From Flavobacteriales bacterium UBA5081 (GTDB lineage Bacteria; Bacteroidota; Bacteroidia; Flavobacteriales_E; Vicingaceae), in NCBI GenBank assembly GCA_002415785.1, contig DIAJ01000032.1, positions 61,142-125,141 on the forward strand: a stretch of DNA of 64,000 nt, read 5' to 3'. How positions within the stretch are numbered: the stretch's first letter is position 1; the number at the start of each line of letters is the position of its first letter. Shown here in pieces: positions 1-64,000 of this stretch. The notes beneath the pieces are model-generated. The model searched no databases and was not told the origin of the DNA. It worked only from the letters and a program-made list of their open reading frames with translations. The position numbers and the translations under genes were made by a program.

Positions 1-83
1 TTCAATTTTATCCTCACTGGGAGATAAGAACAAATTAAAAATTAACATTAACACATTTAAAATCATAAAGTATCAGTTTAAAA

Positions 84-1169
84 TTATTCAATTTTTATTT
101 CAACTCTACGGTTTTTGGACCTACCTACCGCTGTTGAATTAGATGAAACCGGATGTTGACTCCCAAAACCAATCGTAGTTATTCGACTTTCACCAATTCC
201 TATATTCAATAAATATTCCATAACTGATTCAGCACGTTTTTCAGAAAGCAATTGATTTTCCTCTTCTTTACCTATATTATCTGTATATCCTTCAATTACG
301 ATTTCAGCCTTTTTATTAAGTTTTAAATAATCAGCTAAGCTATCAAGCAATGGAACTTTATCTTCTGCTATAATCCACTTGCCGGTTTCAAAAGTAAAGT
401 CAGGTAGAGTTATTATTGATACTTTGTCAAAGATCAACTCTTCTTTTAAAGTTTCATTTGATTTTTTAGTAATTACTTCTTTACAATAAGTGTCTACACT
501 CATATTTATAAGGCAAACGTTATCAACATAATAATATGCAAATTTTTTTCTAGGATACTTTTTACGTTTAAGCTTTTTAAATGAGTTCTTATCTCCAAAT
601 ATACCTATTGTTAAATATTGTTCAGAGCCTTCGGCTATGTATTCTCCACTAACTTTAACCCAATTTGTAGTATCAATAATATATTTGCTTGTTTTAATTT
701 GAGGTTGAAGATTTAAAATATCTGAAGTGGGACGGCTTAATTTTGATGCAGAAAATAAAGCACCAATATTTTTAGCAACTTGCATGCTATAATCTGCTAA
801 ACTAACATAAAACTCTAAGTAGTATGTTTCGCCCTCTTTTAATGATTCTACTAACCTTGTTTGTATATATTCTGCAGTAGGTCTTTGTAAAAACTGCTTA
901 CCTCCTCCCAAGCCAATATATCCATCACCCTCTTTAGTTTCTTGAAAACCATTTAAATTTCTATCAGGATGCATTTTTCGAGAACAAAAATTAAAATAAT
1001 CTGTAGTTCCTTTTGTTGGTATAATCCAGTAGTTCAAAGTCATATCACTAACTCCCTTAGGACAATACCTATACACTTCAAACCCCGGATCAAAAATTAA
1101 GTTTTGATTAAAGCAAGGAAAAGAATTTATACAAAAAATAATTATTAATCTACACCAGCTGTACCCCAT
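84..1169 (-). CDS. Exported OmpA-family protein (C-terminal OmpA/peptidoglycan-binding domain) in the immunity-gene position behind an orphan Rhs toxin tip
   Basis: 361-aa ORF with a hydrophobic N-terminus. The C-terminal ~100 aa show the OmpA_C pattern (EGYTDNIG..NQLLSEKRAESV..YL...GI...R.....GFG...P......GRSKNRRVEI). Its start overlaps the stop of 1145..2164 by 25 nt. Confidence 0.8.
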   Translation of the reverse strand: MGYSWCRLIIIFCINSFPCFNQNLIFDPGFEVYRYCPKGVSDMTLNYWIIPTKGTTDYFNFCSRKMHPDRNLNGFQETKEGDGYIGLGGGKQFLQRPTAEYIQTRLVESLKEGETYYLEFYVSLADYSMQVAKNIGALFSASKLSRPTSDILNLQPQIKTSKYIIDTTNWVKVSGEYIAEGSEQYLTIGIFGDKNSFKKLKRKKYPRKKFAYYYVDNVCLINMSVDTYCKEVITKKSNETLKEELIFDKVSIITLPDFTFETGKWIIAEDKVPLLDSLADYLKLNKKAEIVIEGYTDNIGKEEENQLLSEKRAESVMEYLLNIGIGESRITTIGFGSQHPVSSNSTAVGRSKNRRVEIKIE

Positions 1170-2164
1170 AATAACTTATGCCAAGATCTTAATAAAAAAG
1201 ATTTCTCACCCACCTGCCATTCTTCCCATGCCTTCCATCTATACCGATATCTAAAGTTTACATGTCCATGATAGCCATTAATATTATATGCTCTAAATCG
1301 CAGCCCCCATACTTGATTAGTAAGTAATGGTTTATGATTAAAAGCATTTAACATCCAGGCAGCAAGTCCAAACCTAGAGCCTGGAGAAGGATTAAACAAA
1401 CTAAATGAAGGCATTAAGTTACTTCCGGGTATATACCCTGCTCTAGCTTCAAAATAGTTGTTAGGCACAGGACTTTTTCCATCATCGTCAGAAAATAGTA
1501 ATCTTAAATGACTTGGACTTCCCATATTCTGCAAACCATTAGAAGCAAACAAAGAACGTTGATGTCCCTGTGATTTGCCCCCTGTAACGCTAAATACAGT
1601 CCCGGGAGGTGCTTCTCCATGGATTTCAATACCTGTCATACTCACTCGGCTATCATTGGCTTTACTTGCCATTTCTCTAAATAAATTAACACTACTAGTT
1701 CTATCAATAGGGTTTCCATTTGTTGCTATAGACATACTAGACCAATTTCGATCATCATTACCATAACTCCATCCTTGATTTACCATTCTACCAGCCGGCG
1801 GACCAATATTAAGACTTCTAAAATAATTTGCCAAACCTTTCCATTTACCCAAATTAATTTTTGGTAAAACAATATTTTTAAAACTAAAAGGTCGTCTTAA
1901 ACCACCTATATGCCATGGACTTATTCTTTTTAAGAATTTCCCAACTTTAGGCCAATCACCCATAGGGTCAGTCAGGTATATTGGATTATTTCTAAAAGCA
2001 TTATATGGACTCTCCCATGCAACATATTTTGGCTCATGACTTATCCACCTTCCAAGTCTTGGGTCATATCCTCTATAATAAGTTGAATAATGGTTTCCGC
2101 TGCCGCTCCATTCATCGGTTCGCTGCATTCCTTGAAACCCATACTTGTAAACCTGTTTCGTCAA
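1145..2164 (-). CDS. Orphan RHS repeat-associated core fragment plus C-terminal toxin domain of unknown type (no YD shell)
   Basis: The N-terminus YKYGFQGMQRTDEWSGSGNHY..YDPRLGRW....NNPIYLTDPMGD matches the Rhs core end motif (YxYGFxG..D.E..Y.ARxYDPxxGR...DPxG). About 260 aa of unrelated sequence follow. The core block is about 90 percent identical at nucleotide level (by eye) to the core block of 3908..4927. Confidence 0.8.
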   Translation of the reverse strand: MTKQVYKYGFQGMQRTDEWSGSGNHYSTYYRGYDPRLGRWISHEPKYVAWESPYNAFRNNPIYLTDPMGDWPKVGKFLKRISPWHIGGLRRPFSFKNIVLPKINLGKWKGLANYFRSLNIGPPAGRMVNQGWSYGNDDRNWSSMSIATNGNPIDRTSSVNLFREMASKANDSRVSMTGIEIHGEAPPGTVFSVTGGKSQGHQRSLFASNGLQNMGSPSHLRLLFSDDDGKSPVPNNYFEARAGYIPGSNLMPSFSLFNPSPGSRFGLAAWMLNAFNHKPLLTNQVWGLRFRAYNINGYHGHVNFRYRYRWKAWEEWQVGEKSFLLRSWHKLLWGTAGVD

Positions 2165-2172
2165 CAGAACTC

Positions 2173-2844
2173 TTACTCGTTTGAAAACAACACACTATCT
2201 ACAGCCTCACCTGCTCTATAAGTTATCGTTTTTAAAGTATCGCCTTTTTCCATAAAATAATAATAAACACCCTCTTTTTTCCCTTTCTCAATCTTGCCCT
2301 TCATTTGAACATTTCCATTTGAGTAATAGTCAATAAAATCACCGTTACTATTTGCTAGCTTCGTCTTCAATTGACCATTTTCATACCACATATACAGAAC
2401 ATCTTCTATAAAGTTTAATTGCTTTTCCTTTTTTCCACTTAAATAGTAATCCGTTATAATTTTAGCCTTATCATTTTGGTAATAAAAACTTCTTTCTAAA
2501 TTACCATCAACATTATATTGATAACTAGTATCGACTCTTGAGCCATTTACAAAAGTGCCTTCTGCCCTAAGCGTTCCATTTTCATACCATTTCATCATTT
2601 TCCCATTTGGCACAGAGTCTTTATATTCTATCATAGCTTTTTTTCTTCCAGACTCATAAAACTCCTCTCTCTTAATTAAATTCCCTTCATTACTTCTATA
2701 CAATACAGTTTTGGGCTGATCATTTGGGAAAGTCTCTACTACTTCTTTTTCAATTGTACTCACCCCACAAGCAATTAGATTGCAAAGAATAACTAAAAGA
2801 AATAACGGCTTAATAATCCTTAACAACATTGGTATCATTTTCAT
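2173..2844 (-). CDS. YwqK/MORN-variant repeat lipoprotein, putative immunity (antitoxin) protein
   Basis: Repeated W/YYENGxLK-type motifs (KWYENGTLRAEGTF, MWYENGQLKTK, DYYSNGNVQMKGK) are typical of YwqK-family antitoxins. A lipobox LIAC|G follows the hydrophobic stretch. The ORF extends to 2886, but the MKMIPMLL start at 2844 fits the signal peptide better. Confidence 0.7.
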   Translation of the reverse strand: MKMIPMLLRIIKPLFLLVILCNLIACGVSTIEKEVVETFPNDQPKTVLYRSNEGNLIKREEFYESGRKKAMIEYKDSVPNGKMMKWYENGTLRAEGTFVNGSRVDTSYQYNVDGNLERSFYYQNDKAKIITDYYLSGKKEKQLNFIEDVLYMWYENGQLKTKLANSNGDFIDYYSNGNVQMKGKIEKGKKEGVYYYFMEKGDTLKTITYRAGEAVDSVLFSNE

Positions 2845-3358
2845 AATATTTTTTATAAATCTGTTCACTAATTCTATTCGAATCAATATTTCCTTTAGTT
2901 ATTATTTCATTAAAGAAAATATGTAAAAATGGATGAGAACTCCCATCAGGAATTAACTTTATCGTATCTTTTTTATGATAATCCTCTGCCGTTTTCTCTA
3001 CCTGTTTTTTTACATCTTTATCATCAGCAGACTCTAAAGCAATTTTTTTATCATCTGAATACCATTCACTAATGATGTCAGCCACGTTTCCTATAAAGTC
3101 AGGTAATAACTCAAAAGGAGAGTGGTCAAAACTTGGTAAACTTAAATTCCTCCAACGACTAGTGTAATATGTTAAATCTGAGACGACGCTAACATCAAAA
3201 TGTCCATTCGGAATTATATTGGGGTCTGTAACCCAAGGCTCTGCTATTGGTGTATGATTTCTTGTATCAGGACTTGTAAGAATAAAATAATCTTGAGGAA
3301 AAGGCCTTCTCGGTCTATCCGCCGAAATAACTAATCTCATTAGAAATTTATGAATCAA
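2810..3358 (-). CDS. Stand-alone toxin C-terminal domain, paralogous to the toxin part of 3908..4927 but lacking any Rhs core or delivery region (possibly a displaced remnant)
   Basis: VISADRPRRPF...P.GH...LPS...DKDVKKQVEKTAEDYHKK aligns with VISAERPRVPF...DKDVEKQAEKAAEDYNEK of orphan 1. Homology starts abruptly at about 3336, right after the stop (3348) of the upstream immunity gene. An alternative ATG lies at 3340. Confidence 0.6.
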   Translation of the reverse strand: MIHKFLMRLVISADRPRRPFPQDYFILTSPDTRNHTPIAEPWVTDPNIIPNGHFDVSVVSDLTYYTSRWRNLSLPSFDHSPFELLPDFIGNVADIISEWYSDDKKIALESADDKDVKKQVEKTAEDYHKKDTIKLIPDGSSHPFLHIFFNEIITKGNIDSNRISEQIYKKYYENDTNVVKDY

Positions 3359-3908
3359 TCAACCGTGAAGGAATATATAACTCAAACCCTTTGTACTTAA
3401 AACCATCTTTCTTGTAGATTCCAAGTTTTCCTCTTTGATAATAACCTTTATATGGAACTTTAATTGATTCTTGCTTTAAATAGAATGTGTCTAACTTATT
3501 AAAGCTGATATAATTTGAATCGAAATCACCAATAACTAAACAAACAGAATCTTTATACTTTGAGTAATATCTAATGTTTAAATAAGAATCACTTTTCTCA
3601 ATAGAATAAAAGATACTTCTAGAAGAATCAACTTTTCCACTCTCATCATAATTTATTATTTGATTTGTATGTTGAACTCCATTCAATTTAACAGTTGTTA
3701 TTAATCTCTTTAAAATATTAAGATTTGAATCTAAATAAAACTTTACTGAATCTTCTTGCAATTTATTGCTTTCAACATTTCTTACTTCATAAAGTCCGTC
3801 GTTAAATACTATTTGGACTTCATTTTCTTTCTTCTTTTTAAAATTGCAAGAAAAGATAAATAAAACTGTTATTAAAATTATACTATAAGTTTTCATAAAA
3901 TATTTCAT
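3348..3908 (-). CDS. Small lipoprotein, putative cognate immunity protein of orphan Rhs toxin 1
   Basis: 186 aa with signal and lipobox (LITVLFIFSC). Its start codon overlaps the toxin stop in a TAATG junction at 3906-3910, which is typical toxin-immunity coupling. Confidence 0.6.
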   Translation of the reverse strand: MKYFMKTYSIILITVLFIFSCNFKKKKENEVQIVFNDGLYEVRNVESNKLQEDSVKFYLDSNLNILKRLITTVKLNGVQHTNQIINYDESGKVDSSRSIFYSIEKSDSYLNIRYYSKYKDSVCLVIGDFDSNYISFNKLDTFYLKQESIKVPYKGYYQRGKLGIYKKDGFKYKGFELYIPSRLIDS

Positions 3909-4927
3909 TAGTTATTAAATTCATCAATACCGCTCCTTAGAGTATCACCTTCCCCCCTTTCATTATATGGGTCATCTACATCAACTTCAATTTCTCTAAT
4001 AGTATCACGTGTATCATTAAACTCTCTTAAAATTTGCTTTTTCGGTTTTTTCTTTTCATTATAATCCTCTGCTGCTTTCTCTGCCTGCTTTTCTACATCT
4101 TTATCAGTAGTTGATTTCATTCTTGCTTCATCATTATAATATGCCTTAAATGCTCCAACAATTCGAGAAGTGAGATTTGCAATAAATTCCCATGGATGAA
4201 AAATATACGAAGGCAAGTCCATTGATCTGCCTGAAAGTGATGTCATAGCTTCAACCCCCTCGGCATTCCAATGACCTTCCGGAAACCGATCAGGTGCATC
4301 AGACCAAGTTCTAACACTCTGACTAGGAGCATTAGGAGTAGTAAGTGTTATGTATCCCCTTTTAAAAGGCACTCTCGGTCTTTCTGCCGAAATAACTACT
4401 TCCGGTATACTTGACTTCCACCCGGGCGGTGGTCCTTGATCTGTTGGATTTTGATTTTTAGATTTATTCCTTTTTCCATTAAATAAATCACCTATTCCTT
4501 GAAAGAAATTCTTAAACCAAGCTTTAAAGCCGGTTTTACCCATGTGTTTTTGTCCGGTAGATGTTTTACCGGTGAGTCTCTGCCACAGTGTTCTTTTTCC
4601 GGGACCTTTTGCTTCCAACCCACTTGGGTCAGTATAATAAATCGGGTTGTTGTTAAAAGTTGCATAGCTGCTTTGCCAAGGGTAAAAGACTGGGTCTGTA
4701 TTCCATCTTCTGCCGAGCCTTGGGCTGTACTCCCAATTTGGTGCTGTATAATGGTTTCCGCTGCCGCTCCACTCATCGGTTCTCTGCATACCTTGAAACC
4801 CATAGGTGTAAGCATTTAGGCAAAAAAACGGCTCGGGGGCATTCTTTTCTAGAGCGTTTCCAAAAAAATTGGCAATCACTTCTGGAGCTTCCTTTGGCTC
4901 GCAATATGTTAGTTTAAGGCATCCCAT
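3908..4927 (-). CDS. Orphan RHS repeat-associated core fragment plus C-terminal toxin domain (orphan Rhs-CT 1)
   Basis: GCLKLTY...YTYGFQGMQRTDEWSGSGNHYTAPNWEYSPRLGRRWNTDP...NNPIYYTDPSGL is an Rhs core end motif. A variable ~230-aa C-terminus follows, and there are no YD repeats upstream. Confidence 0.8.
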   Translation of the reverse strand: MGCLKLTYCEPKEAPEVIANFFGNALEKNAPEPFFCLNAYTYGFQGMQRTDEWSGSGNHYTAPNWEYSPRLGRRWNTDPVFYPWQSSYATFNNNPIYYTDPSGLEAKGPGKRTLWQRLTGKTSTGQKHMGKTGFKAWFKNFFQGIGDLFNGKRNKSKNQNPTDQGPPPGWKSSIPEVVISAERPRVPFKRGYITLTTPNAPSQSVRTWSDAPDRFPEGHWNAEGVEAMTSLSGRSMDLPSYIFHPWEFIANLTSRIVGAFKAYYNDEARMKSTTDKDVEKQAEKAAEDYNEKKKPKKQILREFNDTRDTIREIEVDVDDPYNERGEGDTLRSGIDEFNN

Positions 4928-5428
4928 TGAAGTTGCAATTTAAGAATTTCTCACTTTATAATCTGCTTAATAATTTCAATTATTGAAATGTAATCTTTGT
5001 TGAAGTAACAAAGTGCCAATATAATTATAACTGTCATAGCCTTCCAGCTTGGTAACTTAAACTCTATTCCTTCAACTCTCTTAATTTTTATCATGTCTTT
5101 TAGTTTTCCTTTATATACATTATGTCATTTTTTTCTCAGATTACCAAGGGCTATTGAGATTGCTACAAAGTTTTGACATTTTGCAAAGTGAAAATAGGAC
5201 ATAAGAAATCATTTAAAATTTAACCTATATTGCTATTAATAAACTAATTACTTAAAATGAAAAGTTTTTGAGGAACTTTAGAAAAATGCTATATTCCTAA
5301 AGTTTAGACAATTAATTGAAAAAATCGTATGACAATTTTTACCAATCTTTTTTTGTCCGAAATTTATCTTTCAACTAACGGTATTTTAACCACTTAATAA
5401 GTTCGATAGGACATTGGTTAAAATCCAC

Positions 5429-5669
5429 ACAAAAAGCAATGCCATTTGCCCGCTAAGATTGCTTTTTGTTCCGCGCTCTGCCCTGGGCTTTTTACTACCC
5501 ATTTTTTAAGCTGACCCAATAACAGCAATTGAGTACAAAAGCTGTTCCCGGACAAGGAAAAATAAGTAGTAAAAAGCTGCCATGCTAAGTAACATAATGT
5601 GCATTATAGAACTCCTCACGGCTCTTGATCTGATTAATGGTGTTGCGGGTCAGCTATAATGTACATTAT
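5429..5669. other. Densely structured noncoding segment (nested perfect stems plus two 14-bp palindromes); candidate ncRNA or recombinase/regulator binding region
   Basis: There is a perfect 12-bp stem at 5429-5440/5458-5469. A second perfect 12-bp stem at 5487-5498/5566-5577 encloses an inner stem at 5521-5526/5541-5546. A long-range pair gctgaccc/gggtcagc lies at 5510-5517/5647-5654. The palindromes are ataatgtgcattat (5594-5607) and ataatgtacattat (5656-5669). Confidence 0.35.
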
Positions 5670-5682
5670 GCTAAATAGCTCC

Positions 5683-6219
5683 CTACCCCGCTTTTCCTTG
5701 CTGATTAGCTTTGTCTTGTAGCTTTATAATCTTTAACAGTAAATAAAGGCTTCTTAAAACGGTAGTTACAATTAGACAAAGGTTAGCTATTACTATGAAG
5801 TTATAGACTTTTGCTGGATATTGACCTTCCGTTATCTTGCAGAGAGATAAAGTCAAAAATATAAACAATAAGACCAAAGAAGCACGGTAAAACACTTTGA
5901 CAGTAGGGTAATATGCTTTTGATTTAAAGAAAAGATCTCTTCCGCTATTGCTATCCTCTCTACTGTTTACTGAATCCTTGAACGTGACTATTATGGTTAA
6001 TGCTGCTAATACGAATCCTGCGAGTGAGATTGAAGTTGAGATCAAATCAGAATTAAGAGATTTCATTACGGCATTATCAAATATAGTAAGCAAAGCTTTC
6101 TGTTGCATCAGATAAACTCCCCATAATATAGCTGCAGTTACAATCAAGTCAATCAAAATAGGGACTTTCAAGTATACATCTAAGACTTTAATGTAAAAAG
6201 GAACTTTATATTTTCTCAT
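5683..6219 (-). CDS. Small integral membrane protein (about 4 TM helices), second gene of a two-gene module
   Basis: 178 aa with four hydrophobic segments (ILIDLIVTAAILWGVYL, ISLAGFVLAALTIIVTF, ASLVLLFIFLTLSL, FIVIANLCLIVTTVL). Its start overlaps the stop of the upstream gene by 4 nt (6216-6219). Confidence 0.7.
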   Translation of the reverse strand: MRKYKVPFYIKVLDVYLKVPILIDLIVTAAILWGVYLMQQKALLTIFDNAVMKSLNSDLISTSISLAGFVLAALTIIVTFKDSVNSREDSNSGRDLFFKSKAYYPTVKVFYRASLVLLFIFLTLSLCKITEGQYPAKVYNFIVIANLCLIVTTVLRSLYLLLKIIKLQDKANQQGKAG

Positions 6220-7148
6220 AAATATTTCCTCTCGTATTCAGTAATCATTTTAGGGAAAAAGTTGCTACTAACTATAACTCTAGAATTAGCCTTTTTCTCG
6301 GCAACTATTTGACTTTTCTCTTTATCAATAATTAAATCAAAAACATCTAATTTATTGTTGTTTTCTTCGTCTTCAGCTTCAACTCTAAATTGCTCAAAGT
6401 TTTCGATCTCGTCTGGTTTAGAGATAAGCTTCCTAACCCATGTCATTATTGAACCTCGAGCAATAGGAGTATCTACTTTTTCCTTGTAATCAATTTTCAT
6501 ATCGAGAGTAACATAATCAGAATTAGCATAATTCTGAGCATGATGAAGAGTTGTAGCTAACCCTTCATCAGTTTCCTTAATCCTATCAATATTATCTCTG
6601 TGAACTTTAACAACAAATTTAGAGACTCGATTAATTCTAGTTGTAATAGATTCAAGGCGATCTCTAACCAATGGGAACGCATCTACCTTCTTTACTCTTT
6701 TTGTTTCACGACCTAAATGAGATAGATACTTTACAAACTCTGTAATTCTTGCACCATAATGATTGTACTCTAAGGCTACTTGAGCTTTTGTTCGATTTCT
6801 ATAGTCAATAAGGAAATGAGTTGTTTCTAATATTCCTTGCTCTTCATCTGTTACTAAATCGCTAATGTCTTCACTAGACATATTGATTAATTGGGGAAAG
6901 ATGTCGTTCCGCACTTTAAACAGTCTCCCTTTTATGTATTTTTTGTCAGGTATAAAATCTAATTGTCCAAAAAATAAAGTGTCGTTCTCTCTTGTTAAGT
7001 ATCTAGATTTATCTTTATCTCTAACGAGTTTATTGACGTGACGAAGGCATTCTAAGTAATTATGTTCAACGCCTTCGTACTTAACAAAATCGTTAAAAGT
7101 GAGTTCATAATAATATAAACTGCGTCTAGTTGTATCGGGAGTAGTCAT
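6216..7148 (-). CDS. Soluble protein of unknown function (~310 aa), first gene of a two-gene module with the 4-TM protein
   Basis: The ORF is open to 7208, but the MTTPDTTRR start at 7148 avoids an implausible hydrophobic leader. I recognise no motif. It is translationally coupled to 5683..6219. Confidence 0.65.
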   Translation of the reverse strand: MTTPDTTRRSLYYYELTFNDFVKYEGVEHNYLECLRHVNKLVRDKDKSRYLTRENDTLFFGQLDFIPDKKYIKGRLFKVRNDIFPQLINMSSEDISDLVTDEEQGILETTHFLIDYRNRTKAQVALEYNHYGARITEFVKYLSHLGRETKRVKKVDAFPLVRDRLESITTRINRVSKFVVKVHRDNIDRIKETDEGLATTLHHAQNYANSDYVTLDMKIDYKEKVDTPIARGSIMTWVRKLISKPDEIENFEQFRVEAEDEENNNKLDVFDLIIDKEKSQIVAEKKANSRVIVSSNFFPKMITEYERKYL

Positions 7149-7313
7149 TTGTTTAAGCTTCCTTGTTATTGCAATGCAAGAAAGATAGTAAATTTTAATT
7201 ATCAACACATTTTATTGTTGGAACTCGCTACATTCCTTGCTCCAACGCAATAGCTTCCCCAAGAGCAATCCATATCCGTCTATGATTCCAACAACAAAAT
7301 GTGTTTCCTATTC

Positions 7314-7532
7314 TTAATTAATTTCAACCTCTCTGTCTGTAAATTGCATTTCTTCTACAATCTTCTGAACCATAGTTCCATCTTCAAGTTCTACATACGC
7401 TCTTAAATATTCTGATCCATCATCATTTTTCAAGGTTATATACATGTGGAACCATCCTCTTACGTATTCTTGATTTTGATATCCCGGAGGATATTTTCTA
7501 AACTTCACTGGTCTTAAATCTTCTTTTTTCAT
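7314..7532 (-). CDS. Small hypothetical protein (72 aa)
   Basis: An intact ORF with non-repetitive, charged and balanced composition, flanked by long hairpins. No recognisable motif. Confidence 0.45.
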   Translation of the reverse strand: MKKEDLRPVKFRKYPPGYQNQEYVRGWFHMYITLKNDDGSEYLRAYVELEDGTMVQKIVEEMQFTDREVEIN

Positions 7533-7759
7533 TTTATTTATTTTTTTAATTCATATATCTATTATACCGTTTAGAGCTTAGAAGTTTTAAAAGATCACTC
7601 TTTTTTAATGAATAAAATTTGGTTGGGGGGTGTCAGTGTGTTTTGTTCATTAAAAAAGAGTAATCCAAACGCTTTCCGGGCTTTATGCGGAGCAAAAGAG
7701 TAGGCAAAGTGCGGAAGGTTAGCAGTCAATTTGATGCGAAGTTAAAACCATAATGATAA

Positions 7760-8395
7760 TTAGAATGGATTAAGTTTATCACTGCTATTATTTTTAATAT
7801 TTACTTTCTCAATTAAAGGTTGTAAAACGGAGTCAATCTTCTTTTTCAAGATTGGAACGTATTCCACAATATCATTTTGATGTAATTCTAAGACATCTTC
7901 AATAGCAGAAACATAATTTTTTAATTCATTTTTCAAAGATTCAATTACTTTATCATTGCCACTAATACCACCTAACCAATTAGTCAATTTAACAACCATT
8001 GTATTATCTTTTATCTCAACCTCAAGAGGTTTGAATCCATAAGTCTTGGAAGGCACACACTTAAAAAAATCCTTATTCCCTTTAAAAGGGATGGTATAAT
8101 TTGCAACTTCAATATTATATCTACGTCCCATGACAAATTCTGTACCTGCAGGTAATTGTTGACCTGACATTTCTTCAATGATTATAGAGGACTTCGTTTG
8201 CTCTTTTAATAAACTTGGAACTTCTAAATCAAGGTCATCTACTAAGTTTTCAATTTCTCTTTCTTTATCAAGGTTTGCTAAAACGCTATCGCTGTATCCT
8301 GTAATTTTATTTTTTACTTCATCCTCTTTTTCAGTTAGATAGTGAGGTAATTGTATCTCTCTAAATAGATTAACGTATTTCTTTCGTCCGAACAT
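7760..8395 (-). CDS. Hypothetical protein (211 aa)
   Basis: An intact ORF with protein-like composition and no recognisable motif. It lies downstream of a ~570-nt GC-enriched noncoding stretch. Confidence 0.55.
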   Translation of the reverse strand: MFGRKKYVNLFREIQLPHYLTEKEDEVKNKITGYSDSVLANLDKEREIENLVDDLDLEVPSLLKEQTKSSIIIEEMSGQQLPAGTEFVMGRRYNIEVANYTIPFKGNKDFFKCVPSKTYGFKPLEVEIKDNTMVVKLTNWLGGISGNDKVIESLKNELKNYVSAIEDVLELHQNDIVEYVPILKKKIDSVLQPLIEKVNIKNNSSDKLNPF

Positions 8396-8444
8396 AATTT
8401 TTTATTTTAGTTATTTATTAAATGAGCTGATTTTTAATCAGCTA

Positions 8445-9010
8445 TTATGCCATCATTTTAATACTGACATATTTACTGATTAAACGAAATGTAAGGAAAA
8501 ACAGCCTTGAGCCAAACGGCGTAGCCATAGCGCTGACATTGCGAGCCGCCTGCGAGTTGAGCAAAGGTGGGGCAAATAAAAGCATGAGGAACGAATGCAA
8601 TTTGCCGCTATGTAGGGTTTTGAAAAACGGAGACACATCTAGAAAATAAACAGGAGGGTCGAGGCTTTTCAAAACCCGGACGAGGCTACCGATTTAATCG
8701 CCAGAGCGTCAGCGGAGGCAAGTCAATAAGGAAAACCGAAGCCTGCCGCGACCCGCAGGCGAGCAAAACATGGGCAAACGGTGGGTTTTTAGTTGTTGCA
8801 ATATCTTCGATTTGCAAGGGCTAAAAACACAGAGTAGTTTGCCGTGACGACTGGCCGAGGAACGCAATAAAAGTGACAAGCTGCGAAGCACCCGAAGGGT
8901 TTTACAGCTTATTTTTTAATCCTTTTAAAAACCAACTATTCTAAAAAATGTGCTGTGAAAGCTTGGCGGTTTTATTTGCTGACGACCGAAGGAGGAACAC
9001 CGCTTTTCCT
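8445..9010. ncRNA. Candidate large structured noncoding RNA or decayed element (GC-enriched, hairpin-rich, non-coding)
   Basis: The segment is locally much more GC-rich than its flanks. It has a perfect 12-bp stem at 8615-8626/8666-8677, a 6-bp stem at 8741-8746/8755-8760, and three GAGGAAC motifs. The ORFs called here translate to low-complexity R/S/L-rich sequence. Confidence 0.3.
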
Positions 9011-9013
9011 GTT

Positions 9014-10087
9014 CTATTTATTCAATTTCCTTTCCATTTCTATCTCTTTTCGCTCTCTTTCAATTTCCTTTTCCAACTCTTCTTCAGTTGGTAAATAAGT
9101 CATGTATTTAGATGCAAAAATCTGTTTGCTTTCATTCAGTAAACTGTATTTCACAACAGTATGGTCTTTTTCAGTGCAGAGAATTAGCCCTATGGTCGGA
9201 TTGTCGTTTTCTTTTCTCACTTTATCTTCAAAATAGCGAACGTACATATCCATTTGCCCAATGTCTTGGTGGCTCAGCTCCGTTGTTTTAAGGTCGATTA
9301 TCAGAAAGCATTTTAAGATGTAATTGTAAAACACCAAGTCGGCGTAAAAGTGTTTACCTGTTTCAGTGGTTAATCGGTGTTGTCTGCCAACAAAAGCAAA
9401 ACCTTTTCCGAGTTCCAGTAAAAAGTCCTGTAGCTTATCAATAATGGCTTGTTCTAACTCACTTTCTCTAAAATTGGGATTATCCTTTAAACCCAAAAAT
9501 TCTAAAACATAAGGATCTTTAATAATGTCGCCTGCTTCTTGCTCTTGTGTTTTTTGAAGGGCTTCTTCTTTAACTACTTTGTCATTTCTACTCATGAACA
9601 TTCGTTCATAATAGAGATTCCCAATTTGTCGATCAAGGCTTCTTGTGCTCCAATTACAGTCAATCGCCTCATTCAAATAAAATTCTCTGGCTTCTTCCTT
9701 TTCTACTTTCAAAAGCAAGCGATAATGTGTCCAACTCAATTCGGAACGCACTGCGTTCCATTTTGGAAAAACTCTGTAAAACTGCCGAATATGCCTTAAG
9801 TTTCGATTGCTAAACCCTTTGCCGTATTCTTTAGTTAGTTTTTCGGATAATTCCTCTAATAAAGCCTCTCCATATTCTGCTCGTTCTTCTCCCTTCTGTT
9901 CTTCTTCAACAATCAACTTTCCAATGCTCCAATAGGCTTGAACCATTGCAAAATTTGCTGCCCGATACACTTTGTCTCTCGACTCTTCTATAACTTGCTT
10001 TACTTCTTTGTAAAGGTTTTCTATTGTCTTTTGGGGGAACTGTTCTGCCATAGTTTTCAAATTTACTTTTTCAACTTGATATTCCAA
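9014..10087 (-). CDS. YhcG/DUF1016-family PD-(D/E)xK nuclease domain protein
   Basis: The N-terminal pattern is typical of DUF1016 (AYWSIGKLIVEEEQKGEERAEYGEALLEELSEKLTKEYGKGFSNRNLRHIRQFYRVFP). The C-terminal ADLVFYN...LIIDLKT is a PD-(D/E)xK-like core. Confidence 0.85.
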   Translation of the reverse strand: MEYQVEKVNLKTMAEQFPQKTIENLYKEVKQVIEESRDKVYRAANFAMVQAYWSIGKLIVEEEQKGEERAEYGEALLEELSEKLTKEYGKGFSNRNLRHIRQFYRVFPKWNAVRSELSWTHYRLLLKVEKEEAREFYLNEAIDCNWSTRSLDRQIGNLYYERMFMSRNDKVVKEEALQKTQEQEAGDIIKDPYVLEFLGLKDNPNFRESELEQAIIDKLQDFLLELGKGFAFVGRQHRLTTETGKHFYADLVFYNYILKCFLIIDLKTTELSHQDIGQMDMYVRYFEDKVRKENDNPTIGLILCTEKDHTVVKYSLLNESKQIFASKYMTYLPTEEELEKEIERERKEIEMERKLNK

Positions 10088-10113
10088 TTTGGAACATCAA
10101 ACACTTATTCTTT

Positions 10114-11058
10114 CTAAAACGGATAAAACTCATCGATATCTTTCTGTAAATCTTCCGTATGATTCACTAAATATCCTTCCGTAGAACTTACATATCGATG
10201 TCCGGCCATGTACTGAACTTGCCTTAAATTAAATTGCTTTAGCCAATGTGTAATCACAGAAGTCCGAACTTGTTTGAAGTTGATAAAATAGTTGTTTTGC
10301 TCTCTGATTTCTTGACTTAATCGCTTCCAAATTTCTTTACAATCTGTTCTTACATTATAATTTCTTCCGAATGGTGGCGAGCTGATAAATAAATTGTTAG
10401 TTTCTCCTTTGCAGTATTTCAACAGCTCATTCCTTGTTGTAAATTGGTATTCCATCAGTTCAATAATTTGGTTTGATTTCAATTCCAATGTCCGTTCGTT
10501 GCTCTTTCTTCCTCCGGCAATAAATATTTTGCCTTCTTTCAATTTTAGATCACTCAGTTGTAAATTGCTTACTTCCGGAGTGGTTAAACCTTGATGGATC
10601 ATTAAACTTAAAATGGCTTTGTTTCGAGCTTTACTCAATCGGTAACTTTCAAACCAATTTCGCTTGGCTCGCTCATCTTTTTCATCGGGAATTTTGTAAT
10701 CAGTATAAAGCTTGTCCAATTGTTGTTTATCTAAAATCGGATAAAGCTTTTTCGTTTTTGCTCCTCTAATTCTCAGGTGCTGAACCGGATTGTCTGTTCG
10801 GTGGCCTTGTTCGATTTGATAGTTAAAAAACTGCTTGATCACATTCAACCTAATGTTTCGGGTTTTGCTTTCCTGTCCTTTCTTCTGCAAGTGGTTCAAA
10901 TAACTTAGAACTTCTTTTGCTGTAGCGTTTTCCGGTTCTGTGTGGTCTTTGTCCAACCATGCTAAAAAATCAAGTGCGTAGCTGCTGTAATGGCTTACGG
11001 TGGATTTGCTTTTACCTTGGCTTTGTAAATAATCTTTAAAGCTTTTCATCTTTATCAA
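10114..11058 (-). CDS. Tyrosine-type site-specific recombinase (divergent second subunit)
   Basis: It has an N-terminal SAM-like core-binding region and a C-terminal catalytic region with VRTSVITHW...GHRYVSSTEGY (R...H/R...Y). It overlaps the upstream recombinase by 23 nt. Confidence 0.8.
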   Translation of the reverse strand: MIKMKSFKDYLQSQGKSKSTVSHYSSYALDFLAWLDKDHTEPENATAKEVLSYLNHLQKKGQESKTRNIRLNVIKQFFNYQIEQGHRTDNPVQHLRIRGAKTKKLYPILDKQQLDKLYTDYKIPDEKDERAKRNWFESYRLSKARNKAILSLMIHQGLTTPEVSNLQLSDLKLKEGKIFIAGGRKSNERTLELKSNQIIELMEYQFTTRNELLKYCKGETNNLFISSPPFGRNYNVRTDCKEIWKRLSQEIREQNNYFINFKQVRTSVITHWLKQFNLRQVQYMAGHRYVSSTEGYLVNHTEDLQKDIDEFYPF

Positions 11059-11974
11059 TTAAGTGTGTGTAAATCTGTGTGCTCTCCAAGCTGCTGTGAC
11101 CTAAGAACCGTTGGATCTTCTGCAATTCCATTCCGTTTTCTAAAAGGTGGGTTGCGATGGAATGCCGTAACGTATGTAAACCCACTTCCTTTTGCTGTAA
11201 GTCTGGATTATCAACCAACAGGATCAGTTTCTTTAATCGCGTGTACAAACTGCCGCCTGTCATGGCTTTTCCGAACATGCTGATAAAAAGTTTTCCGTCC
11301 TTTTGGCTCTTGATCAATTGTGGTCTGTAATCATAAATCCATTCCTGCAAGATTTTGGAACTCGACTTGCTGAACGGAACCAATCGTTCTTTGTAGTTCT
11401 TGCCTTTTCTCACATGCAGGATTCTCCGGTCAAAGTTCAGATCATCTACCTCCAAGCTGCTGCCTTCTCTTCTTCGTAATCCACAAGCATAAAAAACCAC
11501 CAACATCGCTTTGTCCCTTGCGTTGAAGGCTTCTTGTTTTGGGTGTACAGTTTCCTGGTTGGTAGCTTCAAAAAGTTGTTTAATTTCTTCTTGTGTCAAA
11601 ACGGTAATGTTTCCCTTTTCAACTTTGAGTTGCTTTAAAGTTACGGGCGGGATTCCATTTGTTCCTTTGTGTTGTAAGAACTCATAGAACTTTTCAAGTG
11701 CTTGAATTTGTTGGTTGATATAAACGTTTCCAAGTCCTCCTCCTCTTCGTTGGTTGGGTCGTGTGCTCAGGTAATCAAAGTAGTCTTTGTAATGTTGGCT
11801 TTGGAGTTGATTGATCTGGTTGCAGTCTTCTTGCTCTAAAAAATGCAGGAACTCGCGAATCATGGAAGGCATGTTGTAAACGGTCTGCGGATTGTAACCG
11901 AGTATGTCCAACCACTCTTTAAAAGCGACTTGTAAGTGTTCGTAGCTAGGGTTTTTTAGCGGTAAATTTTTCAT
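11036..11974 (-). CDS. Tyrosine-type site-specific recombinase/integrase (XerC/D-like)
   Basis: ACGLRRREGSSL (catalytic R) together with HTLRHSIATHLLENG...LGHSSLESTQIYTHL gives the canonical R-H-R-Y set. Confidence 0.9.
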   Translation of the reverse strand: MKNLPLKNPSYEHLQVAFKEWLDILGYNPQTVYNMPSMIREFLHFLEQEDCNQINQLQSQHYKDYFDYLSTRPNQRRGGGLGNVYINQQIQALEKFYEFLQHKGTNGIPPVTLKQLKVEKGNITVLTQEEIKQLFEATNQETVHPKQEAFNARDKAMLVVFYACGLRRREGSSLEVDDLNFDRRILHVRKGKNYKERLVPFSKSSSKILQEWIYDYRPQLIKSQKDGKLFISMFGKAMTGGSLYTRLKKLILLVDNPDLQQKEVGLHTLRHSIATHLLENGMELQKIQRFLGHSSLESTQIYTHLIDKDEKL

Positions 11975-12004
11975 TCGCTTATACCTTTTGGTGAACTTTT
12001 TGAA

Positions 12005-13633
12005 CTACGCCTTTACAACTTTGGTTTTCTTTGACTTAGGTGGTTCATTTTTTGATTGAACCGCTTTTGAACGTTCAGACTTTTCTTGGAGTAAATTTTT
12101 TAAGGCTTCTAAGCTCTGATCTAGTGCTGTGTTGATTTTCTCTTTTAATTGCCTGTATTCTTCGTAGCTTGTTATTTGATATTGATAACCTTGGTTCTTA
12201 TTGCCTTTGATTCGTTTTAAATAGTAGTTGCTTACTAAGCTAATTGTCCACCGTTTTTGATTGCTTTGGTTGATCCGTAGTTTCTTTCTGATTTCTCGAT
12301 TACTAAAAGTTTTCTTGTTTTCTACTTCTAAATAAGCTTTGATTTGTTCCAGGTAGTTTCTGCAAGCTCCGTTGAGTTCATCGGATTTGCGGAGTAAGAT
12401 TTCTTTTAACAGTCGGTTAGTTGCTTCTATGTCTTCTAAAGTGGTTTCAATGTAGATTTCTCCGGTTTCTTCGTCTGCTTTCTGTTCCCGCTGATGTTGA
12501 TGATAAAAAGTAACCGCTTCAATAAATTGTAAATAATGGTTGTTCGTTCTCCGGGGCTTAAAAACCTCTTTCGGGATTTGTAGGATTTCAGCAAAGGGAT
12601 TGACTACTTTGATGGGTTCCAATAAGCGTTGACAGTTCTGTAATAATTGGGCTGCTTCGGCTTCTTCTTGTTTGTTGATTTTTCCTGCTGAAGATCTCCG
12701 CTGGTAGTCCATAATTCTCTGGTCTTGTTCTTCGCTTTCATCTAAATAAATCAAAAAGGATCGGTTGGCGTTGTCTTCATAAATCTGTTCTTTGGTGGTG
12801 CATCCTGCAACGCTTACCGGACCTTCAACCACTAAATGCAATGTTTTGGTTTCTCCTTTGGTGTTCTTGTGGGCTACGGTTTTGGAGATTCGCTTTTTGG
12901 ATTGTAATTCTCTTAGTGGATAGAGCACGTTTTCTGCTCCGTCCAAGTCTTCAATTAAGATCAGTTTATTTTTGAGTTCTCTTTGTCCAAAGTAGTAAAA
13001 GGCGTTTTCGCTTAATGTGGTAATTTCGATTCGGTCTTCTTCGGGTACCAGCTCTCCAACTTTTTCTTGTAAATGGGTTTTGCCTGTTCCACTTGCTCCA
13101 AGACTTACAATGTGTAGCGGTTGGGTTTGTTTTCTGCTCGTAAAAATCAGGTACATCAAAAGCCGGTTGTTTTCTTCGCCTATCATTCCTGATTTCCCGA
13201 TCATTTCATTAGTTCGTTCTAATAGGTTTTCTGATTTGAGGAAGGTTTCAGCTTCCTTGCGTTCGTCATTGCTCAGTTTGGGCGGTTCGTAAGGTTTGGG
13301 CTGGTTCTCTTTAATTTGCTTCATGCGGTAGGCTTCCAACTGACCGGTGAGCTCGGCCATGCTCGCAGCAAGTACACTGGTTCCAATCTCTAACTTTTCT
13401 GCGGCTCTTCGGATCAGCTTCTCGGTTTGGTTGTCGTTGTACAGGTCTAAGTTGTGGCGTACTGGTGGTGCACTCGTCTCGTCTCCGCTCGACGTGACGA
13501 GTTCGATTTTTAAAGTACTTCGCATTCGATCTAATCCATCCAATTTGATTCCGCCCAAAACAGTTAATTTGAGTAGGTCGTTTTGGTAGATTAGGCTTTC
13601 CGGGTTCGTGGTGTTGAAGTTTTTTGCTGCCAT
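12005..13633 (-). CDS. P-loop NTPase, putative replication/primase-helicase-like protein of the integrative element
   Basis: Walker A is LGASGTGKTH and Walker B-like is KLILIEDLDGAE. The C-terminal region is basic and winged-helix-like. It is divergently arranged with an XRE regulator. Confidence 0.6.
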   Translation of the reverse strand: MAAKNFNTTNPESLIYQNDLLKLTVLGGIKLDGLDRMRSTLKIELVTSSGDETSAPPVRHNLDLYNDNQTEKLIRRAAEKLEIGTSVLAASMAELTGQLEAYRMKQIKENQPKPYEPPKLSNDERKEAETFLKSENLLERTNEMIGKSGMIGEENNRLLMYLIFTSRKQTQPLHIVSLGASGTGKTHLQEKVGELVPEEDRIEITTLSENAFYYFGQRELKNKLILIEDLDGAENVLYPLRELQSKKRISKTVAHKNTKGETKTLHLVVEGPVSVAGCTTKEQIYEDNANRSFLIYLDESEEQDQRIMDYQRRSSAGKINKQEEAEAAQLLQNCQRLLEPIKVVNPFAEILQIPKEVFKPRRTNNHYLQFIEAVTFYHQHQREQKADEETGEIYIETTLEDIEATNRLLKEILLRKSDELNGACRNYLEQIKAYLEVENKKTFSNREIRKKLRINQSNQKRWTISLVSNYYLKRIKGNKNQGYQYQITSYEEYRQLKEKINTALDQSLEALKNLLQEKSERSKAVQSKNEPPKSKKTKVVKA

Positions 13634-13669
13634 CTAAAAAATATTTTTACTGATATATCTATCACAAAA

Positions 13670-13689
13670 GTATAAGATATATCTTATAC
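13670..13689. promoter_or_regulatory. Perfect 20-bp palindrome (gtataagatatatcttatac) in the divergent promoter region; candidate operator for the adjacent XRE repressor
   Basis: I read the palindrome directly. It sits between the ATPase start (13633, minus) and the HTH gene start (13776, plus). Confidence 0.45.
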
Positions 13690-13775
13690 ACACAAGAGTC
13701 ATCTGACTTTGTTCTGACATTTATATCCCCTATCTTTGTCTGAATAGCTTATTTCATTACTTATTACTGTTATTT

Positions 13776-14099
13776 ATGACGTTTGGAGAACGCATTACAA
13801 GCATTCGTAAAGCAGCCGGATTTTCCCAAAATGAACTGGGGAAAAAGGTGGGTACTTCCGGGGATATCATCGGCAAGTATGAACGCAACGAGGTAAAGCC
13901 ATCTATTGAGGTGGCTTCTAAAATTGCGGATACACTGGAAGTGTCTTTGGATTATCTGCTCGGTAAAACTTCTGTGCAGCTTGATAAAACTACCATTAAG
14001 CGTTTGCAGGACATTGAAGCCCTACCGGAAGAAGACCGCTTGCACATCTTTTATGCGCTCGATAATCTCATTAAAGCTGCTAAATTTAAAACGATTTAA
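13776..14099 (+). CDS. XRE-family helix-turn-helix transcriptional regulator
   Basis: RKAAGFSQNELGKKVGTSGDIIGKYERNEVKPSIEVASKIADTLEVSLDYLLG is a typical HTH_3 (Cro/C1) domain. Confidence 0.9.
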   Translation: MTFGERITSIRKAAGFSQNELGKKVGTSGDIIGKYERNEVKPSIEVASKIADTLEVSLDYLLGKTSVQLDKTTIKRLQDIEALPEEDRLHIFYALDNLIKAAKFKTI

Positions 14100-14101
14100 T
14101 T

Positions 14102-14386
14102 ATGCCACTAAATGATGTACAAGGTTCTATTACCGTGACCGATAACAACGGTAACCAACACACTATTAATGCTGAAGACTTAGATTTCCAAGAAGTTGAA
14201 AGACATGAGCGGGAAATGGGACCTGAAGTAATTTATACTGGAGAAGTCCAAGCGGAAGATAGTAGTTGGTCTGCAACGGTTCAAGTCACTGAATACCCAT
14301 TAGGACAACAAGAAGGAGACGAAGATATTGAGACTGATAATTGTACCGCTCAAAGTAATCTGACTTTTAACTTTCAAGTTGAGTAG
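14102..14386 (+). CDS. Small acidic hypothetical protein (94 aa) coupled to the XRE regulator
   Basis: It starts 3 nt after the HTH gene stop. It is strongly acidic (E/D-rich) with no recognisable motif. Confidence 0.5.
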   Translation: MPLNDVQGSITVTDNNGNQHTINAEDLDFQEVERHEREMGPEVIYTGEVQAEDSSWSATVQVTEYPLGQQEGDEDIETDNCTAQSNLTFNFQVE

Positions 14387-14470
14387 AACTTGGATAACTT
14401 CAAGACCATAGAAATTCTTGAATCTCTTGCCAATGGTATTGATCCTACCGCTATACTTGCCGCAGCAGAG

Positions 14471-15466
14471 CTAATTACTCATCTCACTTAAATAACGGGC
14501 ACTTACCCAACCTGCTTCTAATGTTCCTGTTCCCGGTTTTGTATAAGTAACGTATCTCCAATGATTAATCGATTTAACTATTGTTACTATTTCTCCTTTA
14601 GGAATAGTAAGTAGAATAGTTTCCTTCGATCTGGTATTGGGTTCACTTCGTAAATTGAGATTAGCTGTGGTTTCTCTATCATTTTCGGTTAATGATTGTA
14701 TTAATATTCCTAACTGTTCTAATTTCTCTTCACTTATTACTTCCTCTTGACTTTTAGACTTTTCTAATTCTATAACAGAATATAAAGCCACCAAAACACT
14801 TATGATTGTAAAAATAAGTCCTATTTTTTCTCTTAATTCTCTTACTTTATCTCTTTGTGCTCGCTTCTCCTCTCGACTTTCCGCTTTCTTTAAAAGTTCA
14901 TTAGTTTTTTGCTGCTCTGCAAGATTTCTTTTAGTAAGCTCTACTAACTTATTTAAAACCTGATTTGACAGAGTTCCTTCTTTTTCTACTTTATCTAATA
15001 TCTCAGCGGCTTCTATTAAGTCCTGATCCTCTACAAGGTAATTGTTCCAAAAACTTTTAGGCAATAAACCCACTACCATATTGGGCAAAAATGCAGCCCC
15101 TTGTATATCGTGAATTTTACTAGCTTGCTCTAATCGACTATTTAAACTCTGCATGCTCTTAGCAATGCTCAAAAGGCTTTTATTTTGAGTTCCATTCGTT
15201 ATATCTTGCAACTTATCATACATTGATTTCATTTTCAATAAATCCGAGGATGGAGTAAAACGATTATAGACCCTTTGGATTTTTTCAAAAGCTTCCATCA
15301 CACCAGATGAGCCAAAATGTTTGCTAAAGTCCGGTAATGGAGTTCCTGTAGATAGTCCTGAACTAATAAACCTTCCTTCCTTCTTCTCCGGTTTCGACTC
15401 CCTCTTTTTCTTTGCTTTGTCTGGTTTATCCTTTAAGGACTTTTCCCCCTTTTTCTTTTTTGCCAT
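14471..15466 (-). CDS. Single-pass membrane protein with polybasic N-terminus, coiled-coil middle and C-terminal bacterial SH3 domain
   Basis: The N-terminus is MAKKKKGEKSLKDKPDKAKKKRESKPEKK and the TM segment is IGLIFTIISVLVALYSVI. The C-terminal NLRSEPN....ILLTIPKGEIVTIV....HWRYVTY......GWVSARYL fits the SH3b pattern. Confidence 0.65.
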   Translation of the reverse strand: MAKKKKGEKSLKDKPDKAKKKRESKPEKKEGRFISSGLSTGTPLPDFSKHFGSSGVMEAFEKIQRVYNRFTPSSDLLKMKSMYDKLQDITNGTQNKSLLSIAKSMQSLNSRLEQASKIHDIQGAAFLPNMVVGLLPKSFWNNYLVEDQDLIEAAEILDKVEKEGTLSNQVLNKLVELTKRNLAEQQKTNELLKKAESREEKRAQRDKVRELREKIGLIFTIISVLVALYSVIELEKSKSQEEVISEEKLEQLGILIQSLTENDRETTANLNLRSEPNTRSKETILLTIPKGEIVTIVKSINHWRYVTYTKPGTGTLEAGWVSARYLSEMSN

Positions 15467-15633
15467 TCTTTTTATTTAAAAAGCCCCTAATCTCTCAGAG
15501 GCTTAATGCTTTTTTATCCCGCTAGCTGATAAATATTCCCGCAGCATGCAAATAATGCGGAGCGGATACCAGAACATTTGAATACGGCGAAACAGGTCGC
15601 AGCAGGTATTTAATTTAAGTGACATTACCGCAT

Positions 15634-16329
15634 TTACCTACCTAAAAACCCATTTAAAGGTATTCGAGAAAAGCAAGAATTTAACTCCTGTTTGGAAAGA
15701 GGATTAGCTCCAATTGTTGACTCATTAACATTAATGTAAAATACAGATTTAAAACAATCCAGCTTTGTTGATTGATTATCATAGCCCTTCAGTAAACAGT
15801 CTAAATCTAACTCTTCAAACAATCTATCTAAACTTTCCCACTTTGATATTAAACTTTCTAATACTTTTGTCTTTTTCCTATTTTTCAGAAAGTAATCAAA
15901 CAACAAATTAATATCATTCTCTACATACCCTCCCACCCTCAAACAAGCATTACTAGCCATATCTTTATAACATAATAAAAACCTAGCTTGATTATAACTA
16001 TTATCATCAGGTAATTTAAATAATTGAATTTGATAATTCTGAATATCAAATCCCAACTCATTTGGAAGCTTTAAACTAAAAACAGGAGTATTAACAATCT
16101 TCATGTATTTATAGTGATTCTCTCGAATAAAATCCCTCCTCTCCCAGCTTAAATCAGAGGCATAATGTCCATCTGTTTCAACACTTGTATACAATAACAT
16201 TTTAGTCTTCTCATCAGTTTCATCCCCTTGAGCTAAAACTTGAACTTGCATGCTTAAAGCTAAAAAAACAGTTATCAAAATCCATTTATCAACTATGTAA
16301 TAATTATTACTATTCTTTGCATTCATCAT
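15634..16329 (-). CDS. Exported protein, putative cognate immunity protein of the main RHS toxin
   Basis: 231 aa starting 10 nt after the RHS gene stop. It has an N-terminal signal/anchor (WILITVFLALSMQVQVLAQG). The function is inferred from position only. Confidence 0.55.
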   Translation of the reverse strand: MMNAKNSNNYYIVDKWILITVFLALSMQVQVLAQGDETDEKTKMLLYTSVETDGHYASDLSWERRDFIRENHYKYMKIVNTPVFSLKLPNELGFDIQNYQIQLFKLPDDNSYNQARFLLCYKDMASNACLRVGGYVENDINLLFDYFLKNRKKTKVLESLISKWESLDRLFEELDLDCLLKGYDNQSTKLDCFKSVFYINVNESTIGANPLSKQELNSCFSRIPLNGFLGR

Positions 16330-16339
16330 TTTTACGCTC

Positions 16340-19300
16340 TTAATATTTCAACGGATTAGGTCTACTACCACCTTTCATAATATAATCTTGATAATCAAAT
16401 GAAAAGTTTGTAGATCCTCTTTGGTGATAAGGAAGCTCTCTATCTCTATATGATGACCTAGGATTCTTTACACTAAATAAAGCATCTCCAAACTCGTTTG
16501 CCATAGTGCTCACATTAAGTCCAAGACGATATAGACCGATATGAATCTCATTTCCACTTATTGTTGTTGGGAGGTCATATTGCCCCCCCGTTTTGAAGTC
16601 CTCTACCTTAATAATGTCTTCCTCAGGATAAGATATGAGAGTCTCACCATATTGACCCTTATTTCCTGAAAATCCACTCTTTAACCCCACAATTATATCA
16701 ATCTCTTCGCCATTGAATGTTAAATTATTTAAAATATCAAACTCGGATTCATTTTTTGACTTAAATCCTTCAATTTGCTTATTAACTTTCTGGTATTTAT
16801 CATATAGTCTAAAGTTTCCTTTATTTGCCCGATATTCTTTTCTGGCAGCTCTTTTCTCCGATTTAGTTTGAGCATTATCAACCTTACTACTTAATTCTTC
16901 TTTCAATCCTTCATATTTCGCACCAGCTTGATATTTATTCTTCACACTATCTCCCAATGGATCAGAATACATAATCGGATTCCCTTGCATAATCGCATAC
17001 GGGCTAAAAGAAGTGTTTGGCTTAGGATCTAAATTCCATCTGTGAACTGCCCTTGGATCATATTCCCAAAATGGTGCTGTATAATGGTTTCCACTGCCGC
17101 TTACTTCGTCTGTTCGTTCCTGTCCGTTAAAGCCATAGGTGTAAGCATTTTCCTCCCTCATCGCTAGCGGCACAGTAGTATTCTCAAAAGTTTGCGTTAT
17201 TTTAATGTTACTAAGCGTTAGTACCAATGAATGTCTAGCATAAGGAGACTCTTTTACCAATAGGAATACTTCAAGTTCTCCTCTTCTTTGAATGCTATTA
17301 ATTTCATCTCCTTTCAAATCAAAGGTAATTACCTTATCATCTGCCTTAATAATTTCATCAACTGTAGCATCAGAACCGGCACTTGGACTACTTACAACTC
17401 CATCAATGAAGTCTAATTTTGCTGTTATCGGTCGACTCATAGTACCATTCATCTCAATTTCGATCCGATAATTTCCATCCGGGTCTATATTTTGAACAGT
17501 GTATGATAAAGGAATATCAATAAGTAACTTGAAATCTTTATTATCTCGCTGTTTAATTACATAGCTTTCAACATATTCTTGACCATAGATGTTCGTATTC
17601 GTTTCACAAATATCCTCCTCTAAGTCCATATCATAAGCATCACAATCTTTCAATAGCCCACTGTAGAGTAATTCAGTTACATCGGTGGTATAATCAATGT
17701 TTGTAAAGTTTCCGGAGCGGCTCATGATCTCCATACCAAAGGGATAGTAATCATACCTTCCCGTAACTTCCGGCTGAAAACCAATCGTGGTATCTACTGC
17801 ATGTGAACCCGGTGGTAATAGCTCCTGAGGATGCAACTTTTTGTCACTAAACGTAGCTACTACATTGCCCAAATGGTCACTTAATTCATATTGTTTACCG
17901 CCTAACTTGCGGCTATATATATTATCATCATCTTCACGCTTACTTTTGGCATTCATGGTGCCTAAACGAGAACTGCCGTAAATGTTATATGAAGAAGCTA
18001 ATAAATATAAACTATCCGACGGACAGCCCGCCAAACCAGGAAAGATAACATCTAAAGCACCTTCTAATTCTTTTGCATAAGCATAAGGACTCAGATGAGA
18101 CACACCACTTAATGCAGTATTTAAAGTATCGTAATAATAGTGCTGTTTAACACTCTTATTAATGTGATACTCCTCAAAATAGTGAATAAGATTTACAAGA
18201 TTTTCTGAGGAATGAAGTGCCTCTTTGCTATATGAATCGTCCTGAATTATATTAATAAAGTCACTAATATTTGCTCTTAATGCGCTAATTACATAAGGGT
18301 AGTAATTGCCCGGTGAGCTTTGATATAAGCTTATATCATTTAAATTAAGTGTTTCTAAGTAATTAAGCATTGGATTGATTATTCCCCATGAAGCATAATC
18401 CAAATGTATGAAATATTTTAGGAAATCACCATTGGTATCATAAGTAAAGTCAAGGGTGTAACTCAATGGTTCAAATGGATTTAATTGCCCAATGTCAATT
18501 TGGGACTCTACATCGTGGTAGGCATGAGCACCGTGAATTAAAAACATTAAACTGTTTAGAGCATCTAAATCATTCTGATTAAGCCAAGAGTATGCATTGT
18601 AAAAATGATTCAAATCAATCAATTGCATTACTTCTTCTAAAACACTACCATCCATATTACCAAGGATTAGTAAGGCTTTAATCTTTCTAATTAAATCTGC
18701 TACCCCATTAGGATCATTATTTTCTAACCGGGAGTTAAGTTGCTCCATTAGTTGACCTAATTGGTCAATTAAAAAACCGGAATCATGGATGGCTGCTTCC
18801 ATAATGTCAAACTCGCCGGCAGAAATATCCAAAAGATTCTGAATCATAGTTAAATCTCCCATAGCATATAATTCAGCTATAATGTCTCTATATGCTTCAT
18901 AAAAATAAATTGCATTTTCTCCTTGATCTGATAATGAATAATATGAAGTAAAATTGTTATTATAACTGGAGTAAAAATTCTGAATATCATTATTTTCAAT
19001 TAAGTAACGAATATAAACTTCATGCTTGTTATTCACTGCCATTATAAAACTTGAACCAGATGAAGGGTCATAAAAGATATCTGCCCAATATTGTGGATCT
19101 TCATCAAAGATACGAAGCGCAGCTCCCGGATACAAGCCTATGTATTGGCTTACATCCATATAGTGTATTATGGTATCCCGAATATTGGGAACCATGTCTA
19201 AATAGGCAACTGCCTCATTTTTTAATTCATCTTTTTTACTAAATTGATTCAACAAGAAATAAAAAAAAGCATCTTCACCAATCTGTTCTATTGCATTTAG

Positions 19301-22300
19301 GGTATAGTACCCATAGCTTTCTGAAAATTGATAATAATAGTCTCCCAAAGTATCATCTCCGGCAAACAACTGACAGTTACGCTCTTCATAAGTTGTTAAT
19401 ACATTCCCTTGTGCATCCCTTACATAATAGGTCGTTCTTAAGTAACTTCTTCCGTCTTCAATAAAGCTAACTGTCTTTTTAACGCGGTTTCCCATTCCAT
19501 CATATTCAAAGGCTAAATCAGCTTTTTGTCTGGTTGGATTTGTACGAACAATTCGTTTCACTTTACCATTTGGAAACCAACGAATTTTACATATACCTTC
19601 AGCAATATCCGCAGAAAGATTACCTATTTCGTCATAACTATAATTAGACATCGACTGATTGTCAATATCGTTTCCAAAAGCTTCAGCGGAAACCGTATCA
19701 GTAACATAACTTAGTTTATCAGTACTATTGATGTAATGGTAATTCATCACATCCATAAATCGTTCTTTTTCCCCATCAAAGCGGGTCAGTTCCGTCAAGT
19801 TACCATTTTTGTCATATTCATAAGTTGATGTATTTCCATTCATCATGACTCCATCCCAACTCTTTGACGCTTCATCAACATTATACTCATTCATCTCCGT
19901 CAAGCGGTTCAATTGGTCATAAATGTATTGCCTGCCATAAGTCATTTCTTGATTGTGTAAACTTATGGCGGCAATATTGCCATTATACAAATCAGAGTGC
20001 CCACTGTGTTGAATTAGGAAATCATTGTTACTTCCTATAGGTTCATAGTCATTTTGGTTGTATTGTATGGAGAAACCAAAAGCATCGGAGGCAAATACAT
20101 TATCTTTTTCGTGATCCATGCCCATATCTGCATTTTTATGCCCGGCATTCACAGACTTTACCCAACCTTGCAAAGTGTAGGCATAGTCTATACCCTGAAC
20201 GTTGTGCTCTCCTATTTCAGTTCGAGCCAAGGGCCCATGTAAATAATATTCATAGTTTGCATCTTCATCCCAAATAATTCCATCACGGCTCGTTTCTACT
20301 TTTGTAATCCGGTTTTCCGCATCGTATTCATAGCGGTGATAAAAAGCGTCTTTTAAACCAAGCTGATAATAAACCTGAAGTACATTGCCACTAATTACAT
20401 CATAATCATAATCGATTCGTTTGAATCGGTCGAAGTTTCGATTCATGTTTCCTTGCTGATAGAAATCATTCACCAATGTCTTCACATTACCGGTTGGATC
20501 ATAACTGTAATGTGTAGCAAACTCCCAATTGCGATAAGCTAATGTAGTTGTATCATCCAAAACCGGATAATAAGCCTGTGTAGAAAGCCTGGAGCGAAGG
20601 TTCTTTTGTTCAAAGCCATAAGATGATTCATCAAGAATTGTCGAATCATAAAAACTACGAACAACATCGTTTCGGACTTTGCTTTGAATGACAGAATCTA
20701 AATCTACCTTTTCGTTACCCATAATTTCAAGGACGCTTATTGCGTGTATGTCTTCCCAACTTAAGTCAGAAAGTTCATTTAAAGTCACTTCTCCTACTTC
20801 AATCACCCGGCTTTGAGCGTCATAAATGGTATAAGAAAAGGCATTAACCGAACGTTGTTTCGCATTTTGGCTAAATACTAAACGGCCGGCTTTATCGTAC
20901 CAAAAATGAGTGGTGTCGGAATTCGGTGTTACCTGACGAATAATGTTATTGTCTGAGTTATACTTGTATGTTGTTCGTTTTGTATGGTTAGGCAATACCG
21001 GGGCACCACTTCCATTGCGATAAGCTGCAATATCGTCTGAAACTGTTCCATCATAATTAACTAGAAAATTGGTATCTATGCCATCAGGCGGAACAGTCAT
21101 GACTAAGTTACCCGCTTGATCGTAATAGTAAAGTGTGAATTGGCGTTCAGAAGAACCGTAGGTCATATTCAGAAACTGATTTGTAAAGGCTTTCGTTGTG
21201 TCTTGATTCAAACAAAAACGGCGGTAATCCTTCCTAAAGGTTCCTTCTTGTTCTTCCAAGTATTTTTGATATTTTATTTGTGCTTTAGCAAGAGCATCTG
21301 AATACTTTAAATCTTCACAACTTTCTTTGACCGGAAACTCTCCCCTCCCTTGATAATCTCCCAATAACACTTGTCCGATTTTTTGGGCTGTAGCAAAGGG
21401 CTTGGCGCTTCCGGCAATTAACTCACCTCCATCTATCCCGCCTACATGAAGACGAACGTACTGCATAGCTTCTTGGTCAAAAATTGGTGATATTGAGTCG
21501 AAATAACTCCAGTAAGGTGAAGTATTATTTATATAAAGATCACTTAAGTAATAAACTGCATTGTATGGCTGATAGTAAAAATAGTAATCGTTATAATATG
21601 AAGAATCTGACATATTTAACAAACGCAGCCAGATTGTTCCATTTGAATATTGATATGCTCGATCTAAAATAAGACTTCTAGATATTGTGAATGATTCTAC
21701 CGATAAATATCTTGTAATATTCAACTCTCTTGCCTGCATCATCTGGGCTGAATCCTCAATATCAGGAAGTAAATCATCATATTGTTTAATAAAATAAAAT
21801 AGATCAATTAGAGTGTCCTTAATTTTATCAAGTTGAGCTACTCCATTTTCTAAATAATATAAATTGTACTGCCCATTTTCCAAATTAACCTCTCCCAGAC
21901 CTAAATAATCCGTAGCAGATGAAAAAGAATAGGGGGTTCCTGACAAACCGGCATTGATAATGCTATCCCGTTCCTGATCGCTTAACTGATTATAATATAC
22001 ATCAGGATGATTGACCACAGCTGTTCTTATGGCCGCCACTTTTCCGGTGTCACTCCAACTCACCGTATCTCCAAATACAGTAGTGTCTCCTTCCAAAACA
22101 CAACTGCCTGCCATTTTATAAAACTCATAAAAAGAAAGGTTTAACCCCAATCGGTTATTCATCCAGTTTTTGTACTGCTTTTGCTCTGTATTTGTAATAC
22201 TCAACATGCCGGGGCTAAGTACCCGAGGCACTTGCATTGTTGTATTAATTATAAAGTCGTTGTGTGCACTTAAAAAATCAGCACAATGATATAGCCCCAA

Positions 22301-25300
22301 AGTAGAACCGTTCGGGCAATCAAATATTGGACTGGGATTTGTGCTTGATGTATCCATGAAATGTGTCCTGAAATCAGAAACAACAGATGATAGGTTTATG
22401 GAATACGGACTACAAAGCAAGATAGAATCACCCAATAAAGTATCTAAGTATCCAAAAGGCTCACAAACTATTAGTAAAGAATCAATATTATTGACAAACA
22501 AGGCTGAATCAAGTGGATCTATACACCCCTCAGCAAGTAAAAGTGAATACACTTCTTCTCCAACTAATGTTGAATCGAAAATATTCATCAGGCTATCTGC
22601 AATGCCATCAAGACCTTGTTTTTCTATTAATTCTGCTTTAAGTCCCTGATAGCCTACAAAGTGATCATATTTTCTGTATCGGATAGCATTGGTATCATCT
22701 ATCCAAGGGTAATGATAATTGCTGGAATCAGCACCATAACAATAAAGCGTTGAGTCGGGGATTGGAACAAAAATTAAAGAATCTGAAGCTCCACCTGTAG
22801 TATCTATCGGTGCATGAGACTCAAAGCAAACCACACTGTTTAACACATCCTCAATCATACTACTCCGGGCAGCAAGATATAAGTCTCTAAATGCTAGAAA
22901 TTTATCTTCTTCTGATTGCGCCACCATAAAAGCAAATTCCAAAATGCTTTTGTTTCTTGCTGTATCTGTTGGTTGAGCACCTAAATAATTACTAAAATAA
23001 GTCAATAACGCATGGGGAGAACTTTCAATAAATTCAAGTGCATTAGATGAAAAATTTCTATTTTCAGGTAAATAAGCATACTCATAATAAAAGCTGGAAT
23101 CTATAAAATTATATATTGAATGATTATAATTGGTATACAATCCTTTCGTAAATAAGGTTAACATTAAGGTATCATAATTAAATATAACCGTTTTAAATTC
23201 ACCGGGAATAATTGAATCATATTTAGCTGTATCATGTTCAGCTAGTAATGTACTAACAATTAAAGAGTCATCATAAAATAGAGAGTCTGCGATAGGATTA
23301 GCATATATATCTTTATTCACTGAATCTATAAAATACCCTCCTTTCTTTAAGTTTCTATGCAAATGACGGATTGAGTTACTTCTCTTTAATATACTTGTAA
23401 AACGTACACTTTCTTCGTTGTTATATTTACGGCACAACTCTATTTGGCAATAGGTAGGATGATATTGGATCAATAGATCTGCCATACGATTATCGTATTG
23501 TTCAAAAGTTAACACACCCGGCTCATAAAGTGAGCCGTTAAAATCCTCAAGAAGAAAAATAAACTCAGACTTAGAAATATCTTGAGCCAATTCATAACAC
23601 CCACTAACCTCCATCAGCCTATCATAAATATAAATTGCAACATTATCATCCAATCTTGCTCCTTTAACAAAAGCTCCATCCGGATAATAAAAATCTTCCT
23701 TTAAGGACTGTTCAATATCAAAACAAGGGTCTTCAAAGTCTGTTCCACTAATATAGTCCGTTTCACAAGTGGTAAAGTCAGTACTATCTAATTCGAGGTT
23801 CTGAAAATACTCCAAACTCAATACACTACAATTTTCATTTGCTTTGTAACTCTCCACATAAGTTTCAATGGGATATTCCAAATACTTCAAACGTTTAATT
23901 ACAGAGTATTGCCGCTGAGCCTCCAACTGTACATATATCCTATTGTTGTATAAAGTATCGCTGCTGTTTGATTTATAGGTCAGCTCATCCAATGCGTAAT
24001 TTCCACTAAAACAAGTGTCCGACCGAAAAATGCTATCCTTTGCCTCCAACACCAACTCATTGGCGTCATTTATAATCTGAAAAACAACTTCATAATGGCA
24101 ATCGTAACACAAACTGCTGTCGCAAGTTTGAAAAGAAGCTAAGTCGATCCCGTATTCAAATTGATAAATTGCCCCGGAAGGCACAAAAAACGAATGGCTT
24201 AATTCAAAAGTGCCGGACCTGTTATCCACTTTTTCAGCACCAGCAGTCAATAAATTTTCAGTAAAGTTTGAAGTGTTAAAAGGAATACTGTCCATATTTG
24301 CAGATGCGTTAGGCAGCCCGTCAATGGAGGTAGCAATGACATTATCGTTAATATCAATGTAACTGATGTTCATCACTCCATTCGGATCAACCCGGATGTT
24401 CTTTTTATAGGCATCCACCTCACCTACATTGGAGCCAAACAAACGCTCCAAATCGGTTTTTGTTGGCTTTGCATAAGCATAACGCGTATTTTTACTTGCA
24501 TCTTGTGCATAACTGTCTCCCACATTATAAACAGTCTTTAACCGACCGGATCCATCTTCTAAAAAAGCATTCCGTTGATAAACATATCCCTTAGCATCCG
24601 GTAGGGACTTATATTTTTCATCTTTGTTCTTTAAATGATTCGTATCTGAAAAATAATAAGCCGCACCTTTGCTTGCCTTATTTAATTGGGGATATATATC
24701 ATAACCCAAACTGTCATAATGCTCTTTGAGCAGTTTAGAAAAATCAAAAAGGTTGGCACTGTCCTGATATGCGAGTTCAGTTGATCGGACAACAGGAGCA
24801 CTTAAAGTACTTATTACTTCATTGCCGTTATAATCGTAATAAGACTCAGCATTATGAATAATTGTCTGAAAAGGCAAAGAAGAATCCAATGCTATACCGG
24901 TTTGTGAATGAAAATCATTAACAATTGTATTCGACTGCCTGCTTTTGCCACTACCATCAAAGTAATCTATTGTTTCCCTTTTTTTGCTGCCTAAAGCATA
25001 GGCTGAGTTGTATCGCCAATTGATCTTTTCAAGCGTAGCAGAAGTATCCGAACCAATTACCAAAACATTTAAATTTGAGGTGGCATAAGCGTTTACGCTA
25101 TCATTCATGCTCCAAGCTCCATACTCAAAGCGGTTCAAGAGAGCCGATTCATTACTATTAATAACCGGCCGTTTTATTCTACCTCTTACCACGAGGTAAC
25201 CCGGAGCATACAACATACTTATCGGGAAAAAATTCTTATCCGTCAGGATTCTATTTGCTCCCCGGCTAAAGTCAATGTCTATGGTTTGTGAACTATTCGG

Positions 25301-26014
25301 ATTTTCTTCTGGAATATGGATTATTTCCAATTCATAAGTAGATGGCTGTGGAGCTTCACTCCAATTAATTACTGCTTCGTGTTTTTTCAACTCATTATTT
25401 GGATTAGAGGAATTGGATTGAACAAAAGCTGGATCCATTCCAGAATAACTTTTTGTCGAATACCTTCCCATTTCAACATACAATTGAAAGTTAATAGCAT
25501 TTAATGTTGCCGTATCAAGGTGATTGAAACCACTGATGTCAATACTTATTATAGCACTGTCCAGGTCATATAAGTCACGAGCAGTCAGTTGATCGTTATC
25601 TTTATTAAAAAAGTAGGTGGCTGTACTGTAGTCTTTTCTCGGAGACAAGCCTAATGTATTATCAGCAATATAGGTATCTGCCGTTTGGCTGCCTGACTCT
25701 GTTCCAAACACTTTCAGATTATAGTCAATGAATATGGATTCTAAAAGGGTAGCTTTAGTAACGTCCATATTCCTATAATACAAACGGGAAGATACATTGT
25801 AAAACAGATCAATGTAATTTCCTCCAGGAGTCTGTATATCGGAGATTATAATTTTCGCAGTATCTCCCGAAGCATTATCTACTAATTCTTTTAGCGTAAA
25901 TGTTTTTTCCCTGTTGTCCGGATTATGGATCAAGTCGGCTTCCTGAGCAAGTATATTCAAGCAAATTATTGACAGGAACAACAAGCTAACATATCTTATT
26001 TTAAAAACTTTCAT
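16340..26014 (-). CDS. Giant exported RHS/YD-repeat polymorphic toxin (TcC-like shell, Rhs core, variable C-terminal toxin domain)
   Basis: 3224 aa with signal peptide MKVFKIRYVSLLFLSIICLNILAQEA. Many YD repeats (YYYDQAGNLV, YKYNSDNNII, FWYDKAGRLV, YEYDAENRIT, YEYDKNGNLT, FEYDGMGNRV) are encoded from about nt 21135 down to 19390. The core motifs are IYGSSRLG, YELSDHLGNV, DYYPFGM and YTYGFNGQERTDE...YDPRAVHRWNLDP...MYSDPLGD, followed by a ~230-aa unique C-terminus. Confidence 0.9.
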   Translation of the reverse strand: MKVFKIRYVSLLFLSIICLNILAQEADLIHNPDNREKTFTLKELVDNASGDTAKIIISDIQTPGGNYIDLFYNVSSRLYYRNMDVTKATLLESIFIDYNLKVFGTESGSQTADTYIADNTLGLSPRKDYSTATYFFNKDNDQLTARDLYDLDSAIISIDISGFNHLDTATLNAINFQLYVEMGRYSTKSYSGMDPAFVQSNSSNPNNELKKHEAVINWSEAPQPSTYELEIIHIPEENPNSSQTIDIDFSRGANRILTDKNFFPISMLYAPGYLVVRGRIKRPVINSNESALLNRFEYGAWSMNDSVNAYATSNLNVLVIGSDTSATLEKINWRYNSAYALGSKKRETIDYFDGSGKSRQSNTIVNDFHSQTGIALDSSLPFQTIIHNAESYYDYNGNEVISTLSAPVVRSTELAYQDSANLFDFSKLLKEHYDSLGYDIYPQLNKASKGAAYYFSDTNHLKNKDEKYKSLPDAKGYVYQRNAFLEDGSGRLKTVYNVGDSYAQDASKNTRYAYAKPTKTDLERLFGSNVGEVDAYKKNIRVDPNGVMNISYIDINDNVIATSIDGLPNASANMDSIPFNTSNFTENLLTAGAEKVDNRSGTFELSHSFFVPSGAIYQFEYGIDLASFQTCDSSLCYDCHYEVVFQIINDANELVLEAKDSIFRSDTCFSGNYALDELTYKSNSSDTLYNNRIYVQLEAQRQYSVIKRLKYLEYPIETYVESYKANENCSVLSLEYFQNLELDSTDFTTCETDYISGTDFEDPCFDIEQSLKEDFYYPDGAFVKGARLDDNVAIYIYDRLMEVSGCYELAQDISKSEFIFLLEDFNGSLYEPGVLTFEQYDNRMADLLIQYHPTYCQIELCRKYNNEESVRFTSILKRSNSIRHLHRNLKKGGYFIDSVNKDIYANPIADSLFYDDSLIVSTLLAEHDTAKYDSIIPGEFKTVIFNYDTLMLTLFTKGLYTNYNHSIYNFIDSSFYYEYAYLPENRNFSSNALEFIESSPHALLTYFSNYLGAQPTDTARNKSILEFAFMVAQSEEDKFLAFRDLYLAARSSMIEDVLNSVVCFESHAPIDTTGGASDSLIFVPIPDSTLYCYGADSSNYHYPWIDDTNAIRYRKYDHFVGYQGLKAELIEKQGLDGIADSLMNIFDSTLVGEEVYSLLLAEGCIDPLDSALFVNNIDSLLIVCEPFGYLDTLLGDSILLCSPYSINLSSVVSDFRTHFMDTSSTNPSPIFDCPNGSTLGLYHCADFLSAHNDFIINTTMQVPRVLSPGMLSITNTEQKQYKNWMNNRLGLNLSFYEFYKMAGSCVLEGDTTVFGDTVSWSDTGKVAAIRTAVVNHPDVYYNQLSDQERDSIINAGLSGTPYSFSSATDYLGLGEVNLENGQYNLYYLENGVAQLDKIKDTLIDLFYFIKQYDDLLPDIEDSAQMMQARELNITRYLSVESFTISRSLILDRAYQYSNGTIWLRLLNMSDSSYYNDYYFYYQPYNAVYYLSDLYINNTSPYWSYFDSISPIFDQEAMQYVRLHVGGIDGGELIAGSAKPFATAQKIGQVLLGDYQGRGEFPVKESCEDLKYSDALAKAQIKYQKYLEEQEGTFRKDYRRFCLNQDTTKAFTNQFLNMTYGSSERQFTLYYYDQAGNLVMTVPPDGIDTNFLVNYDGTVSDDIAAYRNGSGAPVLPNHTKRTTYKYNSDNNIIRQVTPNSDTTHFWYDKAGRLVFSQNAKQRSVNAFSYTIYDAQSRVIEVGEVTLNELSDLSWEDIHAISVLEIMGNEKVDLDSVIQSKVRNDVVRSFYDSTILDESSYGFEQKNLRSRLSTQAYYPVLDDTTTLAYRNWEFATHYSYDPTGNVKTLVNDFYQQGNMNRNFDRFKRIDYDYDVISGNVLQVYYQLGLKDAFYHRYEYDAENRITKVETSRDGIIWDEDANYEYYLHGPLARTEIGEHNVQGIDYAYTLQGWVKSVNAGHKNADMGMDHEKDNVFASDAFGFSIQYNQNDYEPIGSNNDFLIQHSGHSDLYNGNIAAISLHNQEMTYGRQYIYDQLNRLTEMNEYNVDEASKSWDGVMMNGNTSTYEYDKNGNLTELTRFDGEKERFMDVMNYHYINSTDKLSYVTDTVSAEAFGNDIDNQSMSNYSYDEIGNLSADIAEGICKIRWFPNGKVKRIVRTNPTRQKADLAFEYDGMGNRVKKTVSFIEDGRSYLRTTYYVRDAQGNVLTTYEERNCQLFAGDDTLGDYYYQFSESYGYYTLNAIEQIGEDAFFYFLLNQFSKKDELKNEAVAYLDMVPNIRDTIIHYMDVSQYIGLYPGAALRIFDEDPQYWADIFYDPSSGSSFIMAVNNKHEVYIRYLIENNDIQNFYSSYNNNFTSYYSLSDQGENAIYFYEAYRDIIAELYAMGDLTMIQNLLDISAGEFDIMEAAIHDSGFLIDQLGQLMEQLNSRLENNDPNGVADLIRKIKALLILGNMDGSVLEEVMQLIDLNHFYNAYSWLNQNDLDALNSLMFLIHGAHAYHDVESQIDIGQLNPFEPLSYTLDFTYDTNGDFLKYFIHLDYASWGIINPMLNYLETLNLNDISLYQSSPGNYYPYVISALRANISDFINIIQDDSYSKEALHSSENLVNLIHYFEEYHINKSVKQHYYYDTLNTALSGVSHLSPYAYAKELEGALDVIFPGLAGCPSDSLYLLASSYNIYGSSRLGTMNAKSKREDDDNIYSRKLGGKQYELSDHLGNVVATFSDKKLHPQELLPPGSHAVDTTIGFQPEVTGRYDYYPFGMEIMSRSGNFTNIDYTTDVTELLYSGLLKDCDAYDMDLEEDICETNTNIYGQEYVESYVIKQRDNKDFKLLIDIPLSYTVQNIDPDGNYRIEIEMNGTMSRPITAKLDFIDGVVSSPSAGSDATVDEIIKADDKVITFDLKGDEINSIQRRGELEVFLLVKESPYARHSLVLTLSNIKITQTFENTTVPLAMREENAYTYGFNGQERTDEVSGSGNHYTAPFWEYDPRAVHRWNLDPKPNTSFSPYAIMQGNPIMYSDPLGDSVKNKYQAGAKYEGLKEELSSKVDNAQTKSEKRAARKEYRANKGNFRLYDKYQKVNKQIEGFKSKNESEFDILNNLTFNGEEIDIIVGLKSGFSGNKGQYGETLISYPEEDIIKVEDFKTGGQYDLPTTISGNEIHIGLYRLGLNVSTMANEFGDALFSVKNPRSSYRDRELPYHQRGSTNFSFDYQDYIMKGGSRPNPLKY

Positions 26015-26056
26015 AACAGTGTAGCGCTTTTCACATTTTATTAATTGATCAATATC

Positions 26057-36921: not shown

Positions 36922-36947
36922 AAAGCCCCACATTTCTGCGGGGCTTT
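36922..36947. terminator. Bidirectional intrinsic terminator hairpin between the convergent 34250..36877 and rpsA
   Basis: The stem is aaagcccc/ggggcttt with a 10-nt loop, flanked by A-runs upstream and T-rich sequence downstream. Confidence 0.6.
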
Positions 36948-36972
36948 CTTATCGTGTTCTGTTAAAGAAGAA

Positions 36973-39090
36973 TTATTTTTTCTTCTTTCCTTCACCTTCT
37001 TCAAGCTCACTTTTCAAGTTTGCAAGGGCATCAAGGTCTCCAAGAGTTGTTCTCTCTTGTTTATCTTTCATGCTCTTAATCGCTTTCTGAGTTTCTTTCT
37101 GCTCAGAGCGAGCTTTATTACGCTTAACCACTTTCTCTTCCTCTTCTACATCTCTGTGAATTTGAGTGTGAGAAACGACGATTTTCTTAGCGTTTTTGTT
37201 GAAATCAAGGATTTTGAAATCCAATTCTTCATCTTTTTCAGCATTTTTTCCGTCTTCTTTTACTAAGTTTTTCTTAGTAGCGAAGGCTTCAACACCGTAA
37301 GGTAAGATTATAGTAGCGCCTTTAGCGTTTAAGTCAGTAATCGTTCCTTTGTGTATGCTTCCAATTTCGAAGATCGTTTCAAAAGTTTCCCATGGATTCT
37401 CTTCTAATTGCTTGTAACCTAAGCTTAGTCTTCTGTTGTCTTTATCAATTTCTAAGATTACAATCTCCATTTCATCACCTACAGAGGTAACTTCTTTTGG
37501 ATGATTAATTTTCTTAGACCAAGATAAATCAGAAATGTGAACTAAACCGTCAACACCATCTTCTAACTCAACAAATACGCCGAAATCAGAAATGTTAGTT
37601 ACTTTACCTTTGTGCTTAGAATCTACAGGGTAACGCTCTTCAATTCCTTCCCATGGATCCGGAGTTAATTGTTTAACACCTAAGGACATTTTGCGCTCTT
37701 CACGATCCAATGTCAAGATTTGTGCTTCTACTTCATCTCCTACATTAAAGAAAGCTTGTGCAGGTTGTAAATGGTTCGACCAAGAAATCTCTGATACGTG
37801 AACCAATCCTTCAACACCAGGCTGAATTTCAACAAATGCACCGTAGTCTGCAACAACTACAACTTTACCTTTCACCTTATCTCCAACTTGTAGTTTATCG
37901 TCAAGTTTATCCCATGGATGACCTTCAAGCTGCTTCATGCCAAGTGCAATACGCTTCTTCTCATCATCAAAGTCAAGGATAACCACTTTAACTTTCTCAT
38001 CCAATTGAACAACTTCTTCAGGATGATTCACTCTACCCCAAGAAAGGTCAGTAATGTGGATTAATCCATCAACACCTCCAAGGTCGATAAACACACCGTA
38101 AGAAGTGATGTTTTTAACAGTACCTTCAAGAACTTGTCCTTTCTCTAATTGAGAGATAATTTCTTTCTTCTGTACTTCAAGTTCAGCTTCGATTAATGCT
38201 TTGTGAGAAACCACAACGTTTTTGAACTCTTTGTTGATTTTAACCACTTTGAACTCCATGGTTTTGTCAACGTAAATATCGTAATCGCGAATTGGTTTAA
38301 CATCAATTTGAGAACCTGGCAAGAATGCTTCAATACCGAATACATCTACAATTAAACCACCTTTAGTTCTACACTTAACGTGACCTTTAATGATTTCTTG
38401 AGTCTCTAAGGCATCGTTAACACGTTCCCAAGCACGTAGTGCACGAGCTTTTTTGTGAGAAAGTACCAACTGACCATTTTTGTCTTCTTGGCTCTCGATG
38501 AAAACTTCTACTTTATCACCAATTTCTAAGTCTTCTCTGTATTTCAATTCTGACATTGAAATTACTCCATCAGACTTGTAGCCAATGTTTACAACAACCT
38601 CTCTTGGAGAAATGCTTACCACTTCACCATCGATAACGTCTTGCTCAGCAATAGAAGTTAATGTATCTTCATACATTCCTTCCATTTCCTTCTGCTCAGC
38701 ATCAGAATATTTGTCGTCGTACTTACCAATCGCGCTCCAGTCAAACTCTTTACGGAAGTCTTCTAGCTCTTTCTGACGTTCTTCTTTCGTCTTAGGAGCT
38801 TCAACTTCTTCCTGAATTTCTTCAGCATCGGTAGTTTTGTCTTTGATAATGGCCTCCTGACGAGGAGCCACTTTTTGCTTTGGCTGCTTTACTACTTTAG
38901 CAGATTCTTCTGCTTTCTTCGTTTTTGCCTCAGCTTTTGGTTCAGCCTCTTTTTTAGCAGCTTTTGCCTCTTCCTTTACAGGATCTTTTTCGGGAGTTGC
39001 TTTAGGAGTGTCTGTGTTTTCCGCTTTTACTTCAGCGGCTTTTTTTTCTTCTGCCTTTTGGTCGGCAGCTTTTTCGTTAGATTCAGCCAT
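36973..39090 (-). CDS. rpsA: 30S ribosomal protein S1 with a long K/E/A-rich N-terminal extension
   Basis: There are six S1 (OB-fold) repeats with the recurring G.V......G.F(V/I)(D/E)(L/I).G..GL(V/I)H.S(D/E)(L/I)SW pattern. The protein is 705 aa. Confidence 0.95.
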   Translation of the reverse strand: MAESNEKAADQKAEEKKAAEVKAENTDTPKATPEKDPVKEEAKAAKKEAEPKAEAKTKKAEESAKVVKQPKQKVAPRQEAIIKDKTTDAEEIQEEVEAPKTKEERQKELEDFRKEFDWSAIGKYDDKYSDAEQKEMEGMYEDTLTSIAEQDVIDGEVVSISPREVVVNIGYKSDGVISMSELKYREDLEIGDKVEVFIESQEDKNGQLVLSHKKARALRAWERVNDALETQEIIKGHVKCRTKGGLIVDVFGIEAFLPGSQIDVKPIRDYDIYVDKTMEFKVVKINKEFKNVVVSHKALIEAELEVQKKEIISQLEKGQVLEGTVKNITSYGVFIDLGGVDGLIHITDLSWGRVNHPEEVVQLDEKVKVVILDFDDEKKRIALGMKQLEGHPWDKLDDKLQVGDKVKGKVVVVADYGAFVEIQPGVEGLVHVSEISWSNHLQPAQAFFNVGDEVEAQILTLDREERKMSLGVKQLTPDPWEGIEERYPVDSKHKGKVTNISDFGVFVELEDGVDGLVHISDLSWSKKINHPKEVTSVGDEMEIVILEIDKDNRRLSLGYKQLEENPWETFETIFEIGSIHKGTITDLNAKGATIILPYGVEAFATKKNLVKEDGKNAEKDEELDFKILDFNKNAKKIVVSHTQIHRDVEEEEKVVKRNKARSEQKETQKAIKSMKDKQERTTLGDLDALANLKSELEEGEGKKKK

Positions 39091-39695
39091 TACTTTTATG
39101 ACTCGTTTTTGTATTTCGCTTTTTAAATCGGTATGAAAACGAAAGTGGTTATTAATATCCCCAATATACCGATAATTGAGGGTTTCAAAAATGAGGGTGC
39201 AAATGTACTAAAATTTACAACACATTCAATCAATGACTCTTTTAAATTCAGTCCATACCAATTTCAATGAAAATCAATACTTAAGACCTTAGAGTCTGCT
39301 TGCCTGTGTACTGAGCTATAAAACAAGACATTTTAGCACTTAAAGCATGTAAGTTTAAGTTAAAACATTCGCTTTATTTTTTGAATATCCGTTTATTTAT
39401 CAAAACTGATTATTAAACAACTAAATCACCTCGGTTTCAATATTATGCTTTTATTTTTTTCCATTGATGAAAAAAGTATTGGTTATCATCACAGTATTTA
39501 GATATGTTTATTTCAAACATTCGCTTTATTTTAATGTTTATCATTTTTCATTAAACTGCTATGATTAATTTTGTTGACAGTGTTTTTAATGAGCTATTGA
39601 ACTCTAGCAACTCAATAGTAAAAAAAAAATAAACTTTAGATTATGCAAGATAAATGATTTAAAGATTTTATTTCTTGCAATAAAATTTCAAGCCA

Positions 39696-40919
39696 ATGAA
39701 GCAATTTGACATTCCACTAACATATAGAAGTTCATTTATTTCTCAAATAAAAAACAGCCGAAAAGCCAACGATCCAAGAAAAAAGGACTTTAGACCCACT
39801 ACCCTAGACTTTGGCGATGTGCAGTTTTTAATTGCCCGTCATTTTGGATTTTGCTACGGAGTGGAAAACGCTATTGAAATTGCCTATAAAGCCGTTGAAG
39901 AAAACCCCGGCAAGCGCATTTTTCTTCTGAGCCAAATGATCCACAATCCATCGGTAAATGCCGACCTTCAAGCTATGGGAATTCGTTTTATCATGGATAC
40001 TCACGGCAATCAATTTATTCCATGGGAAGAAATTAATGCTGAAGACATTGTAATTGTTCCTGCTTTTGGAACTACCAGAGAAGTGGAAAAAATACTAGTA
40101 GACAAGGGGATTCAAATTGAAAAATACAATACAACTTGTCCTTTTGTCACCAAAGTTTGGAAGCAATCTGAAAAACTAGGAAAGCAAGACTACACAGTAA
40201 TTATTCACGGGAAACACAAGCACGAAGAAACCAGAGCCACTTTTTCTCATAGCTCCGAATACGCTCATTCTATTGTAGTTCGCAACCAAGAAGAAGCTGA
40301 ACAATTGGGTGCTTTTATGCTGGGCGAGATGGATATCGATCAATTTCATGAAACTTTCGGCAATCAATACTCCAAAGGCTTTGCTCCTGAAAAGCATTTA
40401 AACAAAGTGGGAGTAGTCAACCAAACAACCATGCTCGCTTCAGACACACAAGCCATTGCCGATTATTTTAAAGGTGTAATGATTGAGAAGTACGGTGAGG
40501 AAAATATCAAAGAACATTTTGCCGATACCAGAGACACACTTTGTTATGCCACCAACGACAACCAACAAGCTACCTATGGTTTGCTTGAAGAAGATGCGGA
40601 CTTAGCAATAGTTGTTGGAGGTTTTAACAGCTCTAACACCTCACATTTAGTGGAACTATGTGAGCAAAAGCTTCCTACCTATTTTGTTTCGGGACATGAT
40701 GAAATTGTCTCCGCAGACAAAATCAGGCACTTTGACTTTCACAATAAACGTATGCTAATTTCAAAAGACTACCTTCCCGAAAAAAGACCGTTGAAAATTA
40801 TTTTAACTTCAGGAGCTTCTTGTCCTGATGCAGTTGTAGACGGCGTAATGGATAAATTACTTTCATTTTTCAATCCCAGCAGATCTAAAGAGGAGTTACT
40901 CATAGAGTTTGAAGTCTAA
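39696..40919 (+). CDS. ispH: 4-hydroxy-3-methylbut-2-enyl diphosphate reductase
   Basis: It carries IARHFGFCYGVENAI (first Fe-S Cys), NTTCPFVTKVW, VVNQTT and IVVGGFNSSNTSHL, which are typical LytB/IspH motifs. Confidence 0.85.
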   Translation: MKQFDIPLTYRSSFISQIKNSRKANDPRKKDFRPTTLDFGDVQFLIARHFGFCYGVENAIEIAYKAVEENPGKRIFLLSQMIHNPSVNADLQAMGIRFIMDTHGNQFIPWEEINAEDIVIVPAFGTTREVEKILVDKGIQIEKYNTTCPFVTKVWKQSEKLGKQDYTVIIHGKHKHEETRATFSHSSEYAHSIVVRNQEEAEQLGAFMLGEMDIDQFHETFGNQYSKGFAPEKHLNKVGVVNQTTMLASDTQAIADYFKGVMIEKYGEENIKEHFADTRDTLCYATNDNQQATYGLLEEDADLAIVVGGFNSSNTSHLVELCEQKLPTYFVSGHDEIVSADKIRHFDFHNKRMLISKDYLPEKRPLKIILTSGASCPDAVVDGVMDKLLSFFNPSRSKEELLIEFEV

Positions 40920-40997
40920 TTTCTTTAAATGAGTCCTATTTTAGCAGAATTAAAAATTGAGCATTACATTTGAGGTTTTAAAATCGTTTAGCAAGAT

Positions 40998-41435
40998 ATG
41001 AGATATAGTCAAAGTATTGTTATCAATCAATCCAGAGCTAAGGTAATTGAACTTTATGGTGACCCGAGCAAGTTAAAGGAATGGCAAGCCGGACTTAAGA
41101 GCATTGACCTTTTGAGCGGTGAAGCCGGAAAAGAAGGTGCCAAAACAAAACTCTTTTACCAAAGAGATGACCAAGCTTTGGAAATGCTTGAAACCATAAC
41201 TGACCGAAGTACTCCCGGAGAATTTCACGCTACTTACGAAACTAAAGACATTGTCAATATTCAAGAAAATTACTTTAGAGCTATAAACGACAAACAAACT
41301 GAATGGGTTTCCATTTCTACTTTTAAGTTTAAAGGCGTGAAAAAGGTTATTTTCAATCTAATGAAAAGTGCTTTTAAAGAACAATCACTAAAATACATGG
41401 CTGCTTTTAAAAAGTATGCTGAATCTTTTAGTTAA
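40998..41435 (+). CDS. SRPBCC-family (START/AHSA1-like) small protein
   Basis: 145 aa, with size and pattern (I.I.....KV.EL..DP..L.EWQ) typical of SRPBCC ligand-binding proteins. Confidence 0.5.
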   Translation: MRYSQSIVINQSRAKVIELYGDPSKLKEWQAGLKSIDLLSGEAGKEGAKTKLFYQRDDQALEMLETITDRSTPGEFHATYETKDIVNIQENYFRAINDKQTEWVSISTFKFKGVKKVIFNLMKSAFKEQSLKYMAAFKKYAESFS

Positions 41436-42108
41436 ATCGCTTTTCAATCTCCTCAACAATCAACTGAAGCTGTTCTTCTTGGTTTAAATGACTATTATCT
41501 AATACAAAAGCATCCTCAGCTTTAACGAGCGGGTTTTCTTTGCGTTCTGTGTCATTCTTATCTCTCATTTTTAGATTTTCAAACACTTCCTCAAAGTCCA
41601 CTTCTTGTCCTTTAGCTTTTAGCTCATCGTATCTTCTTTGCGCTCTAATTTTAGGATCTGCAGTCATAAATATTTTAAAGTCAGCATTGGGAAAAACCTT
41701 CGTTCCTATGTCTCTTCCATCCATTACTATTTTCTTATGCGCTCCGGCTTTTTGTTGCAAATCAACCATTCGCCTTCGAATAGCTTTAATTTGTGCCACT
41801 TCACTTACAGCATCAGACACCGCCTTACCACGAATTTCTTCTTCAACTACTTCGCCATTTAATAAGGTAATTGAGTTTCCATTTTCATCTCTTTTAAATG
41901 AAATGTTTATTTTATCAATCAGTTGATTAATCGCAGCATCATTTAAATCAAATACAGAAACTTTATTGTTTAAAATGTAAAGGGTAACTGCTCTATACAT
42001 GGCACCGGTATCCATATAAGCGTACTGAAGTTTTTTGGCAAGTGCTTTTGCCAAAGTACTTTTTCCGCATGAAGAGTAGCCGTCGATAGCAATGATAATG
42101 GGCTTCAT
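41428..42108 (-). CDS. cmk: (d)CMP kinase
   Basis: IIAIDGYSSCGKSTLAKALAKKL.YAYMDTGAMYRAVT and DGRDIGTKVFPNADFKIFMTA....RAQRR are canonical cytidylate kinase motifs. Confidence 0.95.
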   Translation of the reverse strand: MKPIIIAIDGYSSCGKSTLAKALAKKLQYAYMDTGAMYRAVTLYILNNKVSVFDLNDAAINQLIDKINISFKRDENGNSITLLNGEVVEEEIRGKAVSDAVSEVAQIKAIRRRMVDLQQKAGAHKKIVMDGRDIGTKVFPNADFKIFMTADPKIRAQRRYDELKAKGQEVDFEEVFENLKMRDKNDTERKENPLVKAEDAFVLDNSHLNQEEQLQLIVEEIEKRFN

Positions 42109-42117
42109 GCCGCTAAA

Positions 42118-43164
42118 TTAATTGATAAAATCGGAAAGTCGTGTAGAAACTGAAAAGGTATTTGTAGCACCTGCTTGATGATAAGCTGAACGCCCATAAC
42201 TTAAGTGAAATTTAGAAATTCTCATTCCCACCCCCCAAGAAATACCAACGGTTCCCAATTGTTCGTCAATTTTTAACTCAGCTCTTCGCAAGTAATTATA
42301 CCCAAAGCGAATATTAAAATTCTCTGTCAACAAAAATTCAGCATTGAAAATAATGTGCCTGCCTAAGTTGTCAAAAAAGCCCGGTTCTTTCTCCTCTTGC
42401 TCATTGGCATCCGTTAATATTGAAGATTCACGATTGTCGTTTGGGTTATCATATTGCAAATCCCATTGTTGCAAATGCTGAAAAATAAAACCAAATCGAA
42501 TGGGCACTTTTTCCAATCGCTTACTCAAGCCCAACTGAATTTCAAAAGGCAAATCTTCTTTTTCTTGATTCTCAACATAGGTGCTCAACTGTCGACCAAT
42601 ATTTTTTGCTAAAAGTGAAACGGTCAAACCTTTTCCGGAAAGCGCATAGGTTAGTCCTACATCGGCAGCCAAACCAATCGAGTTATAATCATAAAAAGAA
42701 GAATAAATTGTTTTTAGATTCGCTCCAATTGAAAAATTACTATCCAACTCTCTTCCATAACCTAAGACAAAAGCATACTCCCCGGCAGTAAAACTTCCGA
42801 TTTCATTTCCCGCCTGATCGGTTTCCGTAAAACTACCATAGTCAATGTATTTTACCCCCAACTGAAAAGTACCTGCTTTTTCAAAATGTTTGCCATAATG
42901 TGCCACTCCATAACTAATGTCGGCCAAATAACCTACATAAGTCATGGCGAGTTTATTGTCCATTTCTTTGTTCAGCAATGCAGGGTTTTCTATTCCTAAA
43001 AATAAATCGTCGTCTTTTACAGCAATTTGATTTCCGCCTAGAGAAGAAACTCTTGCCGAAGAAGTCAAGTTTAAGAACTCATAAGTATTGTTCCCGCCCA
43101 TTTGGGCGAAACTTAAAAAAGGGAAACAACTAACTAAGAAAGAAGTAAGTACTTTTTTTATCAT
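42118..43164 (-). CDS. porQ: Outer-membrane beta-barrel protein, PorQ-like type IX secretion system component
   Basis: It has a signal peptide, then YEFLNLTSSARVSSLGGN.IAV.DDDL....NPALL and alternating beta-strand sequence to the C-terminal F.x.x end. The cmk adjacency is as I recall it for porQ loci. The assignment is from memory of the family, not a search. Confidence 0.55.
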   Translation of the reverse strand: MIKKVLTSFLVSCFPFLSFAQMGGNNTYEFLNLTSSARVSSLGGNQIAVKDDDLFLGIENPALLNKEMDNKLAMTYVGYLADISYGVAHYGKHFEKAGTFQLGVKYIDYGSFTETDQAGNEIGSFTAGEYAFVLGYGRELDSNFSIGANLKTIYSSFYDYNSIGLAADVGLTYALSGKGLTVSLLAKNIGRQLSTYVENQEKEDLPFEIQLGLSKRLEKVPIRFGFIFQHLQQWDLQYDNPNDNRESSILTDANEQEEKEPGFFDNLGRHIIFNAEFLLTENFNIRFGYNYLRRAELKIDEQLGTVGISWGVGMRISKFHLSYGRSAYHQAGATNTFSVSTRLSDFIN

Positions 43165-43348
43165 ATCTTCAGATGGAAAACGGAGTAAGCGAAAATAAAG
43201 TTTTTATTGCCAAAAACGTGAAGTCTTCTATTAAAATTGCCTTAAACACTTTTTTAATTAAACATTTTATCGAACAATTGGTTTTTTTAACAGTTACATA
43301 AACAAAAATGATAGTTAAGCTATTATTTTTGCACTTTAAACTTACAAA

Positions 43349-44032
43349 ATGCAAGACTTAAAATTAAATATTCAGCTGCAGGTTCATGAGAACCTATATC
43401 TAAAGCATCCTGAATCAAGTAAATTGGGAAAGCGGATTATTAAAGCGGGAATTGACTTAATTTATGAGGTGGGCTTTGAAGATTTTAATTTTAGGAAACT
43501 AGCGCAAAGCATTAATACATCGGAAGCTTCTATTTATCGATATTTTGAAAGCAAAGTAAAAATGCTTTTGTATTTAACCAATTGGTATTGGTCTTGGAAC
43601 GAGTATAGACTGGCTTTTTTATTGGCAAACATTTCAAATGCAAAGGAAAAACTAAAAAGATCAATTCAGTTAATTACCGAAGAAGTAGAAAACGACGGTG
43701 CATTTGAGCACATTAATGAAGCCAAACTCCATCAAATTGTAGCCCTAGATTCCCCAAAAGCATATTTGAACAAACAAGTTGACTCGATTAATGAGGAAGG
43801 GGCATTTTTAAAATACAAAAACTTTGTTGATCGGATTAGTGAGTTAGTTTTAGAATTAAATCCAAACTATCTTTATCCTCATATGTTAATATCAACTGTA
43901 ATTGAAGGAGCACACATGCAAAGGCATTTTGCTGCACACCTTCCCCGACTAACTGATCAAGTAAAAGGGAAAGATGCGGTAGCTGATTTTTATGAAGAAA
44001 TTGTTTTTAAAGCCATAGAAACTACGAAATAA
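43349..44032 (+). CDS. TetR/AcrR-family transcriptional regulator
   Basis: The N-terminal HTH is GFEDFNFRKLAQSINTSEASIYRYFESK. It is the first gene of the exporter operon. Confidence 0.85.
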   Translation: MQDLKLNIQLQVHENLYLKHPESSKLGKRIIKAGIDLIYEVGFEDFNFRKLAQSINTSEASIYRYFESKVKMLLYLTNWYWSWNEYRLAFLLANISNAKEKLKRSIQLITEEVENDGAFEHINEAKLHQIVALDSPKAYLNKQVDSINEEGAFLKYKNFVDRISELVLELNPNYLYPHMLISTVIEGAHMQRHFAAHLPRLTDQVKGKDAVADFYEEIVFKAIETTK

Positions 44033-45711
44033 TGAATGAAGATAAAGAACTTACTCCGCTTAAACGATTAGTTCGCTTACTGAGTCCTGATAGTAGAGAG
44101 ATCAGAAATGTATACACCTATGCCATTTTCAGTGGCCTCGTTAGTTTAACGCTTCCCTTGGGTATTCAAGCAATTGTTAACTTAATACAAGGAGGACAAG
44201 TGAGTACCTCTTGGATTATTCTAGTTGTTTTAGTGGTTGCAGGAGTTGGTATAAACGGAGTACTTCAAATTTTTCAATTGAGAATTGTTGAAAATTTACA
44301 GCAGAAAATTTTTGCGAAAGCCGCTTTTGAATTTTCTTATAGAGTTCCCAGAATTAAAATGGAAGAGCTTTATAAACAATATGCACCGGAATTAATGAAT
44401 CGCTTTTTTGATGTTATGACTATTCAAAAAGGACTTTCAAAGATTCTAATCGATTTTACCGCCGCTTCTCTACAAGTAGTTTTTGGCTTAATATTACTTT
44501 CATTCTATCATCCATTTTTTATTCTATTTAGCTTACTGCTGAGTATTATCGTTTACATCATTTTTAAACTTACTGCAAAAGAAGGCTTAAAAACAAGTTT
44601 AAAAGAATCTAAACTTAAGTACCAAACTGCTCATTGGTTAGAGGAACTGGCAAGGACAAACATTACCTTTAAACTTTCGGGCAATAGTAAACTTCCTTTG
44701 CAAAAAACCGATGCAAATGTGGAGAAATACCTGGAAGCAAGAGAAACGCACTTTAAAGTATTGGTTCGTCAGTTTTCATTACTCATTGTATTTAAAGTTT
44801 TGGTAGCTACCGGACTTTTGGCCATTGGTGGAATTTTGGTTATGGAGCAATTGATGAACATCGGTCAGTTTGTAGCTGCCGAAATCATCATTTTAATGAT
44901 CATGAACTCGGTTGAAAAACTAATTCTCTCCTTAGAAACAATTTACGATGTTCTCACTGGAGTAGAAAAGGTAGGTGAAGTAACAGACTTAGAGTTAGAG
45001 CATACTGAAGGGGCTGAATTAGATCAAAGTGAGCATGTAAAAGGCTTGAATTTGAAGATTCAGAACTTAAGTTTTCAATTTCCAAGAAATCCAAAGCCTA
45101 CTTTAGAGAACATCAATTTTGAAATTAAAAGTAATAATACACTTATTGTTACCGGCCCAAATGCTTCAGGTAAAAGTACATTACTTCACTTGATTGCCGG
45201 GCTTTACGAAGTAAGCAATGGACAAATTTTATACGATGACTTGAGTAAAGTCAACATTTCCATGGAATCATTGCGCAGTGTGATCGGTGATTGTTTATCT
45301 CAAGAAATGTTATTTCAAGGTACTGTTAGAGAAAATATTTGCATGGGAAGAGATGTAAGTACAAATCGTTTAAAAGAGGTAATCTCTAAAGTTAAACTAA
45401 CCGACTATGTAAATAGATTATCGCTCGGTTTTGACACTGAGTTAGATCCTCAAGGCAAAAGGTTACCCAAGAGTATTGTTCAGCGTTTGTTAATTGCTAG
45501 AGCTGTTGCCAACAATCCTAAACTATTAATTATTGAGGAGAATCTGGAAAATATTAACGAATCAGAGCGCAATGAAATCATTGATTATTTAACTGACAAA
45601 TCAAATAATTGGACATTAATTGCCGCAAGTAACGATTCCTATTTTCAGTCGAAGGCAGACCATATTCTAACGTTAAACGATGGAAGAATTGAGCATTTAT
45701 ATGCTAACTAA
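44032..45711 (+). CDS. ABC transporter, fused permease/ATP-binding protein (type I exporter, no peptidase domain)
   Basis: It has an N-terminal 6-TM-like domain, Walker A GPNASGKST, and Walker B LLIIEE. The start overlaps the tetR stop (ATAATG). Confidence 0.85.
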   Translation: MNEDKELTPLKRLVRLLSPDSREIRNVYTYAIFSGLVSLTLPLGIQAIVNLIQGGQVSTSWIILVVLVVAGVGINGVLQIFQLRIVENLQQKIFAKAAFEFSYRVPRIKMEELYKQYAPELMNRFFDVMTIQKGLSKILIDFTAASLQVVFGLILLSFYHPFFILFSLLLSIIVYIIFKLTAKEGLKTSLKESKLKYQTAHWLEELARTNITFKLSGNSKLPLQKTDANVEKYLEARETHFKVLVRQFSLLIVFKVLVATGLLAIGGILVMEQLMNIGQFVAAEIIILMIMNSVEKLILSLETIYDVLTGVEKVGEVTDLELEHTEGAELDQSEHVKGLNLKIQNLSFQFPRNPKPTLENINFEIKSNNTLIVTGPNASGKSTLLHLIAGLYEVSNGQILYDDLSKVNISMESLRSVIGDCLSQEMLFQGTVRENICMGRDVSTNRLKEVISKVKLTDYVNRLSLGFDTELDPQGKRLPKSIVQRLLIARAVANNPKLLIIEENLENINESERNEIIDYLTDKSNNWTLIAASNDSYFQSKADHILTLNDGRIEHLYAN

Positions 45712-45726
45712 TTTATTAAAGAAAGA

Positions 45727-47094
45727 ATGTTAAACATATCCGAAAATAGAGTAATAAACGCAATCAAGCAAACTGACTATAAGTCGCTTGCCTACATCAA
45801 TCGCTTGGATTCAGGTAGGGTGTTTTTAAAAATAATGGGGGTTCTTTTTGGAATAACGATGGTGTTTATGTTTTTGCCATGGACTCAGAATATCAGATCC
45901 TACGGCAGTTTAACTACATTAAAACCCAATCAACGACCACAAACCATTCATTCGGTAATTGCCGGTAGAATTGAAAAGTGGTACGTTCAAGAAGGTGAAT
46001 TTGTAGAGAAAGGAGATACCATATTATTTATTTCAGAAATAAAAGATCAATATTTTGATCCGGATTTAATCCTGAGAACTCAAACCCAACTCAAGGCCAA
46101 GCAATCAGCAGTAAAATCCTATGAAGAAAAGGTAAAAGCATTAGAAAGCCAAATAGAAGCATTGGAGCAAACTGCTGACTTAAAATACAATCAGGCGCAA
46201 AATAAATACAAACAAGCCGAGCTTAAAGTGGAAAGTGACAGTATTAAATTAGAAGCTGCGCAAACAAACTTTGAAATAGCAGACAGACAATATAAGCGTT
46301 TTGAGGAATTGCAAAAAGATGGCTTAAAGTCCTTAACAGACTTAGAAAACAGAAGATTAATTCGACAAAAATCTGTAGCAGAGCGCATAGCTGCAGAAAA
46401 TCAACTTTTGAGTAGTAAAAATGAATTAATCAATGCCAAAGTTGAATTAACCTCAATTCGAGCGCAATACAGAGAAAGTATTTCAAAAGCAAAAAGCGAA
46501 ATGCAAACTGCTTTATCTAACTTGTACGATTCAGAAGGAGCGGTTGCCAAAATGAATAATGAATTGACCAACTATACCATCCGCTCGGGTATGTATTTTG
46601 TAAAAGCACCTCAAAGTGGATACATTACAGAAACTATTTACTCGGGAATTGGAGAAACCATTAAAGAAGGCAGTCCTATTTTAACAATCATGCCGTCTGA
46701 ATATGAATTGGTTGTTGAGCTTTATGTTAGGCCAATTGACCTGCCGCTGGTTCACAAAGGTCAAGAGGTAAGAATTCAATTTGACGGTTGGCCCGCCATT
46801 GTCTTTTCAGGTTGGCCAAATACAAGTTATGGTACTTATGGCGGAGAAGTTTACGCCATCGACAACTTCATAAGTCCCAACGGTATGTATAGAGTACTAG
46901 TAAAACCGGATCCGGAGCAACCGGAATGGCCAAAAGCACTAAGAGTTGGAGGTGGAACAAACAATATGATGCTCTTAGAGGATGTTCCGGTATGGTATGA
47001 ATTATGGCGACAAATTAATGGCTTCCCTCCTAACTTTTACGTAAGTGTAGAGGGTGATGCAAAAGAAGTTCAAAAGTCGAATGTTAGCCCATGA
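45727..47094 (+). CDS. HlyD-family membrane fusion (periplasmic adaptor) protein
   Basis: It has an N-terminal TM, a long coiled-coil (LKAKQSAV...LEAAQTNF...) and a C-terminal beta-barrel region. Its position between the ABC and TolC genes fits. Confidence 0.85.
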   Translation: MLNISENRVINAIKQTDYKSLAYINRLDSGRVFLKIMGVLFGITMVFMFLPWTQNIRSYGSLTTLKPNQRPQTIHSVIAGRIEKWYVQEGEFVEKGDTILFISEIKDQYFDPDLILRTQTQLKAKQSAVKSYEEKVKALESQIEALEQTADLKYNQAQNKYKQAELKVESDSIKLEAAQTNFEIADRQYKRFEELQKDGLKSLTDLENRRLIRQKSVAERIAAENQLLSSKNELINAKVELTSIRAQYRESISKAKSEMQTALSNLYDSEGAVAKMNNELTNYTIRSGMYFVKAPQSGYITETIYSGIGETIKEGSPILTIMPSEYELVVELYVRPIDLPLVHKGQEVRIQFDGWPAIVFSGWPNTSYGTYGGEVYAIDNFISPNGMYRVLVKPDPEQPEWPKALRVGGGTNNMMLLEDVPVWYELWRQINGFPPNFYVSVEGDAKEVQKSNVSP

Positions 47095-48512
47095 TAACTT
47101 TATTTAGAAATAGTATCTTTTTTGGTGTGCTATTTTTTGTATTGGGTTTTAAACTCAATGCTCAAATGGAAGTACAAATTAGCTTTGAGAACTACATTCA
47201 GAGGGTAAAAAAACACCATCCTTTAGCTCGCCAAGCTAATTTACAAACAGAATTAGGAGAAGCAAAAGTACGTTCTTCTCGAGGCGCTTTTGACCCCAAG
47301 ATTAAAGGGGATTTAAGTCAAAAGTACTTTGATGAAAAGAAGTATTACAGTTTATTAGACGGAGGCTTAGTAGTTCCTACTTGGTTTGGAGTAGAATTAA
47401 AAGCAGGGCATGAAAGAAATGAAGGAGTTTACTTAAATCCAGAGAATAACAATCCGGAAGATGGGCTTTATTATGCAGGAGTTTCTATTCCACTTGGTCG
47501 CGGGCTTTTTATGGATGATCGAAGAGCCGCATTAAGGCAAGCACAGCTTTATGCAGAGGCAACTCAAGCCAAAAGAACTTACTTGTATAACCAATTGCTA
47601 TTGGATGCTGCAAGTGCCTACTGGAATTGGTTTTTGGCATATTATAATTTGAATGTATATCAAGAAGCTTATAGATTAGCTGAAGTACGATACAATGCCG
47701 TTAAAAAGGAAGCTTTAAGCGGAAATATTCCAAGCATAGATACGGTTGAGGCAGGAATTCAATTTCAGAATAGAGCACTTTTATTAGAAGAAGGAACATT
47801 GGCTTATGAAAATGCAAAAGCAGAACTCTCAGTTTATTTGTGGGATGAAGGATTTGTTCCGCTTGAACTCTCTGAAGGCAGTATTCCTCAATCTAAAGAG
47901 CAAAGTGAATTTAGCTTTGCCGATCCTCAATGGAGAATAAATTTAGACAGTTTGATTGCTCAACATCCTGAGCTAAAAATGGATCGTTTGGAGTGGGAGC
48001 AGCTAGACATTGACAGACGACTGAGCATTGAACAACTTAAGCCGCAAATCAATTTAAATTACAATCCCTTGACAGAAGCAGTTGGCACTGATGCTTTTGA
48101 AAATTACAGCGAAAATAACTACAAATGGGGTGTGACAGTTAGTATGCCGCTATTTTTAAGAAAAGGTAGAGGCGAATTTGCAGGCGCTAAGCTAAGGCAA
48201 GAAGAGTTGACACAGGGTATCAATAATAAAAGAGAACAGTTGCGCTTTCAGGCAAAAGCTTATTTAAATCAGTGGACAACCACTTTTAATCAAATTGAAA
48301 TTTACCGAAGAACTACTGCTGATTACGAAAGACTCCTTGAAGGTGAGCGTAGATTGTTTGAAAACGGAGAAAGCTCTTTGTTTATGGTAAACTCAAGAGA
48401 AACTTCTTTTATAAATGCAGAGCTAAAACTCAACGAACTCATGCAAAAAAACCGACTAAGTGAGTGGGCAGCTTACTATTATTTGGGTGTTTTGTTGGAG
48501 GTGGTAGAGTAG
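47091..48512 (+). CDS. TolC-family outer membrane efflux protein
   Basis: It has a signal peptide and two tandem OEP-like repeats. It overlaps the HlyD stop by 4 nt. Confidence 0.85.
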   Translation: MITLFRNSIFFGVLFFVLGFKLNAQMEVQISFENYIQRVKKHHPLARQANLQTELGEAKVRSSRGAFDPKIKGDLSQKYFDEKKYYSLLDGGLVVPTWFGVELKAGHERNEGVYLNPENNNPEDGLYYAGVSIPLGRGLFMDDRRAALRQAQLYAEATQAKRTYLYNQLLLDAASAYWNWFLAYYNLNVYQEAYRLAEVRYNAVKKEALSGNIPSIDTVEAGIQFQNRALLLEEGTLAYENAKAELSVYLWDEGFVPLELSEGSIPQSKEQSEFSFADPQWRINLDSLIAQHPELKMDRLEWEQLDIDRRLSIEQLKPQINLNYNPLTEAVGTDAFENYSENNYKWGVTVSMPLFLRKGRGEFAGAKLRQEELTQGINNKREQLRFQAKAYLNQWTTTFNQIEIYRRTTADYERLLEGERRLFENGESSLFMVNSRETSFINAELKLNELMQKNRLSEWAAYYYLGVLLEVVE

Positions 48513-48520
48513 CACTTAAA

Positions 48521-48991
48521 TCACATCATCTTTAAAACCATTTTGTTCTTTTGGTTTTCAAATCCATTTGCTGCAAAAAATGCATAAGCACTCCTATTTT
48601 TCTCCCAATAATCGATTTCAATTTCCTTAATATCATTCTCCTGAGCGAGTTCAACGGAACGCTTTAACAACTCCTTTGCTATTCCCTTTCTTCGATATTT
48701 TTCAAGCACACAAACTTGATCAATGAGTAGTACCGACTGACGATATTGAAATTCAGTTTCTTTTCGTTCTAATACAATACATAGCAAATAAGCTGCTACT
48801 TCCCCCTCATACTTTGCCAAATATGCATAAACATTTTCACTTGACAAAAGTTGAATAAAAGCCTTTTGAATCTCAAATAAATTAAAAGGTTTGAACTTTT
48901 CAGGATAAAGCTCATGGTGTATGTTCTGAACACTTTCATTGAGCTTAGCTAATTCCAAAGCATCTGTTGTTTTCTCAATGGTTATCTTCAT
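48521..48991 (-). CDS. GNAT-family N-acetyltransferase
   Basis: VLEKYRRKGIAKELLKRSVELA is a Q/RxxGxG/A-type acetyl-CoA binding motif. The protein is 156 aa. Confidence 0.85.
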   Translation of the reverse strand: MKITIEKTTDALELAKLNESVQNIHHELYPEKFKPFNLFEIQKAFIQLLSSENVYAYLAKYEGEVAAYLLCIVLERKETEFQYRQSVLLIDQVCVLEKYRRKGIAKELLKRSVELAQENDIKEIEIDYWEKNRSAYAFFAANGFENQKNKMVLKMM

Positions 48992-49058
48992 AAATATGAC
49001 TTAACAGTTAAGTATTCAGAAAAACATTTAGTTTTTCTTAGGCTGAGCAATTGAATGC

Positions 49059-49637
49059 CTAATTTCTGACCTTTAGCTCGCTTTCATAAAGTTTCAAGGC
49101 AGCGATGATGTTTTCATCACTCATTTTGTTCTCTTTTACAAAAGAGAATGTCTTTTCTTTTCCTTTTGAAAATTTCTTGAGTTTTCCTTTTTTACTATTA
49201 AAAATCCCGATGCTGTACTTCTCATTTTTTTCATTGAATAACTCGAGAGAAACATCCTGAGTAGCATTCCCTGAGTTCCAATAATAATTCTTGTAAAAAC
49301 CCACTAAATTAGCATACATCAATTCTAAAAGTCGCGGATAACCTTCTTTCTGAACGAAAACTCTCCTATTGCCTTTAAGATCTACTAATTCAAGCGATTG
49401 AATTTGAATGTATTTGTACTTAGTAACTGATCCGTCTTGAGACCGAAATAGAACCTTTGCGTTAAAACTCGACTCAATAATCATATCGGGAACTACATAA
49501 TTTACTTCACTAATAATTTCACCTTGAATCGTGTCGTTTGAATTCAATACAATTATTGCATCAAGCAAAGCCGTCTTTGCCTGAATACTCATGGCTAATC
49601 CTAGGAAAAGACAAAAGAATGTCGACTTGTAAATCAT
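49059..49637 (-). CDS. Exported hypothetical protein (192 aa)
   Basis: Signal peptide is FFCLFLGLAMSIQAKT. No recognisable motif. Confidence 0.55.
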   Translation of the reverse strand: MIYKSTFFCLFLGLAMSIQAKTALLDAIIVLNSNDTIQGEIISEVNYVVPDMIIESSFNAKVLFRSQDGSVTKYKYIQIQSLELVDLKGNRRVFVQKEGYPRLLELMYANLVGFYKNYYWNSGNATQDVSLELFNEKNEKYSIGIFNSKKGKLKKFSKGKEKTFSFVKENKMSDENIIAALKLYESELKVRN

Positions 49638-50056
49638 TTATTTTTCTTTAATAGTTATAAGTGTAAAGATTCATAGCTCCGTTCTTGTCTGTCAGCTACG
49701 TAGTTTATTTCTTGCAATATTATAGAATTTTGACACTTACTCGCATTGGTTTTGTTGAGCTTTCGTTTTATTTATTATGAAAATGGACTACTTTTCATGA
49801 ATTATGGTTATTAATTAATTACTATCGTGAATTTCAATTACAACTATATAAGTAAAACATGAATGAAGCACAACGTTTACTGATCGACTAGACAAAGGGG
49901 GCTTCACCCCAACTGTAGATTAATCTTTTCCAAAGTTTTATAGAGCAAAAAATAAAGTGCTACCAATAATAGCTAAACTTACTCACTAATTGACCACTAC
50001 TTTCAACTTTGGAAAAGTTGCGTCAAGCTTAAATAGTCTTTTCTAAAGTTAAATAA

Positions 50057-50187
50057 AAATCATCGAAAAACCCATCGTGAAATTCTGAACCATCCTCCGA
50101 TTGTGAATGAAGCTATAGTCAACAGCGCATTCATCTTGGGTTGCCGATTTTTATCGGAACCGACCACAGGAATGCTTAGTTATTGGC
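50057..50187 (-). repeat. Copy 1 of a ~130-bp gene-3'-adjacent repeat (family also at 52545..52673, degenerate trace at about 51790..51845)
   Basis: By eye it is about 75 percent identical to 52545..52673. Shared blocks are aaatcatc.a.aaaccca, cctccgat, gaagctatagtcaaca.cgcat, ttatcggaaccgaccaca.gaatg.ttagttatt. It abuts the kinase stop codon (50193). Confidence 0.7.
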
Positions 50188-50192
50188 ATTAG

Positions 50193-51230
50193 TTATTTTC
50201 TTTTTCCGATTACATAATCTTGAAGAATCCTTTTTGATTTCTTATCAGCTTCTGACTTTGATATTTTCTTTTCGCAGTCAACGGTAATTCTTCTAAGGCT
50301 TGATTTATCTTTTCCCTGAGATAGTTCAATGTCCCAAGACCCATCATCTCTTTCGGTTTTCAGTAGTTGAATTAATTTTCCCCCTTGAGACGACCGCCAC
50401 CTGAAACCATTTGGTTGTCTGTTCTCCACCCAATTATGATTTAACTCTACCTTCTCCAATGCGTGTCTCATTTCTTCTGCGGAATCAAATCTTTCTGTCG
50501 GTTCTACGTTTAGAGCCTTATTAATTATTTTCTTCAATGAAACTGGTATAAAGTCTCTGTAGGACTTTCTATCAGGAAACTTAGCTTCCAACGCTTTGCT
50601 CCGCATTTCGGAAATTGTAAGTGCAAGCAAAAAACTATCTCCGTTAACGAGTCGATATAAGGTCATGCCACAGGAATAAATGTCTGAGAGATAATCATAG
50701 TCAGACAGTGTTGTGACTTCGGGTGCTAAATGCATCCAATATTGATACTTCTTTAAAACCGATACATCTACCTTTTTTATGTCTGGCAGTGCCAAGCCAA
50801 AATCTGATAATTTACCTTCACCTGAATTCCCAATCATAATATTCGCTGGCTTTATATCTCTGTGAAGTATTTTTTTTGAATGAGCGTGTTCAAGTCCCCT
50901 TAGTAGGTCTATCATTAGCTTCTTAGCTCTTGTCAGAGGAATATATGCTCCGCTTGCTTCATCTTCTAAGCTGCCATTTGAGAGAAATTCCATTTTCACA
51001 TAAATTCTACCATCGTCCATTTCTCCCGTTTCGTATACTTCGACAATGTTATCGTGCTCCGCTGCTTTTAAGGTTTGAGCTTCTTGATAAAAATTGTTTG
51101 GGTTGATTACTTTTTCTGGTGGAATCAGTTTGAGGGCAAAGGTTGAGTTCAAACCTGTATCCTTCACTTTCCATACTTCACCAAAGTAACCGGAACCTAG
51201 TCTTTTTATGAATTCAAATGTTGCTGCCAT
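50193..51230 (-). CDS. Hanks-type Ser/Thr protein kinase with a ~80-aa C-terminal extension
   Basis: The motifs are GSGYFGEVWKV (G-loop), ALKLI (VAIK Lys), HRDIKPANIM (catalytic loop), SDFGLA (DFG) and LAPE (APE). Confidence 0.9.
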   Translation of the reverse strand: MAATFEFIKRLGSGYFGEVWKVKDTGLNSTFALKLIPPEKVINPNNFYQEAQTLKAAEHDNIVEVYETGEMDDGRIYVKMEFLSNGSLEDEASGAYIPLTRAKKLMIDLLRGLEHAHSKKILHRDIKPANIMIGNSGEGKLSDFGLALPDIKKVDVSVLKKYQYWMHLAPEVTTLSDYDYLSDIYSCGMTLYRLVNGDSFLLALTISEMRSKALEAKFPDRKSYRDFIPVSLKKIINKALNVEPTERFDSAEEMRHALEKVELNHNWVENRQPNGFRWRSSQGGKLIQLLKTERDDGSWDIELSQGKDKSSLRRITVDCEKKISKSEADKKSKRILQDYVIGKRK

Positions 51231-51231
51231 A

Positions 51232-51693
51232 TTAATTCAACATACTTACTGCAGCTTGAATAGATTCTTGAGTATTCTTGTTTGCTGAGTCATATCCTGA
51301 AATTCCTGAAAAGTCAGCTTTGGTTTCAAGATATTTACCTTTCCCTTTCATGCCAAGGTCTTTTGCAATTGTACTTTTCACCTTTCTTTTTACGTATTTA
51401 ATACCGCAAAGAGAAGCTTGCAGGAAAATTATTCCTTCTTTTTCCATTCTAGCTCCGTAGCTTTTTCCTTTCATTCCCATAGGCTCTACGCCCTTTATTC
51501 CTATTCCATGAACCTGGTGTTTTTTAATGATTCCTTCAATCTCTTGGGATAACCATTTCAGAGTGTCAGATTCAGAATAGCCTTTAGGAAAAGTAATTGT
51601 ACCTGAGTCTACCAAGGTGACAGAATCTTGTTTTCCCTTTACAACGGAAAAGGAAAAATCCTTTGAACTGCATCTTATTCCTAATATGCTCAT
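51232..51693 (-). CDS. Small protein (153 aa) with a possible RNase H-like/RuvC-like fold lacking the first catalytic Asp; operon partner of the kinase
   Basis: The N-terminus MSILGIRCSSKDFSFSVV resembles the RuvC-type beta-strand (ILGIDPG) but has R in place of D. The overall pattern reminds me of DUF3010-type proteins, which is a weak, memory-based link. Its stop is 1 nt from the kinase start. Confidence 0.4.
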   Translation of the reverse strand: MSILGIRCSSKDFSFSVVKGKQDSVTLVDSGTITFPKGYSESDTLKWLSQEIEGIIKKHQVHGIGIKGVEPMGMKGKSYGARMEKEGIIFLQASLCGIKYVKRKVKSTIAKDLGMKGKGKYLETKADFSGISGYDSANKNTQESIQAAVSMLN

Positions 51694-51845
51694 GTGTTCG
51701 CCTTTTTAATTAATGCCAACGGTTTGAATAAAGCTAGTGCGGCTTTCCGAAATTTTGAAAGTACCGAAAATTTCTTTTTTCAGACGACATGTTCGACCGA
51801 AGACGTAATGGCCGCATTAGCTTTATTTTTTGTTGGCCACAGTTT

Positions 51846-52334
51846 TTATTTTTCAATTTTATGTTTCTTTCTAATTGTCACGAGTTCGAAGTCATTAATC
51901 AACGGTTTCCATTTTTGAATTAATACGCTGTCCCTGTAAAGGTATGTTGAGTCCTTTTGTCCGTCAAAAATGAAGTAGTCGTTGGGTCGAATAAGGTTCT
52001 CACTCTCAGTTGTTCCGTCATGCTCGTAAATAACATGTTCAATTACTTCTGCTCGGTCGTCTTTTATAACTACATAGTAATCATCAGTTCCTTCTCTTAT
52101 GTCATATTGCTCTGTGGTCGAATTAGTCAGGTCAATATATAGCATACAAGTATGAACTTCATATTCATTTACAACATTTGTTATCCGTCCTTCGAACGAC
52201 TCATTAAACGTCCCAAAATAGTCTTGATTCAATGTCTCAAGTTTTTTTTGGTCATATATTGAATAACCAATAGCTAGAGTCATGAAAACCACTCCGCTAA
52301 CTACTGCAAATCCTATTTTTCGTTTTGAGTCCAA
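51846..52334 (-). CDS. Membrane-anchored hypothetical protein (162 aa)
   Basis: It has an N-terminal TM (IGFAVVSGVVFMTLAIGYSIY) followed by a soluble domain. No recognisable motif. Confidence 0.55.
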   Translation of the reverse strand: MDSKRKIGFAVVSGVVFMTLAIGYSIYDQKKLETLNQDYFGTFNESFEGRITNVVNEYEVHTCMLYIDLTNSTTEQYDIREGTDDYYVVIKDDRAEVIEHVIYEHDGTTESENLIRPNDYFIFDGQKDSTYLYRDSVLIQKWKPLINDFELVTIRKKHKIEK

Positions 52335-52544
52335 TCGTTTTTTGAAATTGTGGCCAACAATTGGCTAAAACACACTCTTGTGCTTTATTCACCTTCTGTC
52401 TGTTTAAAATTAATTCTTTATTACGCTGAAATTCAGCAGATAATTTTCAAATTCAAACATACCAAAAATTTAAACAGCATCAACGAAAACTATAAAATTA
52501 AATGGTTACAAGCATTTATTAATTACTTACAAACGAAAATTTTA

Positions 52545-52673
52545 AATCATCAACAAACCCATACAGCTCTTCTGAATCTTCCTCCGATGGTTATCGAAGC
52601 TATAGTCAACATCGCATACATATTGATTATTAAATCCTTATCGGAACCGACCACACGAATGATTAGTTATTAG
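52545..52673 (-). repeat. Copy 2 of the ~130-bp gene-3'-adjacent repeat
   Basis: See 50057..50187. Here the repeat end (ttagttatt) supplies the stop codon and the last two Asn codons of the L,D-transpeptidase gene. Confidence 0.7.
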
Positions 52674-53379
52674 GTAGCGTTTTTAATTCGTCTTCTATTT
52701 TGTTGTATAGTTCATTTTCCCAATTTATTTCGTCAATTTCTGGATAACTTGGATTTGTCCTAAAATCTCTTGGACTTATTATTACTTTAATATTGTTAGT
52801 AATTGCCTTTTGTGTTAGCACAAAAACTTCTTCGATTGCTTCGTCACCTATTGGGATACACCCAATTGTTACCGCTTTTCCGTGTATAAAAATATCACCG
52901 CCTAATTCTGTTATATTTGTCAATTCAGTTTTTGATTTGTCAAAATCATTTGGATAGCTTACTTTTATTGATAAATAATAAGAACTATTTGGATTCAAAT
53001 ATTCAACGTTATAAATGCCTTCAGGTATTTGTCTATCGCCTTCTTTTAATTTAGGTCCTAATTTACCGCTATATGCAGTAAATGGATATTCTTTTATTAT
53101 TCTAATTCCGTTGTAGTCTTTCGCATAAACTTGAAGTATTTGCTCCTCTTTAAATGCCACAAGAATTATTTCTTTCGGATAATCCATTTTGTAACCTGCC
53201 AAACTCAAGTTGTTTTGAAGTCGATTCCAAACCTTTTCTTCAATTTGTTCAATTCTTGTCTCAACAGTTTCTTTTCCTTTAATCTTACTCACAAAAGGCA
53301 TATAAATTGACCTTCCATAGTATAGAAAGACAATTATAATTACAATAATTCCTAATATTAAAATAAGTTTTCTCGTCAT
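52663..53379 (-). CDS. L,D-transpeptidase (YkuD) family protein, membrane-anchored
   Basis: It has an N-terminal TM and the motif DIFIHGKAVTIGCIPIGDEAIEE, which matches the YkuD H-G....(S/T).GC catalytic signature. Confidence 0.8.
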   Translation of the reverse strand: MTRKLILILGIIVIIIVFLYYGRSIYMPFVSKIKGKETVETRIEQIEEKVWNRLQNNLSLAGYKMDYPKEIILVAFKEEQILQVYAKDYNGIRIIKEYPFTAYSGKLGPKLKEGDRQIPEGIYNVEYLNPNSSYYLSIKVSYPNDFDKSKTELTNITELGGDIFIHGKAVTIGCIPIGDEAIEEVFVLTQKAITNNIKVIISPRDFRTNPSYPEIDEINWENELYNKIEDELKTLPNN

Positions 53380-53410
53380 CTTTTTTTCAAATGCTACCTA
53401 ACGTTTTGCA

Positions 53411-54180
53411 ATCGAGTAGGCAAGGGGAATTTCACCCCAAGCCTCTCACAGAACCGTACGTGACAGTCTCCCGTCATACGGCTCTTCTAGTTTTCACTTA
53501 CAAATATAGCTCATCCTCTTTAGAGTTGGCTAATGTATTTAAAAACTAGCTATTCCCTTCGCTCCACTTCCATTACAGAAGTTTCATCACTACTACGAAA
53601 TAGTCTGCCTCCTGCATCTCCCTTTGGTATTCTGCCTCTAAGTTGTGCTTATTGTACATTTCCCTTAACATGGTGATACAGGTTTCCCAAGTTCCGTAAA
53701 TAAGCCCGAATAAAGTTCTTGCCATCTGAATGACGCCAGCCCTACAGCAAGTAAATAGGTCTCCGCTGTAATTAAAGTTATTACTAACTCTACTTTTTCA
53801 CTCCGTGTCATACTTCGTAGCTTTTGACTGGGGGTTCGCACTTCTCGACACCTCATCAATGGTTCACTCTCGTTCAACTCCTTTATTCATACCAGCTAAC
53901 CTCATGGGTTAGATTCTCCTAAACGCTCAGTACCGCAACGTTGCCCTCACAGCACCTTTAGGTGGTTTAGAGCCCTTGCCTATACAACGACTCTGATGGA
54001 CCTACCATCATCTTATTTACAGCATGCAGCCATTTTATTGCCGTGGCTGCTTCTTGGCACACTATGGCTTGTGGCGGTTTCGAAGCACGTTCCTGTCCAC
54101 CAAAACCAAAGCTGGCTACGAAGGAAAAACCTTGATGGCAGCCGTTCACCCGCCATAAGCTATATGTGTTGTTGTACACC
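53411..54180 (-). mobile_element. ORF-less group II intron (or intron-derived ribozyme remnant), ~770 nt, inserted in an intergenic position
   Basis: It has a canonical domain V (next feature) followed by a domain VI-like hairpin (ttggggtgaaattcccc). About 690 nt of GC-enriched, hairpin-rich sequence lie upstream. No RT-like ORF is present. The 5' border is uncertain: GTGTAC at 54179-54174 rather than GUGYG, and an internal GTGCG at 53841-53837. Confidence 0.7.
53451..53484 (-). ncRNA. Group II intron domain V (34 nt)
   Basis: The minus strand reads GAGCCGTATGACGGGAGACTGTCACGTACGGTTC. This matches the conserved DV helix arms GAGCCGUAUG....CACGUACGGUUC (AGC triad, 2-nt bulge position, GNRA-like GAGA loop), as in the yeast ai5-gamma DV. 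Confidence 0.85.
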
Positions 54181-54184
54181 GTTT

Positions 54185-54703
54185 TTATTCTTCTTCAAAT
54201 TGCGTTGTTTCTTCAAAAGAAGGGTATTTGTAAAATTCGGGATGTTTAATCTGTCGAATATTGTCACCTTCTTTCCATTGCTTCATAAAGGTAATCTGAA
54301 TCTTGTCGTAGGAGTCCGTGTTCTTGATTTCGTCCATTACGAGCTCGGCAATTTTTCGTCCTTCAATTTCAAGTTTATTCTTATCATAAATGTCAATTGT
54401 CGGACTGTTGTATAAAACAAAGTGAACCCAATAGTCTTCGTTAATTTGTTCCATGGTCTCATTGTCGTATCCGTGAAATGTTGCGATTGAAAACCTGACT
54501 TCTTCTGCTTCGTAAAGTCCCTTAATCTTAAATTCCAATTCGTCTTTCGATGAGTTGAATTCAGGTTCGACTGCGTATGAGTAGTCAGCTTCTGGCATAT
54601 TTTCTAACTGCTTCAAAGCTTTGTAATATGGGTTGCCGCAACTGATCAAGAATATCCCGACAAGTCCGAGTAGTAGTCTTTTTATCTGTCTCACGCAGTT
54701 CAT
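54185..54703 (-). CDS. Lipoprotein of unknown function
   Basis: The lipobox is LLLGLVGIFLISC|G. The ORF is open to 54760, but the MNCVRQIKR start at 54703 gives a proper signal peptide. Confidence 0.6.
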   Translation of the reverse strand: MNCVRQIKRLLLGLVGIFLISCGNPYYKALKQLENMPEADYSYAVEPEFNSSKDELEFKIKGLYEAEEVRFSIATFHGYDNETMEQINEDYWVHFVLYNSPTIDIYDKNKLEIEGRKIAELVMDEIKNTDSYDKIQITFMKQWKEGDNIRQIKHPEFYKYPSFEETTQFEEE

Positions 54704-54805
54704 TTTAATGGTGTACAACTTGTAAATACCCGCATAAACATAGTACTTTTCACTCTGCAATTTCTCAATCTCACAAACATAACCATTTCACAATTAATTA
54801 TTAAA

Positions 54806-55561
54806 CTATCCCCAATCCACTCTTCTTCTATATTCCGCCAAAAAAACCGTTGTTGCCATAGAAACGTTTAAGGATTCCACTGAAGCATCGTGAGGGATGC
54901 GCAATTTTTGGTGCAGTAATTTTTCCACTTTTGGGCTAAGTCCGTTGGCTTCGTTGCCCATCACCAAAATAGCGGGCTGTTGTAAAGTGGTTTTATACAA
55001 ATTCTCGCCCTCTAAATGGGTACCGTAAATGCGCTTACTTTCTTTTTCTTGGCTTAAATAACTTTCCAAATCAGTGTAAACTAAATTTAAATGAAAGAGG
55101 GCTCCCATGCTTGCTTGCACCACTTTAGGGCTGTAACAATCTACCGTATCAGTAGAACACACCACCGTTTTTACACCAAAAGCCACTGCCGAACGCAAAA
55201 TGGTTCCCAAATTCCCCGGATCTTGAATATGCTCTAGGGCTAAAGTCAAGTCGCTTTCAGCCACTTTTTCCTCATGTTTCATAGCAACTAAAGCCAAAAC
55301 TCCGGGCGGCTGACTGAGGTTAGAAACTTTTTTTAAATCAGCTTCCTCTACCTCTCTTACATTTTTAAAATCAATCCCTTCTGTTGCCAACCATTCTGAG
55401 CTAGCAAAAACTTGCACTAGTTCATAAGCCGACTTTTGTACTTCGCTCAACAGCTTTGTCCCCTCCACTATAAAAAGTTGCTCCTTTTTGCGGTATTTCT
55501 TTTGTCGCAAGGAGCGGATCAGCTTCTCTTCTCTTTGGCTTAATTTCATTGATTGATGCAT
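54806..55561 (-). CDS. TrmH/SpoU-family RNA 2'-O-methyltransferase
   Basis: The SpoU motifs are DPGNLGTILRSA, ILVMGNEANGLS and IPHDASVESLNVSMATTVFLAEY. Confidence 0.85.
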   Translation of the reverse strand: MHQSMKLSQREEKLIRSLRQKKYRKKEQLFIVEGTKLLSEVQKSAYELVQVFASSEWLATEGIDFKNVREVEEADLKKVSNLSQPPGVLALVAMKHEEKVAESDLTLALEHIQDPGNLGTILRSAVAFGVKTVVCSTDTVDCYSPKVVQASMGALFHLNLVYTDLESYLSQEKESKRIYGTHLEGENLYKTTLQQPAILVMGNEANGLSPKVEKLLHQKLRIPHDASVESLNVSMATTVFLAEYRRRVDWG

Positions 55562-55646
55562 TATATCTCGCTCTACTGAATATTTTAATTTCTTAAAGTT
55601 TTGGTCTTTTCAGATTAGTTAACTTCGCAGAGCATCTATTTCACCT

Positions 55647-57953
55647 ATGGTTAAACTTTCAACTGCTGTTTACAAAGTTAGTTTTTTAAGTGCGATTATA
55701 CTGCTTAGCATTACATGGTCATGCGGTCCGGCGAGGCATTTAAAAGAAGATCAGCGCCTGCTTACCAAGGTAAAAATTAAGGCAAGCAGCGGAAATCAGT
55801 ACAACGAAGATTTGCTGTCAGTGGTAAAACAACGCCCTAACCGCAAGCTTTTAGGAATGTTTAAAATTTACTTGGGCGTATACAATTTATTCTACCACAA
55901 AGAAGACAGCAAAATAAAAGAGAACATTGGTGAGCCACCGGTTATTTACGATTCTACTACCAATGCAACCTCTGTAAAGTTAATGACCAAATACCTACAA
56001 AACTTAGGATATTATGATGCTAAAGTCAGCTGGGAACATAAAGTCAAAAAGAAAAGAGCTTGGGTTAAATACAAAATAGACAAGGGAAAAAGATACAAAA
56101 TCAACAAGTTGAGTTATCAAGTTGAAAACCCAAATATTCGTTCCATTTTTTATCAAGATACGGCTTCCTCTCACCTAAAAGTGGGTAAAAATTTTGATTT
56201 AGACTTAATGTCGAAGGAGCGGCAACGAATTGAAAAACAACTAAAAAATGCAGGATATTATCGCTTTTCGCGAGAGTTTGTGGTTTTTGAAGCAGACACT
56301 TCTCGAACCAATAAAACAGCGAACCTTACGCTAAACATTAAAAATAAGGTAGATAAATTTCAAGATACCGATTCGCTGGTAGAAAGTCGCCATCAAATTT
56401 ACACCATTAGTAAAGTATATGTCCGCATGAACTACAGCGCTCAACGAATGCAAAACCGCAGCGGCGACACTACTCAAATTGATGATTTAACCTTTATTGA
56501 TCTGGGCGATTACGAATTAAAAAAGAACTTTTTGGCGCGATTAATTAACATTCGTCCCGGAGATCGCTATCAAGTGAGCGCACAAGAGCAAACTTATGCT
56601 AACCTTTCGGCTTTGCGCGTATTTTCTTATGTGAGTATTCACTATGAAGATGACTACGACAGTAAAGGAAATAAGCTGGATGTTTACATCGACCTAAATC
56701 CTTCTAAACAAAAATCTTATTCAGTGCAAACGGAAGGAACAAATAATGGTGGCAACTTGGGGGTAAATGCCAACCTGGCTTTTCAAAACAACAATACTTT
56801 TAATGGCGCTGAACTGTTGGACATTCGCTTTAAAGGTGGTTTAGAAGCACAGCAAATTCTCACCGAAGAAGAAAATACCGACATAGCAAATAACTTTTTG
56901 CCGTTTAATACATTTGAGTTTGGACCGGAGGCGAGCATTGAAATTCCGCGCTTTCTGTTGCCGATAAAAATGAGTCGCTATTCTTTTAAAGGAAATCCTA
57001 GAACCACTTTCAACGCTTCTTACAACTACCAAGAACGTCCGGATTACATTCGCAATGTTTCTAAGGTTTATATGGCTTACAGCTGGAATGAAACGCCGCA
57101 GAAAACACACATCGTTCAGCCCATCGACTTAAGTTACATCAACCTAACCCCTAGTCCGCGCTTTGAGCAAATACTTGAACAAATCAACAATCCTTTTTTG
57201 AGAAACAGCTATACCGACAACTTAATTTTAGCTTTGAAGTACAGCTTTATTTGGAACACCAAAACCAATAACAGCAAGAAAGATCATTTTTTCTTTCGCT
57301 TTAATGCGGAGTCTGCCGGAAACCTTTTGTCGGCATTAACGAAAAACAGCAGTTTACAGCAAAACGAAGACGGTTCATACAATGTGGCGGGCATTCGCTT
57401 TGCACAATACGCTCGCAGCGATTTTGATTTCCGCTACTATCAAAACTTCGACTACAACCAATTGGTCTATCGTTTTGCGGCAGGTTTGGGAGTTCCTTAT
57501 GGAAATAGTAAAGCGCTGCCTTTTGAAAAGAGTTTTTATGCCGGCGGTGCCAATGGGATTAGAGCATGGAGAGCAAGAGAACTAGGTCCCGGTAGTTTGC
57601 CGGATTCCTCAGAGTCGAATGTAGATCAAATTGGTAATATGAGCTTGGAGGGCAATGTAGAGCTGCGCTTCCCCATTACCGGAATATTTGAAGGAGCAGC
57701 TTTTGTAGATGCCGGTAACATTTGGAATGTAGACCAAGAAGACATTCGTCCGAGTACAGAGTTTTCAATTGAAAATTTATGGAAAGGTACGGCAATCGGC
57801 ATAGGCGCGGGACTTCGTTTAAACTTCACCTTTTTTGTGATGCGTTTAGATATTGCCACTCCTATAAAAGACCCAGGCAGCCTTGACCCCTACTTAATTA
57901 AAAGCAGATGGAATCGCACGAATTTAAATTTGGGTATTGGTTATCCGTTCTAA
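55647..57953 (+). CDS. BamA/TamA-family (Omp85, surface antigen D15) outer membrane protein
   Basis: 768 aa with signal/lipobox (LLSITWSC), POTRA-like repeats, and a C-terminal Omp85 barrel with GG..G(I/V)R(A/G)W and a terminal ...NLGIGYPF. Confidence 0.8.
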   Translation: MVKLSTAVYKVSFLSAIILLSITWSCGPARHLKEDQRLLTKVKIKASSGNQYNEDLLSVVKQRPNRKLLGMFKIYLGVYNLFYHKEDSKIKENIGEPPVIYDSTTNATSVKLMTKYLQNLGYYDAKVSWEHKVKKKRAWVKYKIDKGKRYKINKLSYQVENPNIRSIFYQDTASSHLKVGKNFDLDLMSKERQRIEKQLKNAGYYRFSREFVVFEADTSRTNKTANLTLNIKNKVDKFQDTDSLVESRHQIYTISKVYVRMNYSAQRMQNRSGDTTQIDDLTFIDLGDYELKKNFLARLINIRPGDRYQVSAQEQTYANLSALRVFSYVSIHYEDDYDSKGNKLDVYIDLNPSKQKSYSVQTEGTNNGGNLGVNANLAFQNNNTFNGAELLDIRFKGGLEAQQILTEEENTDIANNFLPFNTFEFGPEASIEIPRFLLPIKMSRYSFKGNPRTTFNASYNYQERPDYIRNVSKVYMAYSWNETPQKTHIVQPIDLSYINLTPSPRFEQILEQINNPFLRNSYTDNLILALKYSFIWNTKTNNSKKDHFFFRFNAESAGNLLSALTKNSSLQQNEDGSYNVAGIRFAQYARSDFDFRYYQNFDYNQLVYRFAAGLGVPYGNSKALPFEKSFYAGGANGIRAWRARELGPGSLPDSSESNVDQIGNMSLEGNVELRFPITGIFEGAAFVDAGNIWNVDQEDIRPSTEFSIENLWKGTAIGIGAGLRLNFTFFVMRLDIATPIKDPGSLDPYLIKSRWNRTNLNLGIGYPF

Positions 57954-58236
57954 GTTGAATAAAGTTTGAAGTTTTTTTTAGAGTATAGAATATAGAGAAA
58001 AGACCGCTTCGCTGCAAGAAACAAGAGGTTAGAAGTTTTGCATCAATATACTGCGAAGAAAGACACCAATTCTCGCGACAGCGAGACGCTTTCAACTTTC
58101 AATGCTTCATATTTCATATTTTAAAAGAGTTTCATCTTTCATATTTTCACAGTCTGCATCATTTTATTATTTATTTGCTTGATAATAGCGTGAGATTTTT
58201 ATTAGCTTTGCCACGCTTTTTTAACATTGAAAACAG

Positions 58237-59301
58237 ATGTCATTAAATAAAATTGAAGAATTATTAGGAGCTGAAAAAGAATCACTTCTTCAGCATGAAA
58301 GTAAAACATTTGACAAAAGTATGCTTCATTTGCCCGGTCCTGACTTTGTGGATCGAGTATTTAAGGACAGCAATAGAAGTCCGCAAGTGCTTAAAAGCTT
58401 GCAGTCTTTATACAATCACGGTCGCTTAGGCGGCAGCGGTTATTTGTCAATTTTACCGGTTGATCAAGGAATTGAGCATTCAGCAGGAGCTTCATTTGCT
58501 CCCAATCCAATTTATTTCGACCCGGAGAACATTGTAAAGTTAGCTGTAGAAGGCGGTTGTAACGCAGTTGCATCAACTTTTGGTGTTTTGGCTTCTGTTT
58601 CAAGAAAATATGCACACAAAATACCTTTTGTGGTGAAGTTAAACCACAACGAACTGTTGACTTATCCAAATACCTATTCGCAAATTTCTTTTGGTTCAGT
58701 AGATGAAGCGTGGAATTTAGGTGCTACTGCAGTGGGAGCAACCATTTATTTTGGCTCAGACGACAGCAACCGCCAAATTGTAGAAATTGCAGAAGCTTTT
58801 GAAAGAGCTCACGAATTGGGAATGGCGACAATTCTTTGGTGTTACTTACGCAACAGCGGTTTCAAAAAAGACGGAAAAGATTACCATACGGCTACCGACA
58901 TTACTGCTCAGGCGAATCACTTGGGGGTAACCATTCAAGCCGACATCATAAAACAAAAATTACCAACTTTAAATGGCGGTTACACAGCTATTGGATTTGG
59001 TAAAACTCACGATAAAGTATATAGTGAATTAACCACTGACCATCCAATTGACCTTTGTCGTTACCAAGTAGCCAATTGTTACATGGGGCGCTCAGGATTA
59101 ATCAATTCTGGTGGTGCTTCTACCGGTTCCGAATCATCAGATTTGGCTGATGCAGTTACTACTGCTGTCATCAATAAAAGAGCCGGAGGACACGGATTAA
59201 TTTCAGGCAGAAAAGCGTTCCAAAAACCAATGAACGAAGGTGTGGAACTTTTAAATGCCATTCAAGATGTTTATCTTGCAGAAGAAATTACGATTAGTTA
59301 A
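58237..59301 (+). CDS. fbaB: Class I fructose-bisphosphate aldolase (FbaB/DhnA type)
   Basis: It is strongly collinear with my recollection of E. coli FbaB: [88 protein letters not shown]. Confidence 0.9.
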
Positions 59302-59326
59302 AAAACACTAAAAACAGCAATCCTTT

Positions 59327-60190
59327 ATGGGCTGGTTTAAAAGAATAAAACACGGAATCTCAACTCCTACTCAGGAGAAAAAAGAAACACCGGAAGGACT
59401 TTGGTATAAATGCCCAAGTTGCAATACGGTAATTCCACAAGATGATCACAATAAAGAGTTAAGCGTTTGTCATGAATGTGGTCATCACGAGCGCATAGGC
59501 TCTGAAGAATATTTCAACATTTTGTTTGATGAAGGAAAGTATTCCGAAATCAACAAAAGCCTTTCTTCAGCAGATCCACTCAACTTTACGGATACCAAAA
59601 AGTACAAAGAGCGCATTAAGGCTACCCAAAAGAAAACCAAACTAAAAGATGCTGTGCGCACTGCACACGGTACTGTTGAAGGACATAAACTTATGGTAGC
59701 TTGCATGGACTTTGGTTTTATTGGGGGATCTATGGGTTCAGTTGTGGGAGAGAAAATTGCCCGGGCAATTGATTATTGCATCAAAAACGAAATGCCGTTT
59801 ATGATGATTTCAAAGTCGGGTGGCGCGAGAATGATGGAAGCAGCTTTTTCTTTAATGCAAATGGCGAAGACTTCAGCTAAATTAACACAGTTAGCAGAAG
59901 CTAAACTACCATACTTTTCATTCTTAACCGACCCAACAACAGGTGGCGTTACCGCATCTTTTGCCATGCTGGGCGACTTAAACTTTGCGGAACCAAACGC
60001 CTTAATCGGCTTTGCCGGTCCGCGCGTGGTTAAAGAAACCATTGGAAAAGATTTACCGGAAGGATTTCAACGCTCTGAGTTCCTGCTAGAGCACGGTTTT
60101 CTCGATTTTATTGTAGAACGAAAAAACTTGAAGCAAAAAATGGCTCAATTAATAAGAATGTTTTACAATAAAAGTGAAAGTCAACAATAA
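59327..60190 (+). CDS. accD: Acetyl-CoA carboxylase carboxyltransferase beta subunit
   Basis: It has the N-terminal zinc ribbon CPSCNTV....CHECGHH, plus [15 protein letters not shown] and GGARMMEA motifs. Confidence 0.95.
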
Positions 60191-60231
60191 TTTTAATACA
60201 TTTGCACCCTTAAAATTTATAGGAAGAAAAT

Positions 60232-60501
60232 ATGGCGCTTACAACGGAAAAGAAACAAGCAATCTTTGAAAAATTCGGTCAAGGTAAAAATGACAGTGGT
60301 TCAACTGAAGGTCAAATTGCACTTTTCACTGAAAGAATCAATGACTTAACAAATCACTTGAAAGAGAATCAGAAAGATTTTGCAACAGAAAAAGCTTTGG
60401 TTACCCTTGTAGGTAAGCGAAGAAGATTGTTAGATTATTTAAAAAACAAAGATATTTTAAAATACAGAGAGTTGATTAAAGAGTTAGGCATCAGAAAATA
60501 A
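60232..60501 (+). CDS. rpsO: 30S ribosomal protein S15
   Basis: 89 aa with GSTEGQIALFTERINDLTNHLKENQKDFATEKALVTLVGKRRRLLDYL. It lies upstream of pnp, which is the classical arrangement. Confidence 0.95.
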   Translation: MALTTEKKQAIFEKFGQGKNDSGSTEGQIALFTERINDLTNHLKENQKDFATEKALVTLVGKRRRLLDYLKNKDILKYRELIKELGIRK

Positions 60502-60540
60502 TGTTGTCTACACATTCAACACTTTTTACAATTTCAATAG

Positions 60541-60574
60541 AGGGGGGCATTTGAAAACAAGTCCCCCTTTTTTT
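60541..60574 (+). terminator. Hairpin plus T-run after rpsO (terminator/pnp leader structure)
   Basis: The sequence is aggggg...ccccct followed by ttttttt. Confidence 0.5.
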
Positions 60575-60648
60575 ATATTAAAAATCGAAAACTGCTTGAG
60601 AAAAGCTCAAGTATATTAACATTAAAAATTACAGATTAATACATATTT

Positions 60649-62781
60649 ATGTCACAAATTGCAACAACACAAACAATCAATCTTCCAGACGGACGGGAGA
60701 TTACCCTAGAAACCGGAAAGCTTGCTAAGCAAGCCGATGGTGCAGTGGTTTTAAAAATGGGAAAAACCATGTTATTAGCCACTGTGGTTTCAAATAAAGA
60801 AGCCGGAGAAAACATTGACTTTTTACCTTTAATGGTAGATTACCGCGAAAAATTCTCCTCAATCGGACGTTTTCCCGGAGGATTTTTGAAAAGAGAATCT
60901 AGGCCTTCTGACTCAGAAGTTTTAGTTTCAAGACTAGTTGATCGTGCATTGCGTCCTTTATTTCCCGACGATTATCACGGCGACACCATTTTGCAGATTT
61001 CTCTAATTTCTGCCGAAGAAAATGTACTTCCAGATGCTTTAGCATGCTTTGCTGCTTCTGCAGCCCTTGCTGTTTCAGATATTCCTTTCAACGGCCCAAC
61101 TTCTGAAGTAAGAATTGCTCGCATCAACAACGATTGGAAAATCAATCCAAATTTAGATGAATTAAAAGAAGCTGATATCGACCTTATGGTTGCCGGAACA
61201 ATGGACAGCATTGTAATGGTAGAAGGTGAAATGAAAGAGGTTTCTGAAGAAGAAATGCTTCAAGCCATTGAAGAGGCTCATAAAAGCATTCAGCAACAAT
61301 GTCAAGCTCAAATTGACTTGGCAGCAAAAGTTGAAAAAGCCAACCCAAAAAGAGAATACAATCACGAAAGCAAAGACGAAGCACTTTTAGAGCAAATCAA
61401 TGCTTTTGCTTATGAAAAATGTTACGCCATTGCAAAAGAAGGTTTAGCCGATAAACACGAGCGTTCAAATCGCTTTAAAGCAGTAAAAGAAGATTTTATT
61501 GCCACTTTAAGTGAAGAAGAAGCTTCAGAAAAAGCATTTTTAATCGGACAATACTTTGGTAAAGTTCAAAAAGAAGCAGTAAGAGACTGTGTATTGAACG
61601 AACGCATTCGTTTGGACGGTAGAAAAATGGACGAAATTCGCCCAATTTGGTCGGAGATTGACTACTTACCTGGAGCACACGGTTCAGCTATTTTTACTAG
61701 AGGAGAAACTCAATCCTTAACATCTATTACTTTAGGTAGTAAAATGGATGAGCAGAGAATTGACGGTGCAGTAATTGTCGATTCAGACAAATTTATTTTA
61801 CACTACAACTTTCCATCATTCTCTACCGGAGAAGCTCGTCCTAACAGAGGACCCGGAAGAAGAGAAGTTGGACATGGAAACTTGGCAATGCGTGCACTTA
61901 AGCCAATGGTTCCAACAGGAATTGAAAATCCATATACGATTAGAGTAGTTTCTGATATTTTAGAATCTAATGGTTCTTCATCAATGGCAACTGTTTGTGC
62001 AGGTTCATTAGCCTTGATGGATGCAGGTATTAAAATGAAAAAACCGGTTTCAGGTATTGCCATGGGTTTAATTTCCAAAGGTGATAAATACGCCGTTCTT
62101 TCAGACATTTTAGGTGATGAAGATCACTTAGGAGACATGGACTTTAAAGTTACCGGAACTGAAGACGGTATTACTGCTTGTCAAATGGACATTAAAATCA
62201 GCGGACTTTCTTTCCAAGTAATTGGAGAAGCCTTAAAGCAAGCAAGAGCAGGAAGGTTGCACATTTTAGGAGAAATGCAAAAAACCATTTCTGTGCCTAG
62301 AGATAACTACAAGTCAAATGCTCCTCGTATCATTCAAATGGTTATTCCTAAAGAAATGATTGGTGCTGTAATCGGACCGGGTGGAAAGATCATTCAAAGC
62401 ATTCAAGAAGAAACAGGAACTACAATTGTTTTAGAGGAAGTTGACAACAAAGGAGTTATTGATATCGTATCAACCGACCAAGAAGGCTCTGATGAAGCTG
62501 TACGCCGAATTAAAGCCATTACAGCTGTTCCTGAAGTGGGAGAAACCTACAAAGGAAAAGTGAAGTCAATAGTTCCTTTTGGTGCATTTGTTGAAGTTTT
62601 ACCCGGACAAGATGGATTGCTTCACATTTCTGAAATCGCTCATAAAAGAGTAGAAAATGTGGAAGACTTCTTGAAAGAAGGTGATGTAATCGAAGTGAAA
62701 TTAGTAGCAATTGACCCGAAGACGAAAAAGTTTAAGCTTTCTAGGAAAGCTTTACTTGAAAAGCCAGAACAACAGAACTAA
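60649..62781 (+). CDS. pnp: Polyribonucleotide nucleotidyltransferase (PNPase)
   Basis: 710 aa with two RNase PH domains, KH ([20 protein letters not shown]) and S1 ([32 protein letters not shown]) domains. Confidence 0.97.
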
Positions 62782-62806
62782 ACTCTAACTTACAAGTAAA
62801 TAGAAA

Positions 62807-62836
62807 GGGTCGCTTAAAATTAAGCGACCCTTTTTT
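62807..62836 (+). terminator. Rho-independent terminator after pnp
   Basis: It has a perfect 10-bp stem gggtcgctta/taagcgaccc, a 4-nt loop, then tttttt. Confidence 0.8.
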
Positions 62837-62964
62837 ATTTAGAATGATTCTAAATTAATTTGTTAATAAATGTAAATAAAGGAAAATGCTTGAAATTTGG
62901 TTAGTTTTATAGGTGACTTATCTACCCGGAGTCTATACTTACGAACTAACCAAAGCTTAAATGT

Positions 62965-63831
62965 ATGAGACAACTTAAGATTAGTAAGAGCATTACCAAT
63001 CGAAAAACTATTTCGCTCGATCGTTATTTACAGGAAATTAGCAAAGAAGACCTCATTACTGCGGAGGAAGAAGTTGAATTAGCTAGACGCATAAAGCAAG
63101 GAGATGCTGTTGCTTTGGAAAAGCTAACCAAGGCAAACCTCCGATTTGTCGTATCTGTTTCAAAGCAATATCAAAACCAAGGTTTAAGTTTACCCGATTT
63201 AATTAACGAAGGAAATTTAGGTTTGATTAAAGCTGCTCAGCGATTTGATGAAACTCGAGGCTTTAAATTTATCTCCTATGCCGTTTGGTGGATTCGTCAA
63301 TCTATCCTGCAGGCATTAGCAGAACAATCAAGAATTGTGCGCTTACCTCTTAACAAAATTGGCACGATTAATAAAGTGCGAAAAACTTTTAATGAGTTAG
63401 AACAAAAATTTGAAAGAGAACCATTAGAGCATGAAATTGCCGAATGTCTAGAAATGAACTTAATCGACATTAAGGCATCGATGAAAAATAATCGCCGACA
63501 TATTTCTATGGATGCGCCAATTTCAAGTGACGAAGACAGCAGCAATATGTATGAGCTCATGTGTAATGAAGACAGTCTCGATCCCGATAATCAACTTGTT
63601 CATCAATCACTTTGTGAGGAAATTGAGCGCCTGTTAAAAGCACTACCGTCAAGAGAAGCAGAAGTTGTTCGTTTGTTTTTTGGATTAAATAATAGAACAC
63701 CCTTGAGTTTAGAAGAAATTGGACAACAGTTTAATCTAACAAGAGAAAGAGTTCGGCAAATTAAAGAAAAGGCTGTCAGACGTTTAAAGATAAACTCAAA
63801 ATGTGAAATGCTAAAAAGCTATTTAGGTTAA
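62965..63831 (+). CDS. rpoD: Primary RNA polymerase sigma factor (Bacteroidota sigma-A type)
   Basis: Region 2 is [53 protein letters not shown]. Region 4 is [24 protein letters not shown]. The 288-aa size is typical of Bacteroidota SigA. Confidence 0.9.
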
Positions 63832-63871
63832 AAAATTGCCAAGCGAAAGCGCTAACTTTGCCAAAAAAAAG

Positions 63872-64000
63872 ATGGCACATTACATTGCACCCTCCATTTT
63901 AGCTGCGGACTTTTCTAACTTAAAAGAAGCCTGCGAAATCATCAACAACAGTGAAGCAGATTATTATCACATTGACGTAATGGACGGTCATTTTGTACCC
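63872..64000 (+). CDS. rpe: Ribulose-phosphate 3-epimerase (5' part; runs off the window)
   Basis: [17 protein letters not shown]......I.....[12 protein letters not shown] is the canonical Rpe N-terminus. Confidence 0.85.

Follow-up and report, generated by a model that had tools for sequence, protein, structure and literature searches.

Displacement of Rhs C-terminal tips, and the arrays of orphan tips that it leaves, have been described before (Jackson et al. 2009, as cited in PMC13183296; Koskiniemi et al. 2014, PMC3967940; Poole et al. 2011, PMC3150448). The mechanism given in these accounts is homologous recombination with incoming or resident DNA, and they name no vehicle. Tyrosine recombinases linked to co-oriented interbacterial-conflict cassettes are also on record in Bacteroidota: in the XerC/D-linked polyimmunity loci (Zhang et al. 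[quoted passage not shown] 2019), where, as summarised in bioRxiv 10.1101/2025.05.03.651265, a conserved sequence precedes the cassettes and one recombinase heads an array of orphan immunity genes with a defence role.

The locus described here lies in Flavobacteriales bacterium UBA5081 (contig DIAJ01000032.1; the window is the whole 64,000-nucleotide stretch analyzed). It shares the recombinase linkage, the co-orientation, and the conserved preceding sequence with the second group. With the Rhs arrays it shares a main rhs gene followed by displaced tips, each starting in the conserved core end and paired with immunity genes, and the replacement of old tips by new ones at the core-end sequence. 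We consider it probable that the locus holds a self-contained integrative element that recombines at the Rhs core end, with the exchange driven by its own recombinases; the structural part of this statement by itself, namely a unit that carries a tip and has its borders at the Rhs core end, is highly probable. No description of such a tip-swapping element was found in the literature searched.

Borders, copy number, and junctions of the unit

The mobile unit occupies 4818-17150 of the window on the minus strand (12,333 bp). Its left end, at 17150, falls within the rhs gene at the Rhs_assc_core motif, and an 18-bp exact direct repeat is present at both ends (17133-17150 and 4800-4817), embedded in a 90-bp repeat of 79% identity. 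Both copies lie within the TIGR03696 motif; each end of the unit is located in Rhs coding sequence, at the conserved core end (Rhs_assc_core, "A-Y-T-Y-G-F..."). The initial annotation had drawn an island from 4928 to 15633, positions that prove to be gene boundaries, and had reported no flanking direct repeats; the repeat was overlooked because it sits inside the rhs ORF on one side and inside an orphan ORF on the other. As that annotation said, no tRNA was found. The features at the two ends are as follows.

16340-26014, minus: main Rhs gene
17133..17150, minus: attL, left junction core, AAATGCTTACACCTATGG (coding strand), where the Rhs_assc_core motif of the main rhs gene begins
16340..17132, minus: element-borne rhs 3′ end, comprising the remaining Rhs_assc_core motif to DPLGD and the C-terminal toxin domain
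15634..16329, minus: candidate immunity gene of the element toxin, directly after it; 231 aa with an N-terminal hydrophobic segment
4818..4927, minus: right arm ("P arm"), element DNA that supplies the displaced tip with an ATG and the leader MGCLKLTY...LEKN...
4800..4817, minus: attR, right junction core (18-bp repeat), where single-depth unitig 1-4829 meets double-depth unitig 4800-10182
3908..4799, minus: displaced former tip (orphan 1), beyond the element, at single-copy depth and with a TIGR03696 match

Because these borders enclose the 3′ end of rhs, the element carries the tip of the main Rhs toxin, together with its immunity gene, as cargo. The TIGR03696 match covers Rhs residues about 2956-3021; the C-terminal toxin domain matched no Pfam family, and no family match was obtained for the candidate immunity gene. 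Both the rhs 3′ end and the immunity gene are represented in metatranscriptome contigs, marine ones in the case of the rhs 3′ end. On the other side, the orphan tip ORF starts at 4927, within element DNA. The same MGCLKLTY leader stands ahead of downstream tips in about 20 related loci, and the right-arm DNA is about 88% identical, by eye, to that of locus L025.

Public read sets of the organism, from isolates or enrichments, place the whole unit at twice the depth of both flanks. In terms of unitig word depth, the unit stood at 57-60 against flanks of 30-31 in set X5, 26-29 against 13 in X13, 9.5 against 5.2 in X12, and 8.4-8.8 against 3.5-4.7 in X23. The double-depth unitigs are 4800-10182 and 10154-17150, the latter containing the rhs 3′ end and the candidate immunity gene; the single-depth ones are 1-4829 and 17121 onward. 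In all four sets, unitigs break at 17121-17150, with depth halved beyond 17150. A 42-nt unitig at single-copy depth consists of 17121-17150 followed by AGGCAAAAAAAC (4818-4829) and therefore joins the element's own toxin tip to its own right arm, end to end. The doubled depth and this junction mean either that the assembly has collapsed a tandem dimer or that a circle exists alongside one integrated copy; the stable 2:1 ratio across four data sets favors the dimer, which could also have arisen by unequal homologous exchange.

Altogether, the right arm is joined to three different tips in the reads. In strain X13, the tip that follows it is orphan tip 3 and the switch falls within 4791-4804; this strain is without orphan 1 (3908-4799) and without 2151-3907. 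The crossover of the end-to-end junction is confined to the 18-mer, and the two crossover intervals overlap in TATGG. Both crossovers could also have arisen by RecA-type recombination within short blocks of identity (18 and 14 nt), and by a rough estimate a fixed site makes them only 7-10 times likelier. An empty site, with the Rhs core joined to the old tip, was not found in Logan contigs, which drop rare variants, and no near relative without the element was found for comparison.

Gene content of the unit

From the rhs end, the unit runs through the core-end motif, toxin domain, and immunity gene to an SH3 accessory gene, a divergent XRE gene, the ATPase gene, recA, and recB (recA and recB here denote the two recombinase genes), and then through a cargo slot (YhcG in this case), the noncoding block nc1, and further cargo to the right end, which finishes with the ATG, the MGCLKLTY leader, and the core repeat. 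The ORFs and families of the interior are those of the initial annotation.

14471..15466, minus: membrane-anchored SH3_3 protein with a hydrophobic segment; C-terminal Pfam SH3_3, E 2.9e-7
14102-14386, plus: 94-aa ORF of no family, directly after the XRE gene
13776-14099, plus: HTH_3/XRE gene, divergently transcribed; HTH_3, E 4.8e-14
12005..13633, minus: core gene 1, P-loop ATPase of 542 aa; beta domain at the N terminus, winged helix at the C terminus
11036..11974, minus: core gene 2, recA, Xer-sized tyrosine recombinase; Phage_integrase, E 1.9e-38
10114..11058, minus: core gene 3, recB, tyrosine-recombinase fold; Phage_integrase, E 1.2e-14
10106..10182, minus: recB 3′ end, conserved as DNA, one edge of the variable cargo slot
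9014..10087, minus: YhcG-type PD-(D/E)XK nuclease, cargo; Pfam YhcG_C, E 1.9e-59, and DUF1016_N
8440..9030, minus: nc1, GC-rich noncoding block of ~570 nt, element backbone
7760-8395, minus: 211-aa PDC-S54-like protein, variable cargo; PADLOC PDC-S54, E 9.3e-23
7314-7532, minus: 72-aa ORF of no family, variable cargo
6216-7208, minus: 330-aa ORF of no family, variable cargo
5683-6219, minus: 178-aa multi-pass membrane protein of no family, variable cargo, overlapping the 330-aa ORF
4928..5682, minus: nc2, right-end noncoding region

The two recombinase genes overlap by 23 nt (14 nt with the ATG at 11049 as the recB start), and their description as one canonical and one divergent enzyme holds. 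RecA has the complete R-K-H-x-x-R-H-Y set, with its catalytic residues conserved in 65 homologues; its scores against the XerC, XerD, and IntI equivalog models fall below the cut-offs (for IntI, 101 bits against 265). RecB is missing Arg-I and carries Gln at the His-II position; Arg-II, His-III, and Tyr are retained. These substitutions recur across 59 homologues, a pattern that marks it as a conserved degenerate partner of recA. The Walker A (GASGTGKT) and Walker B (LILIEDLDG) motifs of the ATPase are invariant among 37 homologues. It had no Pfam, NCBIfam, or PDB sequence match, and its profile matches the winged-helix regulator 3r0a. In its AlphaFold model (mean pLDDT 69.7, core <50), Foldseek gave weak matches to MCM4, MCM7, and ORC at TM-scores of about 0.3; the fold assignment is weak, and the protein is a candidate replication initiator or helicase. 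The XRE gene, with the 94-aa ORF beside it (13776-14386), is a candidate for repressing the operon of ATPase and recombinases. Two metatranscriptomes contain the region of the tip, immunity, SH3, and XRE genes, with the ATPase and recombinase genes nearly absent.

A plasmid-like episome could carry the same genes, with the ATPase as Rep and the Xer-like pair as multimer resolvases, and recombine across the core end by the RecA-dependent Campbell route; the recombinases would then do no work at the rhs junction and the Rhs tip would be carried by chance. Xer-sized recombinases without arm-binding domains are indeed typical resolvases, and the ATPase weakly resembles replicative AAA+ proteins. 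The junction homology, at least 90 nt with identical blocks of 18-21 nt, also fits, as do the lack of visible symmetric binding sites at the core and a homology edge that varies by subfamily (YRYGF versus DYYPFGM). However, both bracketed crossovers lie at the extreme 5′ edge of the homology, overlapping by 5 nt, despite equal or longer identical blocks further in, and 79% identity makes a poor RecA substrate. Moreover, the right arm just beside the core is conserved as DNA between elements, and the degenerate partner is kept family-wide, which a simple resolvase role does not need. We judge an episome of this kind rather unlikely.

The SH3_3 gene is a variable accessory gene, with a homologue at the matching position in related loci only in L020. 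The YhcG gene, which matches the PADLOC candidate defence family PDC-S02 (E 2.3e-149), occurs in just 5 of 72 related loci, and the four cargo proteins of 5683-8395 had no tblastn match in them. Two extra 65-nt copies of the recB 3′ end (95% identity) are present in L025, and an 84% copy lies at the start of genome contig C11, beside a YefM/YoeB pair. The structured noncoding DNA noted initially includes nc1, a conserved block with covarying base pairs: nhmmer found it in 14 related loci (17 matches beyond the window), usually right after recB, with compensatory changes in 23 of 57 consensus pairs. It matched no Rfam family, its 3′ part was found in 3 metatranscriptomes, and from its covariation it is probably a structured RNA. 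The nc2 region is 76% identical over 941 nt to the matching position in L025 and also occurs in L030 and L060. The element, for which movement between cells is presumed, has no genes for transfer, a point that counts against the integrative-element reading.

The element family in Bacteroidota

Relatives of the core module (XRE, ATPase, recA, and recB) numbered 257 in Bacteroidota genomes; they were found with an ATPase-only query, and 72 of the loci were fetched. Among these, recA was present in 66, recB in 59, and XRE in 59, its place and orientation kept. A Rhs core-end motif lay upstream on the same strand in 71 of 74 evaluable modules (1.7-4.2 kb away, median 2351 nt) and after recB in 40 of 43, and all but one of 108 core-end motifs were co-oriented. 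In some family members, the homology extends further upstream, at DYYPFGM. A universal DNA site is absent, motif wobble positions varying across the whole family, and the surroundings of the core showed no clear inverted binding sites.

It had been proposed at the outset either that an integrative element had landed inside the orphan array or that the recombinases were functionally tied to the toxin/immunity cassettes. The first proposal was right in kind and wrong about the borders and about a passenger in the array, since the unit holds the main tip and its immunity gene, and both its ends fall in the Rhs core-end motif. A chance insertion of an unrelated element between immunity gene and array, with borders near 4928 and 15633, would agree with the gene order in one window and with the lack of a tRNA or of repeats at those positions. 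It is contradicted by depth steps and unitig breaks at 4800-4829 and 17121-17150 instead, and by the 71/74 linkage, and is hardly credible. The second proposal withstood both refuting observations named for it at the outset: the module is not found at unrelated loci, and rearrangements were detected, both as the end-to-end junction at single-copy depth and as a cassette-level difference between strains.

Family units are 6.3-12.3 kb long. Tandem units of 98.8-100% identity occur in L016, L024, L055 (a chromosome-level record), L067, and L075, each unit beginning at the core-end motif; the points where identity starts in these arrays mark the edge of homology only, not the crossover. Tandem pairs were found in 5 of the 16 positive genomes of an even sample, two of them single-contig. 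Contigs of L064 (unit 8588 bp) and L076 (unit 8058 bp) are circularly permuted, L064 with one right-arm-to-tip junction. The element was present in 6 of 41 relatives and in 16 of 401 Bacteroidota genomes, a patchy, multi-order distribution. ATPases >80% identical occur across MAGs labelled Flavobacteriales, Cyclobacteriaceae, and Fulvivirga, and close backbones carry unrelated toxins.

These data bear on whether the module is instead resident, a fixed, immobile chromosomal platform like an integron or rAID that captures, excises, and reshuffles tip/immunity cassettes. Recombinase-free cassettes do exist (here orphans 1 and 3, and in L062 three tips in succession), X13 differs from other strains by exactly one core-to-core segment, and XerC/D-type genes beside polyimmunity loci, like rAID arrays, are already known. 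Against a platform stand recombinases located within the repeated unit, whole units duplicated in tandem or circularly permuted, a patchy multi-copy distribution with near-identical backbones in different orders, and an IntI score far under the cut-off. We regard it as distinctly improbable.

We return to the integrative element. A circular form carrying right arm, core, and its own tip would recombine with the same short core of a resident rhs gene, the exchange falling in or beside TATGG, the Tyr-Gly codons at the Rhs core end, and being catalyzed, we infer, by recA and recB. The Rhs shell would be fused in frame to the incoming toxin, whose immunity gene comes along, and the previous tip and immunity gene would be pushed downstream as an orphan with the element's start codon and leader; repeated events would yield tandem units and orphan arrays. 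The element is probably replicative: the XRE protein probably holds the ATPase-recombinase operon off, and the ATPase probably replicates the excised circle. The element is common in Bacteroidota and offers a mechanism for the exchange of Rhs toxins.

Comparison with known systems

Accounts of the Rhs displacement arrays describe no carrier for the tips. Here, the incoming tip belongs to a delimited unit of 6-12 kb that encodes recombinases, an ATPase, and a regulator of its own, and the element provides the displaced tip with its start codon and leader. The likeness to rAID or integron platforms suggested initially fails: the recombinases are inside each repeated unit rather than at the array head, and the unit has two recombinases, an ATPase, and an XRE gene and carries toxin tips, not just immunity genes. 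Compared by the summarised description of rAID, the present system also differs in that its toxin tip is fused to a full-length Rhs protein and its hosts are marine, soil, and other environmental Bacteroidota. Integrons likewise insert promoter-less cassettes beside a fixed conserved site by a tyrosine recombinase, with older cassettes moving down the array. The integron integrase, however, is not part of the cassettes, and its substrates are folded attC sites. Here, the cassette brings the recombinases along, a protein-coding motif serves as the site, and the IntI model is unmatched.

IMEX such as CTX-phi borrow the host XerC/D and integrate at dif. They resemble the present element in that a short core undergoes Xer-type recombination, tandem arrays are frequent, and perhaps just one partner is catalytically competent, but this family has genes for a recombinase pair of its own and is directed to the coding sequence of rhs. 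Tn554-type site-specific transposons have two tyrosine recombinases and RIT elements three; both are small site-specific elements with several adjacent tyrosine-recombinase genes and no terminal inverted repeats, as here, and by description their gene sizes and partners differ and their targets are unrelated. Finally, Rci shufflons invert resident segments and, like other C-terminal swapping systems and the present element, exchange the C-terminal part of a protein by site-specific recombination within coding sequence. Unlike in shufflons, all segments here are co-oriented, and the events are the insertion, excision, or deletion of a horizontally mobile unit.

Borders and copy number of the unit

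When the orphan toxin tips (C-terminal toxin parts of Rhs) were aligned with the main rhs gene, we found a 90-nt block of 79% identity common to the main Rhs (17150-17061) and orphan 1 (4817-4728), the displaced former tip that occupies 3908-4799 on the minus strand. This block is the RHS repeat-associated core domain (TIGR03696; the core-end motif) and opens with an 18-nt exact direct repeat, AAATGCTTACACCTATGG on the coding strand, at 17133-17150 and 4800-4817. The initial annotation had delimited the island at 4928 and 15633, with open borders, and had seen no flanking direct repeats. A repeat search at those coordinates, limited to 1-17000, gave nothing useful, the left repeat ending at 17150; the widened search recovered the 18-bp repeat. 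In Logan contigs of public runs that include this organism, word depth over the unitigs 4800-10182 and 10154-17150 was twice that over 1-4829 and from 17121 onward: 57-60 versus 30-31 in read set X5, 26-29 versus 13 in X13, 9.5 versus 5.2 in X12, and 8.4-8.8 versus 3.5-4.7 in X23 (X4 and X21 look like X5 data filed again). Repeat and depth steps together correct the borders to 4818-17150, a mobile unit of 12,333 bp, read on the minus strand, with the main toxin domain and the immunity gene inside.

A 42-nt unitig at single-copy depth reads, on the plus strand, TGTCCGTTAAAGCCATAGGTGTAAGCATTT followed directly by AGGCAAAAAAAC, that is, 17121-17150 and then 4818-4829, and so joins the element's right end to the element's own toxin tip. 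This joined-ends (attP-type) junction leaves two arrangements: a tandem dimer collapsed in the assembly, or one integrated copy together with a circle. The constant 2:1 depth ratio across four data sets favors the tandem dimer. Since the assembly contains one copy and the reads run at twice chromosomal depth, the assembled rhs locus is probably too short by 12.3 kb. A second copy elsewhere in the genome was rejected: the assembled genome contains none, the only other similarity being a 135-nt relic of the 3′ end of recB on contig C11, and in the reads the branch at 17121-17150 continues in two ways only. The genome does contain a second full-length rhs gene (C2:118003-127974; an ORF of 3324 aa or more), whose own core-end motif lies close to a contig end; no element module was detected beside it within the 1.8 kb available.

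Genes, a probable structured RNA, and cargo

The features of the region are as follows; recA and recB are our names for the element's two tyrosine-recombinase genes.

16340-26014, minus strand: Rhs, 3224 aa, with YD repeat match, ending in Rhs_assc_core (TIGR03696)
15634-16329, minus strand: candidate immunity gene, 231 aa, directly after Rhs
14471-15466, minus strand: SH3_3 protein with a hydrophobic segment
13776-14099, plus strand: HTH_3/XRE gene
14102-14386, plus strand: 94-aa ORF
12005-13633, minus strand: Walker A/B ATPase, 542 aa, without family match
11036-11974, minus strand: recA, canonical tyrosine recombinase (Pfam Phage_integrase, E 1.9e-38)
10114-11058, minus strand: recB, second recombinase-fold gene, overlapping recA
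9014-10087, minus strand: YhcG nuclease (PADLOC candidate defense family PDC-S02/YhcG, E 2e-149)
after YhcG and before the next four ORFs: ~600 nt of GC-rich noncoding DNA
7760-8395, 7314-7532, 6216-7208, and 5683-6219, minus strand: four ORFs
thereafter: 755 nt of noncoding DNA, then the first orphan tip from 4927

ORFs and families in 4928-15633 agree with the gene content that had been read from the sequence at the outset, and a renewed search again found no tRNA in the region, which rules out a tRNA target. The TIGR03696 matches in the main Rhs and both long orphans, with their motifs aligned, indicate a full-length YD-repeat toxin with an orphan array: Rhs_assc_core, a polymorphic C terminus, an immunity gene, and then tips that begin in the core-end motif. 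None of the toxin domains matched a Pfam family. Because two cargo genes match PADLOC families, the YhcG gene (PDC-S02/YhcG) and the ORF at 7760-8395 on the minus strand (candidate defense family PDC-S54, E 9e-23), the element carries candidate anti-phage genes beside its toxin and immunity genes.

The residue patterns of the recombinases point to a pair made of one canonical enzyme and a conserved degenerate partner. Across all 65 homologues, the recA product retains Arg-I, Lys, His-x-x-Arg, His, and Tyr (an R-K-H-x-x-R-H/W-Y set); in the recB product, Arg-I is absent family-wide and Gln replaces His-II, and Arg-II, His-III, and Tyr are kept. Both are nearest to XerC, XerD, and XerA among NCBIfam models, far below the equivalog cut-offs (recA, 183 versus 335 for XerC and 178 versus 330 for XerD; recB, 95 and 120), and the genome encodes further Xer-like paralogues (31-35% identity). 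An XerC/XerD chromosome dimer resolution pair was rejected on these cut-offs and on the module's distribution among close relatives, which is far from universal. In the ATPase, the Walker motifs are invariant, an N-terminal beta domain is present, and a C-terminal winged helix is supported. Pfam, NCBIfam, PADLOC, and PDB sequence searches with it were empty, and PHROGs gave only families of unknown function. Foldseek ranked MCM4, MCM7, and ORC subunits first, at a TM of ~0.3 and with a model core of pLDDT <50, so that 'replication-type AAA+ protein' can be taken as a lead only.

Two marine metatranscriptomes yielded contigs over 13736-17300 (tip, immunity, SH3, and XRE genes) at depth 9-17 and depth 0-4 for the ATPase and recombinase genes. 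These values would fit a quiescent integrated element under repressor control, contig depth being a poor measure and DNA carry-over possible.

The GC-rich noncoding block nc1 (8440-9030, minus strand, ~570 nt) is conserved in 14 related loci (L025:15000-15624, L029:4968-5546, L058:6834-7413, L079:13628-14226, and others), usually directly after recB; in L037 and L055, its orientation is inverted. Its alignment supports a closing stem and long-range helices, with compensatory changes at 23 of 57 consensus pairs. No Rfam family matched at gathering thresholds, only miRNA models at chance level (E up to 1), and the 3′ part of the block is present in three marine metatranscriptome runs. The block is likely a new large structured RNA of the element family. 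A guide-RNA role gained no support from a test of contiguous matches: the longest words that each block shares with its own junctions, or that are complementary to them, average 8.8 nt, versus 8.7 nt for mismatched pairs. Elsewhere in the window, Rfam group II intron domains lie at 53411-54009 on the minus strand (RF01999 at 53891-54009 and RF00029 at 53411-53486); ~400 nt apart, the two would belong to a group II intron that is degraded or lacks an ORF.

The 3′ end of recB (10106-10182) recurs as DNA, twice in L025 at 95% identity (20712-20776 and 21184-21248) and once at 84% beside a YefM/YoeB toxin-antitoxin pair at the start of contig C11 (177-957), where a copy of 8968-9013 is also present; across sites the repeat is 65-135 nt long. 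Since these two sequences flank YefM/YoeB, they bound an exchangeable cargo slot, filled by YhcG in the window, which may be a second recombination site. At the other end, the right-end noncoding region and the right arm (the last 110 nt, 4818-4927) are conserved with L025, L030, and L060. In ~20 loci, the right arm supplies the displaced tip with an in-frame ATG and 'GCLKL(T/S)Y ... LEKN ... EKNR'; orphan tip 3, further downstream in the window, has no such leader. A second right-arm subtype resembles 'DYF.GGM.MP.R', which places the start of homology with the Rhs core ~20 codons earlier.

The family of related modules

A query with the ATPase only against one genome per prokaryote species returned 257 relatives, all but one labeled Bacteroidota, and 72 loci were analyzed. 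The ATPase is followed by recA in 66 of these and by recB in 59, and a divergent XRE gene precedes in 59. Of the 74 modules with enough upstream sequence, 71 are preceded on the same strand by a core-end motif, at a distance of 1.7-4.2 kb (median 2351 nt), and a second motif follows recB in 40 of 43 (median 1.9 kb). Almost all motifs (107/108) are cooriented with the module, motif-to-motif unit lengths run from 6.3 to 12.3 kb, and in at least 16 loci the upstream motif terminates a long YD-repeat ORF. This linkage, together with unit borders inside the Rhs core end, rejects the first reading of the initial annotation, in which an integrative element had landed in the orphan array as a simple passenger; the unit itself carries the main toxin tip and immunity gene.

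Whole units at 98.8-100% identity stand in tandem, each beginning at the motif, in L016, L024, L055 (a chromosome-level record), L067, and L075. Two full contigs with terminal overlaps, L064 and L076, are circular permutations of single units (8588 and 8058 bp), and L064 contains one right-arm-to-tip junction. The distribution is patchy. Only 6 of 41 close relatives carry the module, and so do 16 of 401 Bacteroidota genomes sampled evenly (about 4%, from several orders); several genomes are multicopy, 5 of the 16 having pairs 5.8-8.5 kb apart, two of these in single-contig genomes. ATPases >80% identical occur in MAGs labeled Flavobacteriales, Cyclobacteriaceae, and Fulvivirga, and unrelated toxins sit on close backbones.

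A distant clade of the ATPase and two-recombinase triad, at 25-32% identity (L027:2132-5476, L046:3341-6686, L081:3872-7280), stops 160-820 nt short of an Rhs core-end motif and likewise lies just ahead of tips, so that the association would predate the subfamily studied here. In some distant relatives (genomes G429, G349, G365, G421, and G401), the ATPase lies within an open frame of 835-894 aa, which suggests fusion with a neighboring domain or gene.

Probable crossover site, proposed mechanism, and known systems

A close strain in X13 brackets a crossover. Its 6018-nt contig runs through orphan 3 to window position 2150 and continues with right-arm sequence, GCATTTAGGCAAAAAAAC, and 2260-4769 has no depth. 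The strain lacks orphan 1, its immunity gene, a naked toxin fragment, and a MORN-repeat gene (2151-4799), a deletion that spans exactly core to core. Compared with orphan 1, the contig has three of five orphan-3-specific letters and lacks the last two, which places the switch inside 4791-4804, TATGGGTTTCAAGG on the coding strand. For the dimer or circle junction, the exchange has to fall within the 18-mer; what this interval and the X13 one have in common is TATGG, which encodes the Tyr-Gly of a near-invariant Y-G-F.

Both bracketed crossovers could also be ordinary homologous recombination by RecA, within identical blocks of 18 and 14 nt. On a rough estimate, a fixed site makes them 7-10 times likelier, given that the exchanges bypassed longer identical blocks further in; identity-start points in the tandem arrays mark the homology edge only. 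Dyad symmetry around TATGG is weak. A universal DNA attachment site for the whole family was rejected, as wobble positions carry almost no information and no DNA consensus emerges. The comparison with an empty site that the initial annotation had called for met no close element-free relative, and contig-level data of relatives and the subpopulation contained no empty target site (attB). Low-coverage metagenomes searched for an empty site or excision product held only identical fragments; in a compost metagenome, an Rhs ~92% identical loses similarity at 17196, on contigs too short to interpret.

All this is most simply explained by an integrative element that uses the beginning of the Rhs_assc_core coding sequence as its attachment site. 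A form ordered right arm, core, own tip would recombine with the core that a resident rhs gene carries. This would join the Rhs shell to the incoming toxin and bring in the accompanying immunity gene, and the old tip would become an orphan with a start codon supplied by the element. Tyrosine recombinases require identity in the crossover region, and Tyr-Gly codons would provide a region that hardly differs from one rhs gene to another. Reintegration, or exchange between sister copies, would then be expected to yield tandem units; Xer-dependent phages such as CTX-phi likewise form tandem arrays. Of the general features of a tyrosine-recombinase mobile element, the catalytic set, direct-repeat core, joined-ends junction, and patchy multicopy distribution were found; transfer genes were absent from the element. 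We hold with considerable confidence that the unit is integrative, carries a toxin tip, and has its borders in the Rhs core end, and we lean toward the element's own recombinases making the exchange at TAYGG.

A further-reaching proposal, which we consider improbable, is that these are autonomous 'toxin-tip transposons': a heteromeric Xer-like pair (active plus degenerate) would cross over at the Tyr-Gly codons, nc1 RNA would be a required cofactor for recombination or replication (as scaffold or split short guide), and kin killing would maintain the element. The split short guide stays compatible with the data, since the guide test covered contiguous matches only. If true, the Tyr-Gly crossover would open nearly every rhs gene to the element, whatever the rest of the gene's sequence, and kin killing would retain it, since loss would mean loss of immunity to the siblings' toxin.

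As for the tip-carrying unit itself, exchange of C-terminal tips, with orphan arrays as its trace, is known for polymorphic toxins in general, Rhs included. Displacement of Rhs C termini and orphan expression are well described, without a vehicle (PMC3967940, PMC3150448), and a 2026 paper records that in Flavobacteriales different Rhs contexts share identical tips, but gives no mechanism. The arrival and installation of new tips have so far been ascribed to unspecified horizontal transfer and homologous recombination. Our search of the openly accessible full-text literature found no description of tip-carrying integrative elements. If the account is right, tip exchange in Bacteroidota gains a concrete vehicle, in which tip and immunity gene travel with their own recombination, regulation, and probable replication genes. 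It would be a rare mobile element with a conserved protein-coding motif as its attachment site, and its insertion would alter the function of the target gene in frame, rather than disrupting or merely restoring it. The element also accounts for assembly breaks and for repeats that collapse at rhs loci, offers a marker set for new toxin/immunity pairs, to be sought in whatever lies from the core-end motif to the XRE gene, and points to a new conserved structured RNA.

The second reading of the initial annotation, recombinases tied to toxin/immunity cassettes in an rAID-like manner, stands in part: module-motif linkage and the junctions speak for the functional tie, but the form is that of neither rAID nor an integron. 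XerC/D genes have been noted beside polyimmunity loci by Zhang et al. (PMC3482391). In rAID, as summarized in a preprint (bioRxiv 10.1101/2025.05.03.651265), one recombinase heads an array of cooriented short orphan immunity genes in gut Bacteroidales, with conserved motifs between the genes. In the present family, a conserved right arm with the MGCLKLTY... leader precedes many downstream tips, orphan tip 3 excepted. rAID has a single recombinase at the array head and orphan immunity genes, whereas the units described here contain, in every repeat, two recombinases and an ATPase, and their toxin tips are fused to Rhs. An integron was rejected on the IntI model TIGR02249 (101 bits for recA and 35.5 bits for recB versus a cut-off of 265); its integrase is fixed outside the cassettes, whereas here the recombinases are duplicated together with the unit.

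Follow-up and report, generated by a model that had tools for sequence, protein, structure and literature searches.

A Hanks-type kinase of the Stk lineage and a RuvC-like partner form a two-gene cassette, a candidate anti-phage module, in a Flavobacteriales genome

The two-gene cassette

Within the window, a 64,000-nucleotide stretch of contig DIAJ01000032.1 of Flavobacteriales bacterium UBA5081, two genes follow one another on the reverse strand. The upstream gene encodes a small RuvC-like protein, here called pseudo-RuvC or simply the partner, and the downstream gene encodes a Hanks kinase.

51232..51693, reverse strand: partner gene (pseudo-RuvC, 153 aa), an open reading frame call with its TAA stop at 51232-51234
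51231, reverse strand: single spacer base between the partner TAA and the kinase ATG, from reading of the sequence
51230..50193, reverse strand: Hanks kinase gene, 345 aa, with its ATG at 51230-51228 and its stop at 50193

The 1-nt gap, which can be read directly from the open reading frames of the window, bears out the tight two-gene operon proposed in the preliminary description, and it probably reflects translational coupling. In most other loci, 3-9 nt lie between the partner and kinase matches found by tblastn. Co-transcription is seen in marine metatranscriptome contigs (material that can contain DNA), which cross the gene junction at 100% identity at positions 50894-51700 and 51064-51285.

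The partner protein

Four segments of the partner gene are needed to compare its product with RuvC.

51673..51675, reverse strand: codon AGA of Arg7, at the site of the first catalytic Asp of RuvC (HMMER/hhalign alignment)
51484..51495, reverse strand: codons of Lys67-Gly-Val-Glu70; Lys67 ends strand β4, at the site of the RuvC catalytic Glu
51334..51390, reverse strand: residues 102-120, KRKVKSTIAKDLGMKGKGK, a Lys-rich helix and loop and the most conserved segment of the partner
51265..51267, reverse strand: codon of Glu143 in the last helix, nearly invariant among homologues and aligned with a Glu of the phi24B partner

The RuvC/RNase H-like character first suggested for this protein is upheld by structure prediction and Foldseek, which assign it a RuvC fold. 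The AF2 model has a pLDDT of 93.5 and a pTM of 0.89, and its top matches in the PDB are RuvC resolvases; the D. radiodurans enzyme (7xhj_A) matches with E = 3.9e-9 and a TM score of 0.79. At the level of sequence the partner scores 21.7 bits against the Pfam RuvC model, under the cut-off of 22.2, and reaches 25.3 bits against NF000711 (cut-off 163) and 14.7 against TIGR00228 (cut-off 100.65). Comparison of the partner family with RuvC of the same class by hhalign gives E = 2.6e-8, and hmmsearch with the D. radiodurans RuvC chain gives a weaker match (E = 0.022). The partner profile retrieves 544 clusters (50% identity) of proteins of about 150 aa.

RuvC uses four catalytic positions, an Asp in strand β1, a Glu at the end of β4, and an Asp/His and an Asp in the last helix. 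In its last helix the partner retains only Glu143, which probably occupies the site of the final catalytic Asp of RuvC. Its N-terminus reads MSILGIRCSS, and both HMMER and hhalign place Arg7 opposite the Asp of the RuvC "GIDPG" motif, so that the exchange of the first catalytic Asp for Arg noted previously stands. Arg7 is kept in at least 90% of 35 partner homologues, and almost every distant relative inspected has it too. As judged from the alignments, a second exchange can be added to this loss of Asp: Lys67, the last residue of a strand that spans residues 61-67 in the AF2 model (DSSP), replaces the catalytic Glu of RuvC. The two residues are aligned by HMMER, whereas hhalign puts a gap there instead. 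Lys67 and Glu70 are invariant among the 35 homologues, and the [K/R]-x-x-E pattern at 67-70 persists across distant relatives. In the segment from 102 to 120, K104, A110, D112, G114, K116 and G117 are invariant in the same 35 proteins; this segment may resemble the "VKxxvxGxGxAxK" region of E. coli RuvC. The partner may be a nucleic-acid sensor or a kinase substrate, as the preliminary description had it, and what points this way is the pI of 9.5 and the RuvC-like basic loop.

Other family assignments were considered. The partner does not match DUF3010 (PF11215) even at E <= 1, and one member of its family matches weakly (E = 0.034), below the cut-off. None of the PADLOC models fits the partner, and PDC-M10B was rejected as its identity, with E = 0.013 and matches to only 2 of the 35 family members.

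The kinase

The kinase consists of a canonical catalytic domain and a conserved C-terminal extension.

50445..51230, reverse strand: kinase catalytic domain, residues 1-262; Pfam Pkinase E = 1.6e-44, with intact Hanks motifs
50196..50444, reverse strand: kinase C-terminal domain, residues 263-345 (about 83 aa), conserved; AF2 pLDDT 86.9

The catalytic domain scores 152.7 bits against PF00069 (cut-off 31.7). All of the catalytic motifs previously listed for it are present, and they are invariant in 28 homologues: the G-loop (G12-x-G14-x-x-G17), Lys34 of the FALK motif (codon 51129-51131) and αC Glu50, the catalytic loop H123-R124-D125-x-K127-x-x-N130 (Asp125 codon at 50856-50858), and D143-F144-G145 (50802-50804) together with A169-P170-E171. 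The activation loop contains the sequence Y162-Q-Y164. No other Pfam domain was matched; with Pkinase as the sole Pfam match, the earlier remark that the protein has no sensor domain also holds.

The C-terminal domain is predicted to form four or five β strands and one helix and has a pI of 9.9. Its conserved positions are W267, E269, W278, W299, C319, L336 and Q337. A Foldseek search of the PDB gave no significant match for this domain (best E = 0.16). A match to Pur-alpha at E = 0.62 gives a hint of topology only.

The MADS kinase MAD6 (NF047741) was rejected as an identity for the kinase, which scores 154 bits against that model, compared with an equivalog cut-off of 460, and has no mad genes among the four flanking proteins scanned against PADLOC.

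Association of the two genes

The kinase gene lies immediately downstream of the partner gene in 57 of the 61 loci that have at least 200 nt of room for a kinase. The pairing proposed from this one genome therefore recurs outside it, and the description of the kinase as "stand-alone" has to be withdrawn. One exception to the pairing, locus L098, is explained by an IS insertion. The association is also seen from the side of the kinase: the partner was found at three independently chosen kinase homologues, in Halomonas, in Cellvibrio and in a 5.8-Mb genome, and in Halomonas its gene is an uncalled open reading frame. A motif-based scan of contigs for kinases (HRDIKPAN, GKLSDFGLA) was abandoned as a measure of co-occurrence, having returned only generic enzymes, and was reused as a negative control. 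Upstream of these 80 ordinary Hanks kinases, which are about 30% identical, no partner-like open reading frame was found (0/80) even at E <= 10.

Partner and kinase distance matrices are correlated (r = 0.84; Mantel 0/2000), as would in any case be expected of linked genes. The fastest-evolving parts of the cassette are the partner and the C-terminal domain of the kinase, whose mean pairwise identity is 0.34 vs 0.63 for the catalytic domain. Such a pattern is expected of specificity modules.

Distribution and genomic surroundings

The pair is present in at least three named phyla: Bacteroidota, Synergistota and Pseudomonadota. Within the window's own class the partner family occurs in 1 of 401 genomes, and the cassette is in none of the 12 listed genomes of the same family; the kinase of Aquiflexum is 87% identical to that of the window. 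In other genomes the neighbours include AbiTii, pP_pnuc_1, SIR2_2, NERD, Mrr and HsdR, and further a CBASS-type cyclase (SMODS and AGS_C), Eco57I-type methylases, Fic, MazF, AbiEii and IS elements. The scatter across phyla at high identity, amid defence genes and IS elements, thus indicates accessory rather than housekeeping behaviour. Inside the window, no defence genes adjoining the pair were recognised in Pfam, PADLOC and NCBIfam scans, and the four flanking proteins matched no defence model of PADLOC, mad genes included. Pattern search or tblastn did not find the partner family in IMG/VR viral contigs, INPHARED phages or PLSDB plasmids; the phage relative described below, that of phi24B, surfaced only via the kinase and by profile methods.

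Two kinds of element lie close to the cassette.

50040-50184 and 52527-52671, no strand assigned: two copies of a dispersed 145-nt repeat, 75% identical, the first just 3' of the kinase stop
51700..51849, reverse strand: long imperfect hairpin between an open reading frame of 162 aa and the start of the cassette; -41.8 kcal/mol, z = -5.06

The preliminary description placed the pair in an islet bracketed by repeats. The repeats do flank the pair; as borders of an islet they fail, belonging to a genome-wide family found at the 3' ends of genes. The source genome has eight copies, and each of the six whose surroundings were examined sits at a gene's stop codon or immediately 3' of it. The two copies that flank the pair also enclose the unrelated 162-aa open reading frame. 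An att- or attC-like border was rejected on these grounds, the repeat being dispersed, situated at gene 3' ends and devoid of a significant fold. The hairpin has copies in other genera and was likewise discounted as part of the cassette, with copies in genomes that have no cassette.

Metagenome runs were searched for strain variation and for a site empty of the cassette, and nothing beyond low-depth fragments of this strain was recovered. The flanks of the cassette have no synteny in other genera. The best explanation is that the window copy is a chromosomal, horizontally acquired cassette whose insertion is deduced rather than seen directly.

Relationship to Stk of phages 933W and phi24B

Phages 933W and phi24B are Shiga-toxin phages, and the immunity region of phi24B, which is 933W-like, contains an unannotated open reading frame of 153 aa that overlaps the start of stk. 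The arrangement closely resembles that of the window: a 153-aa RuvC-like open reading frame is followed by a kinase that carries a C-terminal extension and is about 345 aa long (348 aa in phi24B), and at both loci the two reading frames overlap or nearly abut. The partner family matches the phi24B protein in hhalign with a probability of 94.7% (E = 6.2e-8, 138 columns) and in hmmsearch with 28.9 bits (E = 9.6e-9). In the hhalign alignment of the two partners Arg7 falls on Arg7 and Lys67 on Arg, and both Glu positions are aligned.

On the evidence of sequence comparison, the window kinase is assigned to the 933W/phi24B Stk lineage. In a tree of the kinases, 20 partner-linked enzymes, Stk included, are split from 41 generic kinases with support of 100/99. 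This split may be overstated, since Stk and two others (L164 and L166) are on long branches flagged by the tree tool and the generic kinases were selected by motif.

In PMC3681748 and PMC6356687, which cite Friedman 2011 (Mol Microbiol 82:567), Stk is reported to be activated by HK97 infection and to exclude HK97, and to be almost or wholly inactive in uninfected cells. The open reading frame upstream of stk is not mentioned in these papers. We could not find any description of the partner protein, though it is present, unannotated, upstream of stk in phi24B. The claim that the pair is not a described system accordingly divides: it does not stand for the kinase, which belongs to a published lineage and would carry the PD-T4-6 label (see below), and it stands for the partner. 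What is new is the pseudo-RuvC partner; the type of kinase is already known.

The two loci also differ. The kinase domains share only 33% identity, and homology of the C-terminal domain of the window kinase to the Stk C-terminus is undetectable by hhalign (E = 0.51). In phi24B, stk is followed by a small basic open reading frame of 54 aa that has no counterpart in the window cassette; neither the window nor any of 30 related loci has a conserved small open reading frame after its kinase gene. Finally, Stk is encoded in a prophage immunity region, whereas the window copy sits on the chromosome, and searches of phage collections found no member of its family.

Proposed function and alternative explanations

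The pair appears to move horizontally and is related to Stk, the suicide kinase of phage 933W, and it is therefore best read as an anti-phage module. Abortive infection or exclusion of phage is, in our analysis of these sequences, the most likely function of the cassette, and we lean toward it. All of the experimental support for defence comes from Stk, with its kinase domain 33% identical to that of the window. The defence role suggested at the outset is thus plausible, given the 933W-type Stk lineage and the defence-gene neighbours elsewhere.

In the scheme that we propose, pseudo-RuvC, with its retained RuvC fold and Lys-rich surface, would serve as a regulator of the kinase, as an infection sensor, or as both. 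It would no longer cut DNA, because Arg7 and Lys67 occupy metal-binding positions. We infer, entirely, that it binds DNA or the kinase. Pseudo-RuvC might restrain the kinase until a phage cue arrives, perhaps DNA of a branched or recombination type, perhaps a protein of the phage; for Stk the cue is infection by HK97. The kinase would then autophosphorylate, possibly on the conserved Y-Q-Y of the activation loop, and would phosphorylate host targets broadly, such that growth would stop before phage release. A wider and distinctly more tentative proposal is that Stk-type kinases are never stand-alone. They might instead be the output of a widespread two-component immune family, the input of which, a charge-reversed pseudo-resolvase with Arg7 and Lys/Arg67 at the metal-ligand positions of RuvC, would sense branched DNA from phage replication or recombination, or the phage proteins that produce it, and would release or activate the kinase via the fast-evolving basic C-terminal domain.

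Much of the same evidence bears on a toxin-antitoxin addiction module, in which the kinase would be the toxin and pseudo-RuvC the antitoxin, stabilising the islet or mobile DNA with no dedicated anti-phage role. The layout is like that of type II systems, with a short first gene coupled across a gap of 1 nt to an enzyme gene downstream; co-evolution is strict, and the upstream gene diverges faster. MazF, AbiEii, Fic and IS elements are neighbours elsewhere, and the distribution is patchy. However, the partner shows no DNA-binding antitoxin domain (HTH, RHH, AbrB) in the Pfam scan, a search of PLSDB plasmids found no member of its family, and the homologous Stk is reported to be inactive or nearly so in uninfected cells and triggered by phage. 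Moreover, the roles of toxin-antitoxin systems and abortive infection can coexist. We judge an addiction module to be unlikely.

Two further explanations, each quite improbable in our estimate, turn on what a RuvC fold might do. If pseudo-RuvC reported branched DNA arising in the cell's own recombination and repair, the kinase could adjust physiology accordingly and immunity would not be involved. The fold and basic surface would suit such a task, as would the lack of known defence neighbours in the window and the expression of the pair in natural populations with no evident infection signal. Set against this are the absence of the family from 12 of 12 listed genomes of the same family and from 400 of 401 of the class, its scatter over phyla with high sequence identity (the Aquiflexum kinase is 87% identical), and the neighbours of the cassette elsewhere, which include IS elements and genes of restriction, CBASS and Abi systems. 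Alternatively, the partner may still be a nuclease with a rebuilt active site (Glu70, Glu86, Asp112, Glu143), in which case it would be the effector, regulated by the kinase. All four acids are invariant or close to it, and migration of active-site residues is known in the RNase H-like superfamily (PMC3985635). Yet the features conserved most widely across distant relatives are Arg7 and Lys/Arg67, and these sit at metal-ligand positions. An anti-phage kinase cassette with a non-cleaving partner remains the reading that we prefer.

Comparison with known systems

Kinase-based phage defence, as exemplified by Stk, Stk2 and PD-T4-6, is catalogued as a set of single-gene systems. The cassette described here suggests that a whole kinase lineage that includes the 933W-like phi24B prototype is always encoded with a RuvC-shaped protein in which metal-binding residues are swapped for conserved basic ones. 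Pseudo-RuvC is thus a specific candidate for the sensor or regulator that is missing from the picture of defence kinases.

The RuvC resolvases (PF02075; 7xhj, 4ld0, 1hjr) match the partner in fold and size, with TM scores of 0.70-0.79. They differ in that the partner has Arg7 in place of Asp7 and Lys in place of the Glu at the end of β4, and in that its gene sits with a kinase and not with ruvAB. A human protein provides an analogy for such a pseudo-nuclease: the C-terminal domain of TEFM (PDB 5ol8) has a RuvC-like fold and is among the Foldseek matches of the partner (E = 3.6e-5). As far as is known, the TEFM domain lacks nuclease residues, and it binds rather than cleaves. It is eukaryotic and larger and works with an unrelated partner, POLRMT, and it is offered as an analogy rather than as a demonstrated relative. 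If the proposed role of pseudo-RuvC is true, it would provide a clear bacterial case in which immunity has co-opted a nuclease fold as a pseudo-enzyme. DUF3010 (family D.19 of the RNase H-like proteins; Majorek et al. 2014, PMC3985635) is likewise a bacterial, single-domain family of about 140 aa that resembles junction resolvases; it differs in that PMC3985635 mentions no link to a kinase, and the window partner does not match it.

Among defence kinases, Stk2 resembles the window kinase in being of the Hanks type and to our knowledge is a single protein without a RuvC-like partner. Stk2, from Staphylococcus epidermidis, is a phage-triggered effector of abortive infection (Depardieu et al. 2016, as cited in PMC9519451). 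Another catalogued system is PD-T4-6 (Vassallo et al. 2022, PMC9519451), in which defence is provided by one gene for a Ser/Thr kinase. The window kinase is matched by at least 21 of PADLOC's PD-T4-6 models, the best being PDLC04042 (E = 4.9e-49), and one model of 354 positions spans residues 2-333, most of the C-terminal domain included. PADLOC would therefore label the window kinase PD-T4-6. That system is catalogued as one gene, whereas kinases of the window type come with a partner in 57 of 61 loci, and annotation pipelines could call the pair instead of a lone kinase.

Organization of the cassette and its kinase

The cassette consists of two adjacent genes:
51693..51232, minus strand: partner ORF, 153 aa, stop codon TAA
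51230..50193, minus strand: kinase ORF, 345 aa, starting with ATG

A single base (51231) separates the TAA of the partner from the ATG of the kinase, so the ORF coordinates confirm the tight coupling reported in the preliminary description. The sequence of the 345-aa protein identifies it as a complete Hanks-type kinase (Pfam Pkinase, E = 1.6e-44); Pfam yields no other domain, in agreement with the earlier statement that common sensor domains are lacking. The catalytic motifs, all of which had been said to be present, are indeed invariant in the 28 homologues compared (G-loop, Lys34, Glu50, HRDIKPAN, DFG, and APE), as are both activation-loop tyrosines of Y162-Q-Y164, a sequence that presumably recalls the YxY autophosphorylation motif of DYRK-type kinases. 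The C-terminal extension of ~80 aa proves to be a conserved basic domain (residues 263-345, pI 9.9). Modelled by itself, this domain contains four or five β strands and a helix (pLDDT 86.9), and a Foldseek search of the PDB returns nothing significant for it (best E = 0.16).

The partner as a pseudo-RuvC

The partner falls narrowly under the Pfam RuvC cut-off (21.7 bits; cut-off 22.2). Its AF2 model, made with 35 homologues in the input, has a pLDDT of 93.5 and a pTM of 0.89. RuvC resolvases rank first in Foldseek searches against the PDB (7xhj, E = 3.9e-9, TM 0.79) and again against viral models, and hhalign matches the partner family to the canonical RuvC of a same-class genome (probability 95.2%, E = 2.6e-8). 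Together, these three methods bear out the RuvC/RNase H-like fold that had been proposed.

In sequence alignments, Arg7 stands opposite the Asp of RuvC GIDPG, and thus Arg does replace the first catalytic Asp of RuvC, as first described. An HMMER alignment together with DSSP places Lys67 at the end of strand β4, the site of the RuvC catalytic Glu; hhalign gives a gap, not Lys67, at this position. In the last helix, Glu143 alone is left. Within the family Lys67, Glu70, and Asp112 are invariant, Arg7, Glu86, and Glu143 are nearly so, and the pattern Arg … [Lys/Arg]-x-x-Glu … Glu-Ala is kept in distant relatives (scores of 1e-12 to 1e-25). With a pI of 9.5 the protein is basic, and its conservation peaks at residues 102-120, which form a Lys-rich helix and loop. 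Hence the partner is a conserved pseudo-RuvC whose active-site charges are reversed, not a decaying gene.

Linkage of partner and kinase

Relatives of the partner were examined at 70 loci (64 metagenome contigs and 6 genome or assembly contigs), 61 of which have at least 200 nt downstream. The linkage is obligate: in 57 of these 61, a kinase lies within a few bases 3' of the partner, which bears out co-occurrence outside the window's genome, one of the points on which the preliminary description had staked its proposal. The exceptions are a locus with only the distal part of a kinase (L124), one with the kinase ~1.2 kb downstream (L135), one with no kinase in the 454 nt downstream (L112), and one with an apparent IS insertion in place of the kinase (L098, Ga0099829_10077938), which appears to be a disrupted cassette. 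At 497-1336 of L098, a 279-aa opposite-strand ORF, a putative IS transposase, follows the partner.

Conversely, a partner lies upstream of each of three kinase homologues selected in long genomes (those of Halomonas and Cellvibrio and one of 5.8 Mb). In a control set of 80 ordinary Hanks kinases, no upstream ORF matches the partner profile, even at E <= 10. In Halomonas alkalicola (CP130143.1) the public annotation lacks the partner, which lies at 7480-8001 of the locus; the genes directly upstream of it encode a P-loop protein of 1512 aa and a protein with a NERD domain. For 29 distinct pairs, the distance matrix of the partner correlates with that of the kinase (r = 0.84; Mantel, 0 of 2000). 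In 406/406 pairwise comparisons conservation is lower in the partner than in the kinase, and of the two kinase domains the C-terminal one (mean identity 0.34) evolves much faster than the catalytic one (0.63).

Distribution, neighbors, and transcription

At E <= 1e-3 the partner profile recovers 544 clusters (50% identity), and at E <= 1e-30 it still recovers 45; almost all have a length of ~150 aa. Named hosts include Aquiflexum (Bacteroidota), Aminobacterium (Synergistota), and Halomonas and Cellvibrio (Pseudomonadota). The distribution is accessory: among 401 genomes of the window's class, only the window's own carries the family, and very remote versions of the cassette occur in at least three others (L164, L165, and L166; partner profile E = 5e-13 to 2.5e-8, neighboring kinase 25-39% identical). 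At position 7, the partner of L164 has Asn instead of Arg (MKVIGFNFT…). The other weak hits in this set are probably ordinary RuvC; L168, the only one of them that was translated in frame, encodes a canonical RuvC.

In other genomes the neighborhoods are rich in defence genes: AbiTii and pP_pnuc_1 (at a site adjacent to smpB), SIR2_2, NERD, a CBASS-type cyclase (SMODS plus AGS_C), Mrr, HsdR, and Eco57I-type methylases, with Fic, MazF, AbiEii, and IS elements in addition. Within the window, the pair has as neighbors a gene for a YkuD protein and orphan ORFs for membrane or lipoprotein-like products; none of these is a catalogued defence gene. Marine metatranscriptome contigs of 100% identity cover both genes and cross their junction (50894-51700 and 51064-51285); thus the operon appears to be transcribed in nature, although metatranscriptome libraries can contain DNA.

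Repeats and other elements near the cassette

Three further elements lie nearby:
50040-50184 and 52527-52671: two copies of a 145-nt repeat of a dispersed family
51700-51849: long imperfect hairpin (~125 nt) between the stop of a 162-aa ORF and the start of the pseudo-RuvC
53411-54009, minus strand: group II intron pieces (RF01999 and RF00029 matches)

The pair had been described as a variable islet bracketed by repeats. Copies of the repeat do lie on both sides, but as a border of the cassette the repeat was rejected: it is dispersed (8 copies of ~130-145 nt in the window's genome, including contigs C20, C24, and C38), all six copies with surroundings that were inspected sit at a gene stop or immediately 3' of it, in constant orientation relative to the gene, and the two window copies also enclose the unrelated 162-aa ORF. 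The repeat has no significant RNA fold. Read on the opposite strand, both copies in the window would give similar peptides (…EAIVN.A.IL…LSEPTT.M.SY), and so the repeat could be left over from a coding sequence or form the end of a mobile element. Since the flanks show no synteny in other genera and metagenome runs yielded no empty site, the variable islet is supported solely by absence of the pair from relatives.

The hairpin has a free energy of -41.8 kcal/mol (z = -5.06, 0/200 shuffles), and three other genera, all without the cassette, have copies of it (77-87% identity). Its 16-bp stem is kept in a five-sequence alignment, with two compensatory pairs, and Rfam contains no match. Candidate identities are a mobile palindromic element and a conserved 3'-UTR/terminator RNA; across the hairpin, metatranscriptome depth falls from ~22 to ~8. 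The intron pieces comprise D1-D4 (RF01999, 90.5 bits) and D5/D6 (RF00029, 67.4 bits) within ~600 nt and include no ORF of at least 100 aa. Parts of this stretch recur on other contigs of the genome, and a 41-nt match to the intron 3' end lies downstream of the kinase (49872-49912).

Interpretation and relation to known systems

We lean toward placing the cassette among Stk-type abortive-infection cassettes, with the pseudo-RuvC as regulator or sensor of the kinase. The evidence gathered comprises the layout of the cassette, the obligate linkage, homology to the phi24B pair, an accessory distribution, neighborhoods rich in defence genes in other genomes, and apparent transcription. Loss of nuclease activity by the partner and its binding to DNA or to the kinase are inferred, as are both the trigger and the kinase targets. 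Competing explanations are that the pair is a TA-type addiction module, that it is a host DNA-repair signalling pair, or that the partner is still a nuclease with a rebuilt active site. The original observation is confirmed, and the interpretation given with it is partly supported. The prediction of an abortive-infection cassette is directly testable in laboratory strains.

Among annotated phage genes, stk matches the kinase best (33% identity); Stk is a kinase of phage 933W, and phi24B is a 933W-like phage. According to two papers, infection by HK97 activates Stk, and HK97 is excluded (PMC3681748, PMC6356687, citing Friedman 2011). The phi24B immunity-region record (EF517298.1) has no annotated gene between cI and stk. 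This interval contains a 153-aa RuvC-like ORF (1484-1945) that begins MRILGVRAAP and overlaps the stk start; thus, as in the window, such an ORF lies directly upstream of the kinase. The two are homologous: hhalign aligns the partner family with it over 138 columns (probability 94.7%, E = 6.2e-8), matching Arg7, Lys67/Arg, and both Glu positions. A 54-aa basic ORF (2988-3152) starts 3 nt past the stk stop. In a maximum-likelihood tree of catalytic domains, one branch (support 100/99) parts all 20 partner-linked kinases (the window's family, three distant cassettes, and Stk) from 41 generic ones, with Stk, L164, and L166 flagged as long-branched.

A kinase paired with a RuvC-like protein was not found in the literature searched, and the description of DUF3010, a related RNase H-like family, does not mention a kinase (PMC3985635). 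The kinase is also recognized by the PADLOC models for PD-T4-6, a single-gene Ser/Thr kinase defence system (E = 4.9e-49), but PADLOC has no model that fits the partner. The module had been thought not to be a described system; the kinase lineage, being related to Stk, is already known, whereas its constant pseudo-RuvC partner is the new part.
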